The position numbers were made by a program, and so were the translations under genes. A stretch of 64,000 nucleotides of DNA, from positions 3,494-67,493 of the forward strand of contig DAOLDD010000014.1 in the NCBI GenBank assembly GCA_035327585.1, read 5' to 3'. This document shows positions 1 through 64,000 of this stretch, one piece after another. Position 1 is the first letter of the stretch. The number at the start of each line of letters is the position of its first letter. The notes below the pieces were generated by a model that saw only the letters and a list, made by a program, of their open reading frames with translations, did no database searches and was not told where the DNA came from. The stretch comes from Kiritimatiellia bacterium (lineage in GTDB: Bacteria > Verrucomicrobiota > Kiritimatiellia > CAIVKH01).

Positions 1-713
1 GTCCGTACGTAGATTTCGTCGCGTGCACGCCGGTCCCACGCCACCTGATCCGGCGCAGCGGGGAACAGGCGCGTGATGTCGAGGGGCGCGTCCCGTTCCC
101 GGTCCAGCGCAATCCAGAGATAGCGTTCGCCGCTGCCATCGTCGATGCGCAGCAGGAGCCGCGGACTGCGCGGCACGCGCCAGTGGTTCAGCACAACCGC
201 GTCGCGCCACGGCGAGTCCGCCGGCAGCAACGGCCGCAACTTCGCGGTCTCCGCATCCAGAACGGCCCAATCCGATAGGCGGGTACCGCCGGCCAGCACG
301 GCGTACGGACTGCCCGGCGTCGTGAAAAAATCGGACCATGCCTGCGCATCCACCCGGCGTGCCGGGCGGACGTCGGGCAGCAGCAGCACGCGATCGAGAA
401 CCGTTGCGCGCTCGGGCGCGACTGTCACCCGCTGCTGCCAGGGCTCATATCCGGCGCGCACGAGCCGCAATGCGTATTCGCCCGGCAACAGGTCGCGAAT
501 CACCGTGGGCGTGCGACGCGTGTAGCGGCTCGCACCGAGGAACACCTGGGCGTCGTCGGGCGTACTGTTGATGGAGACGAGGCCCGCCCGCACCAGACCG
601 GGTCCCCCGTCGGGGTTATAGATGTACCCGAAGGCATACAGGATCGCGACCGGAGCCGCGACGAGGTATACGGCGAGGAATACGTAGAAAAAAAACTGGC
701 GGATTGCGCGCAC
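1..713 (-). CDS. PEGA-domain membrane protein (3' end runs off the window; absent from the ORF track because there is no in-window stop)
   Basis: Manual reverse-strand translation from GTG at 713 (directly after the TAA stop of the upstream ABC ATPase) stays open to position 1. It has an N-terminal hydrophobic helix (IRQFFFYVFLAVYLVAAPVAILYAF) followed by a PEGA-like segment (GLVSINSTPDDAQVFLG...LLPGEYALRLVRAGYEPWQQRVTV). Confidence 0.5.
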   Translation of the reverse strand, partial: MRAIRQFFFYVFLAVYLVAAPVAILYAFGYIYNPDGGPGLVRAGLVSINSTPDDAQVFLGASRYTRRTPTVIRDLLPGEYALRLVRAGYEPWQQRVTVAPERATVLDRVLLLPDVRPARRVDAQAWSDFFTTPGSPYAVLAGGTRLSDWAVLDAETAKLRPLLPADSPWRDAVVLNHWRVPRSPRLLLRIDDGSGERYLWIALDRERDAPLDITRLFPAAPDQVAWDRRARDEIYVR

Positions 714-1901
714 TTATCCCGCAGCCACGTCCCACCGGCAGGGCAGTTGGAACACGCCGTGAGCGGTGGATTCGTTTTTGACCGCGAACGGATACCAGTC
801 CTCGCGGCGGTGATACTGCGTGGCGTGGTCCCAGGAATGGATCGCGAGCGAGAGGAAATATTTTCCCTCCATCAGCGTAAGCGGCTCAATCGTCAGCCGG
901 ACCACGCCCTCACCCTCCAGCGGAGGCACCGGCACCTCCATGATCTGGGTGTTCGTGCCGAAGATGAAAAACCCGTTGCCCGTCTTGATCGAAAAACCGA
1001 AGACCGCCTGCTCGACCCGCTTTCGCGCGCGGTAGCCGATCTCGACGGTCATGCGGCGTCCGGTGGTGAAGGTGCCGGTTTCCACGCCCGCGTCGTTCAG
1101 CAGGCGCACGTCCGTATATTCGACGTCGCGCGTGCCGTGTTCCTCGACATTGAGGTGGCCGATGCGCGCCATGTAGGTCTTGAGGTAGGTCAGGATGACA
1201 TCCGACGGGTCGCCCTGCGCGACGAGCCGCCCCTGGTGGATCAGCTTCACCTCGTCGCAGAACTGCTCGACGGAGACGAGGTCGTGCGTGACGAGCAGGA
1301 TCGTCTTGCCGCGCTTCTGGAAGTCGCGGATGCGGTCGAAGCACTTCATCTGGAACGCGAGGTCGCCGACCGCGAGCACTTCGTCGACCAGCAGGATTTC
1401 CGGGTTCATCTCGACGGCCACGGCGAAGCCGAGGCGCACATACATGCCGCTCGAATAATTCTTCACCGGCATGTCGATGAAGTCGCGCAAGCCGGAGAAT
1501 TCGACGATGTGGTCCATGCGCCGCGTCACATCCTCGCGCGGGATGCCGAGCACCGCGGCGTTCAGGTACACGTTTTCGCGGCCGGAGAGATCGGGGTGGA
1601 ACCCCGCACCGAGTTCGAGCAGCGACGAGATGGTGCCGTGCGTGCGCACCGCGCCGGTCGTCGGCGTGATCGTGCCCGCGATGAGGCCGAGCAGCGAGCT
1701 TTTGCCCGAGCCGTTCGGCCCGACCACGCCGACGCTCGCGCCGCGCAGCACATTAAACGACACCTCGCGCAGCGCCCAGAACAACTCCGCCTGCTCGCGC
1801 TTCCAACCGCGCACCAGCAGATCGCGCAGCGAGGTTTTCGCCACGCCGCGCAGGCGGTAGCTTTTGCCGAGGTTTTCAACTTCGATGGCCGGTTGCGTCA
1901 T
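714..1901 (-). CDS. wzt: ABC transporter ATP-binding protein, polysaccharide/O-antigen export type (Wzt/KpsT-like) with a C-terminal carbohydrate-binding-like extension
   Basis: Walker A GPNGSGKSS, ABC signature YSSGM, Walker B ILLVDEVLAVGD, and a roughly 150 aa C-terminal beta-rich extension. Start taken at MTQPAIEV (ATG at 1901), not the longer upstream ORF-track start. Confidence 0.85.
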   Translation of the reverse strand: MTQPAIEVENLGKSYRLRGVAKTSLRDLLVRGWKREQAELFWALREVSFNVLRGASVGVVGPNGSGKSSLLGLIAGTITPTTGAVRTHGTISSLLELGAGFHPDLSGRENVYLNAAVLGIPREDVTRRMDHIVEFSGLRDFIDMPVKNYSSGMYVRLGFAVAVEMNPEILLVDEVLAVGDLAFQMKCFDRIRDFQKRGKTILLVTHDLVSVEQFCDEVKLIHQGRLVAQGDPSDVILTYLKTYMARIGHLNVEEHGTRDVEYTDVRLLNDAGVETGTFTTGRRMTVEIGYRARKRVEQAVFGFSIKTGNGFFIFGTNTQIMEVPVPPLEGEGVVRLTIEPLTLMEGKYFLSLAIHSWDHATQYHRREDWYPFAVKNESTAHGVFQLPCRWDVAAG

Positions 1902-1944
1902 GTCGACATATCCGAAATCTGAAATCCGAAATCTGAAATGAAAA

Positions 1945-2745
1945 TCATAGCAGGTCCGCGAAATCCTTTTGGAGCCGCTGGAACAGGCGGTACGCAAACA
2001 CGAAGAAGACCCCGATCGCCGCCAGCGTCACGTACGCGGCGGTCTCCCACGGAAACACCGCGCCGCCGGTGATGACGCAGCGGTAACCGGTGATGATCAC
2101 CGTCAGCGGGTTGAGCAGAAACACGTGCGGCGCCCACGGGTGCGCCTCGGCGTGGCGCGCGACGAAGTCGAGGTTGTACATCACCGGGCTGACGAAGAAC
2201 CATGCGCTGAGCAGGATGCCGACGAGATGCTGTGCGTCGCGCACCACCACATTGAGCCCGGCGAGCAGCAGCGCGAGCGCGAGGTTGAACACGAGGTGCA
2301 CGAGCAGGACCGCGGGCAACAGGAAAATCCACGGGCTGAACGACGCGCCGCTGTAGTGGAACAACACCGCGAGTAACGGGAACTGCACCAGCAGGCTCAT
2401 CGCGTAGGTCGCGGCATTCGCCAGCGTGGCGGAGAGCGGCAGGATGACGCGCGGGAAATAGACCTTCTTCACGAGGTTCGCGCTGCCGGTGATGCTGGTG
2501 AGCCCGGCGTTGACGCACTGCACGGTGAACTGCCACGCGAAGACGCCGATGATGATGTCGGCCATCGGCACGCCGCGCCCGCCGAGCAACCGCAGGAAGA
2601 CCATGTAGATGATCGCCATGAAGAGCGGAATGAGCACGCTCCAGAGAAAACCGAGCACTGAGCCGCGATAGCGCAGTTTCAGCTCCCGGGCGGCGAGGTT
2701 CAGCAGCAACTCGCGGTGCTGCGTGAAGGCGGCGCGCAGGCTCAT
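1945..2745 (-). CDS. wzm: ABC-2 type polysaccharide exporter permease (Wzm-like)
   Basis: Six predicted TM helices, typical ABC-2 permease length (266 aa), and sits directly upstream of wzt in the same orientation. Confidence 0.8.
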   Translation of the reverse strand: MSLRAAFTQHRELLLNLAARELKLRYRGSVLGFLWSVLIPLFMAIIYMVFLRLLGGRGVPMADIIIGVFAWQFTVQCVNAGLTSITGSANLVKKVYFPRVILPLSATLANAATYAMSLLVQFPLLAVLFHYSGASFSPWIFLLPAVLLVHLVFNLALALLLAGLNVVVRDAQHLVGILLSAWFFVSPVMYNLDFVARHAEAHPWAPHVFLLNPLTVIITGYRCVITGGAVFPWETAAYVTLAAIGVFFVFAYRLFQRLQKDFADLL

Positions 2746-3242
2746 GATCCCGCGACCGGCGCGCGCACCAGCCCCTCCATCACCAAGGTCGCGCGGCCCC
2801 GGCCGGGTCCGCCGTCCTCCGCTGCGATCGTAATTTCCACGGCTCGCCAGGGGGCGGGCAGCGCGGCCAGCGTCGCCAGCGTTTCACCAAGTTCCACGAG
2901 ATTCACGCGGTCGATGGTAACCTGAACCCGCTGCAGCGACCAGTCCGGCGTAATGCGTTCACGCTCGGCCTCGCGGACCTCGGTTTTCCAGGCGGGCCGC
3001 TGTTCACGCAACCAGCCAGGCAGAGGCGGCGAGGCGCCCGCGCGCGTCGCGTAAGCCAGCGCATCCCGTTCGGCGGCACGACGGGCGGACTGGTCGCGCA
3101 GCGCGATCCACTCCGCGTGTCGCCGCTCGATCTGGCGCAATCGCCCGGGCGTTTCCCGTACGGCGTAGACGGCGGCGCCGACGGCGAAAAGCGCCAGTGC
3201 AATCAGCGCGGCGGGCGCCAGCCAGGCGGGATTCCGGTTCAT
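2742..3242 (-). CDS. GspM/PilO-like bitopic membrane protein (type II secretion/type IV pilus assembly family), hypothetical
   Basis: 166 aa with a single N-terminal TM (WLAPAALIALALFAVGAAVYAV) and a periplasmic remainder. Its stop overlaps the wzm start and its start overlaps the GspL-like gene. Confidence 0.4.
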   Translation of the reverse strand: MNRNPAWLAPAALIALALFAVGAAVYAVRETPGRLRQIERRHAEWIALRDQSARRAAERDALAYATRAGASPPLPGWLREQRPAWKTEVREAERERITPDWSLQRVQVTIDRVNLVELGETLATLAALPAPWRAVEITIAAEDGGPGRGRATLVMEGLVRAPVAGS

Positions 3243-4603
3243 CGCTCCCCCTGCAACGTAAAGTGCACCCGCTCATCCGCGCCCGCGTCGCGTCGCTCAA
3301 GTTCGACGCGCCAGCCGGCGGTTCCCAAGGCCGACGCGAAGCGCTCGCCATCGTTCCAATCATTCGCCGTGCCGTGGAGGCGAAGCGCCGCACCCTGCGC
3401 GGTCAACGCGTGGAAATGCAGCCCCAGCGTCCGCGCATCGCCCAACACCCGGGCGAGCACGGCGTCAGCGCCCGGTTCGCGATAGCGTGCGAACGAGGCC
3501 CAGCCCGCGGCCTCCCCGTCCAGCGCGCGTTGCGCGGCGAGCAGCTCCTGCCCGCGCGGCAGGCGATCCGTGCCCGCGGCCAGCCGCGCTTCCGCGACGA
3601 GCCGCTCCTGCCACAGCTCCTTCGCGTGCTCCAGGAGGGCCAGTCCGCTGAAGGACACCACCGCCAGCGCGGCGGCCGCGGCGGCCAGCGCCACCCCGAG
3701 CCCGCGGCGGCGGCCCTGCGCCAGGCGAACACCCAGCGGATGCGCCAGCGCGCCCTGCCGCAAATCGCCCTCCGCCTCGGCTCGCGTCAACAGACCGACG
3801 GCCAACGCGCGGGGCAGAAATTCAGCGGGCTCCTTGTGTACGATCGACTTTGGCACGCCACCCGGAAATATCTGCGCCGCGATAGCATCGCGAACGGCGG
3901 CACGCTCCGCCACGGGCCCGCACCAAACCACGTGACAAACCGCGCCCGGCGCCTGCTCCTGTTGCGCGCGCCACCAGAGGGCGAGACGCTGCCCCGCGGG
4001 CGAGCCGGGCGCCGCCAGTTCCTCCGCGCCCAGCCGCAGCCCCGTCGCCGAATCCAAGCCCTTGAACGATCCCGCCACCGCGCTGACCCGGGACCGCCCG
4101 AGATGCACCAGCAGGCGGCGATGCTCACGGCCCAACGGCAACTCCGCCACGCTGTATCGCCACAACGCGACCGCCTCATGCTCCAGCGCCACCGGGTCGC
4201 ATCCCGCCTCCCGCAGGCGATCGAGTTGCGCGACGACATCCTCGGTACGCGCGGCGACGGCCAGCGCCGCCACGCCGCCATCCGCCGTTCGCGCCGGTGA
4301 CAGGAAGTCGTACTGGCAACTCTCCAGCGGGAACGGCAATTCAATGTCCAGCAACGACGGCAGGACCCGGCGCGCCTTTTCGACCGACGCGATCGGCGCG
4401 GTAAGTCGCCGCACGAAACCCGAAAATACCGGCATCGCGGCGGCCACCGGTGCGGCATCGCCCGGCGGGCCGGAAAGTCGGCGAAACTGGATGGCGCCGC
4501 GACGGCGGCTCGCCTCGACGAACGTCCATGCGCCGCCATCGAGATCCACGCCGCAAGCAATGGAACCGTAGCGCCCCATCACGCCGGCTCCGGTTCGATC
4601 CAC
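3239..4603 (-). CDS. GspL/PilM-PilN-like assembly platform protein (cytoplasmic actin-like domain, one mid-protein TM, periplasmic domain)
   Basis: N-terminal segment GSIACGVDLDGGAWTFVE resembles PilM/GspL actin-like folds. There is a single TM near residue 300 (GLGVALAAAAAALAVVSFSGLALL), and the gene is flanked by GspK-like and GspM-like genes. Confidence 0.5.
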   Translation of the reverse strand: MDRTGAGVMGRYGSIACGVDLDGGAWTFVEASRRRGAIQFRRLSGPPGDAAPVAAAMPVFSGFVRRLTAPIASVEKARRVLPSLLDIELPFPLESCQYDFLSPARTADGGVAALAVAARTEDVVAQLDRLREAGCDPVALEHEAVALWRYSVAELPLGREHRRLLVHLGRSRVSAVAGSFKGLDSATGLRLGAEELAAPGSPAGQRLALWWRAQQEQAPGAVCHVVWCGPVAERAAVRDAIAAQIFPGGVPKSIVHKEPAEFLPRALAVGLLTRAEAEGDLRQGALAHPLGVRLAQGRRRGLGVALAAAAAALAVVSFSGLALLEHAKELWQERLVAEARLAAGTDRLPRGQELLAAQRALDGEAAGWASFARYREPGADAVLARVLGDARTLGLHFHALTAQGAALRLHGTANDWNDGERFASALGTAGWRVELERRDAGADERVHFTLQGER

Positions 4604-5913
4604 TGCACCACGCGCACCCGCCCATCATCCTGCCGGAACACCAGCGCCTCAATCGTCATGCGCCGACCCTCCCGCTCCGCCCAGGCCTCCACGCGGAAAA
4701 ACTGACTGCGCACTTCGAGATACGGGCGCACCCGCTCATACGCCTCCACGCCCATCGTGAGCGACAATACGTCGAGTTGCCGGATCGGCCGGATGGCGCG
4801 CAGCGTCAGCACCGTGTCCACCATCCGATCCTGTTCCATGCCCAGGACGGCCAGCAGCGTCGCGCGCGGCGCTGAATTAATGTTGATCGGCAGCGGCCTC
4901 GTCCGCGCCACGGGAATCAGCGTGACCAGGTCCACGAATGTCGCGTCGAACGCACCGCCGCCCGCGAGCGCCCGGTCGCGACGCAGCAAATCCGCCTCGC
5001 CCCAGCCGTCGACGTGCGTCAACTCGCGCCAGCCATACAGGACGCGGTCGGGGCTGCGTTGCGGCGGGTTGAGTCGCCGGTAGAACTCCGCCTCGCGCGA
5101 GCCCGCGCGATCCGCGTCAATAAAGTCGCGCAGCGCCGCGGTGCGGCTCGCCGGGGAGAATTCGCCGCACAGCGTCTGCAGGTCCATCACGATATCCTCG
5201 CAAACGCGCGCGCCGGGCGTGGGCTCGGCGCCGAGGTTGTTCAGGTCGAAGCGCGCCTGCTCATCCCGCACGCGAACCGCGGTCGAAATACCCAGCGGCG
5301 TTTCGGCCCACTGGCGCGCCGCCCATACATCGTTCGTCGTGTCCACGCCGAGGTCCGGGTCGTAGGCGAGTTGCTGGAGCGCGGTGTGCACCGCGTCCAC
5401 GGCGGCCTGGCGGAGTTGATGCCGCTCCGTGGCGGCGCGCTCGTGCGCGGCCCGGGTACGCGCGAGCGCGTGGGACTGGAGCAACAGCGCCGCGACCAAC
5501 CCCGTGAGCACCAGCAGCAGCACGAGCACCCCGCCCTCGCGCGCGTCGGACGGTTTCGGAAGAACAGGTCGTGCCCGGCCCGGCGCCCGGCGCGCATCCT
5601 GTGCGCGGCGGAGACGGCGGCTGGGCGAACGGCGATCCCCCAGCCACTCCGGAAAAATCAGGAATACCCAGCGCGCGAGCAGCACCACCCCACCCCCCGC
5701 CCCAAAGTAGAGCGCCATCTCCAGCAGGCGCCGCCGCTGCGGAATCTGCGCGAACGCCGCAAACAACAGGAAGCCGCACGCGATGACCAGCGCGAGAATG
5801 CCCACGACCATGCCCAACAGGCGGAGGCGATGCCGCATGCCGCGAAACCAGGACCGGGATATGGGACGACGTGAAGCCATGAACCCCCGCACTATGGGAA
5901 ACCCGCCCCTCAC
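4579..5913 (-). CDS. GspK-like minor pseudopilin (type II secretion system protein K family); exact start uncertain
   Basis: Pseudopilin-like hydrophobic helix (GGVLVLLLVLTGLVAALLLQSHAL) followed by a GspK-like periplasmic domain with the characteristic ININSA...LLAVLGM motif. There is an N-terminal extension of about 120 aa with two further hydrophobic stretches, so the true start may be internal. Confidence 0.55.
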   Translation of the reverse strand: MRGGFPIVRGFMASRRPISRSWFRGMRHRLRLLGMVVGILALVIACGFLLFAAFAQIPQRRRLLEMALYFGAGGGVVLLARWVFLIFPEWLGDRRSPSRRLRRAQDARRAPGRARPVLPKPSDAREGGVLVLLLVLTGLVAALLLQSHALARTRAAHERAATERHQLRQAAVDAVHTALQQLAYDPDLGVDTTNDVWAARQWAETPLGISTAVRVRDEQARFDLNNLGAEPTPGARVCEDIVMDLQTLCGEFSPASRTAALRDFIDADRAGSREAEFYRRLNPPQRSPDRVLYGWRELTHVDGWGEADLLRRDRALAGGGAFDATFVDLVTLIPVARTRPLPININSAPRATLLAVLGMEQDRMVDTVLTLRAIRPIRQLDVLSLTMGVEAYERVRPYLEVRSQFFRVEAWAEREGRRMTIEALVFRQDDGRVRVVQWIEPEPA

Positions 5914-5985
5914 GCGCCACTACTTTTCAAGCCACCGTCCACCCCGCCGCCCGACTATAATCCCGCGGCGGTTCAGTTTCCGGGG

Positions 5986-6915
5986 CTAGGCGCCGAGGGC
6001 GCGGCGGGTGTCTTCGAGGTCGCGCGCGATTTGCGCCTTCAGGGCATCAAGGGAGTCGAAGGTCCACTCGTCGCGCAGCTTCCGGACGAATTGCACATCG
6101 ATATCCTGGTCGTACAGATCCAGCGACGCGTCGAGCAGGTGCACCTCGACCACGTCGGCCGGCCCCTTGCGCAGGTCGGGGTGCGCGGTCAGGAAAGCGG
6201 CGGCGGCATACACGCGGTCCTCCACGAGCGCACGGCAGGCGTAGATGCCGGGCGGAGGACGGACTTCATTGTGTGGGTCGACGTTCGCGGTGGGATAACC
6301 GAGCGTGCGCCCCAATTTCGTGCCGTGCACCACGGTGCCGTAGATGCTGAACGGGCGACCCAGCATCGCGGAGGCGGATTCCAAATCCCCCGCGGCGACG
6401 GCCTGGCGGATGCGGGTGCTGGATACCAGCCGGCCGCCCCACTCGACCCCGGGCATAACCTCGACGCGAAACCGGCGTTCCGCGCCCAGCGTGCGCAGCA
6501 ACTCCACCGTCCCGCGCGCGCGCCGGCCGAAGGTCCAGTTCGCGCCGACGACAAAGGCGTGGAGCGACGGCACCGCCGCCCGCACATGTTCAATGAACGC
6601 CTCGGGCTCCTGCGCGGAAAATTCCTCGCTAAACGGAAGCAGCGCGACGCCATCCACGCCCTGCGCGCGCAACAACTGCAGGCGGTGCGGGGTCGAAGTC
6701 AGCAGCGCGGGCGCTCGATCGGGTCGCAGGACTTTCAGCGGATGCGGGTCAAACGTCAGCACCCAGGCCTGTCCGCCCACGGCGATGGCGAGCTCGCGCG
6801 CGCGGGCCAATACCGCCTGGTGCCCGCAATGTACGCCGTCAAACGCACCGGCGGCGAACACCACCGGCCGGGCTTCACCGGCCAGCTCCTCCAAACGTGT
6901 AAGGGTCCGCATCAT
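5986..6915 (-). CDS. ribF: bifunctional riboflavin kinase / FMN adenylyltransferase
   Basis: N-terminal nucleotidyltransferase motif GAFDGVHCGHQ, C-terminal riboflavin kinase motifs (GYPTANV, PPGIYA), 309 aa. Confidence 0.9.
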   Translation of the reverse strand: MMRTLTRLEELAGEARPVVFAAGAFDGVHCGHQAVLARARELAIAVGGQAWVLTFDPHPLKVLRPDRAPALLTSTPHRLQLLRAQGVDGVALLPFSEEFSAQEPEAFIEHVRAAVPSLHAFVVGANWTFGRRARGTVELLRTLGAERRFRVEVMPGVEWGGRLVSSTRIRQAVAAGDLESASAMLGRPFSIYGTVVHGTKLGRTLGYPTANVDPHNEVRPPPGIYACRALVEDRVYAAAAFLTAHPDLRKGPADVVEVHLLDASLDLYDQDIDVQFVRKLRDEWTFDSLDALKAQIARDLEDTRRALGA

Positions 6916-7664
6916 GGAAGGGCGCGAAGGTTCAACGATGCGATGGACCGCACCCGCGCGGCCAGCGCCGCCCGGTCGAACGCGACCAGGTCTTCAAACC
7001 GCACCGCGTCCGCGACATCCAGCGCGCCCGCACGGGTGCGACGGAGCGTGTTCATGCACGCGCCGCAACCAAGCCCCTCGCCCACGTCGTGGCAGAGTGT
7101 GCGCACATAGGTGCCCTTCGTGCAGCGCACACGGAACCGCGCGAGCGGCGGCGCAAAATCGAGCAGCGCGAATTCATAAATGTGCAACAGGCGCGGCTCG
7201 CGCGCGATTTCCTGCCCGTTGCGCGCCATCTTGTAGAGCGCGACGCCGTCCTTCTTGATGGCCGACACCATGGGCGGAATCTGATCCACATCGCCGGTCC
7301 ACTTCCGGAATTCCGCGGCGAGCGGCTCGCGCGTGACCGCGGAGGGGTCGCGGCGCGACAGGATTTCGCCCTCGGCGTCGTGCGTATCCGTGGTGACACC
7401 GAGCACGAGCGAGCCCTCGTACACCTTGTCCGTGCTCATGATCGCCTGCGAGAGCTTGGTGGCGCGGCCCAGCAGCAGGACGAGCAGCCCGGTGGCGCCG
7501 GGGTCGAGCGTCCCGCCATGCCCCACCTTGGGGAGGTTGAAGATGCGGCGCACGGCGTCCACGAGGTCGTGCGAGGTCGGCCCGGCGGGCTTGTCCACGA
7601 GCAGTACGCCGTCGAGCTCATCCCCGGCGCGCGGGGCGCCTCCCCTGTAGCGGCCGTGCCTCAT
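6912..7664 (-). CDS. truB: tRNA pseudouridine(55) synthase
   Basis: Motif GVLLVDKPAGPTSHDVV...GHGGTLDPGATGLL (catalytic Asp in GTLDP). Overlaps ribF by 4 nt. Start taken at the internal Met (an alternative upstream start is at 7709). Confidence 0.9.
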   Translation of the reverse strand: MRHGRYRGGAPRAGDELDGVLLVDKPAGPTSHDLVDAVRRIFNLPKVGHGGTLDPGATGLLVLLLGRATKLSQAIMSTDKVYEGSLVLGVTTDTHDAEGEILSRRDPSAVTREPLAAEFRKWTGDVDQIPPMVSAIKKDGVALYKMARNGQEIAREPRLLHIYEFALLDFAPPLARFRVRCTKGTYVRTLCHDVGEGLGCGACMNTLRRTRAGALDVADAVRFEDLVAFDRAALAARVRSIASLNLRALP

Positions 7665-8065
7665 GATCCGGCGGCGGGGGCGGACGCGTCGGTCGAGTCG
7701 TCCTCCCACTCGGGATGCTCCGCCTCCATCTCGGCGATCATCGACAACACCTGGTCGCCCTGCGCGATGGAGTGGTCGAGTTCGAAAATGAGCTGCGGCG
7801 TGTACTTCATCTTGATGTCGCGGTTGATGAGGTTCTGCAGCTCGATGCGGTGACCGCGGATGAGCGCCAGCATCTCCTCCTGCGTCTCCGGCTCGCCGCG
7901 GATGGACACCAGCACGCGCGCGTGGCGCAGGTCCGCGCTGGTGAGGACGCGGGTGACGGTGACCGCGGCGGCGTCGAAACCGGGCTCATTGACGAGGCGG
8001 AACAGATATTCCGCCACTTCCTGGCGAAGCAACTGGTTGATGCGCGTCAAACGCTGCGGACGCAT
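7661..8065 (-). CDS. rbfA: ribosome-binding factor A
   Basis: Begins MRPQRLTRINQLLRQEVAEYL, similar to the RbfA N-terminus, about 135 aa, and in the conserved position between infB and truB. An alternative start is at 8080. Confidence 0.85.
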   Translation of the reverse strand: MRPQRLTRINQLLRQEVAEYLFRLVNEPGFDAAAVTVTRVLTSADLRHARVLVSIRGEPETQEEMLALIRGHRIELQNLINRDIKMKYTPQLIFELDHSIAQGDQVLSMIAEMEAEHPEWEDDSTDASAPAAGS

Positions 8066-8098
8066 GGCGACTCCTCCCAAACCCCGCGCGCGGAGCGG

Positions 8099-10117
8099 TT
8101 ACAGTTGTTGGGCGATCTTTTCGACCTCGTACACCTCGACGACGTCGCCCGGTTCAAAGTCGCCGAAATGATCCAGCCGCAGGCCGCACTCCTGGCCCTC
8201 GCGCACCTCGGCCGCCTCGTTCTGGAAGCGGCGCAGGGTGGAGACGCTGCCCTCGTACAATACATCGCCCCGGCGCTTGACGCGCGCGCGCCCGCGCGCG
8301 GTGATGCGGCCGTCGGTGACAATGCAGCCGGCGACCTTGCCCTTTTTGCCGAGATCGAAAAGCTGTTTGACCTGCGCATGGCCGAGGATCGTCTCGCGGA
8401 CGATCGGCTCCAGCAGGCCCTGCATCAGCTCCTTCAACTCGTCCAGCATCTCGTAAATGATGCTGTAGAGCCGCACCTCGACGCCCTCGCGCTTCGCGGC
8501 GGAGGAGACTTCCGTGTCCTTGCTGACATGGAAGCCGAGGATGATCGCCTTGGACGCGCTGGCCAGCAATACATCGTTCACATTGATGTTGCCGATGCCG
8601 GCGAGGACGATTTGGTGGTCCACCTTGTCGCTTTTGATGTTGCCGATGGCGTATTGGAGCGCCTCCAGCGAACCCTGCGTGTCCACCTTGAGCAACATCG
8701 AAAGCGTCTTCCTGCCCGCCTCGGCGCCTGCCTGGAACAGGTCCTCCAGCGAAGCGCGCTTCGGCGACTGGCCGGCGAGCGATTCCTCGCGTTTGACGAA
8801 CTGACGCGCATCCGACTCGGCGCGCGCGGCTTTCTCGTCCGCCATTACGGTAAATTCCGCGCCGGCTTCCGGGACGCCGGACAGGCCGAGACATTTCACG
8901 GCATCCGACGGCCCCACGCTCTTCACGCGTTCGCCACGGTCGTTGATGAGCGCCTTGATGCGGCCCCAGTGCAGGCCGCACAGCACCGCGTCGCCAACCT
9001 TGAGGGTGCCCTCGCGCAGCAGCAGCGTCGCCGTGGGGCCCATGCCGGGCTCCATGCGCGCCTCGACCACGAAGCCCTGCGCGGGCTTGCGCGGGTTCGC
9101 CTTGAGCTCGAGGATTTCCGCCTGTGCGATGATGTTTTCGAGAAACTCGGGTATGCCGTCGCCGTTCAGCGCGCTGACCGGGCAGCAAATCACGTCGCCG
9201 CCCCAATCCTCCGGGTTGATGCCCAGGGCCTGGAGCTGCTGCTTGACGCGGTCGCCGTTGAATGCGCGCAGGTCCTTCTTGTTCAGCGCGACCATGATGG
9301 CGACCTTCGCGGCCTGCGCGTGCTGGATGGCCTCCTTGGTCTGCGGCATGATGCCGTCCACGCCGTCAATCACGATGACCGCGATGTCGGTGAGGTTCGC
9401 GCCGCGCGCGCGCATCGCCGTGAAGGCCTCGTGGCCGGGCGTGTCCAGGAAGGTGATCTTGTGCTTGTCCTTGCCGCCGACCGTGACGGTGTAGGCGCCG
9501 ATGTGCTGCGTGATGCCGCCATCCTCGCCGGCCGCGACGCGGCTGTTGCGGATCTTGTCGAGCAGCGACGTTTTGCCATGGTCGACATGGCCCATGAAGA
9601 CGACGACCGGCGGGCGGGTGACGATGTTCTCGGGAACGTCGATTTTCTCGACGACCGGCTTCACCTTCGGCTTCGGCGGCGGCGGCGGGGGCTTGACCTC
9701 CACCTTCTTTTCCAGTTCGACCGTCCACTCCCACTTCGCGGCGATCTGCTGCGCGATCTTCATCTCGATCTTCTGGTTGATCGAGGCGAAGATGTTCATC
9801 TTCATCAATTCGGCGATGAGCAGGTTGGGCTTCACGCCCATGTGCTCGGCGAATTCGCGCACGATGATCGGAAAGCCCGGTTTGACCGTGATCACCTTGC
9901 GATCGGGCGCGGACGACACGGGCGCATCCGAATGCGCCGCCTCGGCGGGCGAGGGTTCCGCGGCCGCGGGCGCATAGGCGCCGCGAAGCGCCGCGACCTG
10001 TTCGGCGGTCAGTACGCTCATATGGTTGCGCACTTCGCCCGCGTTCAAGGCCTGCAATTTTTCAATCAGGTCCTTGGTCGGCCGCTCCAGCTCTTTGGCT
10101 AGCTCAAAAACTCTCAT
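8099..10117 (-). CDS. infB: translation initiation factor IF-2
   Basis: G-domain motifs GHVDHGKTSLLD, DTPGH and NKKD, followed by the C-terminal beta-barrel domains; 672 aa. Confidence 0.95.
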   Translation of the reverse strand: MRVFELAKELERPTKDLIEKLQALNAGEVRNHMSVLTAEQVAALRGAYAPAAAEPSPAEAAHSDAPVSSAPDRKVITVKPGFPIIVREFAEHMGVKPNLLIAELMKMNIFASINQKIEMKIAQQIAAKWEWTVELEKKVEVKPPPPPPKPKVKPVVEKIDVPENIVTRPPVVVFMGHVDHGKTSLLDKIRNSRVAAGEDGGITQHIGAYTVTVGGKDKHKITFLDTPGHEAFTAMRARGANLTDIAVIVIDGVDGIMPQTKEAIQHAQAAKVAIMVALNKKDLRAFNGDRVKQQLQALGINPEDWGGDVICCPVSALNGDGIPEFLENIIAQAEILELKANPRKPAQGFVVEARMEPGMGPTATLLLREGTLKVGDAVLCGLHWGRIKALINDRGERVKSVGPSDAVKCLGLSGVPEAGAEFTVMADEKAARAESDARQFVKREESLAGQSPKRASLEDLFQAGAEAGRKTLSMLLKVDTQGSLEALQYAIGNIKSDKVDHQIVLAGIGNINVNDVLLASASKAIILGFHVSKDTEVSSAAKREGVEVRLYSIIYEMLDELKELMQGLLEPIVRETILGHAQVKQLFDLGKKGKVAGCIVTDGRITARGRARVKRRGDVLYEGSVSTLRRFQNEAAEVREGQECGLRLDHFGDFEPGDVVEVYEVEKIAQQL

Positions 10118-11415
10118 GACGCTCCCGGCTCCGGGCTCGACGGCGCGCCAGTCGGCGGGGCGGATTCAGCGGAGCCTCCGCGCGCCTCCGCGGCGGCGCG
10201 CACCGCGGCGGCGTCCTCCGGCGTGAAGCCCTCAATGGCCTGCAAATCCTCCACATCGGCGGCGAGAATGCCGTCGAGCGTGAGAAAGCCCGAGTGGACG
10301 AGCTGTGCCGCCCGCGTGGCGCCAATGCCGTCGATCGCGGCCAGCGCCGCAACGGCGTTGGCGACCTTCTCCTCGAAGCCGATCGCCGACTCATCCTTTT
10401 GGATGTCGATCTTCCAGCCGGTCAGCTTGGACGTGAGCCGCGCATTCTGGCCCTTCTTGCCGATGGCGAGCGAAAGCTGGTCCGGCGCAACAATGACATT
10501 CACGGTGTGCGACGCTTCGTCCACCGCGACCTTGGTCAGCTTCGCGGGCGCCAGCGCGTTCGTCACGAACACCTTGACGTCCTCGTTCCAGCGCACGATA
10601 TCGATTTTCTCGCCCGACAATTCGCGGACGATGTTCTTCACGCGGATGCCGCGCATGCCGACGCACGCGCCGACCGGATCGACCTTTTCGTCGCGCGAGA
10701 CGACGGCGATTTTGCTGCGGAAACCCGGCTCGCGCGCGATGCCGCGCATCTCAACCGTCTTGTCGTTGATCTCCGAAACCTCGAGCTCAAACAGCCGCTT
10801 TACAAAGTCGGGATGGCTGCGCGTCAGGACGATGCGGGTGCCGGAGGCATCGCTCGTCACATCGAGGACCAGCGCGCGAATCTTATCGCCCACCTGGTAT
10901 TCCTCAATGGGCACGCGCTCCTTGGCCGGCAGCACCGCCTCGGCGAAGCCGTCGAGCCCGAGAATCACGTCGCTGCGCTCGAACCGGCGCACCGTCCCAC
11001 TGACGATGTCGCCAACACGGTTCTTGTATTCATCAAACACCTTGTCGCGCTCCGCCTGGCGGATTCGGTTGAGAATCGCCTGCTTCGCCGTCTGCGCGGC
11101 GATGCGTCCGAAATTTTTCGGCGTCACTTCGACTTCAAGAAAATCGCCGAGCTTCGCGTCCGCCTTGATGCGCTGGGCGGCCTGAAGCCCGATTTCGTCG
11201 TGCGAGGCGCGCACGCGTTCTACCACCTGGACGCGTGCCAACGCCTTGATATCGCAGGTTTTGCGATCAATTTCGATGCGCAGATCCTTGGCAGGGCTGA
11301 CGCTCTTCTTGGAAGCCGTCATCAATGCGCCCTCAACGGCCTTGATCAGCGTCTCGCGCTCAATGCCGCGCTCGCGCTCCATATAGTCTAAAACTGCAAG
11401 CAACTCATTATTCAT
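10114..11415 (-). CDS. nusA: transcription termination/antitermination factor NusA
   Basis: N-terminal NusA domain, S1 and KH domains (GxxG motifs), and a C-terminal acidic repeat region; overlaps infB by 4 nt. Confidence 0.95.
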   Translation of the reverse strand: MNNELLAVLDYMERERGIERETLIKAVEGALMTASKKSVSPAKDLRIEIDRKTCDIKALARVQVVERVRASHDEIGLQAAQRIKADAKLGDFLEVEVTPKNFGRIAAQTAKQAILNRIRQAERDKVFDEYKNRVGDIVSGTVRRFERSDVILGLDGFAEAVLPAKERVPIEEYQVGDKIRALVLDVTSDASGTRIVLTRSHPDFVKRLFELEVSEINDKTVEMRGIAREPGFRSKIAVVSRDEKVDPVGACVGMRGIRVKNIVRELSGEKIDIVRWNEDVKVFVTNALAPAKLTKVAVDEASHTVNVIVAPDQLSLAIGKKGQNARLTSKLTGWKIDIQKDESAIGFEEKVANAVAALAAIDGIGATRAAQLVHSGFLTLDGILAADVEDLQAIEGFTPEDAAAVRAAAEARGGSAESAPPTGAPSSPEPGAS

Positions 11416-11467
11416 GACTTACACTCCAACCGGACCGCCGGTTGCCCCCATGCGACGCCGTGTCTAC

Positions 11468-11499
11468 AGACACAAAAGAGTGGGTTGTGACCCACTCTT
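11468..11499 (-). terminator. intrinsic-terminator-like hairpin with U-tract in the nusA 5' leader (candidate attenuator)
   Basis: On the minus strand, a 10-bp perfect stem (AGAGTGGGTC/ACAACCCACTCT flanking a 4-nt loop) is followed by UUUUGUGUCUGU. It lies about 55-85 nt upstream of the nusA ATG. Confidence 0.5.
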
Positions 11500-11856
11500 C
11501 GCCAGCGGCCGCACAGATAACCGGTATAGACTGCCCGCAGCAGCCATACCGGTCAAGTGGTAAAAGCGGCCATTGGCGTTTTGGATGTGATCCGACAAAT
11601 CCTCGTCTCACGCGGCGCAGGATTTAAGCTCACCGATTTCTCGCCTAATGCCCGGGTTAAACTATTGACCTCCGACCCGGGTTTTCGGATGCTTGATCGT
11701 TGGTGGGGAAGTCGTCTTCACCTGTCGGCACGCACTCGTGGGGTGTGCAGTGATGTCGAGAGAGGTAAACTTTAAGTTCGGGACAGCGTAGCTTAAGAAC
11801 TGTGGGCGGGGGCTCCCTTGGGGGGCGCGTCGGGCCGCTTGCGTCACAACGGGAAC

Positions 11857-12486
11857 ATGAGGGCATTGCTACACAAATCGCGGCACGCGGTGGCCGTTGC
11901 GCTTTGCGCGCTCGGCTTGGCCGCAGCGCCGGCCGACGCCGCCATCGTCGACCTTGATGCCTATGTCCTGAATCCGATTCTTCAGGACGACGGCATCACG
12001 CCGCTCGCGGACGGTTCCTGGGTCATGATTATCGGCAGTTGGGATGGAACGATCGACCCGATGGTGCAAATAGGACCCGACTACATCGCCGCCTCGGTCA
12101 CCGGCGACGACGTCATCCTCGGCATTGTACAAATCGACAGCCTCTTCGGCCCCGGCACCTTCGGCACCACGGTCCAGTACGACTCCACCCTGGTTAACAA
12201 TGTCTACATCCGCTTCTTCGATACAACCGGGCCGCTGACGGGTATGATCTGGTGGGGTACATCCCCGATGATTGGGCCGGTTGGCGTAACGCTCGGCGTG
12301 ACCACCGTTCAGTTCGATCCCGGGGGAAGCCTGCAGGTAGATCAGGAAAACAACTTCGTCATCATCCCGGAACCGGGCACGGCCAATTTGTTGCTGCTGG
12401 TGGGCGGCATGATCTGGGCCATGCGCGCAAAGATGGCGCGAAAGAAAAACAAGGATCAGGAAGAAACCGGGCGCGAAAGCAGCTAG
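11857..12486 (+). CDS. PEP-CTERM sorting-domain secreted protein
   Basis: Signal peptide [28 protein letters not shown]. The C-terminus is [31 protein letters not shown], which is a PEP motif plus a TM helix plus a basic cluster (exosortase substrate signature). The longer ORF-track start at 11818 is rejected. Confidence 0.8.
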
Positions 12487-12497
12487 CGGACGATATC

Positions 12498-13388
12498 ATG
12501 AAGCGCATTCTTCGAACGGGCCTGTTGGGGGCAGCCTGTTGGATCGCCGGCCACGCATACGGCCTGCAGGTTCCGCTCCACTTCAGCATCACCAATACCG
12601 TGCTCAATGAGTTCGGGCAGGTCCTTCCAGGCTCCTCCGTGCAAGCGCCGGCCTTTAACCAGCCGTACGTCGAGGGCGCCTTGGTCCAGGTTCTGAACGT
12701 CAGCGGCGGCACGCTCCCGCCGGACACAAACGGCGTGCCGCACCCCAGCAACGCGATATTGCTCCAGACCCGCATCGGCGAGGGTATCGATCCCAAACAA
12801 GCCACATCCGGCCGCAGCAGCGGGTCCATCACAGCGCTTAACCGCTCGTCCAGCAGCACCGGCATCTTCATCAAGGTTCGTGTATTCAACAAACCGACCC
12901 TTGAGGAGTCCTCTTTCTATGGCGAGTCCCAGGCGTTTAATGTGCCGACATACGACACCGCGCCCTACGATGTGTTCCTGGCCAGCGTATCCGCCACCAC
13001 CAACGAACTCGACACCACGGACCACGACGGGGACGGCCTGAGCCGCTCGTGGGAGAAAAGTTACGGCACGGACCCCGCCAAGGCGGATACCGACGACGAT
13101 GGCATGATCGATGGCCACGAAATCCGCGCGGGCACCGACGCCACCGATCCCGACTCGCTGCTCATCGTCGTCCACCTCACGCCGGGCAACGGCAACGACC
13201 TGCAACTGTCTTGGGATACCGTGCCTGGCAAGGCGTACCAGCTCCAAATGATGGAAGCCATGACCAACGGGGCCTTCTTCGCCGACATCGAGGCGCCGGT
13301 GACGGCAACCGGCATGGTCACCAGCATCGTCGTCCCCGACGGCCTGCTCAACCCGCAATCGCTCTACCGCGTCCGCCTCGACGACTGA
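12498..13388 (+). CDS. secreted protein with thrombospondin-type-3-like Ca-binding repeats
   Basis: Signal peptide [22 protein letters not shown]. Carries DxDxDG repeats ([25 protein letters not shown]). Start set at ATG 12498; the ORF-track start overlaps the previous gene. Confidence 0.65.
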
Positions 13389-13439
13389 TCGACGCCGGAC
13401 TTGTGCGGAGCGGGTTTCGTGGCATCATATCCACCCGTC

Positions 13440-14687
13440 ATGAACTCCTCCCCGTCCCGTGAACCCGTGCGCCCCATCGTGCTCGGCATTTGTGGCGGCA
13501 TTGCGGCCTACAAGGCCGTCGACGTCGCGAGCCGGTTGCGCAAGGCCGGCCACGATGTCCACGTGGCCATGACCGAGGCGGCCGCCGCCTTTGTCACGCC
13601 GCTCACCTTCGCCGCCGTTTCCGGCAATCCCGTCCTGGATCGCCTGCTGCCCGCAGCGGACGCCGGCGGCGAGCGTTCCTATCCACATCTCTATCCCGCC
13701 ACGCGCGCGGCGGCGTTCATCGTCCTGCCCGCGACCGCCAATACGCTCGCCAAACTCGCACACGGCCTCGCACCCGACCTCGTCGCAGCCTGCGCGCTCT
13801 CACTGCCCGCCGACTGCGCGCGCATCATCTGCCCGGCCATGAACGTGGAAATGTGGCGCAACCCTGTTGTACAGGACAATGTCCGGACCCTCGAAGCGCG
13901 CGGCTGGCTGCGCGTCGGCCCCACCAGCGGCGCGCTCGCGTGCGGCATGGAGGGCGAAGGTCGCCTGAGCGAACCGGCGGACATCGTCGCGACGCTGAAC
14001 GCGCAGCTCAACGCGGCGCGCTCGCTCGCGACCCGGCGTGTACTCGTGCTTTCGGGCCCGACGCGCGAGCACTTTGATCCGGTGCGGTTTATCGGCAATC
14101 CCAGCTCCGGAAAAATGGGCCGCGCGCTCGCCGAGGCAGCGGCCCGCGCGGGCGCGCACGTCGATTTCATCACCGGGCCCGTTCCGGAGGAAAACCTGCC
14201 GCGCCACCCCGCGATCACCATCGAGCGCATCACCAGCGCCGAAGACCTGCTCGCCGCCGCACGCGCGCGATTCGACGCGGCGGACATCGTGATTTACGCC
14301 GCCGCCGTCGCCGACTACCGCCCCGTACGGTACCAGCACGAGAAGCTGCCCAAACGAACCGGCGCGCTGACGCTGAATCTCGAGGCCACGCCCGATGTCG
14401 CCGCCGCGCTCAATGCGCAAAAACGTCCCGGCCAGGTCGCCATTGGCTTCGCCCTGCAAACGCATGACGGCGCCGCGAAGGCCGCGGAAAAAATGGCCCG
14501 CAAACAATTCGACGGCATCGTCCTCAACGCGCTCGACGCCCTCGGCGGAGACACCGGCGGCTACACGTGGATCGAACCCGGCGCCGCTCCCCAACCGTGG
14601 GGTACCCTCGCCAAACCCGACTGCGCCCTCCGCATCCTCGCCCGCGCCGCCGAATGGCTCGCCGCCAAACGCGCCGCTCAACCTTGA
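13440..14687 (+). CDS. coaBC: bifunctional phosphopantothenoylcysteine decarboxylase / phosphopantothenate-cysteine ligase
   Basis: N-terminal flavoprotein domain ([15 protein letters not shown]), C-terminal CoaB ligase domain (GNPSSGKMG), about 415 aa. Confidence 0.9.
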
Positions 14688-14730
14688 GCGAAATCGGGCA
14701 ATCACTCATCCAGGCAGCCCCCCCCTCGCA

Positions 14731-14757
14731 CCCCGCAAGGGGATGCTCCCCTTTTTA
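14731..14757 (+). terminator. putative intrinsic terminator downstream of coaBC
   Basis: Hairpin AGGGGA-TGC-TCCCCT (or the alternative CCCC-GCAA-GGGG) followed by TTTTTAAAG. Confidence 0.45.
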
Positions 14758-14937
14758 AAGTAATTCTCGAAAGTTTTGTCCTGTTGGTTGTAGCGACGGG
14801 ATTTCATCCCGTCGGCCCAAATCCGACGGCCGTCGCTACAGCGGTTCATGACAAAACCTTTGAGAGTTACTCCAGTTGTTGTAACCGAGCCCGCTGGCAC
14901 GGAACAGCCATCTTCAGCAGCATCCTATTTGCTATTT

Positions 14938-14978
14938 TGGGGGCTGACCCCATTTTGCCCCCATTTTGTCGTTTTGCC
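14938..14978 (+). terminator. putative intrinsic terminator (second, about 250 nt downstream of coaBC)
   Basis: Stem TGGGGGC...GCCCCCA followed by TTTTGTCGTTTTGCC. There is no annotated + strand CDS between the two terminators. Confidence 0.4.
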
Positions 14979-15002
14979 TGATCTTTTACAAACCGCGGCT
15001 CC

Positions 15003-15884
15003 CTATTCGCGTGGTTCGCGGGTACCCGCTTCGTCCGCGGCTGCACGCTGCATCAGCCAGTCGGCCAGCGCCTCGGCGCCCTGCAGCCAGCGAGGGCCGG
15101 GGCGCAGGAGCCAGTCGGACGGAATTTCGCTGCAAATCGCGCCGCGCTCGACCGCGGGCAAACGCCGCCAGCCGGGCCGGCGCGCCAGATAGCCCGCGCC
15201 CGGCTCGGCGCGCGGGATCATGTAGGCGAGCACAATCACGTCGGGCTTCTGCTGCAAAATCCACTCCGCGCTTACGTGCGCGTAAGGCCGGTCCAGCGCC
15301 GCGCCGAGATTACGTCCGCCCGCGAGTTCCACGAGGTCGTGCAGAAACGACGGACGTCCCGGCGTCGTCAGCGGATCACTCCATACCTCGACATACGTCA
15401 GCGGCCGCGCGCGCGCCGCCCAGTACGCGTCCACCCGCCGCGCCAGCGCATCGCGTCGCGCACGCGCATGCGCCACCCAACGCGCCGCGCCATCCGGATC
15501 GTCCAGCGCCGTGCCCAGCGCCTCCACCGCCGCCATCATCTGTTCCCAACTCTCGCACGGCAACCGCAGGAACTGGATGCCCGCCGCGCGCAGCGCATCC
15601 GCGAGCCCCGGCCGCTCCACGTCCGTACTCACCACCACGTCCGGCTTCGCGCGCAGCAGCCACTCCAGGTTCGGCCGCCCGAATGAACCGGCCACCGGCA
15701 GCGTCGCCGCCTCCGGCGGAAAATCGCACGCGTCCGACCGCGCCATGAGCCGGTCGCCCCACCCCGCGTCGTAAATGAGTTCGGTGAACGACGGCGCCAG
15801 GCTTGCGATCCGCCGCACGGGCTCGCCAGCTCCCGCCACGCGACACGCAGCCAGCAGGAGCAAAAAAATCAGAACATTGCGCAT
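15003..15884 (-). CDS. ABC transporter periplasmic substrate-binding protein, BtuF/FhuD-like (cobalamin/iron-siderophore/heme class)
   Basis: Signal peptide, then IASLAPSFTELIYDAGWGDRL and PDVVV...PDVIVL blocks typical of helical-backbone (class III) binding proteins; 293 aa. Confidence 0.75.
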   Translation of the reverse strand: MRNVLIFLLLLAACRVAGAGEPVRRIASLAPSFTELIYDAGWGDRLMARSDACDFPPEAATLPVAGSFGRPNLEWLLRAKPDVVVSTDVERPGLADALRAAGIQFLRLPCESWEQMMAAVEALGTALDDPDGAARWVAHARARRDALARRVDAYWAARARPLTYVEVWSDPLTTPGRPSFLHDLVELAGGRNLGAALDRPYAHVSAEWILQQKPDVIVLAYMIPRAEPGAGYLARRPGWRRLPAVERGAICSEIPSDWLLRPGPRWLQGAEALADWLMQRAAADEAGTREPRE

Positions 15885-16105
15885 GCCCCATTCCTACCAC
15901 GAACCCGTCGCACGGTCACGGACCACCGCCCGCCATCCGCCTCTTATAGGACTTTCCCAAGCTTTGTTTGCCCCCACCGGCCTTGCGCCGGTGGAGCAAA
16001 AGTTCCTCGGCTACCGGGACACAAGGGGATCACCCGCCATCCGCCTCGTCCGTTGACACCTGCAAGGGCGCGTGCAAATATGGCTCCACTTTTCGGGAGA
16101 TCATC

Positions 16106-16606
16106 ATGGCTGTACTCATGGGCATGTCGGGCGACGTCAAAGGGAAGACGTTCCCCATCGGGGACGAGGGACTAACCCTCGGGCGCCATGCCGACAACCA
16201 GGTCTCCCTCAACAACGCCACCGTCTCGGGCCACCACGCCGTCATCAAGCGCGAGGGCGACCAATATATCCTGCGCGACCTCGGCTCCACCAACGGCTCC
16301 CGCGTCAACTCGCGCGAGATCAAGGAATCGCCGCTCCGCCCGAAGGACCTCGTTCAGATCGGCTCCGTCGAATTCCTCTTCAATTCCGAGGCGATGAGCT
16401 TCGAGGACGCACAGGCCGTCTTCACCCGCACCGAGGTGCTCGAAACCAAGGGAGGCACGGAAATGCCGGAATCGTTCGGCAACATCTCCCCGTTCGGCGC
16501 GCGCCGCCGCGAGAACCTGACGATCTGGATTCCAATCATCGCCGTGCTCGGCCTGCTCGCCGTCGGCGTGGTGATTTACCTCCTCATCAAGCTGTTCACC
16601 GCCTGA
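16106..16606 (+). CDS. FHA-domain protein with a C-terminal transmembrane anchor
   Basis: FHA motifs (LTLGRHADNQVSL...SGHHAVI...LRDLGSTNGSRVN) and a C-terminal TM helix IWIPIIAVLGLLAVGVVIYLLI. Start set at MAVLMGM (the ORF-track start at 15968 is rejected). Confidence 0.8.
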   Translation: MAVLMGMSGDVKGKTFPIGDEGLTLGRHADNQVSLNNATVSGHHAVIKREGDQYILRDLGSTNGSRVNSREIKESPLRPKDLVQIGSVEFLFNSEAMSFEDAQAVFTRTEVLETKGGTEMPESFGNISPFGARRRENLTIWIPIIAVLGLLAVGVVIYLLIKLFTA

Positions 16607-16618
16607 GGACCGCCCTCC

Positions 16619-17293
16619 GTGCGGCCCCTCTCGCCACCAAGCGCACGCGCGGCCCGGACCGCGAACGGCTTTACGCTGGTCGAACTCCTGCTCGCCGCCG
16701 CCATCGCGGTCCTCGTCGCCGCGCTCGCCTGGTCCCTGCTCTCCACCACGACGCGCTCGGTCGAATCGCAAATGGACCGGGCACGCGGCCCGGCGGCGGC
16801 CGCCGCCGCGATTGATCAACTCCGGTCGGACCTCAACGCCCTCTTCATCGCGGAGGACGACCCCGTCACCGCGCTCGAACTACAGTCGGGCAGCGACCAA
16901 CCCTTCTCCCTCACCTTCTGCACCATCCGCGCAACCGGGCGCACCCCCGACCTCGTGTGGACGGAACCGCGCCGCGTGGAATACCGGCTCGCCGCCTCCG
17001 GCGCGGATGAAGCCGCCAGCCTCGTCCGCCTTGAACAGTCGCTGTCCGGCCCCATCGAAACCGTCACCAACACCGTGCTCGACCGCGTCACCGCCCTGAA
17101 CCTCGCCTTCAGCGATGGCGAAACCTGGCACGCCACCTGGCCGCCCGCCGACCAGAACGACGCACGCCCCCGCGCCGCGCGCGCGACCATCCAATCCGGC
17201 AGCGGCGAGCCCGCGGAAGCCGAATTCTGGCTCCCCATCGGCCACGCCGTCACCTCCCGCCTCCTCCGCACCGGCCAGTCGGCGCCGGAATAG
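16619..17293 (+). CDS. prepilin-type N-terminal cleavage/methylation domain pseudopilin (GspJ/GspH-like)
   Basis: Leader ...ANG|FTLVELLLAAAIAVLVAALAWSLL, giving a G-F-T-L-V-E prepilin peptidase site with Glu at +5; 224 aa. Confidence 0.75.
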   Translation: MRPLSPPSARAARTANGFTLVELLLAAAIAVLVAALAWSLLSTTTRSVESQMDRARGPAAAAAAIDQLRSDLNALFIAEDDPVTALELQSGSDQPFSLTFCTIRATGRTPDLVWTEPRRVEYRLAASGADEAASLVRLEQSLSGPIETVTNTVLDRVTALNLAFSDGETWHATWPPADQNDARPRAARATIQSGSGEPAEAEFWLPIGHAVTSRLLRTGQSAPE

Positions 17294-17349
17294 CAAACCC
17301 ACGAATTCCCCCGGCTTGAGCCGCGCCGGACATCGCGTATAGTGCCGGC

Positions 17350-17661
17350 ATGCTGAGCGGAAAAATCATCGTCGGGTTGGTGCTCGTCGGCCTCGCGCTC
17401 ACTGGCGGCGGCTACGCCTCCTACACCAACGTGCGCGACGCCCGGGGCCCGCGCGAACGCCGCTTCGTCATCCGCGTCTGCGTGCTCGGCTGGCTGCTCA
17501 TCCTCTCCATGCTCGCCCTCGTCTATGCGCTGCCCGCGCCGTACCGCTACATCACCGCCCTCGTCTACTTCGTGGTCACGCCCGTCATCATCTACCGCTG
17601 GTCGCTCACCCACCAGTTGCTGCGCGTGCTCGACGAACGGGAACGCCCCGACGCGCCATGA
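17350..17661 (+). CDS. small membrane protein, hypothetical
   Basis: 103 aa with three hydrophobic helices; coding bias is consistent with the surrounding genes. Confidence 0.45.
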   Translation: MLSGKIIVGLVLVGLALTGGGYASYTNVRDARGPRERRFVIRVCVLGWLLILSMLALVYALPAPYRYITALVYFVVTPVIIYRWSLTHQLLRVLDERERPDAP

Positions 17662-18062
17662 GCTTCCGCGACCCGCGCACCCGCGCGTTCGAGGCCGGAC
17701 TCAAACGCGTATTCGACCGCATCGACCACGAACTGGAAATCCGGCACGGCGACCGCTACCGCCTGCACCCGTCGCGCCCCGCCACCGGTGAAACCGGGAA
17801 TCCCGAGATGGACGGCCTCTTCAACGTCGGCGCCGCGTTCAGCGCCGGCTTCGGTTCCGCGCACGGCCCCGGCTACCTCGTCAATGTACGCATGGTCACG
17901 CTGCAATCCGTTCCGCCCGACGTGCAGGAGGCGATGGAGGACGAAGTCGTCGCGCTGCTGCGCCAGTGGCTGCCCGACGAATTCCCCGGCCGCACCCTTT
18001 ACGTCGACCGCGACGGCCATGTGTTTAAAATCCACGGCGACCTCAGCCTCGGCGCAGCCTGA
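17658..18062 (+). CDS. hypothetical protein
   Basis: 134 aa ORF overlapping the previous gene by 4 nt (ATGA); no recognisable motif. Confidence 0.4.
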   Translation: MSFRDPRTRAFEAGLKRVFDRIDHELEIRHGDRYRLHPSRPATGETGNPEMDGLFNVGAAFSAGFGSAHGPGYLVNVRMVTLQSVPPDVQEAMEDEVVALLRQWLPDEFPGRTLYVDRDGHVFKIHGDLSLGAA

Positions 18063-18122
18063 AATTTACAACGTCTGTAAAAACTTTTTTACGGACTTAC
18101 AACGTCTGTAATTCCTTTTTTG
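18063..18122 (+). repeat. tandem pair of a roughly 31-nt unit containing TTACAACGTCTGTAA followed by an A/T-rich T-run (copy 1 of 3 dispersed loci)
   Basis: TTACAACGTCTGTAAAAACTTTTTTACGGAC followed by TTACAACGTCTGTAATTCCTTTTTT. Near-identical pairs occur at 27618-27680 and 40340-40398. Confidence 0.8.
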
Positions 18123-18190
18123 GGCGCCGGGTGGTCCGGGCGCTCCGCGCACGGAAACGCCGCGCGGAGCGCGGCGTCCACCCACGAAGC

Positions 18191-19219
18191 CTACCCCCGC
18201 GGGGCGGTGGGGCGGCCGGAGGGACAGCAATTTTCCGGGCAGACGTCGTGATTGGGCGGACGCGCGCCGATGGCGCGTTTCGGCGTCGCGGGGTCGATCC
18301 GCTCCTGCACCAGTTCGCCGAGCATCTGCACGAACAGCGGATGCGTGCCGGGCGTCGCGGCGCGTACGAGCGGGAGACCGAGTTCCTGCGCGAGTTCCTT
18401 CGCCTCGCGGTCGAGGTCGTACAGCACTTCCATGTGATCGGAGATGAATCCGATGGGCGCGAGCACGATGCCGGTCGCACCGGCGGCGTGCGCGGCGCGA
18501 ATCGCGTCGAGAATGTCCGGCTCCAGCCAGGGCTGCGCTGGCGGCCCGCTGCGGCTCTGGTACACGAGCTGCCCGTTGCGAATCCCCGCGGCCTCCGTCG
18601 TGAGCCGGCACGCCTCCTGCAACTGCGCCTCGTACGCGCAGCCCGCGGCCATCGCGGAAGGAATGCTGTGCGCGGTGAAGAACGTCGCGGCGTTCGCGCG
18701 AGCGGATTCGGGGAGCCGCGCGAAAGCCTGCTTCCAGTGGCGCGCCCACACGTCGATGAAGAGCGGGTGGTTGTACCAGACGCGTATTTTGTCGGAGGCC
18801 GGGGCGTCGGGGCCGAGCGACGCGAGCGCGCGAGCGATATCCTCGCGATACTGGCGGCAGCCGGAATAGCAACTGAAGCCGCTGGTGACCAGCGTGAGGA
18901 ACCGTTTCACGCCCGCGGCCTGCATCGCGCGCGCCGCGTCGGCGACGAACGGGGTCCAGTTGCGGTTGCCCATGTAGATCGGGAGATCGATGCCGCGCCG
19001 CTCCAGCTCCGTCTCCAGCGCGGCCTGGAGTTGCCGGTTTTGCAGGTTGATGGGACTCACGCCGCCGAACAATTCGTAGTGGTGCGCCACCTCGCGCTTG
19101 CGCTCGTCGGGCACGTTCTTCCCGCGCAGCACGTTGTCGAGGAACGGCATCACGTCGTCGAGCCCCTCGGGTCCGCCGAAGGACATGATCAACAGGGCGT
19201 CGTAGGGTGTAGTAGGCAT
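18191..19219 (-). CDS. hemH: ferrochelatase
   Basis: Begins ...DALLIMSFGGPEGLDDVMPFL, typical of ferrochelatases; 342 aa with a Cys-containing C-terminal tail. Confidence 0.9.
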   Translation of the reverse strand: MPTTPYDALLIMSFGGPEGLDDVMPFLDNVLRGKNVPDERKREVAHHYELFGGVSPINLQNRQLQAALETELERRGIDLPIYMGNRNWTPFVADAARAMQAAGVKRFLTLVTSGFSCYSGCRQYREDIARALASLGPDAPASDKIRVWYNHPLFIDVWARHWKQAFARLPESARANAATFFTAHSIPSAMAAGCAYEAQLQEACRLTTEAAGIRNGQLVYQSRSGPPAQPWLEPDILDAIRAAHAAGATGIVLAPIGFISDHMEVLYDLDREAKELAQELGLPLVRAATPGTHPLFVQMLGELVQERIDPATPKRAIGARPPNHDVCPENCCPSGRPTAPRG

Positions 19220-19242
19220 GGGGGATTTATTCTTGGCTCTTG

Positions 19243-19278
19243 GTCATTCCGTCATTCCGTCATTGGTCATTGGTCATT
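19243..19278. repeat. tandem GTCATTS heptamer array (half-copy of the GAATGAC palindromic element family)
   Basis: GTCATTCC GTCATTCC GTCATTG GTCATTG GTCATT, in the divergent hemH / EamA promoter region. Confidence 0.75.
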
Positions 19279-19334
19279 AATCTTCGCGCTGGGCGCTGGC
19301 ACCTTTCAACCTGAATCGCTATGTTGAACGTTTT

Positions 19335-20210
19335 ATGTCCACACCGTCCACCAGGGTTTCCGGCGTTCTCTACATGCTCGCGGCGTCCGTCGTGATGGCG
19401 TTGGTGGGGACGTCGGTGAAGTGGGCGACGGACGGGCTGCCCGCGCCGGTCGTGGTGTTCTTCCGCAATTTCTTCGGCCTTGTGGTGCTTGCGCCGTGGC
19501 TGGTGTTGCCGGGTGGGATCACGATCCGGACGAGCCATCTGCGGCTGCACGCGTTGCGCTGCGTGTTCGGATTCTGCGCGATGAATGCCTATTTCTACGC
19601 GATTTCGAACCTCCACCTCGGCAGCGCGGTCGCGTTGAACTTCACGTCGCCGCTGTGGATTCCGTTCATTGCGTTATTCTGGCTGCGGGAACCCATCACG
19701 CGACGGGTGATCGCGGCCTCGCTGATTGGAATGCTCGGCGTCTGGTGCATCCGCACGCCGGAGGGCGGCGTCGTTTCGATGGCGGGCGCGATGGGCCTGC
19801 TATCCGCCGTATTCGCCTCGGGCGCGCTGGTCGGCGTGCGCCGCCTCACGCTGGCGGGCGAGCCCGCGGGCCGCATCGTGTTCTACTTCGCGCTCGGTTC
19901 GACGCTGTTCACGGCGCTGCCGGTGCCGTTCTTCTGGAAGATGCCCACGCCTCACCAGTGGCTGGCGCTCGTCGCGACCGGCGCGCTGGCCTCCGTCGCG
20001 CAGTTCCTGTTGTCGCGCGGATTCGCGCGCGCCCCCGCCGCCGTGGCCGCCGTGTCCTATTACGGCACCGTGCCCGCCGCCGCCTTCTTCGGCTGGCTCT
20101 TCTGGGGCGAGACCCTCACCGCCGGCTTCGTACTCGGCGCCGCCCTCATCTGCGCCGCCGGCATCGCGATCTCCTGGCCCGCCAAGGCCCGCGTCGCGAC
20201 CGCGCATTGA
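19335..20210 (+). CDS. EamA/DMT-superfamily transporter
   Basis: 291 aa, 10 predicted TM helices in two repeated halves. Confidence 0.75.
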   Translation: MSTPSTRVSGVLYMLAASVVMALVGTSVKWATDGLPAPVVVFFRNFFGLVVLAPWLVLPGGITIRTSHLRLHALRCVFGFCAMNAYFYAISNLHLGSAVALNFTSPLWIPFIALFWLREPITRRVIAASLIGMLGVWCIRTPEGGVVSMAGAMGLLSAVFASGALVGVRRLTLAGEPAGRIVFYFALGSTLFTALPVPFFWKMPTPHQWLALVATGALASVAQFLLSRGFARAPAAVAAVSYYGTVPAAAFFGWLFWGETLTAGFVLGAALICAAGIAISWPAKARVATAH

Positions 20211-20251
20211 CAAATCCAAGTATACGGGCAAGTATATGCAAGGAGCAGCCG

Positions 20252-20485
20252 ATGCCTCAGGTTTCACTCTATCTCGACAAGGACACGATGCGCCGCGTCA
20301 CGCGTGCCGCACGGGACGAGCGCGTTTCCATCTCGCGCTGGGTGCGGGAACGGGTGGTTCGGGAAACCAGCCCCCGCTGGCCGGCCGATTACGAAAACCA
20401 GGTGCTGGGCTCGCTTCGCGACGTGACACTGGACGCGCCGCCGCCCCTCAAGCGCGCACACAACAGCAAACGGGCTGAGCTGTGA
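20252..20485 (+). CDS. vapB: VapB-type antitoxin (ribbon-helix-helix/CopG-like)
   Basis: 77 aa starting MPQVSLYLDKDTMRRV; RBS AAGGAG upstream; stop overlaps the vapC start. Confidence 0.7.
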   Translation: MPQVSLYLDKDTMRRVTRAARDERVSISRWVRERVVRETSPRWPADYENQVLGSLRDVTLDAPPPLKRAHNSKRAEL

Positions 20486-20886
20486 CCTACTGCCTGGACA
20501 CCAACACCTGCATCTATCTGCTCAAGGGCAGTTTCCCCCACCTCTCGGCACGTTTCCTGGCCCTGCCGCCCGACCGCTTTGCGCTTCCTGCCATGGTGGT
20601 CGCGGAATTGTATTTCGGCGCGGAGAAATCGGATCGCGCGAAGCTGGTTCGCGCCCGCCTCGCCGACTTTCTGGCCCCCCTGAACATACTCCCGTTCGAT
20701 GAAAAAGCGGCGATTCGCCATGCGGAGACGCGCGCAGCGCTCGAAAAAGCCGGTATCCCGATTGGCCCCGAGGACCTGGTGATCGGCGCCACCGCGCTGG
20801 CCCACGGCTGTGCGCTGGTCACGCACAACACCCGGGAATTCGGTCGCATTCCGGGCCTGCTCGTGGAAGATTGGACGCACGCATGA
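20482..20886 (+). CDS. vapC: PIN-domain ribonuclease toxin VapC
   Basis: Begins MTYCLDTNTCIYLLKG, with conserved acidic residues (D6, E42, D..., D...) of the PIN fold; 134 aa. Confidence 0.85.
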   Translation: MTYCLDTNTCIYLLKGSFPHLSARFLALPPDRFALPAMVVAELYFGAEKSDRAKLVRARLADFLAPLNILPFDEKAAIRHAETRAALEKAGIPIGPEDLVIGATALAHGCALVTHNTREFGRIPGLLVEDWTHA

Positions 20887-21866
20887 ATGCCCTCACCCAA
20901 CGCCCGAGGCGGAACCGGCGGTCGGATGCGATCCGGCGGCTGGTCCGGGAAACAGAACTCACCGCGGGTCACCTCGTCTGGCCCGTCTTCGTCTGTGAAG
21001 GCCGCAACCGGCGGGTCGCGATCCCATCGATGCCGGGCTGCTTCCGGCTCAGCCGCGATCTCGTCGTGAAGGAGGCGCGCGCGGCGTGGAAGCTCGGCAT
21101 CCCCGCGGTCGCGCTGTTCCCCGCGCTGCCGAAGCGGCTCAAGGACCCGCTGGCCACCGAATCGGTGAATCCCGACGGCCTGCTCCAGCAAACCGTGCGC
21201 GCGCTGAAAAACGCGGCGCCGGAATTGTGCGTGATCACGGACGTCGCGATGGACCCCTACTCCAGCGAGGGACACGACGGCTACGTGGACGAGCGCGGCC
21301 GGATCGACAACGACGCGACGCTCGACATCCTCGCGGAGATGGCCGTCGCGCAGGCGCGGGCGGGCGCGGACCTCGTCGCACCGAGCGACATGATGGATGG
21401 CCGCGTGGGCCGCATCCGCGGCGCGCTCGACGCGGCGGGTTTCACGGACACGGGGATTCTTTCCTACGCCGCGAAATACTGCTCCGCGTTCTATGGTCCC
21501 TTCCGCGACGCCCTCGATTCCGCGCCGCGGCATGGCGACAAGAAGACCTACCAGATGGACCCGGCCAACGCGCGCGAGGCGTTGCGCGAGGTCCACCTCG
21601 ACGTCGCCGAGGGCGCGGACATCGTGATGGTCAAGCCGGCCGGGCCGTATCTCGACATCATCCGCGCGGTGCGCGAGGCGGTGCACATTCCTGTCGCGGC
21701 CTACCAGGTCAGCGGCGAATATGCGATGTTGAAGGCAGCGTCCGCCCGCGGTTGGCTCGACGAAGAGGCGTGCATGCTCGAATCGCTGCTCGCGATCCGC
21801 CGCGCGGGCGCGGACATGATCCTCACCTACGCCGCCCCCGCCGCCGCGCGCCTGCTCGCGCATTGA
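20883..21866 (+). CDS. hemB: porphobilinogen synthase (delta-aminolevulinic acid dehydratase)
   Basis: RRNRRS...VFV..G, active-site region DVAMDPYSSEGHDG, and the Schiff-base lysine context VMVKPAG; overlaps the vapC stop (ATGA). Confidence 0.9.
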   Translation: MNALTQRPRRNRRSDAIRRLVRETELTAGHLVWPVFVCEGRNRRVAIPSMPGCFRLSRDLVVKEARAAWKLGIPAVALFPALPKRLKDPLATESVNPDGLLQQTVRALKNAAPELCVITDVAMDPYSSEGHDGYVDERGRIDNDATLDILAEMAVAQARAGADLVAPSDMMDGRVGRIRGALDAAGFTDTGILSYAAKYCSAFYGPFRDALDSAPRHGDKKTYQMDPANAREALREVHLDVAEGADIVMVKPAGPYLDIIRAVREAVHIPVAAYQVSGEYAMLKAASARGWLDEEACMLESLLAIRRAGADMILTYAAPAAARLLAH

Positions 21867-21900
21867 CCGGGCGTGGGCCGCGTGCCATGCTGCGTGCATT

Positions 21901-22593
21901 ATGCTTACGCGTGCCGTTCGCCGTTTCCTGTGCCTGCTCATCGCGCCCGTCATGTTCACGGGCTGTGTGCAGGTGGAACAGACCCTTTCCCTGGACGCGG
22001 AGGGCGGCGGCGTGCTGACCGTCCAATACAGCATGACGCTCGAAAAGCTCGCCGAGCTCGAAGCCCGGGCTCGCGAGGAAGCGGGCGACGACGCGGATGC
22101 CGCGATCCCCTCCCCGCTGGCCTATGACGAGGCGCAGATTCGCGAAGACTTTAAGGAGTACGAACCGATGGGCGTCACCCTTCTTGAGGCGCGCACATGG
22201 GAGGAGGGCGGCTCCAAACATGTCCGGTTGAAAATGAAATTTACCTCCTTCGCCGGCCTCGGCCAGACCGAATTTCTGTCGGACCGCACGCTGAAACTGG
22301 TGCGCGTGGACGACGCGTATGAATTTTCGCAGATGGCGCCGGAATCCGCCGCCGTCGAGGACGAGATGTACGACTTCATGGTGGGCATGATGAAGGGCTT
22401 CCGCGCCACGCTGTCGATCGAGACGCCGGGCGACATCCTGGACAGCAATTCAGATGAAACGGACGGACGGAAGGCCAGTTGGCGTTTCGACCTTGCGAAG
22501 GATCCCGACGCGCTGAAGCGCGCGCAGCAATTGAATCTGCGCGTGCGCTTTTCCGCGGAGGGCCTGGCGTTGGCGGAATTTCCCGAACCGTAA
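21901..22593 (+). CDS. lipoprotein, hypothetical
   Basis: Signal peptide with lipobox (LIAPVMFTGC); 230 aa, acidic. Confidence 0.55.
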   Translation: MLTRAVRRFLCLLIAPVMFTGCVQVEQTLSLDAEGGGVLTVQYSMTLEKLAELEARAREEAGDDADAAIPSPLAYDEAQIREDFKEYEPMGVTLLEARTWEEGGSKHVRLKMKFTSFAGLGQTEFLSDRTLKLVRVDDAYEFSQMAPESAAVEDEMYDFMVGMMKGFRATLSIETPGDILDSNSDETDGRKASWRFDLAKDPDALKRAQQLNLRVRFSAEGLALAEFPEP

Positions 22594-22637
22594 GCGGACG
22601 CGCCCGGGCGCGAAGTAACAGCACTGGGGACGTAATC

Positions 22638-23699
22638 GTGGCGGCTTCACCCAAAACAGCGGATCTGCAGGCCGAGCTGCGCGCGCTCGCGGACGGGCTG
22701 CCCTTCCCGGTGATCGACCTCCCGGAATTTCACCGCGCGGACTTCAACCCGCCCTCGGTGCGCCAGGCGCGCAACTACATCGCGCCCGACTCCTCCATGC
22801 AGGCGGTGGGCCGTTTCCTGATCGAGCGCGGCACGGTCGAACTGCTCGGCCCGGAACTCACCCTTCAGTTGTTCACGGAAATCCACTGGTGCTGCGCGAA
22901 GATCCGCAAGATGAGCCGGGCGCGTTACAAGACCCCGGCCGCCGCGCGCGCGGCGCTGGTGAACGCACGGCGTCTGGTGTCGCGCATCGAAGGTGCGGAG
23001 GAGGAGCTCTTCATCGCGAACCGGCGCATGGTGGTCAACTGCATCAAACCGTACTTCTGGATTGGCCCCGTCTGGCTCGCGGACTTCCTGCAGGAGGGCT
23101 CGAAGGCCCTGGCGAACTCCGTCCGCAAATTTGATTACACGCGCGGCACGCCGTTCTATTCCTATTCTCAAAAGGCGGTTCAGAACCGGCTGCGAAATTT
23201 TTTTCGCGACCACGTGCGCGCCGGCAGTTTCGGCATCCGGCCGAGCCGCGAGATGCAGCTCATCAAGAACATCATCGACACCTGGAAGCGCGACTACGGC
23301 GAGGATCCCACGGACGAGGTCGTTGCGAAGATCGCGGACCTGCCCGCGGAACGTGTCGCGAAGGTACGCAGTTACGTGCACCAGTGGGAGCGCATGCCGG
23401 CTCCGCCCGTCTCGCTCGATGCGCTGTTCAACGAGGACGGCGGCAACCTGTACGAGGTGGTGGAGGATCCGATGGCGCGCGAGGCGTCGCAGGGCGCCGA
23501 GGTCGCCGAGGTGTGGAAGGCGATGGAGAAGCTGCCGGAACGCGCGCGTTACATCATGAAGCTGCGCTTCATCGAGGGCCGCACGCTGGAGGAAACCGGC
23601 AAGCTGCTCGCCCTCACCCGCGCCCGGATCAAGCAAATCCAGGACGCCTCCCTCAAGAAACTCCGCCAACTCCTGCGCAGCGAACCCCGCACCCCCTGA
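22638..23699 (+). CDS. RNA polymerase sigma factor, sigma-70 family (alternative sigma; regions 2, 3 and 4 present)
   Basis: Region 2 (FDYTRGTPFYSYSQKAVQNRL), region 4 HTH (RTLEETGKLLALTRARIKQIQDASLKKLR). Start placed at GTG 22638, because the ORF-track start overlaps the upstream gene; the exact start is uncertain. Confidence 0.75.
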   Translation: MAASPKTADLQAELRALADGLPFPVIDLPEFHRADFNPPSVRQARNYIAPDSSMQAVGRFLIERGTVELLGPELTLQLFTEIHWCCAKIRKMSRARYKTPAAARAALVNARRLVSRIEGAEEELFIANRRMVVNCIKPYFWIGPVWLADFLQEGSKALANSVRKFDYTRGTPFYSYSQKAVQNRLRNFFRDHVRAGSFGIRPSREMQLIKNIIDTWKRDYGEDPTDEVVAKIADLPAERVAKVRSYVHQWERMPAPPVSLDALFNEDGGNLYEVVEDPMAREASQGAEVAEVWKAMEKLPERARYIMKLRFIEGRTLEETGKLLALTRARIKQIQDASLKKLRQLLRSEPRTP

Positions 23700-23975
23700 T
23701 CACCCCGGAAAGGGGTCAGTTCTTGTTATTTACTATTTCGCGCGCGGCCGACCCTTGTATTGTAAAAAAGTAGTACTGACCCCTTTCTCATCGCACATAG
23801 ACCTTGCTTCCGGTGGTGGTGGATGCTGTATCGTTCGTTCTGGGTGATCTGCGTATGGCTCACCGCGGCTCCTTTGACTCTGGTAGGTTTCTGGAATCCG
23901 GCGCTGTAGGCGGATCGCCCGCTCTTTTCCGCCTCTTTGTTGCGTTCACTTTATAAATCAGGGAGGGGATACATC

Positions 23976-24272
23976 ATGGGCGGAGCAGGCGCATTGCTTC
24001 TTCTCGTTGCAGCAATCGTCATCGGGGGCAGCATCTGGGGTGTTTTCAACCGAAGGCGATCAATTCTCTGTGCCATTGCCGGCGCGCTGACCCTTCTGGC
24101 TGCAGGCTTGGGCGGGCTGCACGCATGGGGCGAGTCACGATCAATCCCGTGGACAACCGCATATTTGACCGCTGCCATTATCGGCATTGTTGCCATTGTC
24201 CGGCAGATCCGAGCCTGCAAACAAAACACCAGTAACGCCGACCAAGCGAATGGAGGCGAACCACGCGGATGA
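23976..24272 (+). CDS. small integral membrane protein, hypothetical
   Basis: 98 aa with three TM helices; RBS AGGGAGGGGA upstream of ATG 23976. Confidence 0.4.
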   Translation: MGGAGALLLLVAAIVIGGSIWGVFNRRRSILCAIAGALTLLAAGLGGLHAWGESRSIPWTTAYLTAAIIGIVAIVRQIRACKQNTSNADQANGGEPRG

Positions 24273-24312
24273 GGGCATTGCCGCACCACGCTTCCCGGCG
24301 TACACTGCGCGC

Positions 24313-25005
24313 ATGTTGTCCGAGGCCCCAACGAATTCCGCCCCGCCGGTGCGCCGATGGAAGGCGCGCATCCTGCGACATCGCGCGATTTCGCCGACGG
24401 CTTTCGAGCTGACGTTAAGCCGCGATGGGCTGGCGTTCCAGGCGGGCCAGCTCCTCACGATCCACGGGCGCGATGTCACCGAGGACCGCAACTACACGAT
24501 CGCCAGCGGCGAACACGACGACTTCCTGCAGGTGCTCTATCGCCACATCCCCGCCGGCGTGCTGACCCCGCAACTCGTACCGAAACGCGCGGGCGATGAA
24601 CTGTCCATCTCCGCGCCGTGCGGCGAATTCGTCCTGCGCGACCGCGCGCGGCCCATCGTTTTCGTCGCCACCGGCACCGGCATCGCGCCGTGCCGCGCGT
24701 ACCTGCGCACGCACCCGGATCTCAACCTCACCCTCCTGCACGGCGTCCGCACCGCGGAGGATTTGTTCTATCGCGAGGAGTTCGCGGGCCGCCCCTATTT
24801 TCCATGCCTGACGGCGGATGACCGCCTCGGCTTCAAGGGCCGCGTCACGGACTTCAGCCGCTCGATCGCGTTCCCGCCGGACGCGCACTTCTACCTCTGC
24901 GGCGCGAACGAGATGTTCTACGAAATGCGCGACCTGCTCGCGGAACGCGGCGTCTCCCCCTCCGTCCTCTTCACGGAAGCCTACTACTACACCCATGAAG
25001 CGTAG
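24313..25005 (+). CDS. ferredoxin-NADP reductase-like oxidoreductase (FAD-binding and NAD(P)-binding domains)
   Basis: RNYTIAS (RxYS-type FAD motif) and the NAD-binding stretch IVFVATGTGIAPCRAY; 230 aa. Confidence 0.7.
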   Translation: MLSEAPTNSAPPVRRWKARILRHRAISPTAFELTLSRDGLAFQAGQLLTIHGRDVTEDRNYTIASGEHDDFLQVLYRHIPAGVLTPQLVPKRAGDELSISAPCGEFVLRDRARPIVFVATGTGIAPCRAYLRTHPDLNLTLLHGVRTAEDLFYREEFAGRPYFPCLTADDRLGFKGRVTDFSRSIAFPPDAHFYLCGANEMFYEMRDLLAERGVSPSVLFTEAYYYTHEA

Positions 25006-26038
25006 CGCGCTCGCCCTCCTCCTGCTCGCCGCCGGGTGCGCGGATCACATGCCCCGGGAAGCCGCGTTTCCGGCCGGCGACGCGACGGCCTCCGTCTCGC
25101 TCGCCGCCACGCAGCTCGGACAGCTGGAGCCCGTGCGCGACAGCACCCGGCGAATCATGCTGGCCGTCTGGAAGGAACTCCACGCAGCGGATGGAGCGGG
25201 TGAACTGGCGAAAATCAACCGGATGGCGGGCTCCTATCGCCTGCAGGTCTCCCACTCCACCTTCCGCCTGCTCGACCTCGCCCACTATTACGGCCAATTG
25301 ACGGGCAACGCGTTCGACCTCACCGTCGCGCCGCTGCTGGAAGCCTGGGGCTTCGGCGACATCCCGCCCGACGGGGAGCCGTCCGGCGAAATCCTCAGCG
25401 CCATCCTCGACCTGGTCGGCCCCCACCACGTCCAGTTCTCCGAACAAGGCGCCGTGTCCATCCTCACGCCGGGCACGCAACTCGCCGCCGGGCCGCTCGT
25501 GTATGCCTATGGCGTGGACCTCGCCGTGCTCGACGCACGGAACCGCGAAATTCCTAACCTACTCGTGCGCTGGAAGGACAGCGCCCGCGCGGAAGGAAAC
25601 CCAACACCGGAGACCGGATGGCGCGTGCCCGTGCGCGATCCCTTCGCGAATGCGCCGCTCGGTGAGGTCGACCTCTCCCCGCGCGCCGCGCTTGCCATCG
25701 TCGGCCTCTACGATCGGACGATCACGCTCGGCAACCGCCGCTACGGCGGGATCATGGACCCGCGCACCGGACGCCCCGCCGAAGGCGCCGCGCTCGTCGC
25801 CGTACGCGGTCCCACCTGCACCATGGCGCACGCACTCGCCCAGGCGCTGGTTGTGCTCGGCCCGGAAGAAGGCGTGGAAATTATGCGCGCGTTTCCCGAC
25901 TGCGAAGCGCTGCTCGTGCCTGACCGGCGTCCGCTGGAATGCTGGATGACCCCGGGCTGGGCGGAGCACTTCACCCTCAATCCCGCCCACGCCGCGGCCG
26001 CGCGCGTGTGGACGGTGGAGCGGGAACCGGCGGAGTAG
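24995..26038 (+). CDS. apbE: FAD:protein FMN transferase (ApbE family) lipoprotein
   Basis: Lipobox LLLLAAGC; ApbE-like blocks (FDLTVAPLLEAWGFG, GVDLAVLD, PRTGRPAEGAALV); overlaps the previous gene by 11 nt. Confidence 0.8.
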   Translation: MKRSALALLLLAAGCADHMPREAAFPAGDATASVSLAATQLGQLEPVRDSTRRIMLAVWKELHAADGAGELAKINRMAGSYRLQVSHSTFRLLDLAHYYGQLTGNAFDLTVAPLLEAWGFGDIPPDGEPSGEILSAILDLVGPHHVQFSEQGAVSILTPGTQLAAGPLVYAYGVDLAVLDARNREIPNLLVRWKDSARAEGNPTPETGWRVPVRDPFANAPLGEVDLSPRAALAIVGLYDRTITLGNRRYGGIMDPRTGRPAEGAALVAVRGPTCTMAHALAQALVVLGPEEGVEIMRAFPDCEALLVPDRRPLECWMTPGWAEHFTLNPAHAAAARVWTVEREPAE

Positions 26039-26067
26039 CGAGGACGAGGAGGAGGACGACGAGCGGC

Positions 26068-26802
26068 TTACGCCTTCGCCGCGGCGTTCAACGCCGCGAG
26101 CGTCGCGTGGCCCTCGTAGAGCGCCTTGCCAACAATTGCGCCGTGCAGATTGGCGCGGCCCAGCGCGCGCAATGCGGCGACATCGGCCACTGCGCTGACG
26201 CCGCCCGATGCGATCACGTCGCAGCGGACGGCCATGCAGATTTCATCCACCGCTTGCGTGTTCGTGCCCTTGAGCATGCCGTCGGTCGCGGTGTCCGTGC
26301 AAATCAACGTGCGGACGCCGAGCGACTCCGCCTCGCGCGCGAGGTCCACCGCGCGGATGTCCGTCGTCTCCGTCCAGCCCTTCACCTGCACGCGGCCGCC
26401 GCGCGCATCAATACCGACCGCGATCTTCTCGCCGTACCGCTGCACCAGCGCGCGCACCTGCTCCGGCTCCGACCACGCCCGCGTGCCGAGTACCACGCGG
26501 AATGCGCCCGCGTCGAGCAACCGCGCGACATCCGCGTCCGTGCGCAAACCGCCGCCGACCTGCACCGGCATCCGCACCGCGCAGATCATCTCCGCAATCA
26601 ACGCGTGCTGCGCCGACGCGCCGGAAAACGCGCCGTCGAGATCCACCACATGCAGCACCTCCGCGCCCTGCGCCTCCCAGTGCCGCGCCATCGCCACCGG
26701 GTCCCGGCCGTACACCGTCGCCTGATCCGCCCGTCCCTGCAGCAGGCGCACGCAATGGCCGCCCTTGATGTCCACCGCCGGATAAATCGTAAAGCCCGTC
26801 AT
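26068..26802 (-). CDS. hisA: 1-(5-phosphoribosyl)-5-[(5-phosphoribosylamino)methylideneamino]imidazole-4-carboxamide isomerase
   Basis: Begins IYPAVDIKGGHCVRL, with the HisA/HisF (beta/alpha)8 motifs VGGGLRT and ASGGVS; 244 aa. Confidence 0.9.
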   Translation of the reverse strand: MTGFTIYPAVDIKGGHCVRLLQGRADQATVYGRDPVAMARHWEAQGAEVLHVVDLDGAFSGASAQHALIAEMICAVRMPVQVGGGLRTDADVARLLDAGAFRVVLGTRAWSEPEQVRALVQRYGEKIAVGIDARGGRVQVKGWTETTDIRAVDLAREAESLGVRTLICTDTATDGMLKGTNTQAVDEICMAVRCDVIASGGVSAVADVAALRALGRANLHGAIVGKALYEGHATLAALNAAAKA

Positions 26803-27428
26803 TGCGCCGCCGTCCTTTCATACGCCCAGTCCGCGAAGTTCTGGAGCAGCATCAGCCCCACCCGTTGGCTCTTCTCCGGGTGGAACTGGATCGCCATCAC
26901 GTTGTCGCGCCAGACCACCGCGCCGAATGGCCCGCTGTACTCCGCCACGCCGACGACCTCCGGCCCCTCCGCCTCCGCACGGTAGGAGTGCACAAAATAA
27001 AAATAGGCCTCGTCCGGGATGCCCTGAAACAGCGGGCACGCGCGGTCGCGCTGCCGCACGCTGTTCCACCCGATCTGCGGAATTTTCAGCCCTGGCGCGT
27101 CCGCGAAGCGGCGGATCATCCCCGGAAAAATGCCGAGCCCGGGCACATCCGGCGACTCTTCGCTGCCCTCGTACAACGCCTGCAACCCGACGCAAATCCC
27201 GAGAAACGGCCGCCCATCCGCGATCCACTTCTTCACCGGCGCCTCGAACCCGTGCCCGCGCAGCTTGTTCAGACAGTCGCCAAACGCGCCGACGCCCGGC
27301 AAGACCATCGCCTCGACGCCGCGCAGTTCGTCCGGCTTCGTCACCACACGCGCCGGCACCTCCAGGAAGCGAAACGCATTCGTCACGCTCCCGAGGTTGC
27401 CCGCTTCGTAATCGAGAATTCCAATCAT
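26799..27428 (-). CDS. hisH: imidazole glycerol phosphate synthase, glutamine amidotransferase subunit
   Basis: Begins MIGILDYEAGNLGSV, catalytic-Cys context GICVGLQ, and His/Glu in FHPEKS; 209 aa. Confidence 0.9.
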   Translation of the reverse strand: MIGILDYEAGNLGSVTNAFRFLEVPARVVTKPDELRGVEAMVLPGVGAFGDCLNKLRGHGFEAPVKKWIADGRPFLGICVGLQALYEGSEESPDVPGLGIFPGMIRRFADAPGLKIPQIGWNSVRQRDRACPLFQGIPDEAYFYFVHSYRAEAEGPEVVGVAEYSGPFGAVVWRDNVMAIQFHPEKSQRVGLMLLQNFADWAYERTAAQ

Positions 27429-27474
27429 GGTGGGGGGAGAAGGTTTCAGGTTTCAGGTGTCGGGTGGTCAATCT

Positions 27475-27525
27475 GGCCCCCGGCGGGCTTGTCCCGCCGG
27501 AGCCTAAGTTCCTTGGCTACAGCGT
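27475..27525 (+). repeat. structured hairpin repeat element (7-8 bp GC stem, CTTGY loop, conserved 3' tail AAGTTCCTYGGCTAC); copy 1 of 3
   Basis: GGCCCCCGGCGGGCTTGTCCCGCCGGAGCC is identical (30/30) to the reverse complement of 37042-37071. A variant with compensatory stem changes lies at 15971-16015. Confidence 0.8.
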
Positions 27526-27617
27526 AACCGCCGAACTTTCGCTCCCGCGACGCGAGGTCGCGGGGGGCGGGAAGAACATCCCGGACGCCACCAATTTTCA
27601 ATGCTCATCTTCGTGCG

Positions 27618-27680
27618 AAAAAGTTTCAACGTCTGTAATTTCTTTTTTTAAAAAGTTTCAACGTCTGTAAAAATATTTCT
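27618..27680 (+). repeat. tandem pair of the TTTCAACGTCTGTAA + T-run unit (copy 2 of the TTACAACGTCTGTAA family)
   Basis: TTTCAACGTCTGTAATTTCTTTTTTT followed by TTTCAACGTCTGTAAAAATATTTCT, in the 265-nt hisB-hisH intergenic gap. Confidence 0.8.
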
Positions 27681-27694
27681 GAACATCGAACCGG

Positions 27695-28285
27695 CTAGAG
27701 CGTTCCCTTGCTCGACAACACACCTTTGATGCGCGGGTTTCGTGTCGCGGCTTGGAGCAGCGCCTTGGCGACTCCTTTGAAAACGCTCTCCAGCGCGTGG
27801 TGCGGTTCCTGGCCGTATTGCTGCGCGATGTGCAGGTTCATGCGGCCCTGGGTGACGAAGCCGCGGAAGAATTCCTCCATCAGGTCGACATCGAAATCGC
27901 GGATCTTGCGCTTCTTCGTCGCGAGGGAATAGACGAGGTACGGCCGGCCGCCGAGGTCCATCGCAACCTGGCACAGCGCCTCGTCCATCGGCACGAGGCT
28001 CCAGCCATAGCGCGTGATGCCCTTGCGGTCGCCGAGCGCCTGGTTGAGCGCCTCGCCGAGCGCAAGGCCGACATCCTCCACCGTGTGGTGATAGTCCACA
28101 TCGAGGTCGCCCTTCGCCTTCACGTTCAAATCGAGCAGCGCGTGTTTCGCGAGCAAATCGAGCATGTGATCGAGGAACGCGATCCCCGTTTTGTTTTTGT
28201 AGACGCCGTCGCCATCGAGGTTGAGGTCGATGACGATGTCGGTTTCCTTCGTTTTTCTAACAATTCGGGCCGTGCGTTTTTTCAT
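27695..28285 (-). CDS. hisB: imidazoleglycerol-phosphate dehydratase
   Basis: Begins MKKRTARIVRKTKETDIVIDLNLDG, with the HHTVED metal-binding motif; 196 aa. Start set at ATG 28285 (the ORF-track start is 450 nt too long). Confidence 0.9.
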   Translation of the reverse strand: MKKRTARIVRKTKETDIVIDLNLDGDGVYKNKTGIAFLDHMLDLLAKHALLDLNVKAKGDLDVDYHHTVEDVGLALGEALNQALGDRKGITRYGWSLVPMDEALCQVAMDLGGRPYLVYSLATKKRKIRDFDVDLMEEFFRGFVTQGRMNLHIAQQYGQEPHHALESVFKGVAKALLQAATRNPRIKGVLSSKGTL

Positions 28286-28316
28286 GACGCGGATAGGATA
28301 GCACGGCGGAGGAAGG

Positions 28317-28344
28317 ACGGAAGACGGAAAACGGAAGACGGAAA
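28317..28344. repeat. tandem heptad repeat (ACGGAAR)x4 in the divergent hisB / CYTH promoter region
   Basis: ACGGAAG ACGGAAA ACGGAAG ACGGAAA, preceded by a partial GGAAGG. Confidence 0.7.
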
Positions 28345-28354
28345 AGTCCGGGTC

Positions 28355-28831
28355 ATGAAACAGGAGATCGAACGCAAGTTTCTGGTGCGCGACGACGCGT
28401 GGCGCGCGGCCTCCGTGTCCGCGACGCGCATGCGGCAGGGGTATCTCTGCCTCGACCCGGCGCGTACGGTGCGCGTGCGGCTCGCGGGCGAGCGGGCGTG
28501 GCTCACCATCAAGGGCGAGGGCGACGGCCCGGCGCGGGCGGAATACGAATATCCGATTCCGCCGGACGACGCCGCGGCGCTGCTCGACCGCCTGTGCCAT
28601 CCCGGCCAGATCGACAAGACGCGGCATCGCATTCCGTACGGCGGGTTGGTGTTTGAAGTCGACATTTTCCACGGCGAGAACGAAGGCCTCGAACTCGCGG
28701 AAGTCGAACTGCCCGCGACCGACACCGTGGTCGAGCACCCGACCTGGCTCGGCGAGGAAGTGACCGGCGACCCGCGCTACTTCAACGCCTATCTCGCCAA
28801 ACGCCCGTTTACGACGTGGCCACAGGCCTGA
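28355..28831 (+). CDS. CYTH-domain protein (class IV adenylate cyclase / triphosphate tunnel metalloenzyme family)
   Basis: N-terminal EIERKFLV signature of CYTH domains, 158 aa; RBS-like G-rich stretch upstream. Confidence 0.7.
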   Translation: MKQEIERKFLVRDDAWRAASVSATRMRQGYLCLDPARTVRVRLAGERAWLTIKGEGDGPARAEYEYPIPPDDAAALLDRLCHPGQIDKTRHRIPYGGLVFEVDIFHGENEGLELAEVELPATDTVVEHPTWLGEEVTGDPRYFNAYLAKRPFTTWPQA

Positions 28832-28886
28832 AAAGAAATGGCCCCCGATTTGCGCAACCGAGGGCCCTTCCGTTGGACCACAGCGT

Positions 28887-30596
28887 CTAGTGCTTCTCGA
28901 TGATCGCCTTCGCGCGGTCCTTGCCGCCGAGGCCGAAGGCCAGGCCGATCGCGAGGGCGGCGCCGCCGAGCACGGCGGTGACCGCGACGGTCACGATCTG
29001 CTGGCTCACGCCCAGTTCATCAAGGGCCATGCCGGCGCCGAGGAACACGATCGCGTAGCGCGCGACGGTTCCCAGCGTGCCCGCGTAAGGCGAACTGCCC
29101 GACGCCTGCGACACCACGTTCCCGACAAAGCGACCCAGACTCAGGGCGGCCAACAGGATGATGATGCCGACAAAGAGGTTCGGCAGGTAGCGCACGAACC
29201 GGTCGGTCAGCGCGGCGAGCTGGTCGAACCCGAGCGACGAGAGCGCCTGGGAGGCGGTCAGCAGCAGGACCACCACCATGACCACCGTGCCGATGATCGC
29301 GGAGAGCGGCTGGCGCCCGGACTGCGGCGCGAGGAAGTCGAGGCCGAGCCGGGCCGGCAGCGTGTCAAAGCCAACGCCCGCCAGCAGGTTTTGCACAAGC
29401 CCGCGCACGAAACGCGCCACGGCGTAACCAATGAATACGATCACCGACGCGACGAGCACGGCGGGAATCGCGGCGAGCACGCTCTCCAGCGTATTGCGGA
29501 CCGGCAGTGAAATCGCGGTGATTTGCAGGGCGTCCAGCGCGGAGATCACGATGGGCACCAGGATGAAGACGTATGCGATCACCGCGGCAAGGCCGGACAG
29601 CTTCTGTTTGCCGAAGACCGCGCTCACGCCCAACCGGTCGGCCAGTTGGTCGGCGCCCGCCGCCGCGAGGAAGCTGGACACCACTTCGCGCACGATGACC
29701 GCGACGATGTTGCCGATCAGCAGGATGATGCCCGCGGCAATGATGTTGGGAATGAACGCCAGCGTCTTGGACAGCATATCCTGCAACGGCGCGACGAGCG
29801 CCTCCTGGCCGAGGGCCTGCAGGAACGGCGGGATGCCGAACAGCAGGATGACGTAGAAGAGCAGGCGACCGGCAAGTTCCGAGGGACCCACCGCCTTGCC
29901 GTCCACCTCGCGACTCGGGAAGAAGCGGCCGGCACGCTGGTCAAACTTGAGCACGCCAAGCAACTTGCCCAGCGCAAGACGCGCGATGCTGGCCACGGCC
30001 CAGTAGGCGAACAGAATGACGGCGGCCTTGAGCAGGCTGGGCACCACCTTGACGATGCTGTCGACGATGCCCTGGAGCGGTCCCGCCACCATGTGCAGGT
30101 TCAGCGCATTAAAGAATGCGACAAAGCCGACCAGCAGGATGACCCACTTCACCACGCCGCCCACGAGCTGCTCAATGGAGCAGGAGCTGCCGTCCGAACG
30201 TTTGAGCAGATCGCCCAGCCCCCAGTCGCGCGCCGCCCGCTCGTCGAGCTTGGTGAACCCGAGCACCTTGGTCGTGCCCGCGCCGACAAGGCGGGCGACG
30301 ATCCAGAAGCCGAGCAGCAGAATAATCGCCTTGATCAGAACCGGAAGCGCGGCCGTCGTGCGCTGCAACATGGGCAACACAGCTTCCTGCCAGAGCTTGC
30401 GGCCTTGATCCACGACGTCGCCGCCGCCGGTCCGCACCGCCTGGCCAACGTCCGTCACGGCGGACGCCGCGCCCTGAACCACTTCTTTTCCCGTCTGAAC
30501 CGGCGACACGCTGCCGCCGTCCTGCGCCCAAGCCGCCATTGCGCCGCCCAGCAGCAGACAGAACAAAATGCTCCCAAAACCGGTTAATGATTTCAT
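28887..30596 (-). CDS. large polytopic membrane protein with repeated 'conserved TM helix' units (putative mechanosensitive-channel-like)
   Basis: Signal peptide, then about 10 TM helices organised as internally repeated units of roughly 100 aa (each containing LLxxAAxxxGxxF-like helices); 569 aa. Confidence 0.6.
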   Translation of the reverse strand: MKSLTGFGSILFCLLLGGAMAAWAQDGGSVSPVQTGKEVVQGAASAVTDVGQAVRTGGGDVVDQGRKLWQEAVLPMLQRTTAALPVLIKAIILLLGFWIVARLVGAGTTKVLGFTKLDERAARDWGLGDLLKRSDGSSCSIEQLVGGVVKWVILLVGFVAFFNALNLHMVAGPLQGIVDSIVKVVPSLLKAAVILFAYWAVASIARLALGKLLGVLKFDQRAGRFFPSREVDGKAVGPSELAGRLLFYVILLFGIPPFLQALGQEALVAPLQDMLSKTLAFIPNIIAAGIILLIGNIVAVIVREVVSSFLAAAGADQLADRLGVSAVFGKQKLSGLAAVIAYVFILVPIVISALDALQITAISLPVRNTLESVLAAIPAVLVASVIVFIGYAVARFVRGLVQNLLAGVGFDTLPARLGLDFLAPQSGRQPLSAIIGTVVMVVVLLLTASQALSSLGFDQLAALTDRFVRYLPNLFVGIIILLAALSLGRFVGNVVSQASGSSPYAGTLGTVARYAIVFLGAGMALDELGVSQQIVTVAVTAVLGGAALAIGLAFGLGGKDRAKAIIEKH

Positions 30597-30731
30597 GAGA
30601 ACTTCCTCCCCGTTGTGAACGAACTGCAGCGCCGCCCCACCCGAGACGGCAAGATTTCATGGTAGGCACACATCCACAGGGGTGCAAGCCCCTTGGACGC
30701 AAAATAATGTGCCGTTTATGTGTGACCTGCG

Positions 30732-31577
30732 TCAGGGCCGGAGGACGGTATTGTCGATGAGGCGCGCGGAAGGGAAGTGTACGGCGAGCGCGCAGAGGGT
30801 TGGGCGCTCGATGAGCAGCACGGATTCCAGCGATTCGTCGTCAACCAGTTCGATGTAATCCACGCGGGCGAGCGGCGCGTGACCGATGACGCCGCGCGCC
30901 AGTTTCCGCAGCACATCCGCGTCGCGTTCTCCGTCCGCGAAGGCGCGCTCGACGGCGTCCAACGCGCGGCGCAGGCAGACCGCCTGCGCGCGCTCCTCCG
31001 GCGCGAGCCGCGCGTTGCGCGAGCTCATCGCGAGGCCATCGGGCTCGCGTACGAGCGGGCCGGCGATGATGTCCACCGGGATGTTGAGGTCGCGCACCAT
31101 GCGGCGGATGACGCGCAACTGCTGCGCGTCTTTTTCGCCAAACACCGCGCAGGCAGGAAGCACGAGGTTGAACAGTTTCGCCACGACCGTGCATACACCG
31201 TCAAAATGACCGGGGCGCGCCGCGCCGCACAAGCCGCCGGCGAGTCGGCGCTCGGTGACGGCCACGCTCGCATCGTGCGCGTACATCTCCTCCGCGGCGG
31301 GCGCGAAAAGGACATCGACCCCCGCCTCGCGGCAGAGCCGTTCGTCGCGGCCCCAGTCGCGCGGGTATTTCGAGAAATCCTCGTTCGGCCCGAATTGCGT
31401 GGGGTTCACGAAGATGCTGACGACCACCACGTCGGCGTTGCGCCGCGCGAGCGCGACGAGCGAGAGGTGCCCGGCGTGCAGATACCCCATCGTCGGCACG
31501 AACCCGACGCGCACCCCCGCGCGCCGCTGTTCCAGCGCCCACCGCTGCATGTCGGATGGATGACGAATGATGTTCAT
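30732..31577 (-). CDS. panC: pantoate--beta-alanine ligase
   Basis: Begins ...VGFVPTMGYLHAGHLSLV, a HIGH-type motif characteristic of PanC; 281 aa. Confidence 0.9.
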   Translation of the reverse strand: MNIIRHPSDMQRWALEQRRAGVRVGFVPTMGYLHAGHLSLVALARRNADVVVVSIFVNPTQFGPNEDFSKYPRDWGRDERLCREAGVDVLFAPAAEEMYAHDASVAVTERRLAGGLCGAARPGHFDGVCTVVAKLFNLVLPACAVFGEKDAQQLRVIRRMVRDLNIPVDIIAGPLVREPDGLAMSSRNARLAPEERAQAVCLRRALDAVERAFADGERDADVLRKLARGVIGHAPLARVDYIELVDDESLESVLLIERPTLCALAVHFPSARLIDNTVLRP

Positions 31578-31587
31578 GGGCCAATTC

Positions 31588-32709
31588 CTACATCCACATT
31601 TTCAAGCCCGACAGCCGGCCTTTGCCAGGGAGGGTGAAGATAAATTTGTTTTTGAGGCGCATGAGGCGATAGGGGTTGCCGCCGTGGACGGGGGCGTGCA
31701 GGGCGCCGAGCGTGTCGGCGCAGGCCGACTCGTAGCCGACTTCGGCGGCGATGGCCTCGGCGGCGGTCCCGGCGATGGTCCACGGGAAGCACAGGTGCCG
31801 CACGGTCGAGATGCGAAGGCGCGCGTTCAGGGTCTCGCGCGCGGCGGCGAGGTCGGCGCGGATCGCGGCATCGCGCTCGGCCGGCGTCTCGAAGCGACCC
31901 TTCAATTTACGCGCGGCGCGCCGCAGCCTGGCCGTCCACTCGGGGTCCTCGAAGAACGCGGGGCCGCCGCCCGCGAGCGCGATTTCCTGGCACGCCTGGC
32001 GCGCCTCGGCGTCGTCGTAGCGCAGCGCGTTGGACATGCGCGACCGCACCGCGTGGAGCGGCGTGCCCAAATCCTGCGCGGAAACAAAATGCGGCGCGGT
32101 CGCGGTCCCCACATTCGGCGCCTCGTGGATGTGCGGCGCGTAGGCGGGGGTCACGAAACCGGTGATGGCACGATCGCAAAAGACCATGGCATGCGCGTAG
32201 CTGTGCGCCTGGATGTCCCAATGGCCGGTGCCCTGCATGGCGCGCAATTCAGGCCAGGTCGCGAATGGGACCGGGGATCGGTCGATGCCCGGCGGCGCAC
32301 CATCCGCGTCGTCCAGCGTGGTGCGCATCACATCCGCCGCCGGCACGCGGCCCGGGGCGACGAAGAGGATCGCGGTCATCTGGTAGCGCCGCAGCAGCGG
32401 GGTGGCGACGGTCCACGCGCTCGCCCATGCGTCGTCGAAGGTCAGGCCCACGACGCGGTCGCCGGGGCGGTGGCCGTCGCGGACGAAACGCGCGATGTCG
32501 TCCGCCGTCACGGTGCGGTAGCCGTTGTCGCGGAGATAGGCGAGGCACGGCTCCAACTGCTCGCGCGTCACCTCGTGGAAGTGGAACACCGGCAGCAGGC
32601 CGGGCGCCACCGCGCCGCCGAAGACAAAACCGGGATACGCCCGTTTCGCGAGGTCGATCACCCCGCGCAATGGCGACTTCCGCTCCTGCAATGGAATACG
32701 CGCACCCAT
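31588..32709 (-). CDS. polysaccharide deacetylase family protein (NodB-homology/CE4 domain)
   Basis: Contains VVGLTFDDAWASAW (the TFDDG-type motif 1 of CE4) and the histidines of motifs 2 and 3; 373 aa. Confidence 0.7.
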   Translation of the reverse strand: MGARIPLQERKSPLRGVIDLAKRAYPGFVFGGAVAPGLLPVFHFHEVTREQLEPCLAYLRDNGYRTVTADDIARFVRDGHRPGDRVVGLTFDDAWASAWTVATPLLRRYQMTAILFVAPGRVPAADVMRTTLDDADGAPPGIDRSPVPFATWPELRAMQGTGHWDIQAHSYAHAMVFCDRAITGFVTPAYAPHIHEAPNVGTATAPHFVSAQDLGTPLHAVRSRMSNALRYDDAEARQACQEIALAGGGPAFFEDPEWTARLRRAARKLKGRFETPAERDAAIRADLAAARETLNARLRISTVRHLCFPWTIAGTAAEAIAAEVGYESACADTLGALHAPVHGGNPYRLMRLKNKFIFTLPGKGRLSGLKMWM

Positions 32710-32815
32710 CGAAACGCGGCATCGTAGCGCGGCGTCGGCAAAAAATCACGTCGCCAGGCACGAAAATATTGGTTTGGACGTGCAATAAGCCGTCGCACCA
32801 GTACGTTATTCGGGG

Positions 32816-33571
32816 ATGAACACGAAAATCGCCCTTTTCGCCGGTCTTTCCGTTTTCGCCGCCGGGCTCGTGAGCGGCATGTTCACGCAGCGCATGCTTG
32901 CGCCCGAACCAGAGGCCGTAGCGCTGGCTCCGGAACCCGCCGCGGCTGACCGCGGTGAAACGCTTGCCCAGATGGAACAGCGGCGGCCGCGCACCGAAAA
33001 CCGCGTCCGCGACGATGCCTTCGACTGGATGGATGCGGAACCCGAACCGATGGCAAGGGAAGCCGTCCTCCCGGGCGAGCCGGGCGAAGCCATCCGCCCC
33101 CCGCCCCGCGACCGCGAAAACGGCGACGGCCCGGCCTGGGGGCGTGTCGCGTGGACCAACCGCGAGGCGTGGATGGAGCAGCGGCGCATTGAACAACTTG
33201 CGCGCATGCAGAACATCCGCTCAAACCTGGTGGAAAAGGCCGAATTGAACGAGCAGCAGGAAGTTCGCTTCGATGTGCTGGTCGCCGCGATGAATATGCG
33301 CCTGCTCGAACAAAGCCGCACCTGGCAGGAAGCCATCGAGAATGGAACCATGGGCCGACACGAAGTGCGCGCCCGCGCGATGAAAGAGATTGGGTCGGCC
33401 CTCAGCGTGACCTACGACGAACTCGACCGGAACATGCCGCCGGAATGGCGCACGGCGACCACCAACGAGAGCGTCAATCTGTGGACCTTCATCGAACCCG
33501 AAGTCTGGGGCGCCATGCGTCCCCTCATGGGCCGCGGCCGCCCACCCCGCCCGAATCCGCCCGCACAATAG
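32816..33571 (+). CDS. periplasmic hypothetical protein with an N-terminal membrane anchor
   Basis: N-terminal TM (IALFAGLSVFAAGLVSGMF), then a charged helical region (possible Spy/CpxP-like, weak); 251 aa. Confidence 0.45.
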   Translation: MNTKIALFAGLSVFAAGLVSGMFTQRMLAPEPEAVALAPEPAAADRGETLAQMEQRRPRTENRVRDDAFDWMDAEPEPMAREAVLPGEPGEAIRPPPRDRENGDGPAWGRVAWTNREAWMEQRRIEQLARMQNIRSNLVEKAELNEQQEVRFDVLVAAMNMRLLEQSRTWQEAIENGTMGRHEVRARAMKEIGSALSVTYDELDRNMPPEWRTATTNESVNLWTFIEPEVWGAMRPLMGRGRPPRPNPPAQ

Positions 33572-33677
33572 GACGGCTGCCGGCCGCGCGGGCAATCAAA
33601 ACGAGGGGTTGACCGCTTCGTTGTCGCGATTCACTTCCCGGTCGGTGGATCAACGCGCTCCCACGTCTGCAGTGGAT

Positions 33678-34304
33678 TCAAGGAATGGTATCCGCAGCCG
33701 GTTCTGCCTTCGGCTGCGCAGTCTCCCGGACCCGGGTAAACGTGATTCCCCCTTCGTCGCCTCCAGCGGGGAAAGCCCCCGGATCATCGGCATACGTGGC
33801 GACGAAGGCGTGAAGTTCCTCCGTGGACGCCGTCAGGAAGAGAAAGCCGCCCTCCGGTTTCTCGTGCTTGATGTTTACCGAACCCTGCTTGAGCATGGAT
33901 TCCAGCCACTTGGCGGACATCGCGGTCAGTGTGAGCGAATCGCCGCCGAGCGTAACCTTCCAGAAGCTGCGCAACTGGACGAAGTGGCCCCCGTAAAACG
34001 TCTTGGCGTGGATCTCATTCGGTCGCTTGGGCAGAAGTTCCAGGAATCGGTTCGTACCGATGATTCCCAACGTGGCCTGCCATTCCGCGGGCGGCTGGTC
34101 CTTCATTTCCGTCCGGAGTTGGTATCGCCCGCTCTTCGAATCATAAGCCCTGAGCGTCCACGTGGCCGAGGCACTCCGCCACACCCCTTCAAGCGCCGGA
34201 TCGTAGGCAGCGTCCTGGCCGGTGAAAAGTGAATGCAACGTGGGGACACAGGCGCCCGATAAAAGCGCCACCGCCAGCAACGCGCCCAGGATACAGGTCT
34301 TCAT
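33678..34304 (-). CDS. lipoprotein, hypothetical (lower-GC gene)
   Basis: Lipobox MKTCILGALLAVALLSGAC. Local GC is about 52-58% against about 70-78% in neighbouring housekeeping genes. Preferred over the overlapping + strand ORF 33609-34232, which has no features. Confidence 0.5.
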   Translation of the reverse strand: MKTCILGALLAVALLSGACVPTLHSLFTGQDAAYDPALEGVWRSASATWTLRAYDSKSGRYQLRTEMKDQPPAEWQATLGIIGTNRFLELLPKRPNEIHAKTFYGGHFVQLRSFWKVTLGGDSLTLTAMSAKWLESMLKQGSVNIKHEKPEGGFLFLTASTEELHAFVATYADDPGAFPAGGDEGGITFTRVRETAQPKAEPAADTIP

Positions 34305-34482
34305 AAGCGACTCCGTGTTCTGATGTGCCAACACCCCACATCCTGCCCGGAATCATGATGTCACCGCCAGCCAAAGAATTTACAAAGAAGGACTCGACGG
34401 ACTCCTGCTCACCATTCGGCTCGGGACGGTCCGCTATTGATTCGTGTGGATTCGCGTCCATTCGTGGTTAACTTCCCGGATG

Positions 34483-36180
34483 GACCGGACAAATCGCCAA
34501 TCGCTCGCATGGGCGGCTTTCGTCGCTTTGTGCGCGCTGACACTGCGCGTGTGGTTCCTTGCCGCTTTCGCGGGATCCCCGCTCTTCCAGCCGGTGGAGG
34601 GCGGGCATGACCGCACGATTTATCACCAGGCCGCCCAGGGCCCCTTTTGGCCCGAGGGTGCATTCGAATACCTGCCGCTCTACCCCGCCCTGCTTCGCGG
34701 TGTCTATGCGCTTTTCGGATCGAGCCTGAACGCGGCGGCGGCATTCGGCATCGCGTGCGACGCGGCCACAACGGCGCTCATCGCGCTCATCGCACTGCGG
34801 CTCGGCGCCCGGCCCGTTCTCGCGGGAATCGCCGGTCTTCTTTACGCGGGCTATCCGCTCGCCATTGCCTATGCCTGCCTGACGATGCCGAATACATTGA
34901 ATGCGCTGCTGCTCGCCGCCTGCACACTGGCGCTGCTGCATCTTCCGGGGCGACGCTGGCCGGCGTGGGCCGGCTTCGGCGCGCTGGCCGGCCTCGCCGC
35001 GCTGGGCTGGGCGGCGTGGCTGCTGATTGCGGCGGCGCTGCTGGTGTATTGGGGCGGCCAACATCTCCTCCGGGGCGGAGGCGCCCCGACTCCAGCGTGG
35101 CGTTGCATGGCGGCGTTTGCACTCGGGTTCAGCCTGCCACTGCTTCCGGTGGCGTGGCACAACTCGCGGGTCGAAGGCTCATTCGTCCTGCTCACCACGC
35201 ACGGCGGCTTCAACTTCTACATGGGCAACCACGAGCGCGCGACGGGGCACCCGGTGCGGGTCCGCGATTTCCGGATGAGCGCACGCGCGCTGCTGGAGGA
35301 CGCGCATCGCGCGGCGGAGCAGGATTCCGGTCGCACGCTGACGCGCGCGGAAAGCTCCGCGTGGTGGAGCGGACAGGGCCGCTCCTTCTGGCGCGAACAA
35401 CCCGGCGCGGCGCTCGCGCTGACCGCGCGCAAGCTGATGCTGTTCTGGAATCGCGTCGACGTGGACGACCTGCGCATCGTCGAACAGGCGCGACTACTCG
35501 CCGGCCGCTTCACGTCGCCCCTCTGGCCCGGCTTTGCGTTGATCGCCTGGCTGGGCCTGATGGGGTTGTTCCTCGCGCCGCGCGCGGGCCCATTGCGCGT
35601 GATCCTGCTCACCGGCATGGCGGGATTGGTGCTCTATTTCATCACCGCGCGTTACCGGCTCACGCTCGCTCCGGCGATGCTCGCGCTGGGCGCGGCGGGC
35701 TTAACCGCGGGAGTCGCGAACCTGCGGGAACGCCGGTGGATTCCGCTGCTTTCCGGCGCTGTGGCGTTCGCCCTCGTGGTGGCGTGGCCCATGCCGGTGC
35801 GCGACCAGCGCGCGGTGGACCACTACAACGCGGCAGTCCAGCTCGTGCAGGCCGGGCGGCTGGCGGACGCGCAACGGCTCGCCCAAGCGGGACTCGAAAT
35901 CGACGCCCGCTCCGCCGACCTGCACCACGTCTTGGGCAGCGCGCTGTTCAAGCAGGAGCGGTTCAGCGAAGCCGCATCCTGCTTCGCACAAAGCGCCGCG
36001 TTGGACCCGGCCCACCCGCAAGCCGCCTACAACCTCGCCCTCAGCCTCGCCCGCACCGGCGATATCTGCGGCGCCCACCGCGCGCTGCTCCAAGCCGCCG
36101 CCCTCCGCCCCCTCCCCGAAAACGCCCAACGCCTCGCCGGTGAATTGGATCGGCTGTGCGGGGCGTCTGGCTCGCCATAA
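34483..36180 (+). CDS. ArnT/PMT-like (GT39/GT83-type) membrane glycosyltransferase with C-terminal TPR repeats
   Basis: Roughly 11 TM helices in the first 420 aa with a GT-C style arrangement, then TPR-like repeats (AVQLVQAGRLADAQRLAQAGLEIDARSADLHHVLGSALFKQERFSEAASCFAQSAALDPAHPQAAYNLAL). Confidence 0.7.
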   Translation, partial: DRTNRQSLAWAAFVALCALTLRVWFLAAFAGSPLFQPVEGGHDRTIYHQAAQGPFWPEGAFEYLPLYPALLRGVYALFGSSLNAAAAFGIACDAATTALIALIALRLGARPVLAGIAGLLYAGYPLAIAYACLTMPNTLNALLLAACTLALLHLPGRRWPAWAGFGALAGLAALGWAAWLLIAAALLVYWGGQHLLRGGGAPTPAWRCMAAFALGFSLPLLPVAWHNSRVEGSFVLLTTHGGFNFYMGNHERATGHPVRVRDFRMSARALLEDAHRAAEQDSGRTLTRAESSAWWSGQGRSFWREQPGAALALTARKLMLFWNRVDVDDLRIVEQARLLAGRFTSPLWPGFALIAWLGLMGLFLAPRAGPLRVILLTGMAGLVLYFITARYRLTLAPAMLALGAAGLTAGVANLRERRWIPLLSGAVAFALVVAWPMPVRDQRAVDHYNAAVQLVQAGRLADAQRLAQAGLEIDARSADLHHVLGSALFKQERFSEAASCFAQSAALDPAHPQAAYNLALSLARTGDICGAHRALLQAAALRPLPENAQRLAGELDRLCGASGSP

Positions 36181-36235
36181 TCGACTTGCGCCTGGTATGG
36201 AGCCGGACAAGACTTCGGCACAACGCGATATCGTG

Positions 36236-36321
36236 GCCCGGGTGGCGAAATGGCAGACGCAAGGGACTTAAAATCCCTTGATCGAAAGATCGTGTGGGTT
36301 CGAGTCCCACCCCGGGCACCA
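36236..36321 (+). tRNA. tRNA-Leu (anticodon UAA), CCA encoded
   Basis: GCCCGGG-UG-GCGA-AAUGGCAGA-CGC-A-AGGGA-CUUAAAA-UCCCU-long variable arm UGAUCGAAAGAUCGU-GUGGG-UUCGAGU-CCCAC-CCCGGGC-A-CCA. The cloverleaf folds by hand, and the T-loop is GGTTCGAGTCC. Confidence 0.9.
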
Positions 36322-36527
36322 TCACCAGTAGAGGGACTTCCCGCCAGAGGCGGGTCCGCCTCATCCCCTTCACCATGAATCGTAATGTCAGGCGTGGAGG
36401 CGATTGGGAAGGATGCGATCAACCGCAGATGGGTAGGCGGGCCATTCTATAATCCGCGGTTCTCTCCTCCGCGTCTCCGTGGTTAAATCCGGACCGGCGA
36501 CGACGAGGACGTCGGAGTCCGCGGGGG

Positions 36528-36947
36528 CTATTCGCCAATGATTTTGACGAGGACGCGTTTGTCGCGGCGGCCGTCGAATTCGCCGTAGAAGATGCACTCC
36601 CAGGGACCGAAGTCGAGGCGGCCGTTGGTGATGGCGACGACGGTTTCGCGGCCCATGATGGTGCGCTTCAAATGCGCGTCGGCGTTGTCCTCGCCGGTCT
36701 CATTGTGCTCGTACTGGCTGTGCGGCTTTTCCGGCGCGAGCTTTTCCAACCAGCGCTCATAGTCGGCGTGCAGCCCGCTCTCGTTGTCGTTGATGAACAC
36801 GCTGGCGCTGATGTGCATGGCGTTGACCAGACACAACCCCTCGCGCACGCCGCTCTCGCGCAGGCACGCCTCGACCTGTGGCGTGATGTTCACGAACCCG
36901 CGCCGCGTCGGCAGCTTGAACCACAGTTCCTTGCGGTAGGTTTTCAT
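36528..36947 (-). CDS. YjbQ/UPF0047 family protein (secondary thiamine-phosphate synthase-like)
   Basis: [25 protein letters not shown]...[34 protein letters not shown] is typical of the UPF0047 family; start set at the internal ATG 36947. Confidence 0.75.
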
Positions 36948-37041
36948 GGGGAATTGTTTAGCCTCGAAAAATACGAAATACACGAAATAAAAAGCGATGG
37001 GTTGGAAGTGGGGAGGGGCACGCGATAGCGCCATGAACTTT

Positions 37042-37071
37042 GGCTCCGGCGGGACAAGCCCGCCGGGGGCC
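37042..37071 (-). repeat. structured hairpin repeat element (copy 2; reverse orientation), in the yjbQ 5' leader / msbA 3' flank
   Basis: 30-nt perfect reverse-complement match to 27475-27504; the conserved tail continues as AAAGTTCATGGCGCTA on the minus strand. Confidence 0.8.
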
Positions 37072-37097
37072 GGGAGGATTTGGGACTCGCGGCCGCG

Positions 37098-38864
37098 TCA
37101 GCCGACGGGGGCGTCGCGGAATTGGAGGTCGTAGAGACGCTTGTAGGCGCCGCCCGCGGCGAGCAGGTCGCGGTGGGGGCCGCGCTCGACGATGCGACCC
37201 TGCTCCAGCACGAGAATCAAATCCGCGTGCTGGATGGTGGAGAGCCGGTGCGCGATGGCGAACACGGTGCGGCCGGTCATCAGCGTATCGAGCGCGGACT
37301 GCACAAGCCGTTCACTCTCGGTGTCGAGCGCGCTGGTCGCTTCATCCAGGATCAGGATGGGCGCGTCGCGCAGCAGCGCGCGGGCGATGGCGAGGCGCTG
37401 GCGCTGGCCGCCGGACAGCCGGTTGCCGCGCTCGCCAATGACCGTGTTGTAGCCATCGGGCAACGCGGCGATGAAGTCGTGCGCATTCGCGCGGCGCGCC
37501 GCGTCCTCAATCGCCTCGCGCGTGGCGCCGGTCGTGCCATAGCCGATGTTGTGGGCGACGGTGTCGTTGAACAGGATCGTCTCCTGCGTGACGAGGCCGA
37601 TCTGGCGGCGCAGGGAGTCAATCGTAAGTTCACGGATGTCGATGCCGTTGATCAGGATGCGCCCGTCCGTCACGTCGTAGAATCGGGGGAGCAGGCTGAC
37701 GAGCGTGGTTTTTCCCGAACCGGAGCTGCCGACCAGCGCGACACAGGCCCCGCGGCGCGCCTCGAAGGCGATGTCGCGCAACACGGGCCGGTCGTCGTAG
37801 GCGAAGGACACGGACTCAAACGCGATCCGGGAAACCTTGTCGCTGAACGGACGCGCCGAGGCCGATTGCGTCACGCGAATGGGTTGATCGAGCAATTCAA
37901 AGATACGATCCGCCGCGGCCGAGCTTTGCTGGATGTTCAGGTGGATTTTGCTCAACTTCTTGACCGGCTCATACATCGCCACCAGCGCGGCGCCGAAGGT
38001 GAAGAATTCGGCGAAGGTCAGTTGCTGCCAGCGCGCGTAAAGCAGGATCAGCGCGAAACCAATGAGCGAGATGAACACGATGATCGGCTCGACCGCCGCG
38101 CGCGCGCGCGTCACCCGCATGGCGCGCGAGAACACGCCGCGGCAACGCTCGAGAAACCGGTTGATTTCGTAGGGCTCCATGCCGAACGCCTTCACGATGC
38201 GGGCGCCGGTGACGTTCTCCTCCAGGATGCCGACGAGGTCCGCCATCTTCTCCTGCCCCTCGCGCGCGGAGCGGCGGACCCTGCGCCCGAACATCGCGAC
38301 GGGCAGGATGCAAATCGGGAAAATGACCAGGCTGATCACGGCCAGCTTCCAGTCAAGATAGAGCAACAAGCCGATCATGCCCAACAGCGTGAACGGTTGC
38401 TTGGCGATGTCGCTCAGCACGGTGGACACGGCGCGCTCGACGAGCTGCGTGTCGTTGGTGGTTCGCGAAATGAGATCGCCGGTTCGCGCCTGCCCGTAGA
38501 AGGCGATCGACAACTCCTGCAAGTGCGTGAACAGCGCCATGCGCAGGTCGAGCACGACGCGGTTGCCGACCCATTCCAGCAGGTAGGTGCTGAAATAGTC
38601 GCCCAACCCGCGGGCCAACCCGAAAACCGGGAGCAGCATCGCGACGGCGAGCACCGCACCGAGTCCGAATTCATCCGGGTTGAACACGCTCGCGAGCGTT
38701 TCTTTCAGCGCGACCAGCGCCCCGGTCGTGGAACCGCCGAAGAGCACACCGAACAGGATGCCGGCGATGATGCGCCCCTTGTAGGGACGCGCGTAGCCGA
38801 GCAGGCGCCGGTAGGTCGCCCACTCGTCCCGCTTCACGCTGCCCACACCCGCGGCGCCGCTCAT
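37098..38864 (-). CDS. ABC transporter, fused permease/ATP-binding protein (MsbA-like lipid exporter family)
   Basis: Six-TM domain followed by an NBD with Walker A GSSGSGKTT, signature LSGGQRQRLAIARAL and Walker B ILILDEATSALD; 588 aa. Confidence 0.9.
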   Translation of the reverse strand: MSGAAGVGSVKRDEWATYRRLLGYARPYKGRIIAGILFGVLFGGSTTGALVALKETLASVFNPDEFGLGAVLAVAMLLPVFGLARGLGDYFSTYLLEWVGNRVVLDLRMALFTHLQELSIAFYGQARTGDLISRTTNDTQLVERAVSTVLSDIAKQPFTLLGMIGLLLYLDWKLAVISLVIFPICILPVAMFGRRVRRSAREGQEKMADLVGILEENVTGARIVKAFGMEPYEINRFLERCRGVFSRAMRVTRARAAVEPIIVFISLIGFALILLYARWQQLTFAEFFTFGAALVAMYEPVKKLSKIHLNIQQSSAAADRIFELLDQPIRVTQSASARPFSDKVSRIAFESVSFAYDDRPVLRDIAFEARRGACVALVGSSGSGKTTLVSLLPRFYDVTDGRILINGIDIRELTIDSLRRQIGLVTQETILFNDTVAHNIGYGTTGATREAIEDAARRANAHDFIAALPDGYNTVIGERGNRLSGGQRQRLAIARALLRDAPILILDEATSALDTESERLVQSALDTLMTGRTVFAIAHRLSTIQHADLILVLEQGRIVERGPHRDLLAAGGAYKRLYDLQFRDAPVG

Positions 38865-39788
38865 TTAGTGTCCCTGCGCCTCAAGGAAACGCTCCGCCTC
38901 CAGGGCGGCCATGCAGCCGGAACCGGCCGCCGTGATGGCCTGCCGATAGCTCGGGTCCTGCACATCGCCCGCCGCGAACACGCCCGCGATGTTGGTCCGC
39001 GTGTTTTCGGCCAGCAAATAGCCGCGTTCGTCCATCTTCAACTGACCCGCGAAAGGCGCGGTGTTGGGCTGGTGCCCGATCGCGACGAAAAGCGCCTTCA
39101 CGTCGAGATCGCTGACCTCGTTCGTCTTCACGTTTTTGATGCGCAGGCCGGTGACCTCGTTTTTGCCGACATCCAGCACGTCATCGACGACCGTGTCCCA
39201 GATGACCTTGATCTTGGGGTTGTCGAGCGCGCGCTGGACCATGATCTTCGACGCGCGGAATTCGTCGCGGCGATGGATGATGTACACGGTGGAGGCGAAG
39301 CGCGTCAGGAAGTTGGCCTCCTCCATCGCGGTATCGCCGCCGCCGACCACCGCCACCGGCACGTTCCTGTAGAACGCGCCGTCGCAGGTCGCGCAGGACG
39401 TGACGCCGCGGCCGACCAGCTTCTGTTCGTTCGGCAGGCCGATGTATTTCGCGCTCGCGCCGGTCGCGATGATGAGGGTGCGCGATTCCAGCACCTTCCC
39501 GTCATCCAGCGTAAGCTTCAGCGGCGTGCCGGAGAGGTCCGTCTTCTCGACGACGTTGAACTGGAAACGCGTGCCGAACCGTTCGGCCTGGGCGCGCATG
39601 CGGTTCATGAGCTCGGTGCCGTCGATCCCCTCGGGAAAGCCGGGGAAATTCTCGACCTCCGTGGTCGTGGTGAGCTGGCCGCCGGGTTGCAAGCCGTCGA
39701 TCACAAGCGGGTTAAGATTGGCGCGCGCGGCGTAAATCGCGGCGGTCAGGCCGGCCGAGCCGGTGCCTAGTATGATCACGTTTTCCAT
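38865..39788 (-). CDS. trxB: thioredoxin-disulfide reductase
   Basis: FAD motif GTGSAGLTAAIYAARA, redox-active CATCDG, NADPH motif GGGDTAMEEA; start set at MENVIILG. Confidence 0.9.
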   Translation of the reverse strand: MENVIILGTGSAGLTAAIYAARANLNPLVIDGLQPGGQLTTTTEVENFPGFPEGIDGTELMNRMRAQAERFGTRFQFNVVEKTDLSGTPLKLTLDDGKVLESRTLIIATGASAKYIGLPNEQKLVGRGVTSCATCDGAFYRNVPVAVVGGGDTAMEEANFLTRFASTVYIIHRRDEFRASKIMVQRALDNPKIKVIWDTVVDDVLDVGKNEVTGLRIKNVKTNEVSDLDVKALFVAIGHQPNTAPFAGQLKMDERGYLLAENTRTNIAGVFAAGDVQDPSYRQAITAAGSGCMAALEAERFLEAQGH

Positions 39789-39910
39789 GAATGACTCCGT
39801 TAGGCTCTGGGGTTTACCAAACTTTGTCGCGGATGCCACGCCTCAATTGACGCCCTGTTTGCGGAAAACTATGGTACGGTCCCGTTTGCGAACACCAAAG
39901 GAGAAGCGCC

Positions 39911-40324
39911 ATGGCGGACACGGATATGCTGCGGGAGATGTTTCGGATGCAGGCCCTGCTCAACGAGCGGATCGGCGTGCGCAGCTCGGACCAGATGACG
40001 GAGGAGGAGCAGCAAAAGTGGGTGCTCAACTACTGCCGCGCGATGACGCAGGAGATCGCCGAACTGACCGACAGCATCCCGTGGAAGTGGTGGGCGAAGT
40101 ACCAGAAATTCGACCTGCAGAACGCGCGCGTCGAGGTGGTCGACCTGTTCCACTTCCTCATTTCCGTCGCGGAAATACTCGGCATGAGCGCGGACGACGT
40201 GTTCGCCTACTACCGCGACAAGAACAAGGTCAACTTCCAGCGCCAGGACTCCGGCTACCACACCAAGGACGAATCCGACAACAGCCAGGTCGGCCAGGGC
40301 GACAAGAAGCCGGACGCGACCTGA
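39911..40324 (+). CDS. dimeric all-alpha dUTPase-like / NTP-pyrophosphohydrolase family protein
   Basis: 137 aa helical protein with the ...ELTDSIPWKWW... block reminiscent of dimeric dUTPases (dUTPase_2-like); low certainty. Confidence 0.5.
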   Translation: MADTDMLREMFRMQALLNERIGVRSSDQMTEEEQQKWVLNYCRAMTQEIAELTDSIPWKWWAKYQKFDLQNARVEVVDLFHFLISVAEILGMSADDVFAYYRDKNKVNFQRQDSGYHTKDESDNSQVGQGDKKPDAT

Positions 40325-40339
40325 CCCGCCGCCGCCGCG

Positions 40340-40398
40340 AATTTACAACGTCTGTAAAAGCTTTTTTGCAGGCTTACAACGTCTGTAAAACCTTTTTG
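40340..40398 (+). repeat. tandem pair of the TTACAACGTCTGTAA + T-run unit (copy 3)
   Basis: TTACAACGTCTGTAAAAGCTTTTTTGCAGGC followed by TTACAACGTCTGTAAAACCTTTTTG, between convergent genes. Confidence 0.8.
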
Positions 40399-40425
40399 AA
40401 CCGCGGATGGGGAGTCGGACATCCG

Positions 40426-41169
40426 TTAATCCGCGGTTCCCCTGCCGCGGGCGGCGCGGTAGTGGGGCAGGGTTTCGGCGAGACGCTGGATGAGTTCCGC
40501 GCTGGAGAGCTGGCCGGGTGCGCTGGATTCGTCGAGAAATCCGTAGACGAGGCACGACCCTTCGGCGGCGAGGCGGAGGCGGGAGGCCGCGCCCTGAGGG
40601 CCCATGCCCATGACGGCGAGCGGGCACGCCCATTCCCCGTGCAGGATTTTTTCCAGCCGTGCGACGTCGGAATCCTCCGCGGTCCAGGCCGCGATTTTGA
40701 CGATGTCCGCGCCGGCCGCAACGCCCTGCTCCACGAGCGCGCGGAGGCGGCCCTCGGCGGGGGTCGCGGCGAAATCGTGGAAGGATCCGATCACGCGACG
40801 GCCCGCGGCATGGGCCGCGCGCGCGACGGCATCGAACACCGGGGACTCCAACTCGACATCCACGGCGGCCACGTACGGGCAGAGTTCCGCGTAGCGGGCG
40901 GCGCGCTCCTCATCCGTTCCCTCCCACCGTCCGCCCTCGGCGGTGGACCGGATCGTGAGCAGCAACGGCGTCCGTTCCCGCACGGGCGGCGGCGTTTCGC
41001 GGAGCCACGCGGAGGCGGCGTCGCCGAGCAGGTCGGCGCGGATTTCGACGATGTCGCACGGGGGCGACGCGCGGGCCACGCCAACAAGCGTCTCCGTGCG
41101 GCTGGCCACGCCGACGACGGCAGGTACGCCGTTGAGCGCGAGGGCTCCGATGTTGGTTGCCGGGGGCAT
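40426..41169 (-). CDS. aroD: 3-dehydroquinate dehydratase, type I
   Basis: (beta/alpha)8 fold blocks, with the catalytic Lys in the block ADIVKIAAWT and the His in the block RRVIGSFHDF; 247 aa. Confidence 0.75.
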   Translation of the reverse strand: MPPATNIGALALNGVPAVVGVASRTETLVGVARASPPCDIVEIRADLLGDAASAWLRETPPPVRERTPLLLTIRSTAEGGRWEGTDEERAARYAELCPYVAAVDVELESPVFDAVARAAHAAGRRVIGSFHDFAATPAEGRLRALVEQGVAAGADIVKIAAWTAEDSDVARLEKILHGEWACPLAVMGMGPQGAASRLRLAAEGSCLVYGFLDESSAPGQLSSAELIQRLAETLPHYRAARGRGTAD

Positions 41170-41219
41170 TCGGTTACCCTAGGGCGTGTGGCCCGCGGAC
41201 GCAACGATCCATCGGGGAC

Positions 41220-41489
41220 TTAGCGCCGACCGGCCAGCACATGCACGCCGTCGCGGTGCGGGACCGTGCGGGATTTTTTCGCCTTTTCCACGCGGCTGGC
41301 CTTGCGGGCGCGGGCGCCCTCGGGTTTGAGCGTCTTCTCGTAGTGCTGGATGTAGAGGGGATTGTTGTACCCCTCGCAGCGGCGGTCTTTCCATTTGAGC
41401 GAAGGATGGTGGAAGATGGCGCAGGTTTTGCCGAGGTTGAGGGCGCACCCTCCACACTGCCGGACAGGCTTGATGCCCAGGACGCCCAT
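41220..41489 (-). CDS. small cysteine-rich protein, hypothetical (possible metal-binding)
   Basis: 89 aa with CGGC...C...C...C spacing (QCGGCALNLGKTCAIFHH...RCEGY); divergent from the c-di-GMP signalling gene. Confidence 0.35.
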   Translation of the reverse strand: MGVLGIKPVRQCGGCALNLGKTCAIFHHPSLKWKDRRCEGYNNPLYIQHYEKTLKPEGARARKASRVEKAKKSRTVPHRDGVHVLAGRR

Positions 41490-41650
41490 ATACAATTCCC
41501 CCTTGAGTTGCGAGGACTCTATCAGGTTCCCGCCAATTTCCAAGTGCAACAATAGCCCGCGATTGTGCTAGCATCCCGGCGACGCAAGGAATGCGGCATG
41601 GCGGTATTCGCCGACACGCCGGAAACATGCGGTGCGTCTGCCCTGGAGCC

Positions 41651-44254
41651 ATGAATAAATCGCCCGAAGACGGAATCCTGCCCGCGCACCGGAATCTGCA
41701 AAATATCCGCGTGCTGGTGCTGGACGATGAGGAGCCGGTCCGGCATTTGCTCCAGACCCTGCTCACCCGCAACGGCTGCATCGTGGAAACGGCGGACGAC
41801 GGGCGCGAAGGGCTGCGCATCCTGCTGCAAAAGGATTTCGATGTCGCGGTGGTGGACCTCCGCATGCGCGACATGGGCGGCTCGGCGTTTCTCGAGCAGG
41901 CGCGCAGCGTCTGGCCCTGGCTCGGTATCGTCGTGGTCACCGGCTACGCGGACGAGGAATCGGTCGCGCATGCGCGGCGCTTCGGCGTGACGCGCATCCT
42001 CACCAAGCCGATGAACACCCAGACGCTGCTCCGCAACGTGCTGGAGGAGGCGATCGAGAAGAAGGAGCTGGTCGAGATGTCGGCCAGCCACAGCCTGGAC
42101 CGCATCCAGGCGCAGCTCTCGCTGCTCCGCAGTTTCAGCGAATCGGCGCTGACCGCGGAAAACCTCGACGACGCGCTGCGCACGCTGAGCACCGGGCTCG
42201 GCAACCTGCTGCCCTGCGCGGCGGCGGGCATCCTGAATCTCGAGGGCGAGGAACCGGTCCTGCACCTGCACGCGCTGACGCCGGTGGCGCAGGAATTCCT
42301 GCTCAACGCGGAGAAGGAGATGATGCGGCGCTACGAGGCGCTCAGCGGACAACCCGCGCCGCGGGCCGGGCTGCGCGTCATCTTCGACCCGGCGAATCTC
42401 GACCCCAAGGGCGCCCAACAGGTCGGCAGCAGCTTCAGCGTGCCGATCATCGCGCACGGCGAGGTGCGCGGCATGTTGACGCTGGCCGCGGTCGCGGATG
42501 ACGCCTATTCCTCGCGCGACGCGTCCTTTCTCTACCACGCGGCGAACCAGCTCTCGACGGTATTGAGCGCGCTGGCGCGCATGCGGGAGCTGTCGGTGCG
42601 CGACGCGCTGACCTCGCTCTACAACCGGCGCGGGCTGGAGGAGGAGTTCCAGCGGGCGTGGCTGATGAGCCGCCGCTACAACTGGCCGATCGGCGCGGCG
42701 GTCCTCGACATCGACAACTTCAAGATTCTCAACGACACGCACGGCCACCTGGTCGGCGACCAGATCCTGCGCGAGTTCTCGAAACTCGTCCAGCAGGTGG
42801 CGCGCGAGTCGGACATCATCGGCCGTTACGGCGGCGATGAAATGGTCGTCATCCTCGCGCAGGCGGGCACCGCGGATTGCATCGCGTTTGGCGAGCGGCT
42901 GCTGCACGCGATGCGCCAGCAGGTGTTCTGCGTGGACCGGGGCCTCGCGCTGCAATTGACCACGTCGATCGGCGTATCCAGCAGCGTCAACGGCCCGGCG
43001 GACATGACCAGCGAGACGCTGATCGCGCAGGCGGACCAGGCCCTCTACATGGCGAAGAAGCAGGGGCGCGACCGCGTCTGCGTTTACCAGGCGGTGGCGC
43101 CGGGCGAGAAGGGCGTTCCATCCGCCCCCATCGCGCCGGAATCCGACCCGGCCCGCATGCGCGGGCGCGTGCTGGTCGTGGATGACGAACCGATGGTCGG
43201 TTCGCTGCTTTCGCGCGTGCTCCGCAAAAACGCCTACGAGGTGCAGGTCGAAACCACGGCCGCCGGCGCGCTGAACGCGATCCAGGAAAAGCCCGGCCAT
43301 TTCGACGTGATCCTCACCGATCTGAACCTGCCCGAGAAAAGCGGACTCGACCTGCTGGACGAGCTGCGCTCCATCGACGAGGGGATGATCAAAATCGTAA
43401 TCACGGGCCACGCGACGGTCGACAACGCGGTCGTGAGCCTGCGGCGCGGCGCGTACGATTTCATTGAGAAGCCCGTGCTGCCGGACGCCCTGATGGCGAT
43501 CGTCGACCGCGCCCTCGAATACCGCCGCCTGAAGCGCGAAAACGTCCGCTACCAGAACCACCTCGAGGAAATGGTCCGCGAAAAAAGCGCCGCGCTGCGG
43601 GAGGCGCTCCAGCAGGTGAAGGCCTCCTACGACTTCACGCTCGAGGCGATGGCGGCGCTGCTCGACGCACGCGAGCGCAACACGGCGCACCACAGCACGC
43701 GCGTACGCGACCTCTCCGTCATCATGGCGCGCGAACTCGGCCTCTCGGTGAACGAGATCGACGACATCTCGCGCGGCGCGCTGCTGCACGACATCGGCAA
43801 GATGTGCATTCCCGACAGCATCCTGCTCAAGCCCGGCCCGCTGACCGCGGACGAGCGCGAGGAGATGAAAAAACACCCCGAGGTCGGCTACAAACTGCTC
43901 TCGTCGAGCCCGCATTTGGAGCGCGTCGCGGAAATCGTGCGTTCGCACCACGAGCGGTACGACGGCGCCGGCTACCCGCGGCGGATCAAGGGGGCGGACA
44001 TCTGCCTGGGCGCGCGCATCTTCGCGATCATCGACTCGTACGACGCGATGCGGTCGGACCGTGTATATCGCAAGGCGATTTCCAGCGAGGAGGCGATGCT
44101 GGAAATCGAGCGCAACGCCGGGACGCAATTCGATCCGGCGTTGGTCGACCTGTTCAAGCGCATCCACCTGGCCATTGAGGCCGCCGGCAATTGGAGTGCG
44201 GCGGACGCGCGGTCGGCGTACGAAACGCCCGAAACCCGGAAGTATGGTTCATAA
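41651..44254 (+). CDS. multidomain c-di-GMP signalling protein: REC - GAF-like - GGDEF (GGDEM variant, RxxD I-site present) - REC - HD-GYP
   Basis: REC1 (VLVLDDEEPV...VVDLRMRDMGG...VVVTGY...LTKP); GGDEF domain (RYGGDEM with RESD five residues upstream); REC2 (VLVVDDEPMV...ILTDLNLPEKSG...IVITGH...EKP); HD-GYP (HHSTRV...LLHDIGK...HHERYDGAGYP). Start at ATG 41651 (MNKSPEDG). Confidence 0.9.
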   Translation: MNKSPEDGILPAHRNLQNIRVLVLDDEEPVRHLLQTLLTRNGCIVETADDGREGLRILLQKDFDVAVVDLRMRDMGGSAFLEQARSVWPWLGIVVVTGYADEESVAHARRFGVTRILTKPMNTQTLLRNVLEEAIEKKELVEMSASHSLDRIQAQLSLLRSFSESALTAENLDDALRTLSTGLGNLLPCAAAGILNLEGEEPVLHLHALTPVAQEFLLNAEKEMMRRYEALSGQPAPRAGLRVIFDPANLDPKGAQQVGSSFSVPIIAHGEVRGMLTLAAVADDAYSSRDASFLYHAANQLSTVLSALARMRELSVRDALTSLYNRRGLEEEFQRAWLMSRRYNWPIGAAVLDIDNFKILNDTHGHLVGDQILREFSKLVQQVARESDIIGRYGGDEMVVILAQAGTADCIAFGERLLHAMRQQVFCVDRGLALQLTTSIGVSSSVNGPADMTSETLIAQADQALYMAKKQGRDRVCVYQAVAPGEKGVPSAPIAPESDPARMRGRVLVVDDEPMVGSLLSRVLRKNAYEVQVETTAAGALNAIQEKPGHFDVILTDLNLPEKSGLDLLDELRSIDEGMIKIVITGHATVDNAVVSLRRGAYDFIEKPVLPDALMAIVDRALEYRRLKRENVRYQNHLEEMVREKSAALREALQQVKASYDFTLEAMAALLDARERNTAHHSTRVRDLSVIMARELGLSVNEIDDISRGALLHDIGKMCIPDSILLKPGPLTADEREEMKKHPEVGYKLLSSSPHLERVAEIVRSHHERYDGAGYPRRIKGADICLGARIFAIIDSYDAMRSDRVYRKAISSEEAMLEIERNAGTQFDPALVDLFKRIHLAIEAAGNWSAADARSAYETPETRKYGS

Positions 44255-44402
44255 GCAGCTTCGCCATTGTTGAGGGATCGCGCGAGGGGGAGGACCTGAC
44301 GGATCGGCATTCCCGGCGCGGCTTAAGTTGTTCATGTTTCCCGAACATCCAAAATATCCGGTGCCGAAGGGGGATCGCCGCAAGCGAAACCTGTCGCGCC
44401 CG

Positions 44403-45977
44403 ATGGCTTCGGACCGGCGTCAGGCCACCCGGTATGTCGGCAACTTCCCGGTGACGATCCATGTTGGACAGGGCGGGGACGCCCGCGTCTACAACGCTGT
44501 CGCCCGCGACATTTCTGATGGCGGCCTCCTGCTGGAATGCGCGGATGTACCGCCCGGGGAGACGCGAATCCGCGTGCAATTCAAAGTGCCCGAGGGCGTC
44601 ATGCCGGAGGAATTTTCGCACGGCGCCCAATCCACGGAAGGCGAGGTGCGGCGACGCGACGGCGATCGAAAGCTGCTGGGCGTGCAGTTCGCGCAACCGA
44701 TGAGCCGGCGGCTCGCGCGGACGACCTGGAACTATCTCCGGGGCATCGCGACCCTGGCCCTGATGGTCACCCTCGCCCTGATCGTCCTGATCAAGGTCGA
44801 GAATTTTTATTATTTCTGGTTCGACGTGCCCGTGTTCCTGTACAGCCTCGCGGTCGGCGCGTTCCTGCTCTCGCGCTTCCTGTTCGCGGCGTTCTACCGC
44901 GCGCCCCGGCCGCGGGATGACGCGAGCCTGCCGACCGTCAGCGTCATTTTTCCGGTGTTTAATGAGGAGGGATTCATCGAACGCACGCTGGTGCAGGCGC
45001 TCGAAGTGGCCTACCCCCTCGACAAATTGCAGGTCATCGCGGTGAACGACGGCAGCCGGGACCAGACCTTCCAAATCATGCAACGCGTCCAGCAACGGTA
45101 TCCCGAGCTGGTCCTCGTGAACCTGGAGAAGTCGATGGGCAAACGCGGCGCCATCGCCGCCGGCGCGCAACTGGCGACGGGCGAAATCCTGGTGCTCTCC
45201 GACTCCGACAGCTTTTTCCAGCCGGACGCCATCCGCCGGATCGTCGACGGGTTCACCGAACCGAAGGTCGCGGCGATCACCGGGCACTGCGACGTCGAGA
45301 ACGCGTGGACGAACCTGCTGACCAAGATGCAGACCGTCCGCTACTACATCAGCTTCCGCGTGATGAAGGCGGCCGAAAGCGTGTTCGACGCCGTGACCTG
45401 CCTTTCCGGACCCTTCGCCGCGTACCGGCGCGAGGTGTTCATGTCCGTGGCCGACCGGTGGCTCAACCAGCGCTGGTGCGGCGCGCCCGCGACGTTCGGC
45501 GACGACCGTGCGCTGACCAATTTTGTCCTGCGCCAGGGCCACGCGGTGATTTACGACTCGCGGGCGCGGTGCACCACCATCGTGCCGGAGGACTACCGCA
45601 CGTTCCTGCGCCAGCAGATGCGCTGGAAGCGTTCGTGGTTCCGGGAGTGCATGCGCGGCTGCGCCTACATCTGGAAATATCCGCCACTGGTCTCGCTCTC
45701 CTACTACTTGGGGTTCATCCTCCCGCTCGTCGCCCCCATCGTCGTATTCCGCGCCCTGCTCTACATGCCGCTCTTCCAGCGCGGCAGCCCGCTGATGTAC
45801 ATGCTCGGCATCCTGCTGATGAGCAGCTTGATGAGTTCGGTGTATCTCTTCACGCGCCGCTCGCGCCTGTGGATCTACGGCATCCCATTCTGCTTCTTCT
45901 ACATGTTCGTGCTGGTCTGGCAACTACCGTGGGCGATGCTCACCTCCGCCCACGCAAAATGGGGCACGCGGGGCTGA
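44403..45977 (+). CDS. processive family-2 glycosyltransferase (cellulose/PNAG/hyaluronan-synthase-like) with an N-terminal PilZ c-di-GMP-binding domain
   Basis: PilZ motifs RRQATR (RxxxR) and DISDGG (DxSxGG); GT2 core with DGSRD and LSDSDS acidic motifs and the Q(Q/R)xRW motif QQMRWKRSW; about 7 TM helices. An alternative upstream start is at 44328. Confidence 0.85.
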   Translation: MASDRRQATRYVGNFPVTIHVGQGGDARVYNAVARDISDGGLLLECADVPPGETRIRVQFKVPEGVMPEEFSHGAQSTEGEVRRRDGDRKLLGVQFAQPMSRRLARTTWNYLRGIATLALMVTLALIVLIKVENFYYFWFDVPVFLYSLAVGAFLLSRFLFAAFYRAPRPRDDASLPTVSVIFPVFNEEGFIERTLVQALEVAYPLDKLQVIAVNDGSRDQTFQIMQRVQQRYPELVLVNLEKSMGKRGAIAAGAQLATGEILVLSDSDSFFQPDAIRRIVDGFTEPKVAAITGHCDVENAWTNLLTKMQTVRYYISFRVMKAAESVFDAVTCLSGPFAAYRREVFMSVADRWLNQRWCGAPATFGDDRALTNFVLRQGHAVIYDSRARCTTIVPEDYRTFLRQQMRWKRSWFRECMRGCAYIWKYPPLVSLSYYLGFILPLVAPIVVFRALLYMPLFQRGSPLMYMLGILLMSSLMSSVYLFTRRSRLWIYGIPFCFFYMFVLVWQLPWAMLTSAHAKWGTRG

Positions 45978-45980
45978 CGC

Positions 45981-47903
45981 ATGGGCAAACGGCTATTCAT
46001 TCTCGCGCAGTGGGCGGTTCTGATCGCGCTGGTCATCCATGGCGTACGCACGGTGGCGCGCCCCGTCCCGCCCCCGGACTACGATCCGGATAGCTGGGCG
46101 TCCTGGCGCGGCTTCCACGCGCTCTCCTATGCGGGCGTCACGCGCGGCGGCGGCAGCGACCACGTCACCCCCCACCAACTCGCCGCGCACCTCCAGGCGC
46201 TGCGCGAAGCCGGCTATAAATCCATCACGCCCGGCGACATTGAAGCGTACCTCGAAGGACGCGTCGCCCTGCCGGACCGCGCCGTGCTGCTGCTGTTCGA
46301 GGGCGGGCGCAAGGACAGCTATCTCGCCGCGACCCCGCTCCTTCGGAAATCAGGCCAGGTCGCGGTGATGTGCGTGCCGACATTGTTGACGCGGCGATGG
46401 GGTAGTTTCTACCTGCGCGAGGGCGACTTGAAAAAATTCCTCAAGGACCCGCACTGGCGGCTCGCCAGCATGGGCCACGCCGCCGTCACCACCATTCCCG
46501 TCGCGGACGGCGAGGAGGGGCGCTTCCTCGTACGTCGCCAGCGCCTGAAAACGCATGTCGAATCCGAGGCGGAATACCGCGCGCGCGTGGAGCAGGACTT
46601 CGCGCGCGCCGCGGATATTCTGGCCCGTGCGTCGGGACAGCCCGTCGCGACATACCTGTTCCCCTTCGCCGACGCCGGGGCATCGCCCGGCGCGACGCCG
46701 GAAGCGATCGATGTGCTGCGCGCCGCCGCCGCGATGCACCACCGAATCGCCTTCACGCGCGCGGACGACGCGTTCAACGGGCCGGACAGTGATCCCATGC
46801 AACTCACCCGACTGCGCGTACGCGGAACCTGGGACGCCGCGCGGCTGCTCGAAGAACTGGCCCGCAGCGAGCCCCGCGACATTCCGGTCACCTCGCTTCC
46901 CGGCGCGCACGCCTGGTCGTTCGACGGCGCCGGATCGGCCCAGGACGGCGTGCTCCACCTCGGAGATGGCGCGCGCGCGTGGCTGCGCGGCAGCTCGGAC
47001 TGGTCCGACCTTCAAACGACCGCCGCCATCGAGCGGCCCGCCGGCGCCCAGTTGTCGCTCTACGCGCGGTACGCCGGCCCCACCCGCTACGTGCGCGTCA
47101 CCGCGAACGACGAAGGACTCCGCGTCCAGGAACGGCTCGGCGCAACGATGCAGACGCTCGCCTTCCTGCCCGCCACGAATACGCCCAACGGCGGCGCGGA
47201 GTGGACGTTGCGCATCAAGGGCAACCGCCTCTGGATGGAACGCCCCGGGACTCCGCCCGTCGGGCCGCTGCCGCTCACGCGCCATACAAGCCGCGGACGA
47301 ATCGGCTTCGAAGCCCGGGGCGACGGCGTCGGCGTACGGTCGTTTACCGCGCGGCAATTGCCGGGCCTCGCCGTGCGATCAGCCTCGCTCGCCGACATAC
47401 CGGAGGAACAGCGCCCGCGGACCAGCGTGTGGATGCCCCGCTGGTTCAACACGGAGCAACGGCCCGAATTCACCGGGGCGATGCGCGCCGACCTGCTGGA
47501 CGCCGCCGCGCAGGGCATCCAGGTCATGCCGTGGATCGACATGGAACATGGCGCGCCACGGCAGGATTTCGCCGCCGACCTCGTGGCGCTGTTCAGCGGT
47601 GTGGCGGAAGGCGCGCTTGTCACGCGTTTCGCCCTCTCCGCGCCTGACGATCCCCTCGCGGAGGCGCTGCGTCGGCAGGGGTACGGCATCCTGCAACACG
47701 TCTCGACGCACGCCGCGCGGCGACTCGCGCTGGACGGCCGGGCGGGTCGCGAAGGCGACTGGCTGCTCCTGGCGGGCAACCCGCTCGAAGCCGCCGAATC
47801 GCTCGCCGAATTGCAGCGCGGCATCCCGTCCACTCGCCTGCTCTGGATGACGGACAAGGATATTTACCTGCCGCCCGGCGTGCGGCGCGCGGCCGCCTAT
47901 TGA
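45981..47903 (+). CDS. PgaB-like exopolysaccharide modification protein (CE4-like N-terminal domain with a degenerate catalytic motif, plus a C-terminal glycoside-hydrolase-like domain)
   Basis: N-terminal TM, then a PgaB/IcaB-like block (HALSYAG...VTPHQLAAHLQALREAGYKSITPGDIEAY...LPDRAVLLLFEGGRKDSY), where LFEGG replaces the canonical TFDDG; 640 aa. Confidence 0.6.
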   Translation: MGKRLFILAQWAVLIALVIHGVRTVARPVPPPDYDPDSWASWRGFHALSYAGVTRGGGSDHVTPHQLAAHLQALREAGYKSITPGDIEAYLEGRVALPDRAVLLLFEGGRKDSYLAATPLLRKSGQVAVMCVPTLLTRRWGSFYLREGDLKKFLKDPHWRLASMGHAAVTTIPVADGEEGRFLVRRQRLKTHVESEAEYRARVEQDFARAADILARASGQPVATYLFPFADAGASPGATPEAIDVLRAAAAMHHRIAFTRADDAFNGPDSDPMQLTRLRVRGTWDAARLLEELARSEPRDIPVTSLPGAHAWSFDGAGSAQDGVLHLGDGARAWLRGSSDWSDLQTTAAIERPAGAQLSLYARYAGPTRYVRVTANDEGLRVQERLGATMQTLAFLPATNTPNGGAEWTLRIKGNRLWMERPGTPPVGPLPLTRHTSRGRIGFEARGDGVGVRSFTARQLPGLAVRSASLADIPEEQRPRTSVWMPRWFNTEQRPEFTGAMRADLLDAAAQGIQVMPWIDMEHGAPRQDFAADLVALFSGVAEGALVTRFALSAPDDPLAEALRRQGYGILQHVSTHAARRLALDGRAGREGDWLLLAGNPLEAAESLAELQRGIPSTRLLWMTDKDIYLPPGVRRAAAY

Positions 47904-47909
47904 GTCGCC

Positions 47910-49499
47910 ATGCACAACCGGTTTCCAGTCGCACTCCTCGTCGGCCAGGCTCTCCTGACGGTAGGCCTTCACGCGGAAACACCGCGTTCCGCCCTTTCGC
48001 TCATCCATGAATCGCGCGTGGCCGTGGGCCGCGGCGACTTGGGTGACGCCCGCACGGCGGCCCGCCAGGCGGTGGAGATTGATCCCGCCTATGCGGACGC
48101 GTGGAAACAATTGGGGCGCGTGCAGATGCTCGCGCGCCAGCCGGACGATGCGCTCCGCGCGCTCGACACCGCCCGCCAACTCAAACCGGGCGATGCGGAA
48201 ATCGAAGGCTGGTTGGGCCCGCTTTATCGGGATCTCGGCTGGTGGCATTGGGCAAAGGGCGACATCGCGTCGTCGATCGCCGCGTTCAACGATGCGCTGA
48301 AGGCGAACGTCCCGCGGCGACACGACGTCCTGCGGAGCTTCCAGGCTGTACTCGCCGAAAGCGATCACCGCGCCGAGGCGCTCCAGCTCCTCGAAAGTTG
48401 GGGCGATCCCGACATCTGGCGGGAAATCGCGCGCGCGAACCTCGACCAAGGCCGCCTGCTCGCCGCCGAACCGGCGCTTACGCTGCTTCACCTCGCGAAA
48501 GACGACCCAGTGCGAACGGACGTTCAACTCGCCCACACGCGCGCGATGCTGGGCGCTTGTGAGGACATGTCCGCGCTGATCCCGGATCCCGCGGAGCGCG
48601 CCGCCGCGTGGGACGACCCGCATGTTGACCTGGCCATCGAGGCCATTCTGCTCTGCAACAACGGAACCCTTACCTCACGACTCGCGCGGCTCCAGGCGTT
48701 GGAGCGCGAACCCCAACGGGACGTTTCCGAACGCATGCGGACAGCGGCCCGAACAGCGCTTGCACATCGGAACTTTGACCGCGCGTTCCGGATCTACGAC
48801 CGCCTGCTCGCGCGTGAACCGGACTGCCGCTGCTACCTGCGCGCCGCCTCCGCGGCCGAGGCCCTGCGCGGCACAAAGGGCGCCGCGCAATTTCTGGCCG
48901 CGCTGCTTCCCCGCTCCAGCGACGACGCCGTGCGCGCCGGAATCCAAGGCCGACTCGCGCGACTGGATGGACTGGCCGATGAAGCCGCGGCCCACTACGC
49001 GCGCAGTCTTTCCCTCGATCCCGCCCAGAACGACGTGCAACGCGAGTTATTCTTCGCCCTGGTCGAACTCGGACGCGAGGAGGAGGCCAGGCGCGTGGCC
49101 GACGCGCTCGCCGGTCGCGAGGCCGAGGGCGAAACAGAACTCCGGCCGATCCTCGCGGAAATGTGGAGCGCCCTCGCGGACCACGAACTCGCCCTCGCCT
49201 TCTGGGGCGCCCTCGCGGAGCGTCACCCCGGCAGCGCCTACTACACCGTCGAATGGGCTCGCACACTGCTGCGCGTCGGGCGGAGGGCCGATGCGATCGC
49301 CCGGCTGGAAGCGCTCACCGCGCGCGTCGCCGACGTCCCGGCGCTTGAATTGCTGGCACGCCTGCTCATCGAGGATCACCGGAAGGCCGAGGCGCTTCAA
49401 ATCGTCGAACAGGCGCTGGCCCTCGAATACACGACCTCGCTGCTGCAACTTCGGACACTTGCGGGCGGGATATCGGACGACGGGGACGCCTCACGATAG
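47910..49499 (+). CDS. secreted TPR-repeat protein (PgaA/PelB/BcsC N-terminal-like scaffold; no beta-barrel domain recognisable)
   Basis: Signal peptide [22 protein letters not shown], then more than 10 TPR-like helical repeats ([13 protein letters not shown]..., [14 protein letters not shown]..., [26 protein letters not shown]...). Confidence 0.7.
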
Positions 49500-49763
49500 C
49501 GGCGTTTTCTGCTTCGTGATCAGCGGCAGCACCGGGGCCTTTTCCGCGTTTATCGCGATATATGATTTCCACTTCGCCGGCACGCGCTGCGCGGGGAAAA
49601 TCGCCTTCGTCGGACACTCCGGCACGCACGCGCCGCAATCGATGCACTCCACCGGGTCAATCACCAGCATCCGGTCATCCTCGTGAAAACAATTCACCGG
49701 GCACACCGTGACGCAGACGGTGTTTTTGCATCCGATGCAGGGCTCTGTGACGACGTGCGGCAT
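49491..49763 (-). CDS. fdx: ferredoxin (4Fe-4S / 7Fe type)
   Basis: [14 protein letters not shown] and [12 protein letters not shown] cluster-binding motifs; 90 aa. Confidence 0.85.
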
Positions 49764-49776
49764 AATGGGGAAAACC

Positions 49777-49866
49777 CGAATGACAAATTCCGAATGACGA
49801 ATGGACTATAGTCCCCATTGGTCATTCCGTCATTCGTCATTGGTCATTGGTCATTTCATCATTCTC
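49777..49866. repeat. palindromic element built from GAATGAC/GTCATTC heptamers around a perfect GGACTATAGTCC core
   Basis: CGAATGACAAATTCCGAATGACGAATGG-ACTATAGT-CCATTGGTCATTCCGTCATTCGTCATTGGTCATTGGTCATT; ends about 14 nt upstream of the ferredoxin ATG on the minus strand. Confidence 0.8.
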
Positions 49867-50531
49867 CGCAGCTCCTCCAGATCCAGCCCCATCAAGGTGT
49901 CCCGCACATAATCCGCGAGGCCGAGATATTCGCGATCATAGCTGTTCGTCAGGCCGAGCACCTTCAGCTTCGCCCCCTTCGCCGACGTGATGCCCGCGGG
50001 TGTGTCCTCAATCGCCAGGCACTGCGCGGGACGCAGCGCGATTCCATGTTTCTCCGCGAGCCGTTTGACCGCGAGGCGATAGCAGCTCGGGTCGGGCTTC
50101 GACGCGCGCACATCATCCGCGGTCACCATCACATCGAACGCATCCGCGAGCTGGAGCCCTTCGAAGATCGGTTCGATGTCCGATCGCAAAGCGCCGCTGC
50201 ACAAGCCGAGGGGAATGCGACCCGCCAGGTGGCGAATTAATTCCACCGCGCCCGGAAACGGGTCCGGCGGCTCCTGGCGAACCATGTAGTTAAAGGTGAC
50301 CGCTTTGCGCTCCACGAGCGACTTGATTTCGGCGTCCGCGTACGGACGGCGATGCCGTTTCATCACCGCGAGGAAGGCCCCGCGGTCATCGAACCCGATC
50401 AGGTCTCGGACATAGGCCTCCCACGAAAACCCCATTCCCATCGGCTCCAACACCCGGTTGAGCGCCTCATAATGCAGGTGCTCGGTGTCCACGATCACGC
50501 CATCAAAATCAAAAATAACCGCCTGCAACAT
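49851..50531 (-). CDS. HAD-superfamily hydrolase (beta-phosphoglucomutase-like subfamily)
   Basis: Begins MLQAVIFDFDGVIVDTE, the DxD motif I of HAD enzymes; 226 aa. Confidence 0.8.
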   Translation of the reverse strand: MLQAVIFDFDGVIVDTEHLHYEALNRVLEPMGMGFSWEAYVRDLIGFDDRGAFLAVMKRHRRPYADAEIKSLVERKAVTFNYMVRQEPPDPFPGAVELIRHLAGRIPLGLCSGALRSDIEPIFEGLQLADAFDVMVTADDVRASKPDPSCYRLAVKRLAEKHGIALRPAQCLAIEDTPAGITSAKGAKLKVLGLTNSYDREYLGLADYVRDTLMGLDLEELRRMMK

Positions 50532-50543
50532 CCAATCCCCTCC

Positions 50544-52271
50544 TCACGTGCGGACATGGGCCAGAAGGTTTAACAATTCGGGAAGCTTCCGCGTGTTCAG
50601 CACATCCGCCTTCTCCAGCCAGCCGCGGCGGGCCTGGCCGATGCCGTAGGTGGTGTTGGCGAGATCGGCAACCTGGTGGCCGTCGACATTGATCGCGACG
50701 AGCACGCCGGCCTCCTTCGCCATCTGGCAATACACGTCGTTCATGTCGAGCCGCATCGGGTTGGCGTTCAATTCGAGGAAGCATCCGCGCTGCTTCGCGT
50801 GCGCGATCACACGCGGGATGTCGATGTCGTACGGCTCACGCTCCAGGATCAAACGGCCCGTCGGATGCGCGAGGATCGTGGCGTACCGGTGGTCCAGCGC
50901 CTTCAGCACGCGCGCGGTCTGTTGCTCCCGCGAGAGGTTGAACTTGCTGTGGACCGACACGACCACGAGGTCGAGTTCCGCGAGGATCGCGTCGTCCAAG
51001 TCCAGCGAGCCGTCTTCGAGAATGTCGCACTCAATACCCTTGAGCAGGCGGAATCCCTTAAAACCCTCGTTGAGCTTGTCGATTTCCCTGATCTGCTTCG
51101 CGAGCCGCTTCTCGTCGAGCCCGTTCGCGACGGTAAGCCGCTTCGAGTGGTCGCACATCGCGAAATACTCGTATCCCCGCGCCTGCGCGGCCTCCGCCAT
51201 CTCCGCGATGGTGTTCGCGCCGTCGGACCACGTCGAATGATTGTGCAGGTCGCCCCGGATGTCGTCCGTCTCGATGAGACGCGGCAGCGTGCCCTCCGCC
51301 GCCCGCTCGACTTCGCCCCGGTTTTCGCGCAATTCCGGCGGCGGCACGGCCAGGCCAAGGGCGGCATATACATCCTTCTCCGTCCGGCCCGCCACCGCCT
51401 CCTCACCGCGCATCACGCCGTATTCGTTGACTTTGAGGCCCTTTGCCTGCGCGATCTTGCGGACGACGATGTTGTGCTCCTTGCTGCCCGTGAAGTATTG
51501 CAGCGCCGCACCGAAACTTTCGGCGGGCACCACACGCAAGTCCACCTGCAACCCGGATCGAAGCAGGATGCTCGACTTCGTTTCGCCGTTCGCGAGCACC
51601 TGCTGGACTTCGTCATAGGTGATGAACGCCTGCATCACGGCGGCGGAATCCGCGGCCTCTGCCAGGATGTCGAGATCACCGATCGTCTCGCGGGCGCGAC
51701 GGTAGCTGCCCGCCAGCTCAAGCTGTTTCACGCCCGGCACAGCGCGCAGGTGTTTCAGCAGCGATTCGGCATAAGGCGCCACCGAGGCGCGGCGGAAGCG
51801 CTTGCCCTCGGTCTGGCGTGTTTCGATGCCCTTGAGGATGCCGGTCTCAATTTTCTCGCCGAATCCCTTGATCTCGCGGATTTTCCCTTCGCGCGCCGCG
51901 GCGGCGAGTTGGGCGAGGCCCTTGATCTTCAAATCGTCGTGTAGGATTTTGACGCGCTTTGGGCCGAGACCCGGCAGACGCAGCATGTCGAGCAGCCCCG
52001 GCGGCATCTCGCCGCGCAGTTCCTCCAATTGCGCGATGCGGCCCGTGATGACCATCTGGCCGATCTTTTGCGCGAGGTCTTTTCCGATCCCCGCGATCTG
52101 CGTCAGGTCATCCCCCCGCTCCACCCGGTCGCGCAACTCCTCGCCCATATCGCCGACCGTGCGCGATGCGTTGCGATACGCGCGCACGCGAAACGGGTTG
52201 TCCCCCTTGATTTCGAGCAGATCCGCGATCTCCTCGAACGCGGCGGCGATATCAGCATTGTGAACCGGCAT
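50544..52271 (-). CDS. polX: DNA polymerase X family protein with a C-terminal PHP (histidinol-phosphatase-like) domain
   Basis: N-terminal HhH/pol-beta-like region (IADLLEIKGDNPFRVRAYRNA...IAGIGKDLAQKI), then PHP motifs (LHNHSTWSDG, MCDHS, SVHS, LAHP); 575 aa. Confidence 0.85.
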   Translation of the reverse strand: MPVHNADIAAAFEEIADLLEIKGDNPFRVRAYRNASRTVGDMGEELRDRVERGDDLTQIAGIGKDLAQKIGQMVITGRIAQLEELRGEMPPGLLDMLRLPGLGPKRVKILHDDLKIKGLAQLAAAAREGKIREIKGFGEKIETGILKGIETRQTEGKRFRRASVAPYAESLLKHLRAVPGVKQLELAGSYRRARETIGDLDILAEAADSAAVMQAFITYDEVQQVLANGETKSSILLRSGLQVDLRVVPAESFGAALQYFTGSKEHNIVVRKIAQAKGLKVNEYGVMRGEEAVAGRTEKDVYAALGLAVPPPELRENRGEVERAAEGTLPRLIETDDIRGDLHNHSTWSDGANTIAEMAEAAQARGYEYFAMCDHSKRLTVANGLDEKRLAKQIREIDKLNEGFKGFRLLKGIECDILEDGSLDLDDAILAELDLVVVSVHSKFNLSREQQTARVLKALDHRYATILAHPTGRLILEREPYDIDIPRVIAHAKQRGCFLELNANPMRLDMNDVYCQMAKEAGVLVAINVDGHQVADLANTTYGIGQARRGWLEKADVLNTRKLPELLNLLAHVRT

Positions 52272-52296
52272 GGCCGCAGAGTAGCGCGAAGGACGT

Positions 52297-53325
52297 TCAA
52301 CCCGCCAGCCGTTTCAATAAGGCCTTCTTGTAAAGCAGGCGCATGGCGTAGCAGTCGAGGAAGTGGCCGGCGCAGTAGGAGGTGATGCGACCGACGAATC
52401 GGCCCTCTTCCAACAGCGCAACGGCGGCGAAGAGGTCGAGCACGGCGCGGTGCCAGACGGCTTCCAGCGATTTGCCCTCGTGCAGCAGGCGCGGCTCGTT
52501 GATGTAGCGCGTCCGGCCGTGGACCAGCACGTTTTCCTTGTTGTAGCCCAGATTCCGCACATCGGCGAACACCTGGCCGATCGTCTTGGCCCAAAGCATC
52601 CGCGAATGCGGCGCATTCGTTCTCGCCTCGGCGCCGCGCCGAAAATGTTCGTAGTTCAGCGGAAACTTGATGCGCTGGGTGCCGATGGCGGACGGGAAAT
52701 TGATCGCGCAATCGACCAGCAGGCGGCGCGCGCCTTCATCGGGCTCGAATACGAGGAAACTGCCGTTCGGCAGCCCCACCGTCGCGCGCTCCTTCACTGT
52801 CCAATACTGCACCGGACGGTCCGTTTCCACCTCGCCAGCGGACTCCAGCGCCTCGACCAGATCCAGACTGCCGCGCTTGAACAGCGGCGGGTCGCCGGAG
52901 GTGCAGCGAATCATGAGGTTGTCGATCCGCGTGCCCACTTTCAACGCGATGATGTGCTCCACCATGCGGACATAATTCTGCGGGGGCCCGCTGCGCAGCA
53001 CGATGTTGCTGACGATCTCGCCCGTCGTCCAGACGTTGCGGATCGACACCCGTACCGGCAGGCAATCGTGCAGGTCAGTCCGCTCAAACCACCAGCCTTC
53101 CAAATCCGTCGGCTCCAGTGAAAGCGTGCTCGTCGACTTGCCGAGGAACGTGCCGGGCCCCGAAACCGAAACCGGCCTCGCAATGGTACGCTGCCGGGCG
53201 TGGGGATCGAGAGCCTCCGTGCCGGAAAGATCCCAGTCCACCGCCTGCGCCTGCATGCGATCCCAGGAGCGCCGCAGCACATCGGGTTCGCCGGCCAGGA
53301 TGGTTCCAAATGGTTCGCTTGTCAT
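52297..53325 (-). CDS. lpxC: UDP-3-O-acyl-N-acetylglucosamine deacetylase
   Basis: LpxC-like blocks (EHIIALKVGTRIDNL, SGDPPLFKRGSLDL, HRAVLDLFAAVAL), about 340 aa; assignment by family resemblance. Confidence 0.75.
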   Translation of the reverse strand: MTSEPFGTILAGEPDVLRRSWDRMQAQAVDWDLSGTEALDPHARQRTIARPVSVSGPGTFLGKSTSTLSLEPTDLEGWWFERTDLHDCLPVRVSIRNVWTTGEIVSNIVLRSGPPQNYVRMVEHIIALKVGTRIDNLMIRCTSGDPPLFKRGSLDLVEALESAGEVETDRPVQYWTVKERATVGLPNGSFLVFEPDEGARRLLVDCAINFPSAIGTQRIKFPLNYEHFRRGAEARTNAPHSRMLWAKTIGQVFADVRNLGYNKENVLVHGRTRYINEPRLLHEGKSLEAVWHRAVLDLFAAVALLEEGRFVGRITSYCAGHFLDCYAMRLLYKKALLKRLAG

Positions 53326-53374
53326 GCCCTCACCCCCACCCTCTCCCGCGGGGAGAGGGTGATGATTGTATTCT

Positions 53375-56035
53375 TCAACCCAAGCCCGCCAGCATCGCCG
53401 TCAATTTCTCGCGTTTGTCCGCCAGTTCGTCGCGCCGCGCGCGCGCCTGGTTAACCACGTCCAATTTCGCTTTCTGCACAAAACCCGGATTGTTCAGCCG
53501 TGCGTCGATGCGCTCCAGTTCCTGCGTCACCGCCTCCAACTGGCCCGTCAGCTTGGCGCGCTCCGCCTCCACGTCCACCGCGCCGAGCGACAGGTACACC
53601 GAACCCAGCGCATTCAACGCGCTCGGCATTGCCTGCGACGGCTCGAAGGCCGGGTCCACCTTGATTGAACCCGCCTTCACCAGCAGGCTGATCACCTTCG
53701 CATCGGACTCCAACTGCGCCGCCGCTTCCGCGCTCACCGGTTTGATCACGAGATCCACCTTGTCGCCCGGTGGCACCTCGTAGTCCGCGCGCAACTGACG
53801 CGCCTTGCGGATCAGGTCGTGCTTCAAATCCACATACTCGACGTACGGCTGCGCCATGCCGCGCAACGTCAGGTTGTCGGCCTTCGGCCACGGCGCGGTC
53901 ATGATGGTCTCGCCCTCGAGGCCGTACCCCATGCCGTGCCACAGCTCCTCGGTCAGGAACGGCATCAACGGATGCAGCAGCCGCAGCGCGCGGTCGAACA
54001 CGTGGTGCATGATCGACAGCACCTCGCGGCGGCGCGTCTCGTCCTGCCCGTACAACACTTCCTTCGCGTACTCCACGTACCAATCGCAAAACTCGTGCCA
54101 GAGGAACTCGTACAGCACGTGGGCGTAGTCGTTGAACCGGAAGCGCTCCAGGCATTCCTGCGCGGCCTTCGCCGCATCGTCCACCTTGGCGACGATATGC
54201 CAGTCGTCCGCCGACCAGTTTTCCGGATTCAACTTGAGCGCGCGCACGTCGAGCGGTTGCTCCAACTTGTGCATCTGCATGAACCGCGCGACGTTCCAGA
54301 TCTTGGTGCCGAAGTTGCGGCCCACCTCGAACTTGTCCTTCGAGACGTACACGTCCTGCCCCGTCGCCGTCAGCATCAGCAGGCTGAACCGCAACGCGTC
54401 GGCGCTGAACTCGTTGATGATCTCGAGCGGATCGATCGAATTGCCGAGGCTCTTCGACATCTTGCGGCCCTGGTTGTCGCGCACCGTGCCGTGGATGTAG
54501 ACCTCCGTGAACGGCAGGTCGCCCATGAACTCGTAGCCCGCCATGATCATGCGGGCGACCCAGAAGAAAATGATCTCCGATGCGGTCGAAAGCGAATTCG
54601 TCGGATAGTAGAACTTCAGGTCGGGATTCTGCTCCGGCCAGTTGAACACGCTGAACGGCCAGAGCCACGACGAGAACCACGTATCGAGCACATCCTCGTC
54701 CTGCCGGATTTTCGCCGATGCGCACGTCGGGCACGCCGTCGGCTGGCCGCGGTCCGCCCACTGGTGGCCGCAGTCGTCGCAGTAGAAAATCGGAATCTGG
54801 TGGCCCCACCAAATCTGACGCGAGATGCACCAGTCGCGGATGTTCTCCATCCATTCGAGGTACACCTTGTTCCAGCGGTCCGGCACGAATTTGATCTGAC
54901 CTTCTCGCACCGCCTTGATGCCGGGTTCCGCGAGCGGCTTCATCTTCACGAACCACTGCGGAGACAGGCGCGGTTCCACCACCGCGGAACAGCGGTAGCA
55001 GTGGCCGACTGCATGCGGATGCTCCTCCACCTTCACCAGCAGGCCCGCCGCCTCGAGGTCCTCCATGATCTTCTTGCGGCACGCGAACCGCTCAAGACCT
55101 TGATACGGTCCCGCGTTCTCGTTCATGTGCCCGTCGTCGGTCATCACGTTGATCTGCGGCAGGTTGTGGCGCAGGCCCATCTGGTAATCGTTCGGATCGT
55201 GCGCAGGCGTCACCTTCACGCAGCCGGTCCCGAATTCCTTCGCGACAAAATCGTCCGCGATAACGGGAATCTCGCGGTTCAGAATGGGGAGAATCAGCGT
55301 CTTGCCCACCAGATGCAGATAGCGCTCGTCCTTCGGATTGACCGCCACCGCCGTGTCGCCGAGAAACGTTTCGGGCCGCGTCGTCGCCACCGTGACGAAT
55401 TCGCCCGGCACATCTTTCACGGCGTACTTCAAGTGGTACAGCTTGCCCTTCACATCGCGGTGCTCGCTCTCCTCGTCGGAAAGCGCGGTCTGGCAGCGCG
55501 GGCACCAGTTGATGATGTAGGTGCCGCGGTAGATCAGGCCCTTGTCGAAGAGGCGGATGAAGACTTCCTTGACGGCGTTGCTGAGGCCCTCGTCCATCGT
55601 GAATCGCGTGCGGTCCCAGTCGCACGACGCGCCGAGCGCCTTGAGCTGATTCACGATCGTGTCGCCGTATTTGTCCTTCCACGCCCACACGCGTTCGAGG
55701 AATTTTTCGCGGCCAAGGTCCTGGCGGCGCAGGCCCTCCTTTTTCAATTCGCGCTCGACAACGTTTTGCGTCGCGATGCCCGCGTGGTCCGTGCCCGGCA
55801 CCCAGACGGCGTTGTACCCCTGCATGCGCCGCCAGCGAATCAACACGTCCTGGATCGAATTGTTCAGCGCGTGCCCCATGTGCAGGATGCCCGTCACATT
55901 GGGCGGCGGGATGACGATCGTGTACGGCTCGCCGCCGTGCGTGGGGTCGCGGTGGAAGCACTTCTGCTGGAGCCACCACGCGTACCACTTCGCCTCGATG
56001 ACTTTCGGATCGTAATGTTTGGGCAGGTCGGACAT
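53375..56035 (-). CDS. valS: valine--tRNA ligase
   Basis: HIGH (PPNVTGILHMGHALN), KMSKS, the class I editing domain and the C-terminal coiled coil; 886 aa. Confidence 0.95.
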   Translation of the reverse strand: MSDLPKHYDPKVIEAKWYAWWLQQKCFHRDPTHGGEPYTIVIPPPNVTGILHMGHALNNSIQDVLIRWRRMQGYNAVWVPGTDHAGIATQNVVERELKKEGLRRQDLGREKFLERVWAWKDKYGDTIVNQLKALGASCDWDRTRFTMDEGLSNAVKEVFIRLFDKGLIYRGTYIINWCPRCQTALSDEESEHRDVKGKLYHLKYAVKDVPGEFVTVATTRPETFLGDTAVAVNPKDERYLHLVGKTLILPILNREIPVIADDFVAKEFGTGCVKVTPAHDPNDYQMGLRHNLPQINVMTDDGHMNENAGPYQGLERFACRKKIMEDLEAAGLLVKVEEHPHAVGHCYRCSAVVEPRLSPQWFVKMKPLAEPGIKAVREGQIKFVPDRWNKVYLEWMENIRDWCISRQIWWGHQIPIFYCDDCGHQWADRGQPTACPTCASAKIRQDEDVLDTWFSSWLWPFSVFNWPEQNPDLKFYYPTNSLSTASEIIFFWVARMIMAGYEFMGDLPFTEVYIHGTVRDNQGRKMSKSLGNSIDPLEIINEFSADALRFSLLMLTATGQDVYVSKDKFEVGRNFGTKIWNVARFMQMHKLEQPLDVRALKLNPENWSADDWHIVAKVDDAAKAAQECLERFRFNDYAHVLYEFLWHEFCDWYVEYAKEVLYGQDETRRREVLSIMHHVFDRALRLLHPLMPFLTEELWHGMGYGLEGETIMTAPWPKADNLTLRGMAQPYVEYVDLKHDLIRKARQLRADYEVPPGDKVDLVIKPVSAEAAAQLESDAKVISLLVKAGSIKVDPAFEPSQAMPSALNALGSVYLSLGAVDVEAERAKLTGQLEAVTQELERIDARLNNPGFVQKAKLDVVNQARARRDELADKREKLTAMLAGLG

Positions 56036-56255
56036 AGGCGGGCAATAAACCCGATTTCGGCGGGCGTTGGAATACGAAAAACCGGCTCACCCACCACTCG
56101 AGCTTCAGCCCGGATCGTGCATCACCGCGGAGGCGCGGAGGGCGCGGAGAGAACGACCACGAATTCACACGAATAAAAGCGGTCCGGATTCGTGTGTATT
56201 GGTGTTCGCTCGTGGTTAAGTACCCCTCCGAGGTGCTCTATCCGGGCAAGTCACC

Positions 56256-57755
56256 CTAAGCCTTGCGGTAGCGCTCCAGTCGGCAGAGGTAGCCGCCGAG
56301 GTCGACGGGTTGCTGGTAGTCACGCACAAGCGAGGCGTCCGCCGGCGCGATACGCAGTGGGTTCGGGAACACAAGCCGCCCACCGGGCCGGAGCGCACGC
56401 GATGCGGCGGTGAAGAAATCGGCATACAGCCCGCGCATGTCCTTGATCCGAATCCGGCGGCCCATCGGCGGATTGCTGATCACCAGCGAGACGGAACCCG
56501 GCGCCACGGAAGCCGCGCGGAAATCGGAAACCATGAACACGGTCTCCACGCCGCCCAGCGAGGCGGCCGCGACGTTCCGGCGTGCGGTTGCAACGGCCTC
56601 CGGGCTCACATCGGTCCCGATCAACCGGGCGACGCCGCCGAGCAGACCGCGTTCGATCAATTCCACCCCGGACCCGCAGAACGGATCCCACGCCACCTCC
56701 CCGTCCATCGGACCCGCCAGCCGCGCCATCGCTGCCGCGAGCGGGGGATGCGACGACGCAGACACATCGCCTCGCCGGTAGGTGAAGCGCGGGTCGGGAT
56801 GGATGCGCGGACGCAACTCAACCAGCATGCCGCGCGGCGTGGCATGGAGATCCATCGACCACGGCGCCTCGCGCGCATCGTTCAGCATGTCAGGACACCG
56901 CGCATACGCGCGATTCGCCAGCTCGCGCACCGCACCGCGCTGGTGCCCCTTGTCCATGAATTCAATGCGGTAGCGAACCGAACCCTCCGTGAACGTCTGC
57001 ATGAGCACGCGAGCGCGAGGCGAGACGATGAACGCCGCGAGTTCATCCAAGTCGCCGGACTTTGAGTAGCCCAGCGAGAACCCCAGCGTCGCGAAGCAGC
57101 GCAGTTGGTACACATCGGCCAGCGTAAATGGCGCCGTGGGCGTGAGCACCAGGCAGCGGTGATGTTGTTCGAGCAGACGGAAACGGGATTTCAGCGGGGA
57201 CGCCGCCAACTCCTCGCGCACGAGCCCTTCGAGCCCGCGCCGGCAACGCAGATGAACCCGGAGCCGGTTGAATCCTTCAAACACGCGATCCAGGCGCATC
57301 TCACTCGGCGCGTCGACACGCGCCAGCGCGGCCTTCACCTTCTGCTCCGTCTGCGGCAGCACCCCGGACACCGCTTGGAGCGCATCCGGCCCGCCGATCT
57401 TTTCCAGAGCCCGTCCGATATGCCGCTTCTCGCGATCCGCGCCGGGCCGCTTCAACAGTTCGACCATCCGGTTTTCGGCGCCGGGCGCACCGCGCAATTT
57501 CGGGATCGCGGCCATCGCATAGCGGCGGACTTTTTCGCTGGGATCGTTCAGCAGCCCGGCGAGCCACGCTTTGACCTCGGCTCTCTGTGCAACCGAGCCA
57601 GCGGCGGAAAAGGCAACGCCGACCGCCCGGATCACCGCGACCCGCGCATTCCGCTCCTTCGGATCGGCGCGATTGAAGCGCGGCACCTCGACATTCCAGA
57701 GTTCATCGCATGACAACGCGCGAAGTTTGCGATACAGCTCCTTATCCGCCTTCAC
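56256..57755 (-). CDS. class I SAM-dependent RNA methyltransferase with a THUMP domain and N-terminal HEAT-like repeats (RlmL/Trm-family-like)
   Basis: MTase motifs DPFCGSGVELIE (motif I) and NPPMGRR (motif IV, NPPY-like), preceded by a THUMP-like region and about 150 aa of HEAT-like repeats. Start proposed at GTG 57755, whose TG overlaps the doc TGA stop; the ORF-track ATG at 57821 would overlap doc by 70 nt. Confidence 0.7.
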   Translation of the reverse strand: MKADKELYRKLRALSCDELWNVEVPRFNRADPKERNARVAVIRAVGVAFSAAGSVAQRAEVKAWLAGLLNDPSEKVRRYAMAAIPKLRGAPGAENRMVELLKRPGADREKRHIGRALEKIGGPDALQAVSGVLPQTEQKVKAALARVDAPSEMRLDRVFEGFNRLRVHLRCRRGLEGLVREELAASPLKSRFRLLEQHHRCLVLTPTAPFTLADVYQLRCFATLGFSLGYSKSGDLDELAAFIVSPRARVLMQTFTEGSVRYRIEFMDKGHQRGAVRELANRAYARCPDMLNDAREAPWSMDLHATPRGMLVELRPRIHPDPRFTYRRGDVSASSHPPLAAAMARLAGPMDGEVAWDPFCGSGVELIERGLLGGVARLIGTDVSPEAVATARRNVAAASLGGVETVFMVSDFRAASVAPGSVSLVISNPPMGRRIRIKDMRGLYADFFTAASRALRPGGRLVFPNPLRIAPADASLVRDYQQPVDLGGYLCRLERYRKA

Positions 57756-58177
57756 GAGGCGCGCTTCCCGGCGGGACGTTTTTTCTTCCGCACCGGGGCG
57801 GGACACGTCGCGCGCAGCCATTTCGCATAGCCCCGCTCATCCAGCTCCCCCGCCGCCAGCGCCAGCGTCTGGAGCACGACCTCCTCCTCAGGGGCTTCGA
57901 AGGAAATCCCGTTGGTTTCCAGAAACAACGCCGCGGCCATAAAGCCTGCGCGCTTGTTGCCATCCAGAAATGGGTGATTTCGGACAATTCCCGCGGCATA
58001 CGCAGCTGCCATCTCAAACAAGTCCGGTGCACCGTAGACGAATAACTGCCGGGGACGATTCAGCGCGGACTCCAGCAATCCCAGATCACGAACACCGGGC
58101 AGTCCTCCGAATTGCGCCAGCATGTCCTCATGAAAGGCCAACGCGTCATTCACATCCACCCAAATCGGTTCGCTCAT
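57752..58177 (-). CDS. doc: Doc (death-on-curing) Fic-family toxin
   Basis: Fic/Doc motif HPFLDGNKRAG; 141 aa; directly downstream of an AbrB-fold antitoxin gene. Confidence 0.8.
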   Translation of the reverse strand: MSEPIWVDVNDALAFHEDMLAQFGGLPGVRDLGLLESALNRPRQLFVYGAPDLFEMAAAYAAGIVRNHPFLDGNKRAGFMAAALFLETNGISFEAPEEEVVLQTLALAAGELDERGYAKWLRATCPAPVRKKKRPAGKRAS

Positions 58178-58404
58178 TTCGCCAACTCACGGAGGGCGTT
58201 GCGATAGCGGTGTATCAGCTTCTCGACGATTTCCTGCTTGGCCGCGAAGCCGCTGCGATCCGGCGTCATCCGCACCGACTGCTCCGGCGCCTCGGTCAGG
58301 TAAAGGACATCCCCCTCCTTCACCATCATGGCCTTCATCGCCTCCTTCGGGAGCAGGATGCCGTAGGAGTTGCCGATCTTGCGGACTTTGGTTTTTAGCG
58401 TCAT
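58174..58404 (-). CDS. phd: AbrB/MazE-fold antitoxin (Phd-like partner of Doc)
   Basis: KIGNSYGILLPKE swapped-hairpin signature; 76 aa; overlaps doc by 4 nt. Confidence 0.7.
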   Translation of the reverse strand: MTLKTKVRKIGNSYGILLPKEAMKAMMVKEGDVLYLTEAPEQSVRMTPDRSGFAAKQEIVEKLIHRYRNALRELAK

Positions 58405-58501
58405 GTTATAACTTTAGTTATTACGCGCCACCTCGTCAAGCACGCGCCCAACGTGCGCTTCTACAGGTCAAATGGACGGCAACGATAAATCTTAATTTGC
58501 T

Positions 58502-59092
58502 CTAGGCGAGCAGCTTGCCCAGGTGCCGCGCGAGCGTTGCGCCCAGACCGCGCACGCGCGCGTCGAGCTTTTCATCCACCAGACGGCCGTCCGGCGAAAA
58601 GGCCTTGTGTGCCTGGTTGACCGTTACCTGATCCGGTAGCACGTTTGCGCCGAGACTCGACAGCATCGCGCGCACATGGATCAGACCGCGCAGGCCGCCC
58701 AGCGCGCCCGGCGAGGCCGCGCACAACACCACCGTCTTTCCCGCAATCGCGGCCAGCGGGGTTTCCTCTTTTGTCTCCGAGCGCGAAACCCAGTCGATCG
58801 CGTTCTTGAACACGCCCGTCATGCTTGTGTTGTACTCCGGCGATGCGAGGATCAGCCCGTGGTGCTCCACGAAGAGCTTCTTCAATTGGCGGACGGTTTC
58901 CGGGAGGCCCTGTTCCGCCTCCAGATCCGCATCATAAAGCGGCATGGGGTACTCCCGCAGGACGGCCAGCGTCACCTCCGCGCCGGCTGCGCGGGCGCCT
59001 TCCGCGGCTATGACGGCCAACTTTTGATTGAACGACTCGCGGCGCAACGCGCCGCCGATAGCCAAAATGCGTGGTCTCATCGTCGTGGGCAT
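58502..59092 (-). CDS. NADPH-dependent FMN reductase family protein
   Basis: ILAIGGALRRESFNQKLA...ILASPEYNTSMTGVFKNAIDW, typical of the FMN_red/ArsH/SsuE family. Confidence 0.8.
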   Translation of the reverse strand: MPTTMRPRILAIGGALRRESFNQKLAVIAAEGARAAGAEVTLAVLREYPMPLYDADLEAEQGLPETVRQLKKLFVEHHGLILASPEYNTSMTGVFKNAIDWVSRSETKEETPLAAIAGKTVVLCAASPGALGGLRGLIHVRAMLSSLGANVLPDQVTVNQAHKAFSPDGRLVDEKLDARVRGLGATLARHLGKLLA

Positions 59093-59098
59093 GTGCTC

Positions 59099-60010
59099 CT
59101 ATTCCAGACTGCGTGCGGCGTGAACCTTCAAATGAAGATTGAATACATCGTTCACGACGTGTTTGCCGAGGAAGGCAAAAAACCGGCTGGATCCGTAGAG
59201 GCTGCCCCATCGGGTGCGATCCAGAGCCACCATGGCTTGCAGCGTCAGGTGGTCGTTATCGAGGCTCGCGAGGGTCGCATCAAACTCCACCGGCTCCACC
59301 ACGCCGCGCAGACGGAGCGAACCCGCGATTCGAACGTTGACCCGGCCGATGCCCGCGTTGGCGATCGGTTCCACGCGGGAGGAAATGAAATGCGCATGGG
59401 GGTGGTTGTCCACGTCGAAGAAATCCGCGGTCTTGAGGTGCGCGACCAACATCGCGTTCCAGCCGGCGTCCGCCAGATCCTCGCACCGAATGCGCGTGAG
59501 GTCTCCCGTCAGTTCCACGCGCACGAGTCGCCCGTTCTCCGCGTGAAATTCGCCACCGGCCAGCGGGAGATCGCCGCTGTGGTGATTGGTGAGATTGCAC
59601 CCCGTCCAGCGCACGACGCTCGTCGTCACGTCCGCCAGGTAGCGACCCTGTAGCGCGGGCGCGGTTGGCAGGACGCCCGATCCCTCTACGGGAAAACCCG
59701 ACGCGCGCCATGCCCGCAATCCACCGCGGAGGTCCGCGACATTTCGATAGCCCGCGGAGCGAAGTCGGGCAGCGGCTTCGCGGGAGTCCAGAAATGGATC
59801 CCCCTCGCCATACACCACGATTTTCTCGTTCAGATCAGGCACGAGCCCGCGGACACGATCGAGAAATGCCGTTTCATAAATGCAGGCATTTTTCGCGCCC
59901 GGCAGGTGGGACGCGGCGTAATGTTCCTCCGGCAGCACGTGAAGCAGCAGCGGTGCCGCGGCGCCGTCCATGAGGGTCCGAAGCGCCGCGGCATCCAACT
60001 CGCCATTCAT
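59099..60010 (-). CDS. rhodanese-domain / YceI-like domain fusion protein
   Basis: N-terminal rhodanese-like region (LLLHVLPEEHYAASHLPGAKNA...) and a C-terminal YceI-like beta-barrel region; 303 aa; low certainty. Confidence 0.55.
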   Translation of the reverse strand: MNGELDAAALRTLMDGAAAPLLLHVLPEEHYAASHLPGAKNACIYETAFLDRVRGLVPDLNEKIVVYGEGDPFLDSREAAARLRSAGYRNVADLRGGLRAWRASGFPVEGSGVLPTAPALQGRYLADVTTSVVRWTGCNLTNHHSGDLPLAGGEFHAENGRLVRVELTGDLTRIRCEDLADAGWNAMLVAHLKTADFFDVDNHPHAHFISSRVEPIANAGIGRVNVRIAGSLRLRGVVEPVEFDATLASLDNDHLTLQAMVALDRTRWGSLYGSSRFFAFLGKHVVNDVFNLHLKVHAARSLE

Positions 60011-60405
60011 GTCTTGTCCGCCAACAACGCGGCCACCCCGCGGCGATGAACCCAGATGAGGAACGCGGCTAGTGCCGTCACCAGCAGCACCGGGGGATCG
60101 AAGACGCCCGCACGCGCGACAAACATGTGAAAGGCGATGATGTTGACGATAATCGGCGTCAGGATCAGCAATCCCAATGGGCGCAGGCGGGGAATCGCGA
60201 CCAACACACCGCCGACGAGTTCAAACACCTTCACCATCGCCATGAACCCGGTTCCGAACACCGCGCCCATGAACATGCCGACCGGCGTGTCCGCGGGCGG
60301 CGGCGGCGGCATGGGAAGAAAGTTCAGGAAAAAGTTCGACCCCACCACGATAAACAACAGGCCCAGCAGGCCCCCAGCGATATTGGCCGCAATTTTCATC
60401 TTCAC
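60007..60405 (-). CDS. DoxX-family membrane protein
   Basis: 132 aa with four TM helices and a proline-rich loop; overlaps the upstream gene by 4 nt. Confidence 0.6.
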   Translation of the reverse strand: MKMKIAANIAGGLLGLLFIVVGSNFFLNFLPMPPPPPADTPVGMFMGAVFGTGFMAMVKVFELVGGVLVAIPRLRPLGLLILTPIIVNIIAFHMFVARAGVFDPPVLLVTALAAFLIWVHRRGVAALLADKT

Positions 60406-60412
60406 CCCCCCT

Positions 60413-61141
60413 TCATTTCAAATCGAACAACAACGCCTCAACCCCGTCCACGGCCTCCACGGCATACGCGCCCGCCGCCTCGGCGGATGCGCCGTCGCCG
60501 GCTTGCAACTCCATGCCATTCAGCGTGGCCGAGCCTCGAATTATCTGGAGCCACAGGCCCCGCCCGTCCGCCAGTTCGTGCGAAACCCGTTCGCCCTTTT
60601 TCAAGCGAATGCGGTACACGTCGGCGTCCTGATGGATCAGCGCGGACCCCTCGCGTCCGTCCGCTGAAATCACCAACACCTTGGCCGCTGTCTCATGTTC
60701 CGGCTTCGGGTGCCACTCGGTATACCCCGGCTTCAGCCCGCGTTCGCGCGGCTGGATCCAGATTTGCAGCATATGCGTCGCGACGTGTTTGCCGGGGTTG
60801 TACTCGCTGTGCGTCACCCCGCGTCCCGCGCTCATCAACTGGATCTGCCCCGGCTTGAGTGTGCGCCCGTTGCCCATGCTGTCGCGGTGCTCGAGCTCGC
60901 CCTCGACGACATAGCTGAAAATCTCCATGTCGCGATGCGGATGCGTCGGGAAACCACCGCCCACCGCGATGCGGTCCTCGTTGATGACCCGCAGCGTGCG
61001 GAACCCCATGTGCGCCGGGTCGTAGTATTCCCCGAACGAAAAGCTATGCCGTCCTTTCAACCAGCCGAAATCCGCCCGCCCCCGGTCGTCGCTCCTCCGA
61101 ATTTTGATGTCCGTCATAATCGCACTCATTGCATCCTCCAC
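60413..61141 (-). CDS. pirin-family cupin protein
   Basis: Bicupin with a His-containing metal site (THPHRDMEI...E); 242 aa. Confidence 0.85.
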   Translation of the reverse strand: MEDAMSAIMTDIKIRRSDDRGRADFGWLKGRHSFSFGEYYDPAHMGFRTLRVINEDRIAVGGGFPTHPHRDMEIFSYVVEGELEHRDSMGNGRTLKPGQIQLMSAGRGVTHSEYNPGKHVATHMLQIWIQPRERGLKPGYTEWHPKPEHETAAKVLVISADGREGSALIHQDADVYRIRLKKGERVSHELADGRGLWLQIIRGSATLNGMELQAGDGASAEAAGAYAVEAVDGVEALLFDLK

Positions 61142-61178
61142 GACGTATGTCGGGGAGGACGTCGATTCCTGACAGCCG

Positions 61179-62762
<1,584 letters not shown>

Positions 62763-62778
62763 GAAACACCTCCGGTGC

Positions 62779-62850
62779 AATGACGAATGTCGAATGACGG
62801 AATGACGAATGGACTCAATGGATTCGTCATTCGGATTTCGTCATTCGTCA
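62779..62850. repeat. palindromic GAATGAC/GTCATTC heptamer element (copy 3), between the aspartate kinase stop and the cimA start
   Basis: AATGACGAATGTCGAATGACGGAATGACGAATGGA-CTCAA-TGGATTCGTCATTCGGATTTCGTCATTCGTCA; ends about 17 nt upstream of the cimA ATG on the minus strand. Confidence 0.8.
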
Positions 62851-64000
62851 CTTCCCTTTCTTCCCCAACTCAAACGCCTTGTGCAGCACCTGCACGGCCT
62901 TGTCGGCCTCGCCCTTGCGGATGACGACGGAAATTTTGATCTCCGAGGTCGCGATCATCTCGATGTTGATCCTCTGCTTCGCCAGCGCCTCGAACATGCG
63001 CGCGGCCACGCCGGAGTGGCTGCGCATCCCGACGCCGACGATGCTGACCTTGGCGATGTCCTCATCCTCGGTCACGGCCTTCGCGCCGAGTTCGGACTGC
63101 ATGCCCTCGACGACGCGGCGCGTCTTCGCCAGATCGCCGCGCGGCACGGTGAACGTGATGTCGGTTTCGCCCTTTTCGCTGACGTTCTGGACGATCATGT
63201 CCACGTTGATGCTCTTGCGGGCGAGCTCGGTGAACATCGTCGCCGCCACGCCCGGTTTGTCCTCCAACCCCTTGACCGTCACCTTGGCCTGGTTCTTGTC
63301 CGAGGCCACTCCGCGCACAACGATGTCTTCCATGTTCTTCACCTCTGCTCTGACCACTGTTCCCGGTTTCTCGACAAAGCTGGACATGACCTCCAGGGTC
63401 ACGCCGTGATTCTTCGCAAACTCGACCGCCCGCGATTGCAGCACTTCCGCGCCCATGCTGGCGAGCTCCAGCATCTCGTCGTAGACGATTTCATCCACCT
63501 TGCGCGCGTCCGTCACGATGCGCGGATTCGCGGTGTACACGCCCTCGACGTCCTTCAGAATCTGGCAGCGATCCGCCTTGATCGCGGCGGCCAGCGCGAC
63601 GGCGGTCGTGTCCGAACCGCCGCGCCCGAGCGTCGCGATGTCTTCGTTCGGGTTGAGCCCCTGGAAGCCCGCGACGACGACGATCCGGTTCTTCTTCAAC
63701 TGCGCGAGCAGCCGTTTGGGTTTCAACGCGCGGATTTTCGCCTTGGTGTGCACGCCGTCCGTAAAGATGCCGGCTTGCGGGCCGGTCATCGAAACGGCCT
63801 CCGCGCCGAGGTGGTGCAGCGCCATCGTCAGGACCGTGGACGAAATCTGCTCGCCCGTCGCCATCAGCGCGTCCATCTCGCGCTCATCCGGCTCCGGGTT
63901 GATTTTTTTCGCGAGATCAATGAGGTCGTCCGTCGTGTCGCCCATCGCGCTGACCACGACCACGACCTGGTTGCCCGCATCCCGCGTCTTCAGGATGCGC
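62848..64000 (-). CDS. lysC: aspartate kinase (5' end lies beyond the window edge)
   Basis: ...VVVSAMGDTTDDL..., ...RGGSDTTAVALAAAIKADRCQILKDVEGVYTANP..., then two C-terminal ACT domains; the frame stays open to position 64000. Confidence 0.85.
   Translation of the reverse strand, partial: RILKTRDAGNQVVVVVSAMGDTTDDLIDLAKKINPEPDEREMDALMATGEQISSTVLTMALHHLGAEAVSMTGPQAGIFTDGVHTKAKIRALKPKRLLAQLKKNRIVVVAGFQGLNPNEDIATLGRGGSDTTAVALAAAIKADRCQILKDVEGVYTANPRIVTDARKVDEIVYDEMLELASMGAEVLQSRAVEFAKNHGVTLEVMSSFVEKPGTVVRAEVKNMEDIVVRGVASDKNQAKVTVKGLEDKPGVAATMFTELARKSINVDMIVQNVSEKGETDITFTVPRGDLAKTRRVVEGMQSELGAKAVTEDEDIAKVSIVGVGMRSHSGVAARMFEALAKQRINIEMIATSEIKISVVIRKGEADKAVQVLHKAFELGKKGK

Follow-up and report, generated by a model that had tools for sequence, protein, structure and literature searches.

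The window, by which we mean the whole 64,000-nucleotide stretch of Kiritimatiellia bacterium DNA that was analysed (GCA_035327585.1 DAOLDD010000014.1:3494-67493), begins with six co-directional minus-strand open reading frames that fill positions 1-5913 and meet at overlapping or abutting junctions. In order of transcription these encode a GspK-like minor pseudopilin, a GspL-like assembly-platform protein, a GspM/PilO-like protein (hereafter K, L, and M), the two subunits of an ABC exporter, Wzm and Wzt, and a PEGA-domain protein. K and L overlap by 25 nt if L starts at its GTG, or by 1 nt if it starts at an alternative ATG at 4579. The L/M and M/Wzm junctions are both 4-nt overlaps, wzm and wzt are separated by 43 nt, and the GTG of the PEGA gene directly follows the TAA of wzt, its open reading frame (3-713) being cut by the window edge. 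GC content by codon position gives a coding signal in all six genes, and a scan of 1-6400 found no promoter- or terminator-like site in the block above shuffled sequences.

These positions and junctions agree with an earlier, sequence-only reading, which had called a single tight operon of six genes and expected it to run past the window edge. It does so: the rest of the PEGA gene (437 aa in full) lies there, and after it come genes for a 537-aa GT2 synthase and a membrane protein of 150 aa. The same reading was wrong in expecting GspD, GspE, or GspF after the PEGA gene, as the synthase and the small membrane protein are found there instead.

Wzm (1945..2745, minus strand) is an ABC-2 permease of the O-polysaccharide exporter type, matching Pfam ABC2_membrane (E=3e-15) and, in the PDB, Aquifex Wzm (6m96_B, E=7e-15) and TarG (E=4e-10). 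Wzt (714..1901, minus strand) is an ABC ATPase with a C-terminal carbohydrate-binding domain (CBD); it matches Pfam ABC_tran (E=3e-18) and Wzt_C (E=1.5e-30), and it aligns with full-length Aquifex Wzt (8dku/7k2t) at E=1e-73 over residues 10-375, the glycan-binding domain included. By Pfam matches above threshold, the pair is made up of an ABC-2 permease and an NBD with a C-terminal Wzt_C domain. By homology, it would export a capped, undecaprenyl-diphosphate-linked glycan.

K (4579..5913, minus strand) is 444 aa long from the GTG at 5913; the public gene call, named GspK by NCBI, starts at the ATG at 5838 and gives 419 aa. The NCBIfam T2SS_GspK model (NF037980) is matched over profile positions 9-307 of 307 with E=1.3e-26 and 93.9 bits, below the curated cut-off of 130, and Pfam T2SSK_1st is matched at 26.7 bits. 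Searched as a single sequence against PDB sequences, K returned nothing useful, and the profile of its family (A5) reached XcpX (5vtm_X, E=1e-19) and GspK (3ci0_K, E=8.5e-13). By profile similarity, which extends across the periplasmic domain, K is a GspK homologue.

Two extra N-terminal transmembrane (TM) helices lie ahead of the pseudopilin helix of K, and all three TM segments are kept in most homologues. Codon-position GC in this extension is of the coding type, and there is no in-frame start near the pseudopilin helix. Candidate prepilin-type features comprise an invariant Gly (G127) and a hydrophobic helix, with no Glu at +5, behind a “leader” that in most homologues measures ~100-125 residues and contains two TM helices. 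No pseudopilin gene, and hence no gspG-H-I-J context, was found beside K in any locus (in high-GC loci, K was identified from stop-to-stop ORFs). A lone GspJ-like gene is present at 16619-17293 on the other strand, 10.7 kb from K.

L and M are both “hypothetical” in public annotation. L (3239..4603, minus strand, from the GTG start) consists of a cytoplasmic actin-fold (PilM/GspL-cyto) domain, a single TM helix at residues 298-316, a coiled coil, and a PilN-like periplasmic domain. Its profile (A1) matched PilM in the N-terminal part (2ych, E=5e-8) and PilN over residues 311-445 (3jc8_N, E=4.5e-3). The AF2 model (pLDDT 90) was matched by Foldseek to PilM (5eq6, E=6.5e-14) and to the cytoplasmic domains of PulL/EpsL (5tkw, 1yf5, and 4pht; target-normalised TM-score 0.57-0.66). 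As modelled, L joins in one polypeptide the actin-like domain, single TM helix, and periplasmic ferredoxin-like domain of a GspL.

M (2742..3242, minus strand, 166 aa) has an N-terminal TM helix, a long helix, and a ferredoxin-like domain in an AF2 model built on a 14-sequence alignment (pLDDT 83). Its best Foldseek matches among PDB folds, with modest scores (E from 3e-3, prob 1.0), are PilO (5uvr/2rjz), the C-terminal domain of PulM (8ab1_C/8a9x), and Amuc_1100. The model thus places M in the GspM/PilO fold, with an N-terminal TM helix, a coiled coil, and a ferredoxin-like periplasmic domain. At the level of sequence family, M has no Pfam (T2SSM/PilO) or NCBIfam match, and its profile found nothing relevant among PDB sequences.

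The part identities proposed in the sequence-only reading have therefore held: Wzm, and Wzt with its glycan-binding-like domain, through the Pfam and Aquifex matches, and GspK, GspL, and GspM, including the L and M calls that are missing from public annotation. The HMM check that it had proposed for GspK/L/M gave support for K, from NCBIfam GspK (below cut-off) and Pfam T2SSK_1st. L stayed under the curated Pfam thresholds (GspL_C, E=0.11 and 12.7 bits against 29.6; PilM_2, 21.4 bits against 27), and M had no match.

The remainder of a type II secretion system (T2SS) is not close by. A Pfam scan of the window's 20 largest ORFs found no GspD, GspE, GspF, or GspG, the T2SE Walker A motif is absent from every window ORF, and none of these four components occurs in the adjoining 10 kb outside the window. 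Across 80 loci, no GspD/E/F/G family recurs, members being essentially never within 10 kb of K-L-M, and a T2SE-type Walker A motif is present in only 3 of ~143 loci. A complete T2SS nearby is ruled out by these absences from the window ORFs scanned and the neighbouring loci. Since the GspJ-like gene stands apart at 16619-17293, T2SS genes are evidently scattered in the source genome.

Does the arrangement recur? K-L-M is a stand-alone trio in ~80 Kiritimatiellia/Lentisphaerota genomes, with a near-universal 4-nt overlap between L and M (76 loci), and in 17 of 61 species-level genomes it is Wzm-Wzt that comes immediately after M. Kiritimatiella, Pontiella, and Tichowtungia do not figure among the 80 hits. 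The linked species occur throughout the Kiritimatiellia-type half of the L tree, where L identity falls to ~24-31%. The reciprocal test gave the same picture, L-M lying directly upstream in 25 of the 31 metagenome contigs that a search with only the Wzt domain brought up. Of 21 loci, 11 have a 4-nt overlap between M and Wzm, and in most others the two are within 30 nt of each other. The K-L-M-Wzm-Wzt order, recurring as it does across species and metagenome contigs, is far beyond chance, and chance adjacency is excluded by these two counts. The linkage of T2SS parts to Wzm/Wzt, which had been flagged as unusual and recommended for a synteny check in related genomes, is conserved and reciprocal. 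A literature search on Wzt with GspL found no relevant paper.

Among 20 linked loci, the Wzt CBD has a mean identity of 62%, with 40 of 144 positions invariant. The linked Wzt and Wzm belong to a single tight group of orthologues whose divergence tracks that of L (r=0.69-0.80), and this rules out repeated independent recruitment of different transporters. It should be remembered that the coupling is not obligatory, since the adjacency was lost on several occasions, does not occur in the Lentisphaerota-type half of the family, and is lacking in the 6 of 31 Wzt orthologues that occur without K-L-M.

No glycosyltransferase or chain-terminator cluster recurs beside wzm-wzt; the transporter is therefore linked to K-L-M and not to genes for synthesis. 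In other linked loci, wzt is followed by RecN, LacI, or miscellaneous genes, GT2 being found only in the source lineage and one relative (L008). On the other side of the operon, a PMT_2/GT-C transferase, a periplasm-facing glycan enzyme, lies immediately upstream of K in ~16 of 69 loci. When neighbours were clustered, PMT_2, TPR, and RecN were the only additional families to recur, and no recurrent PCP or OPX gene was found.

The 3′ end of the operon is a different matter. The part of the PEGA gene inside the window (1..713, minus strand) covers the first 237 residues of a 437-aa membrane-anchored protein, with a Pfam PEGA match (E=5e-10) and no match in the PDB. In the source contig it overlaps by 4 nt the GT2 synthase gene, whose product has QKRRW (QxxRW, synthase-type) and DAD motifs and TM helices. 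PEGA and GT2 homologues were found only in the source contigs and in L008 and are absent from the 19 other linked loci; none for PEGA, GT2, or the 150-aa gene was found in 63 further Wzt-anchored loci (L087-L149). Such an occurrence rules out PEGA and GT2 as core parts, and from these comparisons all three genes are a lineage-specific addition to the operon.

The trio can be compared with the canonical T2SS (Xcp, Pul, Eps), with which it shares the GspK/L/M proteins and their gene order, and, in detail, the GspK profile match, the fused PilM-like/TM/PilN-like GspL, and the PilO/PulM-like fold of M. Unlike the canonical system, the trio stands alone, none of gspC-J, D, E, or F being closer than 10 kb in ~140 loci, and is followed by an ABC exporter; K has a two-TM N-terminal extension of ~100 residues where the canonical leader is short, and L and M do not reach Pfam/NCBIfam thresholds. 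The exporter resembles the Aquifex aeolicus WzmWzt (PDB 7K2T/8DKU; E. coli O9a type) over the full length of both subunits, Wzt_C included, but it does not lie within a glycosyltransferase/terminator cluster and is coupled translationally to gspM-like genes. Whereas CBDs of O-antigen Wzt vary by serotype, the one described here is conserved across the whole class. In KpsMT with KpsE/KpsD, as would be the case here, an ABC-2 exporter needs a partner that spans the periplasm and consists of single-pass proteins whose periplasmic domains contain coiled coils; in our loci, however, no PCP/OPX gene recurs (by neighbour clustering), and the PilN and PilO folds of L and M are unrelated.

Gene context is the basis for likening our operon to PilG/PilH/PilI of Myxococcus xanthus, which belong to a T4aP context rather than to GspK/L/M; PilH is not known to have a Wzt_C domain. 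In that type IV filament cluster, ABC-transporter-like genes lie beside pilM-N-O (PMC6060248). In the hps locus of cyanobacteria, pseudopilins stand among glycosyltransferases (Risser & Meeks 2013, via PMC12475490), and both this locus and secretin-dependent slime/EPS secretion (Zuckerman, So & Hoiczyk 2025, PMC12475490) link type IV filament/T2SS-family parts genetically to the export of polysaccharide. The systems described there have secretins, several pseudopilins, glycosyltransferases, and a suspected synthase-type route, whereas the partners in Kiritimatiellia are an inner-membrane platform (L, M), a tip pseudopilin, and an ABC-transporter-dependent route.

A functional link between K-L-M and Wzm-Wzt is likely from the comparative data, and the recurrent pairing suggests a role for secretion-type machinery in the export of polysaccharide. 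Our tentative preference, held well short of conviction, is that K-L-M-Wzm-Wzt is one conserved Kiritimatiellia module, whose platform, tip pseudopilin, and exporter would be made together and serve the same export process; the hps locus and the secretin-dependent secretion of slime/EPS offer a precedent. It is quite possible, if rather unlikely, that the operon holds two independent machines, a scattered protein-secreting T2SS and an LPS O-antigen or common-antigen-like exporter, which share only envelope co-regulation. Unrelated genes seldom keep overlapping junctions at 25-35% identity, though, and ~80% of the Wzt orthologue group lies behind L-M without linkage to synthesis genes, while K has beside it another, independent glycan enzyme (GT-C). 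What speaks for two machines is the solitary GspJ-like gene, as a sign of T2SS dispersal, the LpxC in the window, the heptose-pathway-like genes (HldD-like, GmhB-like, and one GT9) near some loci, and the repeated loss of adjacency; in addition, T2SS and LPS synthesis have been reported for Kiritimatiella, and a protein-secreting T2SS for the phylum (PMC5148204). We regard as unlikely a glycosylation role, in which the Wzm/Wzt glycan and/or GT-C-transferred sugars would decorate, on the periplasmic side, pseudopilins or the cargo of the T2SS. Here the analogy is with Pseudomonas, where the oligosaccharyltransferase TfpW glycosylates type IV pilins and where O-antigen units are put on pilins by TfpO-type systems (bioRxiv 10.1101/2020.04.19.049825, 10.1101/150227). 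The PMT_2/GT-C gene does end at the K start in ~16 loci, but no oligosaccharyltransferase was found in the window when a PMT_2 homologue was looked for, K is a low-abundance tip subunit, and a dedicated, highly conserved polymer exporter looks excessive.

Less probable still is that the transporter, by analogy with PilG/H/I, might be an accessory for pseudopilus assembly or export with no surface glycan involved. Wu et al. are said to have found in 1998 that pilH mutants lack pili. PilGHI are ABC-transporter-like proteins within the pil cluster (PMC6060248), and the transporter follows L-M, where platform and ATPase would act; the strongly conserved Wzt CBD and the full-length matches of both subunits to the Aquifex O-antigen channel nevertheless argue for a glycan substrate. 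The envelope-spanning S-layer or surface-glycan assembly of the sequence-only reading, organised around the PEGA protein, is very improbable. The PEGA gene does abut wzt and overlap the GT2 gene, but the idea finds no comparative support, since PEGA, GT2, and the 150-aa gene are confined to the source contigs and L008; moreover, no S-layer protein was seen, and PEGA with a QxxRW GT2 resembles a separate synthase-type module.

Returning to the single conserved module, the identities of the parts, the tightness of the operon, and the two-way linkage are observed, and from the linkage we infer a shared process, the nature of the substrate, and any contact between the parts or secretin role. A conserved, end-capped, polyprenyl-linked glycan would be made in the cytoplasm, its enzymes being encoded at other loci; the C-terminal domain of Wzt would recognise its cap, and Wzm/Wzt would carry it across the inner membrane. 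The L/M platform would be positioned with the transporter and, together with K-tipped pseudopilus parts and the dispersed T2SS remainder, would pass the polymer towards the outer membrane, a hand-on that would replace the usual PCP/OPX proteins. The PEGA membrane protein, QxxRW GT2, and small membrane protein would have joined the 3′ end in the source lineage only. It is possible, but doubtful, that a T2SS-derived GspL/GspM-like cage with a GspK-like tip was recruited as the periplasmic and outer partner, Wzm/Wzt taking the place of GspF/GspE. As a rule, what Wzm/Wzt exports is passed to WaaL and Lpt, with no need of an extra conduit. Of the “hybrid export apparatus” proposed from sequence, the conserved coupling makes the general reading reasonable; the physical complex goes beyond it, and a physical hybrid machine of K-L-M with Wzm-Wzt would be a further conjecture.

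Two protein families listed as hypothetical, L and M, are now given folds. Gram-negative polysaccharide export has three recognised routes, and a recruited platform, if the proposal is true, would be a fourth glycan export architecture. It would also fill in the inner-membrane side that is missing where polysaccharide secretion depends on a secretin: slime/EPS secretion requires PilQ/GspD secretins, whose inner-membrane partner is described as still unknown (PMC12475490). If the coupling is regulatory only, the operon would still be a useful marker of T2SS gene dispersal in Kiritimatiellia. In either case, the K-L-M-Wzm-Wzt operon is a concrete, testable candidate for joining filament-type machinery to a glycan exporter.

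The block at window 1-5913 holds six open reading frames, all on the minus strand and in the same direction, five of which (K-L-M-Wzm-Wzt) form a conserved module. The GspK-like gene (K) lies at 4579-5913, with its start placed at 5838 in the public gene call; the GspL-like gene (L) at 3239-4603, with an alternative start at the ATG at 4579; the GspM-like gene (M) at 2742-3242; the ABC exporter genes wzm and wzt at 1945-2745 and 714-1901; and a PEGA-domain gene, cut by the window edge, at 3-713. The junctions listed in the sequence-only reading were confirmed: K and L overlap by 25 nt (1 nt from the alternative ATG), L and M by 4 nt, and M and wzm by 4 nt, and the PEGA GTG abuts the wzt TAA. 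The gap between wzm and wzt is 43 nt. Upstream of K, nusA-infB-rbfA-truB-ribF (5986-11415) is also on the minus strand, 72-147 nt from the block. A sequence scan found no promoter-like or terminator-like sites above shuffled expectation; given the short gap and no detected terminator-like site, read-through from ribF into K is possible.

The same reading had the operon continuing past the window edge, and public contigs that carry the window's DNA, the longest of 269 kb, bear this out. They give a full-length PEGA protein of 437 aa, a GT2 gene (537 aa) 3' of it with a 4-nt overlap, and next a gene for a 150-aa multi-TM protein. On one such contig (L001), the operon ends where the VapB/VapC (PIN) toxin-antitoxin genes begin on the other strand (15477-16057, past the window's left edge), and beyond these lie dnaK and groES/groEL. 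The DAD and QKRRW (QxxRW) motifs of GT2, together with its several TM helices, make up a processive synthase signature; the protein has weak similarity to PgaC/Glyco_trans_2_3. Homologues of PEGA and GT2 were found only at one relative's locus (L008), and in 63 Wzt-anchored metagenome loci all three genes lack homologues. The earlier PEGA/S-layer proposal is left without support; we read these genes as a lineage-specific synthase-type add-on outside the module.

K matches NCBIfam GspK across the whole profile (E=1.3e-26, with a score under the curated cut-off), and a profile of its family (37 members), run against sequences of crystal structures, finds XcpX (E=1e-19) and ETEC GspK (E=8.5e-13). 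In most K homologues the pseudopilin helix sits behind approximately 100-125 residues with two TM helices, which in the window gene are encoded at 5539-5838 (minus strand). This N-terminal stretch has codon-position GC of the coding type, and the window gene offers no in-frame start codon near the pseudopilin helix. All K homologues keep the Gly at the position where prepilins are usually cleaved, and a minority (including loci L024, L026, L027, L038, and L048) have a short, normal N-terminus without the two extra helices. A prepilin with a membrane-embedded leader of ~100 residues would be unusual.

For L, the family profile matches PilM in its N-terminal part (E=5e-8) and PilN at residues 311-445 (E=4.5e-3). 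In its AF2 model (pLDDT 90) an actin-like domain is followed by a single TM helix, then by a long coiled coil and a ferredoxin-like domain; Foldseek matches the model to PilM (E=6.5e-14) and to PulL and EpsL, whose cytoplasmic domains it mostly covers (target-normalised TM-score 0.57-0.66). L thus shares the fused PilM-TM-PilN layout that is the GspL architecture. M has no match at sequence level; its AF2 model (pLDDT 83) has a ferredoxin-like domain preceded by a TM helix and a long helix, with PilO, the PulM C-terminal domain, and Amuc_1100 as the closest PDB structures. On this profile and AF2/Foldseek evidence the original part assignments stand, including those of two genes named hypothetical in public annotation.

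The L family is a specific one, with 451 representatives at E<=1e-30 in a set of 1.84 billion proteins, and the 80 genomic loci sampled through it all come from Kiritimatiellia/Lentisphaerota/Victivallales-type MAGs. K is immediately 5' of L in 66 of the 76 loci with enough flank, and M follows L, with a 4-nt overlap in nearly all loci. Among the 61 species genomes that extend far enough downstream, 17 have Wzm-Wzt immediately 3' of M, and so do two loci cut by contig ends; the M-to-Wzm spacing is -4 nt in 11/21 loci and mostly <=30 nt in the others. On the L tree, linked loci occur throughout the Kiritimatiellia-type half, interrupted by several scattered losses, and the other half has none. 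A metagenome scan seeded with the Wzt carbohydrate-binding domain (CBD) alone returned the 63 loci (50-78% identity), and M and L, mostly with K as well, stand immediately ahead of wzm in 25 of the 31 with enough upstream DNA. Among the six exceptions lacking L-M, L143 has glycan genes around it (epimerase, GT4), and L120 has the same gene layout as L143. Gene order and linkage therefore recur in related genomes, and the counts from both sides make the linkage strong in both directions.

Genes 3' of wzt differ between loci (RecN, LacI, miscellaneous), and no glycosyltransferase cluster recurs beside wzm-wzt in linked loci. At the other end, a co-directional PMT_2-type GT-C membrane glycosyltransferase (~580 aa; ArnT/PMT-like) ends at the K start in ~16/69 loci (L016, L019, L021, L023, L024, L026, L030, L036-L038, L048, and others), and is a second glycan link. 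In 27 loci a TPR protein gene is divergently transcribed upstream of K. The window has neither arrangement upstream of K and no PMT_2 homologue; distant TPR-profile matches occur at 34441-36180 and 47904-49499.

Wzt matches the Aquifex aeolicus O-antigen transporter over residues 10-375, CBD included (E=1e-73), and Wzm matches its partner (E=7e-15); ABC2_membrane, ABC_tran, and Wzt_C all exceed Pfam thresholds. The L-linked transporters form one orthologous group, with mean pairwise divergences of 0.32 (Wzt), 0.40 (Wzm), and 0.65 (L), and distances that correlate with those of L (r=0.69 for Wzt, 0.80 for Wzm). Linked CBDs average 62% identity, with 40/144 positions invariant, which argues for a conserved glycan cap.

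The window also encodes an LpxC homologue (52297-53325, minus), a sign that the organism makes lipid A, and a member of the polysaccharide deacetylase family (31588-32709, minus). A probable c-di-GMP-controlled exopolysaccharide cluster (41591-47903, plus) encodes a GAF-GGDEF-REC-HD(GYP) protein (41591-44254), a PilZ-GT2 synthase with chitin-synthase-like matches (44328-45977), and a 640-aa protein with a faint polysaccharide-deacetylase match alone (45981-47903). A secreted-looking 222-aa protein (11818-12486, plus) has no Pfam match and a tail (29 residues) that is PEP-CTERM-like by eye.

Pfam found no T2SS core genes among the 20 largest window ORFs, and the T2SE-type Walker A motif is absent from every window ORF. 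Neighbour clustering of the 80 loci gave no GspD/E/F/G family that recurs within 10 kb, and just 3/~143 loci have ORFs with a T2SE/PilB-type Walker A motif close to K-L-M or a linked wzt: L057 has three consecutive ones at 3-8 kb downstream (14597-19116, minus), and L135 (10970-12952, plus) and L137 (8262-10244, plus) have one each ~4 kb past wzt. The window does encode a lone GspJ-like pseudopilin (16619-17293, plus; Pfam T2SSJ 32.8 bits; N-terminal methylation motif GFTLVELL), 10.7 kb from K on the opposite strand and directly 3' of the gene (15968-16606, plus) for an FHA-domain protein that carries a TM helix at its C-terminus.

From gene order in uncultured lineages we infer, tentatively, a single export process, in which Wzm/Wzt would take a lipid-linked glycan, conserved and capped, through the inner membrane, and the L/M platform and K-tipped pseudopilus parts would act with it towards the outer membrane. 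This is favoured by how deep and reciprocal the coupling is, by the lack of PCP/OPX and synthesis genes next to the transporter, by the GT-C gene adjoining K in some loci, and by recent evidence that slime secretion requires T2SS-family secretins (PMC12475490). The lone GspJ-like gene indicates that T2SS-type genes are scattered in the source genome, and this weakens arguments from K-L-M standing apart; T2SS and LPS genes were reported in Kiritimatiella glycovorans by Spring et al. (PMC5148204). That K-L-M and Wzm/Wzt are two independent machines, co-regulated only, is the main rival, and we consider it only slightly less probable. Less weight still goes to two analogies, that pseudopilins or T2SS cargo might be glycosylated as with TfpW/TfpO, or that the transporter might be a PilGHI-like accessory.

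No paper on a Wzt-GspL link was found in the literature searched. Both components are of known kinds; what is new is that a conserved operon fuses them, that K is extended, and that the transporter is orphaned, and the value of this gene-order evidence is as a testable lead.

Follow-up and report, generated by a model that had tools for sequence, protein, structure and literature searches.

The 64-kb window (the whole stretch of DNA analysed here) carries three pairs of a 15-bp box that belongs to an element family widespread in Kiritimatiellae/Verrucomicrobia, within the general class of dispersed protein-binding or repeat arrays. The anatomy of the box, its helical phasing, its intergenic bias, its independence of orientation, the conservation of arrays in place and the substitution origin of copies in two genes are all read directly from the data. 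With a confidence a little better than even, we interpret the boxes as phased binding sites of a putative oligomeric protein that binds double-stranded DNA. A search of the literature for the core and for the TTCCAA/TTGGAA palindromes returned only primers and the analogies cited below, and no description of the element.

Results

Three pairs of a symmetric box in the window

The initial annotation had described a unit of about 31 nt, present as two tandem copies at 18063-18122, 27618-27680 and 40340-40398, and the sequence at these positions is as it had reported. The 12-nt core CAACGTCTGTAA occurs exactly six times in the window, always on the + strand and as three pairs, which is far above chance; the start-to-start period is 31 at locus 1, 32 at locus 2 and 31 at locus 3. 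When up to two mismatches to CAACGTCTGTAA were allowed, 10 matches were found against 1.8 expected, a count reached in 0 of 100 shuffles. The symmetric pattern TTNCA-N5-TGNAA gave seven matches against 0.35 expected (seven reached in 0 of 100 shuffles), six being the units already noted and the seventh, at 45069, probably a chance match. The unit is a 15-bp box of two-fold symmetry, TT(N)CA-N5-TG(N)AA, with A/T-rich flanks. The boxes and the spacers between them are as follows.

18066..18080, + strand: locus 1, box a, TTACAACGTCTGTAA, with arms TTACA/TGTAA and centre ACGTC; 3 nt past the stop of the + strand gene 17658-18062
18081..18096, + strand: locus 1, spacer, AAAACTTTTTTACGGAC, an A-tract and a T-tract followed by a G+C-rich part
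18097..18111, + strand: locus 1, box b, TTACAACGTCTGTAA; 31 bp on from box a, with 79 nt left to the ferrochelatase stop (- strand)
27624..27638, + strand: locus 2, box a, TTTCAACGTCTGTAA; antisense to the his genes, in the gap between hisB and hisH
27639-27655: locus 2, spacer, equivalent to that of locus 1
27656..27670, + strand: locus 2, box b, TTTCAACGTCTGTAA; 32 bp on from box a, with the hisB stop (27695) 24 nt away
40343..40357, + strand: locus 3, box a, TTACAACGTCTGTAA; 18 nt past the stop of the dUTPase-like + strand gene 39911-40324
40358-40373: locus 3, spacer, equivalent to that of locus 1
40374..40388, + strand: locus 3, box b, TTACAACGTCTGTAA; 31 bp on from box a, with 37 nt left to the aroD stop (- strand)

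The spacer has a constant length of 16-17 nt, and its sequence is conserved neither among loci nor among genomes. Genes in the window were called heuristically, by a codon-position G+C filter followed by a self-trained codon model, and checked against Pfam. The gene layout agrees with the earlier description: loci 1 and 3 follow + strand genes in convergent gaps, and locus 2 lies inside the hisB-hisH gap. Locus 1 is preceded by the gene that closes a pilin-like operon (17658-18062, + strand) and stands opposite ferrochelatase (18191-19219, - strand); locus 3 is preceded by the dUTPase-like gene (39911-40324, + strand) and stands opposite aroD (40426-41169, - strand). The gap at locus 2 measures 266 nt, from the hisB stop at 27695 to the hisH start at 27428, and since both genes are on the - strand the units run antisense to the his operon.

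The pair recurs in related genomes

A one-genome-per-species scan for the pair pattern, with periods of 26-38 allowed, returned at least 67 loci. Two MAGs, CALKUH01 and CAYMCD01, both labelled uncultured Verrucomicrobia(ota), account for at least 64 of these; the remaining three, among them a 30-nt coding repeat in Streptococcus DD12 and a 19-nt tandem with a palindrome around ACAACGTCTGTAA in a Rikenellaceae MAG, were rejected as unrelated coincidences. The set of 67 pairs used below consists of the 64 MAG loci among the matches listed and the three window loci. Among these the period is 31 in 31 pairs and 32 in 36, with no other value within the 26-38 searched. TT at -3/-2 and AAA past the core are conserved across the set. 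Directly before the core stands A or T in the window, and mostly G or C in CALKUH01 and CAYMCD01, respectively, so that the 5-bp stem TTNCA/TGTAA is often mismatched.

The 12-nt core is identical in approximately 140 copies from at least three genomes; in the MAG loci this invariance is partly ascertainment, because they were retrieved with an exact pattern, and the unbiased checks are the window and two related loci (L070 and L073). In this unbiased DNA (the three window pairs, L070 and L073) all pairs are head-to-tail. Across approximately 540 kb of sampled loci there were no single units and no one-mismatch copies, except for a degenerate inverted third unit that abuts unit 2 in 23 of the 67 pairs, at a centre-to-centre distance of 16 bp, or 1.5 turns. 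Arrays occur at a density of approximately one per 20-25 kb, with about 10 of them, each of at least two phased boxes, in 239 kb of unbiased DNA. Approximately 20% of the pairs have heptad-repeat hairpin elements (GGGTGTC/GACACCC) beside them, and 12 of the 14 clusters of this heptad in the data adjoin a pair.

Pairs lie between genes irrespective of gene orientation

Among the matches listed, 66 of 67 pairs are intergenic, compared with 11% non-coding DNA (p ~1e-57). With the flanking genes read in the orientation of the element, -/+ (divergent) and -/- arrangements were each found 18 times, +/+ 13 times and +/- (convergent) 12 times (n = 61); gene ends in the sense orientation are therefore not preferred. 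Counts of gaps with and without the element were 12 and 26 for convergent, 17 and 47 for divergent, and 30 and 164 for co-directional gaps. The greater use of convergent and divergent gaps over co-directional ones points to operon borders. Distances to stop codons (median ~15-27 nt) are shorter than those to start codons (~40-54 nt). The period, the T-runs and the third unit are all independent of gene context in the 61 related pairs.

In the 64 related loci orientation follows neither GC skew (34 against 30, p = 0.71) nor the coding strand. The strict + strand orientation reported for the window is therefore a coincidence of three loci, and a replication-polar signal (Chi/KOPS/Ter-like) was rejected on the same absence of a link. 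As for the bias relative to gene ends that the initial annotation had proposed to count, orientation to genes is random, in line with what it had named as evidence against itself, yet the elements are strongly intergenic, phased and conserved in position.

No common function was found among neighbouring genes. The 127 flanking proteins fall into 169 Pfam families, none represented more than three times, and include no transposase and no recurrent regulator; the 102 proteins that flank arrays of three or more boxes were similarly diverse (135 families, no transposase). A single-pathway regulon, or an autoregulated gene for the binder, was rejected on the diversity of the neighbours and the lack of a recurrent transcription factor.

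These positions bear on whether the element is an unusual, possibly bidirectional intrinsic terminator, in which TTACA-ACGTC-TGTAA would form a weak A/U-rich hairpin followed by a U-run at gene ends. Loci 1 and 3 do begin 3-18 nt past + strand stops, a T-run follows five of the six window units, and T-runs are present on both strands at locus 2. There is also a weak terminator-like match at 18089-18111, the locus 1 spacer pairs with the tail of the core (-18.9 kcal/mol, z = -2.8), and convergent gaps are not lengthened by the element (medians 92.5 and 90.5 nt). However, 18 of the 61 pairs lie in divergent gaps, orientation to the upstream gene is random, and locus 2 is antisense to hisB. The T-run that the initial annotation had included in the unit is real in the window but is not a constant part of it in relatives, where four or more T's follow unit 1 in 24 of 61 pairs and unit 2 in 15 of 61, unrelated to context; in the palindromic dialects described below A-runs are found. 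The 5-bp A/T-rich stem is broken by C or T at -1 in other genomes, arrays also occur inside genes, and the + strand folds of loci 1, 2 and 3 are inconsistent (z = -2.8, +1.7 and -1.35), those of loci 2 and 3 being no better than shuffles, and depend on pairing with a spacer that is particular to each locus. Terminator-like matches in the region were no more frequent than in shuffles (20 against 16.2), and a search of Rfam returned only tRNA at the gathering threshold and nothing at the three loci up to E = 5. The suggestion of an unusual terminator class is thus not borne out: divergent gaps are used as frequently as convergent ones, either orientation to the upstream gene occurs, T-runs are facultative and folds vary. 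We regard it as extremely unlikely.

We attach similarly little credence to a promoter or UP-like element, in which the AT-rich boxes (TTGCAA ... TGTAAAAT-like) would act as -35/-10 or activator sites, possibly in both directions. Such a role would suit the short divergent gaps of 74-121 nt in which the pair is the sole AT-rich DNA (L031, L003, L009, L019, L037), as well as the dozen loci with a start codon 10-35 nt past unit 2 or 3, often with a C-rich heptad 'leader' directly after. It would not suit the 12 of 61 pairs in convergent gaps, among them two window pairs whose context Pfam confirmed. A scan found no sigma-70-like match within the elements, and the TTCCAA-N3-TTGGAA dialect has no -10-like hexamer while occupying the same hisB-hisH gap. 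By-eye inspection of the spacings gave a misfit with sigma-70 (TTGCAA/TAAAAT), sigma-54 (TTGCA as -12), ECF (AAC...CGTC) and PvdS-type (TAAAT-N16-CGT) geometry.

Arrays are conserved in place while the box sequence changes

The window and the first 67 loci have too little syntenic overlap for an orthology comparison, and we instead walked from hisH homologues. The his loci of relatives were fetched via HisH, independently of the box pattern, giving nine genomes including the window. Window HisH shares 91% identity with the CALKUH01 protein and 80-81% with proteins that NCBI names Kiritimatiellae bacterium, the taxonomy being taken from the names of the HisH homologues. A phased box array was found in the hisB-hisH gap of six of the nine genomes read (the window and five of eight relatives), in five sequence dialects.

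Window: TTTCAACGTCTGTAA, two boxes, period 32
CALKUH01, L070 (HisH 91%): TT(T/G)CAACGTCTGTAA, two boxes, period 31
L194 (HisH 84%): TTCCATGCTCTGTAA, two boxes, period 31
L195 (HisH 81%): TTCCAT-N3-ATGGAA, two boxes, period 31
L071 (HisH 81%): TTCCAA-N3-TTGGAA, four boxes, periods 32, 31 and 32
L072 (HisH 80%): TTCCAAGCGTTGGAA, two boxes, period 32

In the other three relatives (L073, L196, L197) the gap is short, approximately 70 nt, and holds no boxes; L073 carries TTCCAACGTCTGGAA pairs at other positions. Every dialect fits TTNCA-N5-TGNAA, a pattern that in unbiased DNA picks almost nothing but units, and adjacent dialects are one to three substitutions apart. The centre ACGTC is invariant in the window lineage; elsewhere N3 is free and often G+C-rich (GCG, GGG). 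In the three asymmetric dialects the orientation to the his genes is conserved. Six more gaps orthologous between CALKUH01 and CAYMCD01 (median protein identity 77%) retain the pair, both members having been retrieved by the pattern, and differ in spacer, period, T-run and third unit. Arrays are conserved in place while the dialect changes.

Boxes are spaced by integral helical turns

A metagenome scan for TTCCA-N5-TGGAA pairs returned at least 120 loci. Among the matches listed, TTCCAA-N3-TTGGAA arrays contain two boxes (64 arrays), three (17), four (10), five (1) or six (1), and reach seven boxes if the arms are slightly loosened. These boxes are flanked by T-runs and A-runs, with A-runs rather than a T-tail past the box. 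The spacings among the matches listed are 22, 30-32, 41-42, 52, 62-63, 73 and 94 bp, corresponding to approximately 2, 3, 4, 5, 6, 7 and 9 turns. All 35 of the query-independent spacings among these matches differ from a multiple of 10.5 by no more than 1.5 bp (p ~1e-19), and patterns such as 31-30-22 and 22-31-30-22-31, in which three and two turns alternate, are recurrent. Such periodicity is a property of duplex DNA and is expected if dimers share one side of the helix, as has been stated for same-side dimers at integer helical turns on IclR-family tandem sites (PMC8222616). CRISPR-like repeat-spacer-repeat units, target-site duplications and iterons were rejected on anatomy, and parS/NBS sites (ParB/Noc) on the distance between half-sites, which would stand 5 bp further apart.

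Copies within genes and on phage-like DNA

Approximately 77% of the TTCCA-N5-TGGAA arrays are intergenic among the matches listed. Box pairs were found inside the genes for DNA polymerase IV (DinB, L115) and aspartase (L087). Alignment of both proteins to solved homologues is ungapped across the boxes, which therefore arose by substitution and not by insertion, and the boxes alter otherwise conserved residues. The sole genic pair of the window type lies in nadE (L005), where the linker exceeds that of the solved homologue by approximately 23 residues and the pair adjoins a second in-frame palindromic insert; this linker insertion hints at mobility. Arrays are also present on an IMG/VR phage-like contig with genes for portal, head protease and major head proteins; window-type pairs gave 0 matches in viral contigs.

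One alternative is a family of REP/BIME-like repetitive extragenic palindromes, that is, selfish or domesticated repeats served by a cognate transposase-like enzyme or by host proteins, with occasional in-frame insertion into genes. The boxes resemble such repeats in being high-copy, lineage-specific, palindromic, nearly all intergenic and nearer to stop than to start codons. The nadE insertion, the heptad-repeat hairpins at approximately 20% of pairs and the arrays on the phage-like contig point the same way, and there is precedent for intragenic REPs and for CGTC-tagged families without a known transposase (PMC3733652). However, the strict helical phasing argues for recognition of the duplex instead of single-strand hairpins, and the units are head-to-tail, a dimer order termed 'negligible' in PMC3733652. 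Stems are only 5-6 bp, CGTC is central and not an unpaired terminal tag, and divergent gaps (18 of 61) are not avoided. Cores are identical yet spacers are unrelated, with no one-mismatch 'cloud' of decaying copies in ~540 kb; the DinB and aspartase pairs lack an indel, and no transposase is present among the 229 flanking proteins. On balance, we consider a repeat of this kind unlikely.

The boxes could also be DNA uptake signals (DUS/USS-like), motifs for a competence receptor that accumulate via biased uptake and recombination. A near-invariant, high-information core with A/T-tract flanks, lineage dialects and an orientation free of genes and replication would all be in keeping with this, as would genic boxes born by substitution, one of them in the repair gene dinB, copies on the phage-like contig, and the pilin-like (T2SSJ/N_methyl) operon adjoining locus 1. 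Against this, arrays number approximately one per 20-25 kb, whereas known uptake sequences reach about one motif per kb; no counterpart to the obligate pairing and phasing of two to seven boxes is known in DUS/USS; intergenic arrays make up 77-99%; and conservation in orthologous gaps through a change of dialect is not expected from drive alone. Uptake signals are accordingly given only a slender chance. What probability the binding sites and these rival readings leave falls to something else.

Discussion

The symmetric box, the 16-17-bp spacers and the integral-turn arrays together have the anatomy of a cooperative operator array, and we propose for this reason that one dimer of a sequence-specific protein binds each 15-bp box in double-stranded form. 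Boxes 31-32 bp apart, a distance of three turns, would bring two dimers onto one face of the helix, where they may bind cooperatively as a tetramer, or as half of a larger wrapped particle, on bent DNA flanked by A-tracts. The initial annotation had suggested a protein-binding site composed of two half-sites for a dimeric regulator or nucleoid protein. Its protein-binding part gains support here; the half-sites do not, as each unit is a full symmetric site and a pair is two full sites, three turns apart.

Because the sites are genome-wide, approximately one per 20-25 kb, at operon borders of every type and occasionally genic, the factor would be a global regulator, a nucleoid-associated organiser or an insulator more than a single-pathway repressor. 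Its specificity would have drifted between lineages to give the dialects, the sites following in place. One effect of binding might be to insulate or regulate operon borders, as in an uncoupling of hisHAF from hisB. Protein binding, oligomeric state, protein family and the effect of binding are what we infer from the sequence data, and the Lrp family as binder is held with much less confidence than the binding-site reading overall.

Several observations run counter to the binding-site reading. The information content of the core is far above the need of a transcription factor and would be more typical for recombinase sites, uptake signals or repeats. Convergent-gap and genic sites have no obvious regulatory target, and the third unit at 1.5 turns is unexplained by a same-face model. 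The centre ACGTC contains G+C and is invariant, in contrast to the A/T-rich centres of Lrp-type sites. The nadE linker insertion, with its hint of mobility, and the heptad-repeat hairpins at approximately a fifth of pairs fit the reading poorly as well.

More tentatively, the boxes may be the cis-element of an unrecognised genome-wide DNA-marking or chromosome-organising system in Kiritimatiellae and related PVC bacteria. Here an oligomeric protein would read phased arrays approximately every 20 kb, its specificity co-evolving with hundreds of sites, and the pressure to retain arrays would write them into DinB, aspartase and resident phage DNA. Its function would then differ both from gene regulation in the classical sense and from transposition, and might for instance be to insulate supercoils or domain boundaries, to mark self DNA, or to signal uptake or segregation.

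The Kiritimatiellae and Verrucomicrobia are abundant and poorly studied, and hardly any cis-regulatory or chromosome-organising signals are known from them. If true, phased binding sites would provide a compact, specific and searchable motif that marks approximately 1 in 20 intergenic regions, a handle on the protein that reads it, and a natural system for the co-evolution of a DNA-binding protein with hundreds of sites. They may also account for the way in which operons are delimited where a genome lacks canonical terminators, and the dialects could serve as lineage markers for metagenome binning.

Comparison with known systems

The DUS of Neisseria and USS of Pasteurellaceae are single motifs at approximately one per kb in coding and non-coding DNA. 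The invariant 12-nt core has CGTCTG in common with Neisseria DUS (GCCGTCTGAA), and dialects, A/T-tract flanks, genic occurrence by substitution and copies in phage DNA are shared features. By contrast, the density here is 20-fold lower, phased arrays are obligate and the intergenic bias is strong.

The BIMEs of E. coli are bound by IHF and gyrase. REP/BIME elements are likewise dispersed, high-copy, lineage-specific palindromes, extragenic, near gene 3' ends and occasionally intragenic in frame; many intragenic REPs are reported from the verrucomicrobium Opitutus terrae (PMC3733652). REPs differ in being 20-40-bp palindromes whose stem measures 8-9 bp and whose GTAG/CGTC tag is terminal and unpaired, compared with the untagged boxes and their 5-6-bp arms. 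REP units are mostly head-to-head or tail-to-tail, whereas here the order is head-to-tail, with helical phasing. REPs occur mainly in unidirectional and convergent gaps; here 66 of 67 pairs are extragenic, yet 18 of 61 are divergent. The unrelated spacers and the genic copies without an indel set the boxes further apart from REPs.

NrdR boxes stand 31-32 bp apart in the promoters of nrd genes, the same centre-to-centre distance as in the pairs described here. IclR-family palindromes, at 2, 3 or 4 integer turns, have similarly been read as sites of same-face dimers (PMC8222616). In both cases the pairs lie in the promoters of one regulon, whereas the arrays here, of up to seven boxes, have no regulon and no fixed position relative to promoters.

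Of the described systems, operator arrays of the Lrp/AsnC type, which include those of Ss-LrpB and E. coli Lrp, come nearest in geometry. In BarR, an Lrp-type octamer of the Sulfolobales, one dimer occupies each site, the sites are 15-bp semi-palindromes (e.g. TTGTACTTTTTACAA) with 15-17-bp spacers, and the DNA is wrapped (PMC10201364). Differences are that box centres here are not A/T-rich, that there are hundreds of near-perfect sites per genome where Lrp/AsnC regulators have few degenerate ones, and that sites also occur in convergent gaps and genes with no Lrp-family gene linked; no homologue of E. coli Lrp was found among the 1148 proteins of the sampled loci, a small sample and a weak test. 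The likeness lies in 15-bp semi-palindromes with 5-bp arms TT...AA (BarR TFBS3, TTGTACTTTTTACAA, compared with TTACAACGTCTGTAA here), in spacers of 16-17 bp in 67 of 67 pairs (15-17 in BarR), in the 30-32-bp period and in several boxes per array. One dimer per box, with the DNA on an octamer, would explain arrays of two to four boxes on one face of the helix.

Heptad repeats and the start of hisB

Short tandem heptad repeats were found in intergenic DNA of the window at the following positions:

1910-1939, short tandem heptad repeat
19240-19278, short tandem heptad repeat
27441-27464, short tandem heptad repeat
28311-28343, short tandem heptad repeat
49776-49864, short tandem heptad repeat
62779-62850, short tandem heptad repeat

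The motifs are ATCCGAA, TTGGTCA/GTCATTC, AGGTTTC/GGTGTCG, GGAAGAC, CGAATGA/CATTCGT and AATGACG/ATTCGTC, in many cases arranged as inverted arrays that could form long hairpins. Start codons often lie directly downstream of the repeats, as for hisH (CCCGACACCTGAAACCTGAAACCTTCTCCCCCCACC-ATG). Heptad repeats of the same kinds are present in related MAGs, where, among the matches listed, GGGTGTC-type clusters adjoin a box pair in 12 of 14 cases.

27695-28738, - strand, longest hisB ORF (347 aa)

This ORF includes an N-terminal extension of approximately 150 residues, within which the GGAAGAC heptads at 28311-28343 fall; the hisB product of relatives has 196 aa. The extension is almost certainly not translated.

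Other features of the window

57822-58404, - strand, putative antitoxin-like gene of 76 aa and, after it, a Fic/Doc-like toxin ORF (translation judged by eye)
45069-45083, lone, unpaired box-like match TTCCAAATCATGCAA within the gene at 44334-45977

A conserved counterpart of the putative antitoxin and toxin ORFs is found in MAG CALKUH01 (locus L047, 5540-6170). The lone box-like match is probably due to chance. Between 15000 and 34000, canonical intrinsic-terminator-like sites show no excess, with 20 found compared with 16.2 in shuffled sequence. Since such sites are no commoner than in shuffles, the genome may end its transcripts by other ways than canonical intrinsic terminators.

An inverted third unit

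Among the matches listed, 23 of the 67 pairs (from 64 loci of MAGs CALKUH01 and CAYMCD01 plus the three of the window) carry a degenerate inverted unit placed head-to-head after unit 2. It is seen at loci L002, L009, L010, L019, L021, L026, L027, L049, L052, L053, L057 and others, and at none of the three window pairs. Unit 2 and the inverted unit together read CAACGTCTGTAA-A/T-TTACAGnnnCTGNAAAA, a palindrome of approximately 31 bp, with a centre-to-centre distance of 16 bp, which breaks the phasing of the 31/32 rule. In many cases a start codon follows 10-35 nt downstream.

Occurrence in other organisms and on phage-like DNA

L029 2062-2111 and L038 5159-5208, 12-mer core in a Rikenellaceae MAG (low-GC Bacteroidota)
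L013 4839-6369, 12-mer core in Streptococcus sp. DD12, part of a 30-nt repeat array
L202 650-767 and 14358-14466, L200 3429-3505, phased box arrays on IMGVR_UViG_3300035698_006241

In the Rikenellaceae MAG the 12-mer is arranged as a 19-nt tandem and as a palindrome (AGACGTTGTGTACAACGTCTGTAA). The Streptococcus array is probably coding; the repeats holding the 12-mer in these two organisms are unrelated to the box pairs. Contig IMGVR_UViG_3300035698_006241 is phage-like, encoding a portal, head maturation protease, major head protein and DNA methyltransferase, and its several phased arrays are of the host-type dialect. Box pairs also occur in six further IMG/VR loci.

Box pairs within genes

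L115:2058-2104, box pair in DinB, TTCCAA-N3-TTGGAA dialect
L087:1671-1716, box pair in aspartase, same dialect
L005:1324-3090, - strand, NadE (glutamine-dependent NAD synthetase) with inserts at residues 232-270 and 451-485

In DinB and aspartase the pairs lie within conserved coding sequence of unchanged length, encoding peptides of the FQxLEK/LPxLGK type that replace usually conserved enzyme residues. Comparison of NadE with a solved homologue reveals two in-frame inserts: that in the interdomain linker includes a box pair and C-rich heptads (…ESSNVCKNSSERLSTSVNSPPRHPKPNTSSPPPPP…), and a palindromic heptad element makes up the second. The NadE inserts resemble the Rickettsia-type palindromic elements found in genes.

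Follow-up and report, generated by a model that had tools for sequence, protein, structure and literature searches.

The 64-kb window analysed here (by which is meant the whole stretch of DNA, at its full length) carries in its intergenic regions copies of a short hairpin followed by a conserved tail. The question raised by these copies is what kind of element they represent: a structured RNA that is selected for its fold and shared by several genes, or a repeat that spreads and is maintained as DNA. The original prediction, which was made on three of the copies, listed a REP-like element, a mobile small-RNA module and a shared cis-regulatory RNA motif as candidates and preferred selection on RNA structure.

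Copies of the element in the window

The three loci exist as claimed, their sequences having been re-read at each locus, and the 30 of 30 nt identity between copies 1 and 2 (GGCCCCCGGCGGGCTTGTCCCGCCGGAGCC) was found again. The stems pair as predicted, but over 8 bp and not over 7: they are CCGGCGGG/CCCGCCGG in copies 1 and 2 and CCACCGGC/GCCGGTGG in copy 3, and each consists of six variable pairs and two flanking C-G pairs. A covariance model was built and the window scanned with it, which recovered these three copies and, in addition, a fourth full copy and a degenerate remnant that had both been overlooked. The four full copies score 58.8-63.3 bits and the next best match in the window is the remnant at about 11.8 kb, with 17.8 bits. 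The features are as follows.

27476..27520, plus strand: REP-like copy 1, GCCCCC-GGCGGG-CTTGT-CCCGCC-GGAGCCTAAGTTCCTTGGCTAC; left arm of the tail-to-tail doublet; covariance model 63.3 bits
27524..27568, minus strand: REP-like copy 4, GCCCCC-CGCGAC-CTCGC-GTCGCG-GGAGCGAAAGTTCGGCGGTTAC; right arm of the doublet; covariance model 62.3 bits
27475..27569, no strand: composite tail-to-tail doublet, a REPIN-like unit of copies 1 and 4 in the hisB (IGPD)-hisH spacer
37025..37070, minus strand: REP-like copy 2, singlet; covariance model 59.7 bits
15970..16014, plus strand: REP-like copy 3, singlet; covariance model 58.8 bits
11770..11835 (approximate), minus strand: degenerate remnant of an inverted pair, GCCCCCCAAGGGAGC...AGTTCTTAAGCTACGCTGTCCCGAACTTAAAG; covariance model 17.8 bits, E = 0.017

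Copy 4, with the stem CCCGCGAC/GTCGCGGG and the loop CTCGC, is placed 3 nt from copy 1 in tail-to-tail arrangement. Copy 1 folds as DNA with -15.0 kcal/mol (z-score -3.0), and for the doublet 27475..27569 the RNA fold is a three-way junction with -60.1 kcal/mol (z-score -4.5). In the remnant the tails are retained and the main hairpins are lost or shortened. The consensus of the window copies is c-GCCCCC-(6 nt)-CTYGY-(6 nt complement)-GGAGC-NN-AAGTTC-NNN-GGYTAC. The degenerate pattern GCCCCCNNCGGNCTTGYNCCGNNGGAGC, with up to three mismatches, matches the window four times, against 0.02 matches expected from shuffles. The window belongs to a metagenome contig of 178.7 kb (ENA ERZ794927 NODE_37) with 65% G+C, and by its HisH homologues the organism falls among the Kiritimatiellae.

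The dispersed copies counted in the 64-kb window, four full ones and one remnant, are all intergenic, as had been predicted, and the genes adjoining them are functionally unrelated to one another. Copy 2 is sense to msbA and is located 27 nt past the msbA stop (37098) and ~75 nt before the real yjbQ start (~36947). The public YjbQ call (168 aa, minus strand) starts at an ATG inside copy 2; this start is spurious, so the copy is no exception, and the conserved YjbQ protein begins 29 codons later (window 36947-37034 region, minus strand), which gives ~139 aa. Copy 3 has on one side a Peripla_BP_2 gene on the minus strand (15003-15884) and on the other, divergent from it, an ORF on the plus strand with its start near 16107.

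Copy 3 is also bracketed by a direct repeat of 15 nt without mismatch (CCCGCCATCCGCCTC), at 15929-15943 and 16033-16047, with a spacing of 104 nt. Target duplications are not expected from Y1 transposition, and this repeat may stem from the duplication of a promoter region or be what a larger insertion left behind. The sole Rfam or ARAGORN match of the window is a tRNA-Leu (anticodon UAA; 36236-36321, plus strand), ~700 nt from copy 2 and without evident link to it. Another motif, TTACAGACGTTG(T/A)AA, is present in six exact copies that form three pairs spaced 31-32 nt (18066-18111, 27624-27670 and 40343-40388, all on the minus strand), where 0.03 would be expected by chance. With TGTAA the motif is a palindrome, TTACA-N5-TGTAA. 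Relatives keep the pair that precedes hisH in their orthologous spacers, some of which have the variant TTTCCAAGCGTTGGAAG. In appearance these pairs are operator or promoter elements that serve a small regulon, and they have no relation to the REP family.

Distribution and architecture of the family

The pattern GCCCCC-N(15-19)-GGAGC-NN-AAGTTC, in which stem and loop bases are free, was scanned for in one genome per species (at least 112 stretches) and gave at least 137 matches. Among the matches listed, 53 pair at five or more of the six free stem positions. The window's own copies account for seven of them, as three enter a second time through L001, and the remaining 46 are from other genomes; the 84 unpaired matches listed are chance occurrences, mostly in unrelated taxa. 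The 46 outside copies among the matches listed come nearly all from MAGs assigned to Kiritimatiellia, Lentisphaerae, Verrucomicrobiota, Planctomycetota, the 'PVC group' or Candidatus Auribacterota, the exceptions being one contig labelled Limnochordia and several labelled only 'uncultured bacterium'. Other MAGs bear, among the matches listed, copies on several contigs each. The covariance model, run over the collected loci, finds at least 115 copies from at least 45 sources.

The element is ~46 nt long, and its conservation extends from position -1 to about +44 and no further. At the level of the family the unit is made of c-GCCCCC, the 8-bp stem, a YTYRY loop, GGAGC-NN-AAGTTC and NNN-GGYTAC. 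Its tail of ~20 nt reads (A/C)AGTTC-N3-4-GCTA(C), so that the opposite strand of the tail end is GTAGC, and the hairpin foot is specific to the subtype (5' G-N-CC, 3' GG-N-G-N). Fold z-scores of the elements range from -2.2 to -4.5.

The compensatory stem changes that the original prediction had seen in three copies are massively borne out in the wider family. The helix of 47 distinct copies is paired to 99.5%, with double changes in seven of its nine pairs. The covariation score is 0.515, whereas shuffles score 0.143 and slid registers do not exceed 0.13. In a set of 111 copies, 972 of 999 stem cells are Watson-Crick. Moreover, loop positions 1 and 4, which were outside the search filter, covary almost perfectly in the same 47 copies (C-G in 27, U-A in 19, unpaired in one). 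The loop is thus closed down to two bases, with one bulged pyrimidine after the closing pair. Loops of this sort are known from either nucleic acid, as CUUG with a C-G pair in RNA and as CTTG and TTTA mini-loops in DNA, and therefore cannot separate the two. Nor is the covariation of the stem a proof of RNA, as it is equally expected for the single-stranded DNA substrate of a HUH transposase.

Four subtypes were defined by the hairpin-foot bases and the start of the tail: A (cGCCCCC..GGAGCGAAAGTTCA..AGCTA), B (aGACCCC..GGTGAATCAGTTCA..AGCTA), C (cGGCCCC..GGGGAGAAAGTTCA) and D (gGTCCCC..GGAAACCCAAGTTCG). Across 403 hairpins the base two positions 5' of the stem is tightly coupled to the first and third 3' bases: 120 of them combine C with A..C, and 143 combine A with T..A. 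By analogy with the guide/cleavage-site interactions of IS608, this coupling may be a recognition code. Extension of the main helix into the foot bases was also considered and gives no consistent pairing, the coupling of the 5' N with the 3' N (C-A, A-T) being a subtype signature. Types A and D could also form a local mini-hairpin, GAGC-GNAA-GUUC, but types B and C could not in the same register, and this mini-hairpin is not claimed here. As AGC was fixed by the search pattern, covariation of a long-range AGC/GCU helix is uninformative.

The copies also form higher-order arrangements. In direct arrays, which repeat every 60-70 nt, the segments between the repeats are alike too. Inverted pairs are both tail-to-tail and head-to-head, and clusters mix subtypes A-D in both orientations. 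The doublet of the window recurs with ~90% identity in another MAG (twice in L063 and once in L070), and the similarity ends sharply at both outer hairpins. Many of the REP clusters are found in the first few hundred bases of contigs (L043, L045, L063, L070, L082, L084, L098, L103 and L105), and it seems that the assemblies of PVC-group MAGs often break because of this repeat family.

Presence, absence and orientation of the copies

The orthologous hisB-hisH spacers of relatives whose HisH is 80-91% identical lack the doublet and have the sequences upstream of hisH in common. Over ~130 kb of those relatives the covariance model found no copy. The evidence for mobility is this one polymorphic site, whose flanks have diverged and show no clean empty site.

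Non-Watson-Crick stem positions were counted in a flank-independent set of 403 distinct hairpins, in which G.T is found 34 times and A.C five times; in the smaller set aligned by the covariance model the counts are four and seven, respectively. The larger set suggests that one defined strand is selected to fold. The G.T excess fits top-strand recognition by enzymes of the IS200 type as well as it fits RNA.

Gene contexts were obtained from crude longest-ORF calls, by which seven clusters fell 'inside' spurious ORFs. According to these calls, copies are found in divergent, convergent and tandem intergenic contexts, and where the flanking genes are co-directional types A and C are nearly always sense to them and type B antisense. 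The orientation bias could be explained by a replication-strand bias of single-strand transposition or by added selection in transcripts. The sense bias of types A and C and the GNRA-like GAGC-GNAA-GUUC mini-hairpin of type A are compatible with additional selection at the RNA level.

A Y1 transposase gene flanked by inverted copies

A partner gene was looked for by all-against-all BLASTP of the ORFs near clusters. One ORF family is common to four MAGs and is always placed between inverted copies. The proteins match the Pfam family Y1_Tnp with E values of 7e-10 to 1e-13 and 40-52 bits, above the cutoff of 23. Their best NCBIfam match is transpos_IS200, at 40-52 bits and under its cutoff of 55, and REP_Tyr_transpos (RAYT) gives 17 bits with a cutoff of 80. 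A phmmer search with E. coli RayT against all ORFs of ~900 kb of loci returned nothing. At least 734 homologues of ~245-290 aa were found, which bear the generic JGI label 'REP element-mobilizing transposase RayT'. Most of them are on contigs of ~1 kb and most homologue clusters are recorded on one to four contigs.

The gene is flanked by hairpins in eight distinct related loci, i.e. the four MAGs and four homologues on long contigs. In three of the four long-contig loci (L122, L123/L124 and L126) the sense copy ends exactly at the start codon, and in all four the antisense copies overlap or follow the stop codon, weakly so in L125. The gene in L122 is found between two head-to-head doublets reading GTAGC...CTAC, with its ATG 4 nt past the upstream CTAC and its TAG stop inside the downstream GTAGC, and in L124 the TAA stop is within GTTAAC of the inverted copy.

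The covariance model was also run on 80 further loci from metagenomes in which the partner is encoded, and has 221 matches in their 256 kb. An independent signature scan was also used, which asks for CC, a 6-bp stem with at most one mismatch, complementary loop positions 1 and 4, and GG. It finds 313 hairpins in these 80 loci, none of them within the gene. Upstream of the gene 125 are sense and 49 antisense, whereas downstream 108 are antisense and 31 sense. As controls, the same scan finds four hairpins in the 64-kb window and none in 82 kb of relatives without the gene.

In the related genomes the gene is placed exactly between two tails, and the hairpins point away from it. The tail-to-tail doublet of the window has this same structure, but with 3 nt where the gene would be, as in a REPIN. 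Neither the window nor 10 kb beyond it contains a Y1 transposase gene. The transposase locus L144, from a sister assembly of the same ENA series, was considered as the cognate gene of the window and rejected, its stem subtype being different.

The partner protein

The partner (proteins P0121-P0240, for example P0127; loci L122-L206, L041, L082, L035 and L076) is a fusion of two Y1 domains, of which the N-terminal one has only the Tyr helix and the C-terminal one only the HUH motif. In the alignments Y112 and Q116 are invariant in the N-terminal half (V..YI..Q), as are H202 and H204 in the C-terminal half (DH.H). Compared with known structures, the C-terminal half matches IS200-type TnpA over residues 5-118, the HUH part (E = 3.6e-12), and the N-terminal half matches IS608 TnpA over residues 16-138, with the Tyr helix included (E = 0.002), but has QLTFS at the place of HUH. 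The two halves are weakly alike (hhalign E = 2e-4). The structure is predicted with confidence (pLDDT 91, pTM 0.89), and the strand-helix order of the Y1 fold occurs twice in it. A fold search gives TM-scores of 0.7-0.79 per domain with the TnpA proteins of ISDra2, Sulfolobus and IS608, and one of 0.49 with E. coli RAYT (4er8).

The published Y1 classes have ~150-325 aa and none shows such a split of motifs (PMC6006769). A two-domain Y1 transposase does not seem to be contained in the existing Y1/RAYT classifications, and a search of the literature found no paper on RAYTs in Kiritimatiellae or Lentisphaerae.

Comparison with known systems

The element resembles the REP, BIME and REPIN sequences associated with RAYT proteins (E. 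coli REPs, P. fluorescens REPINs) in being an extragenic G+C-rich hairpin that occurs as singlets, inverted doublets and mosaics of subtypes. Mixing of subtypes in both orientations has likewise been described for E. coli BIMEs and for REP dimers (PMC3733652). The placement of a Y1 HUH gene between inverted copies and the GTAG-containing motif on one side are further likenesses. Unlike canonical REPs, the hairpin has no GTAG at its foot; GTAGC is found ~16 nt from the stem, with the conserved AGTTC motif in between, and the loop is a closed two-base one with a bulged pyrimidine. The partner also differs from E. coli RayT, which has 165 aa and the motif Y-x3-NP, in having ~250-280 aa, two fused Y1 domains and Y-x3-Q. 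It falls outside the RAYT class in the strict sense (class 2, Y-x3-NP; REP_Tyr_transpos), given its motif YIxxQ, its score of 17 bits against a cutoff of 80 and its TM-score of 0.49.

The closest relatives of the partner in both sequence and fold are the IS200/IS605 transposases, of which the TnpA proteins of IS608 and ISDra2 recognise subterminal hairpins on the top strand. The strand-specific selection suggested for the hairpin is a likeness to these systems, and the variable foot bases recall their guide sequences. However, the ends of IS200/IS605 elements are direct, whereas the copies flanking the partner gene are predominantly inverted. In IS200 TnpA two identical chains of ~130-155 aa form a dimer and each of them has both HUH and Tyr, whereas the partner joins a Tyr-only and a HUH-only domain in one chain.

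Two published sets of sequences from related bacteria were also compared. The GTAG REPs of PVC bacteria (GTAG-17 to -20 of Opitutus terrae and GTAG-20 to -22 of Rhodopirellula baltica; PMC3733652) belong to the same superphylum and have stem subfamilies, and their dimers, whether head-to-head or tail-to-tail, have 1-2 bp between the two units (Di Nocera et al. 2013, PMC3733652). Neither AAGTTC nor GAACTT is present in the supplementary files of that paper and no O. terrae or R. baltica REP sequence matches; the encoded peptides listed there for O. terrae REPs do not correspond to the window element. The class 3 TnpA_Y1 proteins of Planctomycetes and Acidobacteria (Quentin et al. 2018, PMC6006769) are similar to the partner in being non-canonical Y1 proteins with unusual flanking hairpins and an IS200-related tyrosine motif. 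They are described with 'atypical secondary structures', ~178 aa, NHVH and YV..EQ motifs and the hairpin foot CnGA (PMC6006769). The partner differs from them in its two domains, its motifs DH(L/A)H and YIxxQ, and the foot GNCC / GGNG.

Nature of the element

The hairpin is kept by covariation, is spread over MAGs of the PVC group, forms arrays and doublets of which one is present or absent at an orthologous site, and is associated directionally with a Y1 gene. The best explanation is that the copies belong to a REP-type family of short, palindromic DNA elements, which are non-autonomous and have as their cognate enzyme a single-strand DNA transposase of the Y1 (HUH) type, from the IS200/RAYT superfamily. 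We give this reading a probability of about 0.8. The family is a variant of the REP/RAYT kind that has so far been undescribed. It is filed as such because it has the palindrome, the doublets and mosaics and the inverted flanks of that kind, while lacking the GTAG foot and a class-2 RAYT, and because it is not an ordinary IS200.

Among the alternatives, the one that deserves most attention is that an active insertion sequence of the IS200 type has left the copies as its solo or decayed ends (MITE- or PATE-like remnants), and that they are not REPs kept by a single-copy domesticated RAYT-like gene. The IS200/IS605 transposase family being the best NCBIfam match of the partner speaks for it, as do the tyrosine motif Y-x3-Q, which is that of the IS200 class and not the Y-x3-NP of RAYTs (classes as in PMC6006769), and the fold, which is nearer to the TnpA of ISDra2 and Sulfolobus (TM-score 0.72-0.79) than to E. 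coli RAYT (0.49). In addition, the patchy distribution across phyla and the absence from sister species suggest horizontal spread. This explanation is nevertheless unlikely: the ends of IS200/IS605 are not inverted repeats and the flanks here are inverted, there are far more hairpins than genes, with subtypes mixed in BIME-like mosaics, the majority of homologues have been recorded from no more than a few contigs, and the same gene is found in the same neighbourhood in two different metagenomes (L123 and L124).

The reading that the original prediction preferred, a structured RNA motif (cis-regulatory or a small-RNA module) selected for its RNA fold, could draw on the strong covariation of the stem, the CUUG-type loop and possible GNRA mini-hairpin, the sense bias downstream of genes and the excess of G.T over A.C. 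Against it, the motif is not conserved at orthologous loci, the doublet being absent from the orthologous site; copies occur in either orientation, in arrays, in inverted doublets and in divergent, convergent and tandem contexts; the neighbouring genes are unrelated in function; and there is a specific directional association with a transposase gene, which the copies flank. The element matches no Rfam family even at permissive thresholds: with Rfam 15 the tRNA-Leu alone reaches its gathering score in the window, and a permissive search of the array-rich loci and the doublet gave only chance-level miRNA or lncRNA matches. Selection on RNA structure is thus very improbable as the main explanation, and from the original list of candidates the REP-like element stands while the shared cis-regulatory RNA and the small-RNA module do not. 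An intrinsic terminator was rejected too, as the stem is followed by AGC-NN-AAGTTC (GGAGC when the last two G of the stem are included) with no T run on either strand, and a terminator scan of 26.5-38 kb did not report the elements. The core of 36 nt and the regular 60-70 nt periods of several loci recall CRISPR arrays, in which case the window copies would be orphan repeats. The array sequences themselves already refute this, and its probability is close to nil: the 'spacers' are alike within an array, so that the whole unit of 61-68 nt repeats, the stems differ between repeats of one array, and inverted copies are interspersed.

Proposed mechanism and significance

A mechanism for the REP-type family can be proposed from the paradigms of IS608/ISDra2 and RAYT. 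The enzyme would bind the top-strand hairpin folded in single-stranded DNA, for example at the replication fork, and would read the bases of the hairpin foot. Cleavage would take place in or near the tail, with GCTAC/GTAGC as the candidate site, and would thereby copy and spread, or maintain, singlets and doublets. A copy inserted after a gene may act secondarily as a 3' stem-loop in the transcript, as E. coli REPs do. By the same analogy copy 2 is likely to be a 3' stem-loop of the mRNA after msbA, and an effect at the RNA level, such as 3' stabilisation of msbA mRNA, is possible as a secondary one.

A more specific proposal, which we hold tentatively and consider somewhat less probable than an even chance, is that the repeats are the DNA substrate of an uncharacterised class of Y1 enzymes widespread in PVC bacteria. 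Two fused IS200-type domains would split the chemistry between them as a single-chain 'heterodimer' with one composite active site, and the foot bases (GCC..GGAGC versus GAC..GGTGA) would be a recognition code between subtype and enzyme. If this is true, the two-domain enzyme would be placed between the dimeric IS200 TnpA, with its active sites in trans, and the monomeric RAYTs.

For annotation, these elements are selfish or domesticated repeats and not a shared riboswitch-like regulator, which removes a false lead, and they account for the mis-called start codon of YjbQ. The REP family described here and its covariance model span several phyla of the PVC group, whose metagenome assemblies are visibly broken by such repeats. 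The repeats are an ordinary type of genome feature and the unexpected part is the enzyme, which with its two domains could serve as a natural system for the study of how a HUH active site is assembled and how a hairpin and its guide bases are read.

Follow-up and report, generated by a model that had tools for sequence, protein, structure and literature searches.

A predicted double response regulator of Kiritimatiellia joins a GGDEF and an HD-GYP domain, each behind its own receiver

Can one polypeptide carry both a synthase and a hydrolase for c-di-GMP, with a separate phosphorylation input for each? The question is raised by a gene in a 64-kb stretch of DNA from a Kiritimatiellia bacterium (hereafter the window), which the original prediction described, from the letters alone, as encoding two receiver (REC) domains, a GGDEF domain and an HD-GYP phosphodiesterase in a single chain. 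The same prediction held that GGDEF is found with HD-GYP less often than with EAL, and the published census agrees: GGDEF hybrids account for 74 of 1034 HD-GYP proteins (7%), as opposed to 68% of EAL proteins (PMC2952852). Catalogues of such hybrids go back to 2010 (Seshasayee et al. 2010, PMC2952852), and in the literature that could be searched we found no biochemical study of one. How a dual synthase/hydrolase avoids a futile cycle has been called a "biochemical conundrum" (PMC2952852), and nearly all work on the problem concerns GGDEF-EAL proteins, in which the sensors are shared.

Architecture of the gene product

The gene is a single reading frame of 867 codons plus a stop, with the following parts:

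41651..44254, forward strand: whole reading frame, REC1-GAF-GGDEF-linker-REC2-helix-HD-GYP (ORF listing, Pfam, NCBI identity)
41690..42055, forward strand: first receiver, REC1, aa 14-135 (Pfam, NCBIfam, residue mapping)
42158..42565, forward strand: GAF-like domain, aa 170-305 (Pfam, AF2 alpha/beta topology)
42596..43075, forward strand: GGDEF domain, aa 316-475 (Pfam, residue alignment, invariance in 117 relatives)
43100..43147, forward strand: disordered inter-module linker, aa 484-499 (pLDDT below 50, no conserved columns)
43169..43504, forward strand: second receiver, REC2, aa 507-618 (Pfam, residue mapping, conservation)
43481..43672, forward strand: single long helix from REC2 into HD-GYP, aa 611-674 (AF2 helix, conservation)
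43646..44143, forward strand: HD-GYP domain, aa 666-831 (Pfam, structure-sequence alignments, Foldseek)

The frame fits a real gene because its GC3 is 0.89 against a GC2 of 0.42, in a window of 65% GC. An NCBI protein (P0001), publicly titled "diguanylate cyclase [Kiritimatiellia bacterium]", is identical to the product that starts at 41651; an alternative in-frame ATG at 41591 would add 20 residues, which are not conserved.

The predicted combination of domains is borne out by matches with E-values far beyond chance, in the order REC1, GAF, GGDEF, REC2, HD-GYP. Pfam Response_reg matches twice (protein E = 6.7e-48; best listed stretch aa 507-618), with the first receiver placed at about aa 14-135 by an RssB match in NCBIfam. 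GGDEF (E = 2.5e-39) and HD_5, the HD-GYP model (E = 3.4e-42), cover the two putative enzymes, and the region between REC1 and GGDEF is matched by GAF_2 (E = 4.5e-7, 30.6 bits for a cutoff of 28.6) and by the GAF model (27.8 bits for a cutoff of 22.4). All of the motifs named in the original prediction are in place: RESD (aa 385-388, nt 42803-42814), GGDEM (aa 394-398, nt 42830-42844), the HD dyad (aa 713-714, nt 43787) and HHERYDGAGYP (aa 766-776, nt 43946-43978).

An AF2 model of the whole protein has a pLDDT of 83.7 and a pTM of 0.42; because of the latter, the arrangement of the domains relative to one another is uninformative and was left unused. With this model, Foldseek returned matches to PleD and to PA4781. 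The two halves are separated by a linker that has no conserved column and varies from 22 to 59 aa among relatives, as opposed to 24% of columns conserved at 90% or more in GGDEF and 31% in HD-GYP, the most conserved domain of the chain; the constraint on the two catalytic domains is thus roughly the same.

A populous family

A search for the REC-GAF-GGDEF-REC-HD-GYP architecture, proposed together with the original prediction, confirmed the arrangement and also showed that it is not unique. There are 117 full-length relatives, at 42-100% identity, and clustering at 50% identity yields at least 56 clusters with the same collinear architecture; the protein is thus a member of a populous family, and its exact sequence was already in NCBI. 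The few named sources are Kiritimatiellota metagenome-assembled genomes (MAGs) and one Victivallales MAG. Scanning genomes with patterns back-translated from generic HD-GYP motifs yielded, among the matches listed, one true full-length relative (L007, Victivallales). Long matches in Spirochaetota, Chitinophagaceae, Terriglobia, Gemmatimonadota and others were rejected, being separate neighbouring genes, for example REC-HK or CheB beside REC-HD-GYP, and they therefore provide no case of the architecture outside the PVC group.

Stand-alone halves also exist, in P0201 and P0219 (the upstream side of the latter ends at a contig end), and speak for a modular build of the protein. We considered them as split adjacent orthologues that might document a fusion and rejected this, as their contigs do not have the other half next door.

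Two receivers and their connecting helices

Both receivers carry the full D-D-D-T-K set, near-invariant in the family. In REC1, which adopts a (beta-alpha)5 fold at aa 20-120 of the AF2 model, these are D25 and D26, the phospho-acceptor D69 (116 of 117 relatives), T97 and K119 (116 of 117); in REC2 they are D511 and D512, the phospho-acceptor D557, T585 and K607, with D557 and K607 present in every relative. The two receivers are only 29% identical, which rules out a recent duplication. Since they are in this sense unrelated and the modules are joined by a disordered, variable linker, two phosphorylation states could set the net c-di-GMP output independently. That two phosphorylation inputs set opposing activities, as originally proposed, is a reasonable reading of this anatomy.

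The connections to the catalytic domains differ between the halves. Linker helices (aa 123-186) lead from REC1 into the GAF-like domain, the least conserved folded part of the chain (6% of columns at 90% or more), and a further helix (aa 288-316) leads from there into GGDEF. The single helix behind REC2 has 31% of its columns conserved at that level, as high as the catalytic domain, and is probably a signalling or dimerisation helix. Control by REC is established for GGDEF activity in DgcR (PMC8041772) and for HD-GYP activity in RpfG-family proteins.

A scan of the window's larger ORFs brought up no HisKA/HATPase protein. A PAS-HK-REC gene adjoins the regulator in one relative only (L089).

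The GGDEF domain and its non-canonical motif

We aligned the GGDEF residues one by one to PleD, DosC, GcbC and the Geobacter Hypr GGDEF (6d9m). The residues in question are D353, D355, K358, N361, D370, R392, G394-G-D-E-M398, K469 and R473, of which D353, N361, D370, R392, D396/E397, K469 and R473 align with PleD D327, N335, D344, R366, E370/E371, K442 and R446. The alignment to PleD/WspR that had been suggested as a check thus finds the catalytic D and E and the other key residues retained: the equivalents of the PleD metal, guanine, phosphate and transition-state residues are all present and conserved in 116-117 of the 117 relatives. When the I-site is included, the key residues are conserved in 114-117 of 117, and in 100% of the 65 relatives without F in the motif. 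The I-site is intact, as predicted, with the same five-residue spacing between RxxD and GG as in PleD (R385 in 114 and D388 in 115 of 117), and the secondary site R416, found in 109 of 117, aligns with PleD R390. The closest PDB sequences to aa 310-477 are DgcR, PleD and WspR (E = 1.5e-39 to 1e-29).

GGDEM agrees with GG[D/E]EF at four of five positions, the fifth being M398. The motif had been singled out as a variant; it is one, yet it is not peculiar to this protein, as the fifth position varies across the 117 relatives (F 52, M 28, L 14, V 12, I 7, T 2) and is never F in those at 53% identity or more.

This position sustains the main rival to a working cyclase, an account that we consider unlikely. 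It holds that the protein is essentially a phosphodiesterase, in which GGDEM is an allosteric nucleotide sensor that tunes HD-GYP by binding GTP in the A-site, c-di-GMP in the I-site or both, like degenerate GGDEF domains in GGDEF-EAL phosphodiesterases. Conservation falls precisely on the residues that contact GTP/Mg and c-di-GMP; as these are required even for binding alone, it cannot tell an enzyme from a sensor. However, relatives in the M group that have diverged to as little as 44% identity all keep K469, R473 and the two acidic residues of the motif, and the known signatures of degeneration, such as GEDEF or GGDQF, are absent. The absence of F throughout the subclade at 53% identity or more fits a sensor, and so does the F-to-L change in WspR, which is given as inactivating at second hand in PMC4331095, citing Malone 2007; on the other side, replacing a buried hydrophobic residue by M, L, I or V is a conservative change. 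Hybrids often have one dominant activity (PMC6205966; PMC12943098), whereas the 2010 census considered the cyclase site intact in nearly all GGDEF/HD-GYP hybrids (PMC2952852), and a mere sensor would leave REC1 with no obvious output. An enzyme with a non-F motif may, at most, be predicted to be an active cyclase, and the WspR change counts against it.

The HD-GYP domain and its metal site

The HD-GYP domain was aligned to PmGH (4mcw), PA4781 (4r8z) and V-cGAP3 (5z7c), with residue criteria from PMC4159591 and bioRxiv 10.1101/2021.11.05.467447. Its characteristic residues are E675, H681, H713-D714, K717, K727-P-G, H742, H766-H767-E-x-x-D-G-x-G-Y-P776, D795, D798 and R804-x-Y-R807. The suggested check of the metal-binding residues finds seven of the eight PmGH ligands: H681, H713, D714, H742, H766, H767 and D795, which match H189, H221, D222, H250, H276, H277 and D305. 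These core ligands are invariant or nearly so in the relatives, except H767 (H in 82, Q in 35 of 117). The equivalents of D183/K225, GYP, KPG (aa 727-729) and R804-V-Y-R807 are all present. Thus, the loss of catalytic residues that would have pointed to a receptor-only protein is seen in neither domain.

The eighth position, the third-metal ligand E185 of PmGH, is N677, which has no carboxylate and fits neither the E/D-T-G (trinuclear) nor the Y/F subgroup signature; in the relatives it is mostly S (40), A (23) or T (13), followed by E (10), N (9) and G (9). A binuclear metal site is predicted on this basis, and with the third-metal ligand missing, the product may be either pGpG or GMP, formed at a rate that is hard to predict. 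PmGH, PA4781 and V-cGAP3 are the PDB sequence matches of aa 654-840, PA4781 also superposes in Foldseek with a TM score of 0.82 and an rmsd of 1.9, and aa 507-842 are collinear with a whole REC-linker-HD-GYP 'NosR family' model of NCBIfam (317 bits).

These features bear on a second alternative, in our view rather improbable, in which the protein is essentially a cyclase and HD-GYP mostly contacts other proteins or binds c-di-GMP/pGpG, a role reported for inactive RpfG-family proteins and RpfG-GGDEF complexes, or clears pGpG only. HD-GYP domains are known in regulatory protein-protein interactions, E185 is absent, H767 is replaced by Q in 35 relatives, and PA4781, the best structural match, itself has no Glu/Asp at the E185 position (Galperin and Chou, bioRxiv 10.1101/2021.11.05.467447). 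Yet binuclear HD-GYPs are active phosphodiesterases (same source), the seven core ligands and the accompanying motifs are all intact, and no other domain of the chain is as conserved.

It is very improbable that the nucleotide is 3'3'-cGAMP or a mixture, made by a Hypr-type synthase and degraded by a V-cGAP-type hydrolase. V-cGAP3 is among the top HD-GYP matches and the N-terminal half resembles 6d9m, a REC/GAF-annotated entry, but the guanine-selecting residue at the position of PleD D344, where Ser would mark a Hypr GGDEF and is found in 6d9m, is Asp here (D370) and in all 117 relatives. Moreover, HD-GYP carries RxY[K/R] rather than the cGAMP-linked RxxQ/N, and the neighbouring gene encodes a PilZ domain of the c-di-GMP type. 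Finally, an artefact in which a sequencing error joined two adjacent response-regulator genes can be dismissed: the source is a MAG and elsewhere REC-containing genes do adjoin REC-HD-GYP genes as separate ORFs, but the 117 independent full-length relatives, from many samples, all run in one continuous frame across the linker, and the collinear architecture is the same in at least 56 clusters.

A predicted PilZ-gated polysaccharide block downstream

Three genes that follow the regulator suggest where its output might be read:

44328..45977, forward strand: PilZ domain with a processive family-2 glycosyltransferase (Pfam PilZ, Glycos_transf_2)
45981..47903, forward strand: 640-aa weakly PgaB-like (deacetylase) protein (NCBIfam PgaB, 57 bits, E = 8.9e-16)
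47910..49499, forward strand: 529-aa TPR protein, third gene of the block (Pfam TPR families)

The synthase gene starts 73 bp downstream of the regulator, with no terminator-like site in the gap. A riboswitch or another structured RNA near the regulator was looked for with Rfam in 40-50 kb, where nothing matched at an E-value up to 1. The synthase matches PilZ (E = 5.3e-10, 40 bits for a cutoff of 22.5) and Glycos_transf_2 (E = 2.3e-27), with RRQATR and DISDGG in the N-terminal PilZ domain and QQMRW in the GT2 domain. A regular expression finds the PilZ patterns RxxxR and D/NxSxxG in 12 of 12 homologues; for the second pattern, the hits in L092 and L099 could be fortuitous ones at an earlier position. 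The synthase is likely to be a c-di-GMP receptor or target.

The resemblance of the block to Pga/PNAG loci is one of organisation only. The synthase scores 167 bits for NodC and 134 for PgaC (cutoff 422), both below cutoff; the PgaB-like gene, 3 bp behind it, scores 57 bits for a cutoff of 322 and always follows the synthase in related loci; and the TPR protein, whose position is also kept, matches the PgaA TPR model weakly (34 bits for a cutoff of 367).

The regulator-synthase pairing recurs in two lineages with different flanks, the window and L001/L002/L098. The synthase is absent from a syntenic locus whose regulator is 81% identical (L090) and from the loci of seven other relatives, and of the six synthase loci whose upstream sequence extends over a full 6 kb, one has the regulator. 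A dedicated partnership is ruled out by L090, by most relatives having no such pairing and by most synthase blocks having no regulator; the linkage is facultative.

Discussion

The explanation that we prefer, with about as much conviction as doubt, is that the protein unites a cyclase module like that of PleD/DgcR with a phosphodiesterase module of the RpfG type across a disordered linker, and that separate receivers control the two. Architecture, intact residues, conservation across the family and fold are shown; the two activities, their phosphorylation control, the products and the target are inferred. On this view the gene product is a cytoplasmic "double response regulator" of the orphan kind, whose single chain holds two signalling enzymes, both complete. 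In the first module, phosphorylation of D69 would shift the packing of the linker helices and the GAF-like domain so that two GGDEF domains meet, and the pair would condense two GTP into c-di-GMP, which could in turn bind the RESD/R416 I-site and limit output. In the second, the signal from phosphorylated D557 would pass along the conserved 64-residue helix and turn on a metal-dependent, probably binuclear hydrolase that converts c-di-GMP to pGpG and/or GMP. A probable consumer of the c-di-GMP is the PilZ-gated Pga-like synthase encoded next door.

A more elaborate version, which we regard as doubtful, is that of a self-contained c-di-GMP pulse generator or toggle. Two kinases, or one with different kinetics on the two receivers, would switch the modules reciprocally; the tethered HD-GYP would contact GGDEF, as a covalent version of the RpfG-GGDEF complexes of Xanthomonas; and the c-di-GMP would thereby reach a local target, such as the PilZ-gated synthase next door, before being removed again. 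Were this true, the family would be a natural and genetically simple model for how cyclase/phosphodiesterase hybrids avoid the futile cycle.

In any event, the family offers a cleaner case of this problem, with a receiver of its own and a defined phospho-acceptor (D69, D557) for each predicted activity. Because of this, the two halves could be switched separately, by phospho-mimic or blocking mutations or by BeF3-. Such work would be the first biochemistry on a GGDEF/HD-GYP hybrid, on a GGDEx motif that naturally lacks F and on the c-di-GMP signalling of Kiritimatiellota. For now, the practical benefit is an improved annotation, given that the public record says only "diguanylate cyclase".

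Relation to known systems

With the catalogued GGDEF/HD-GYP hybrids (PMC2952852; bioRxiv 10.1101/2021.11.05.467447), the protein shares a single chain, a GGDEF domain with an essentially intact site upstream of a C-terminal HD-GYP, and sensory partners. The partners named for those hybrids are mostly PAS, as in REC-PAS-PocR-GGDEF-HD-GYP, or are arranged as in MASE9-HD-GYP-GAF-GGDEF, whereas here a second REC lies between GGDEF and HD-GYP and each enzyme has its own. Bifunctional GGDEF-EAL enzymes (for example those cited in PMC12943098 and PMC9683572) likewise place opposing synthesis and hydrolysis in one polypeptide, balanced through sensory domains, but the hydrolase here has the HD-GYP fold, and two separate receivers stand in for their shared N-terminal sensors.

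Taken by halves, the likeness is closer. The first shares receiver, helical linker, GGDEF, RxxD I-site and catalytic residues with DgcR (the Leptospira REC-GGDEF, PDB 6zxm), PleD and WspR, and differs in the GAF-like insert between REC and GGDEF and in the motif GGDEM; its NCBIfam equivalog scores lie below the cutoffs (PleD, NF007135, 214 versus 474; DgcR, NF047654, 190 versus 500). The second has the collinear REC-linker-HD-GYP layout, core metal ligands, GYP, KPG and RxY[K/R] of RpfG-family proteins, PmGH and PA4781, and differs in being fused behind a cyclase module and in having N677 at the E185 position; it, too, stays below the cutoff of 400 for NosR-family REC-HD-GYP (NF053512).

As for the neighbouring block, it has in common with Pga and BcsA-type systems a processive GT2 with QxxRW, PgaB-like and TPR (PgaA-like) partners and a c-di-GMP receptor element on the synthase, with NCBIfam scores that are all far below the cutoffs. 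Pga senses c-di-GMP at the PgaC/PgaD interface, and BcsA does so through a C-terminal PilZ domain. Unlike either, the synthase of this block would sense it through an N-terminal PilZ domain.

Domain architecture and conservation

The regulator is a single open reading frame of 867 codons plus stop (41651-44254, + strand), with a composition (GC3 0.89, GC2 0.42, window 65% GC) that fits a genuine gene; a start at the in-frame ATG at 41591 instead would lengthen the protein by 20 residues, which are unconserved among relatives. As the original prediction held, two receivers, a GGDEF domain and an HD-GYP domain share one polypeptide; its quoted motifs all lie in their places, and the GAF domain of its proposed architecture is present, just over the Pfam threshold.

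Domains (Pfam, + strand) and motifs (positions in the translated frame)
REC1 and REC2, +: two receiver domains, E 6.7e-48
Residues 170-305, +: GAF domain (GAF_2, 30.6 bits against a threshold of 28.6, barely above)
Residues 316-475, +: GGDEF domain, E 2.5e-39
Residues 666-831, +: HD_5/HD-GYP domain, E 3.4e-42
Residues 385-388: RESD motif
Residues 394-398: GGDEM motif
Residues 713-714: HD dyad
Residues 766-776: HHERYDGAGYP motif

Both receivers have complete residue sets, comprising an acidic pair (D25/D26 in REC1, D511/D512 in REC2), the phospho-acceptor (D69, D557), a threonine (T97, T585) and a lysine (K119, K607). Their mutual identity of merely 29% rules out a recent duplication and suggests that they probably have different partners.

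Public records underannotate the regulator: the identical sequence in NCBI is named "MAG TPA: diguanylate cyclase [Kiritimatiellia bacterium]". Of the 120 clusters (90% identity) that a database search gave, 117 are full length and 42-100% identical by alignment; the listed Pfam sets comprise the same families, and every source that is named belongs to Kiritimatiellia, Kiritimatiellae or Kiritimatiellaeota. The genome collection yielded one match from a Victivallales MAG, which shares the architecture. We then searched 1.84 billion representatives exhaustively with HMMER and parsed locally the domains of the best 150 clusters (50% identity). The full order REC-GAF region-GGDEF-REC-HD-GYP recurs in 56 of these 150, about 40 lack the first receiver (GGDEF-REC-helix-HD-GYP; fragments may account for some of them) and seven lack the second (REC-GAF-GGDEF-HD-GYP). 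Stand-alone halves also exist, namely a REC-(GAF region)-GGDEF protein (P0201, 50% identity) and a REC-HD-GYP protein (P0219, 55%). Because the architecture recurs and its halves occur separately, we read the protein as two modular response regulators fused together; the 117 full-length relatives and 56 same-order clusters exclude an assembly artefact. A few very long proteins with two HD-GYP and/or two GGDEF domains were also seen among representatives P0131-P0275.

Across the 117 relatives, GGDEF catalytic and I-site residues are kept in 114-117, HD-GYP core residues other than H767 in 115-117, and the phospho-acceptors in 116 and 117. Constraint on the two enzymatic domains is similar (24% of GGDEF and 31% of HD-GYP columns conserved at ≥90%). 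The segment joining GGDEF to REC2 (479-503) has no conserved columns and varies from 22 to 59 residues in length, and the helix joining REC2 to HD-GYP (611-674) is as conserved as the catalytic HD-GYP domain (31% of columns at ≥90%). The chain holds two enzyme modules, both complete and each behind an intact receiver of its own; a flexible linker connects them, and the whole is conserved as one unit.

Predicted structure

An AlphaFold2 model built with a 41-sequence alignment reached a mean pLDDT of 83.7 and a pTM of 0.42, a value so low that relative domain placement is uninformative.

Segments of the AlphaFold2 model
20-120: REC1
123-186: three linker helices
191-280: GAF-type alpha/beta domain
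288-316: long helix into GGDEF
317-478: GGDEF
484-499: disordered stretch
505-606: REC2
611-674 (window 43481-43672): one continuous 64-residue helix
681-858: HD-GYP, all-helical

The 64-residue helix may act in signalling or dimerisation as a coiled coil. In Foldseek searches of the PDB, the N-terminal half matches the cyclases PleD, WspR and DgcR, and the HD-GYP domain matches PA4781 (TM 0.82, rmsd 1.9 Å) and PmGH. Among the 50 best matches listed, no structure holds GGDEF and HD-GYP together.

Catalytic residues and the GGDEM motif

We mapped the cyclase residues by HMMER alignment to PleD, DosC, GcbC and a Geobacter GGDEF domain.

Regulator residues, PleD equivalents and standard roles of the latter
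D353: D327, metal
N361 / D370: N335 / D344, guanine
R392: R366, phosphate
D396 / E397: E370 / E371, motif acids
K469 / R473: K442 / R446, transition state
R385-x-x-D388: R359-x-x-D362 (same six-residue distance to the first Gly), I-site
R416: R390, secondary I-site

All mapped catalytic residues are present, M398 in place of Phe is the sole departure from the canonical motif, and RESD, originally proposed as an inhibitory I-site, aligns with that of PleD at equal distance from the first Gly. Because D370 is Asp, where the Hypr-type entry 6d9m has Ser, the predicted product is c-di-GMP rather than cGAMP.

The fifth motif position (residue 398, nt 42842-42844) varies across the 117-relative alignment (F 52, M 28, L 14, V 12, I 7, T 2). 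Among relatives at least 53% identical to the window protein F never occurs there (M, V, I, L, T and A do), and below 53% it is the usual residue, so that GGDEM is, judged by this alignment, hydrophobic drift at clade level and no peculiarity of this gene.

The strongest rival reading is that the GGDEF domain serves as a nucleotide sensor for a phosphodiesterase. Conservation favours retained function: the 14 catalytic and I-site residues are invariant (100%) in all 65 non-F members, unchanged even as the M group diverges down to 44% identity. A domain that only bound GTP or c-di-GMP would keep the same residues, however, which counts against inferring retained cyclase function, as does the F-to-L change in WspR, reported by PMC4331095, citing Malone et al. 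2007, to abolish activity. One review, giving no source that we could trace, includes GGDEM among the motifs of identified cyclases. Mainly because of this question of GGDEM activity, we regard bifunctionality, with synthesis and hydrolysis in one protein, as about evenly balanced.

In the HD-GYP domain, aligned to PmGH (4mcw), PA4781 (4r8z) and V-cGAP3 (5z7c), seven of the eight metal ligands listed for PmGH by Bellini et al. (PMC4159591) are present (H681, H713, D714, H742, H766, H767, D795), as are equivalents of PmGH D183 and K225 (E675, K717), the GYP motif, KPG (727-729) and R804-x-Y-R807. The eighth ligand, PmGH E185, bridges the third metal (PMC4159591). Because N677 occupies its position, the published tri-/binuclear split (PMC4159591; bioRxiv 10.1101/2021.11.05.467447) predicts a binuclear site. 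HD-GYPs of the binuclear type are active, though they differ in whether pGpG is their end product. The second rival in weight is a cyclase whose HD-GYP domain serves for interaction or as a pGpG module. Galperin and Chou tie the RxY[K/R] motif, which R804-x-Y-R807 fits, to c-di-GMP specificity (bioRxiv 10.1101/2021.11.05.467447), and cGAMP chemistry is disfavoured, with both D370 and RxYR speaking against it. Separately, the second His of HHExxDGxGYP (residue 767, nt 43949-43951; ligand H277 in PmGH) is His here and in 82 relatives and Gln in 35 of 117, in which hydrolase activity may be altered or reduced.

Genomic context

The genes upstream are housekeeping ones (an ABC exporter, thioredoxin reductase, a dUTPase-like gene and type I dehydroquinase). 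We found no histidine kinase among the larger ORFs of the window and no Rfam element in its 40-50 kb region. Downstream, a 73-bp gap, in which no terminator-like site was found, leads to a tight three-gene block (44328-49499).

Genes of the downstream block
Gene 1: 549-aa PilZ-GT2 protein, N-terminal PilZ (RRQATR, DISDGG) and processive GT2 (QQMRW)
Gene 2: 640-aa protein, weak PgaB similarity
Gene 3: 529-aa TPR protein, weak PgaA similarity

The best NCBIfam matches of the PilZ-GT2 protein, NodC (167 bits) and PgaC (134 bits), are both under cutoff. An N-terminal PilZ is unusual on a synthase, that of BcsA being C-terminal. The block is similar in organisation to a PilZ-gated, Pga-like system for polysaccharide secretion, and it is the obvious candidate receiver of the c-di-GMP signal.

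Its linkage to the regulator is facultative. An 81%-identical orthologue (L090) has the same flanks on both sides without the block, so the 5.2-kb block is an insertion or deletion between the two loci. It adjoins 66-68%-identical orthologues in three loci (L001, L002, L098), where the upstream context differs, and is missing beside seven other relatives. The block is kept as a unit in 13 metagenome loci (L092-L104); of the six whose upstream sequence extends the full 6 kb, only one has the regulator. Several relatives sit amid polysaccharide genes, and one adjoins a PAS-kinase-REC gene. In that relative, 52% identical (L089, 9960-11531 and 14481-16223), GT2/GT1/deacetylase genes lie upstream of the regulator; downstream of it are a hybrid kinase (PAS-HisKA-HATPase-REC), a single-domain receiver and another kinase, a possible lead to cognate kinases.

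Other frames in the window

41220-41552, -: small Cys-rich ORF of at most 110 aa in the gap of 480 bp before the regulator, gene-like (GC3 0.80); no Pfam or NCBIfam family, sole match DUF6811, sub-threshold
3239-4603, -, and 4579-5913, -: adjacent ORFs of 454 and 444 aa, gene-like in composition, no Pfam match at E ≤1e-5; true frame uncertain because opposite-strand ORFs overlap
22479-23699, +: 406-aa protein with C-terminal sigma-70 region 4 families as its only Pfam matches (E ≤1e-5); long N-terminal part without a match at that threshold

Proposed mechanism and comparison with known systems

By analogy with known response regulators, phosphorylation of REC1 would act by way of the helical/GAF linker to favour productive GGDEF dimers, as happens in DgcR (PMC8041772) and PleD, and the c-di-GMP product would inhibit the cyclase at the I-site. 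Phosphorylation of REC2 would be relayed by the conserved helix to switch on HD-GYP, in keeping with reports on RpfG-family proteins, and we infer that the two phosphorylation states would together set net c-di-GMP output.

Proteins that combine GGDEF and HD-GYP form a small but recognised class. A 2010 census counted 74 among 1034 HD-GYP proteins (7%), compared with 68% hybrids among EAL proteins, and the GGDEF site was intact in nearly all of the 74 (PMC2952852). Reviews and a 2021 HD-GYP survey (bioRxiv 10.1101/2021.11.05.467447) mention such proteins too. Our literature search, which covered the running text of papers, turned up neither a biochemical study of one of these hybrids nor an account of two receivers arranged in this way. 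The regulator is real and was correctly described at the outset. Its scores against the equivalogs PleD, DgcR and NosR-family REC-HD-GYP regulators all fall short of the curated cutoffs, and it would work like a fusion of these types while being a member of none. What makes it of moderate interest is less surprise than tractability, as a system in which to study the hybrid-enzyme problem.
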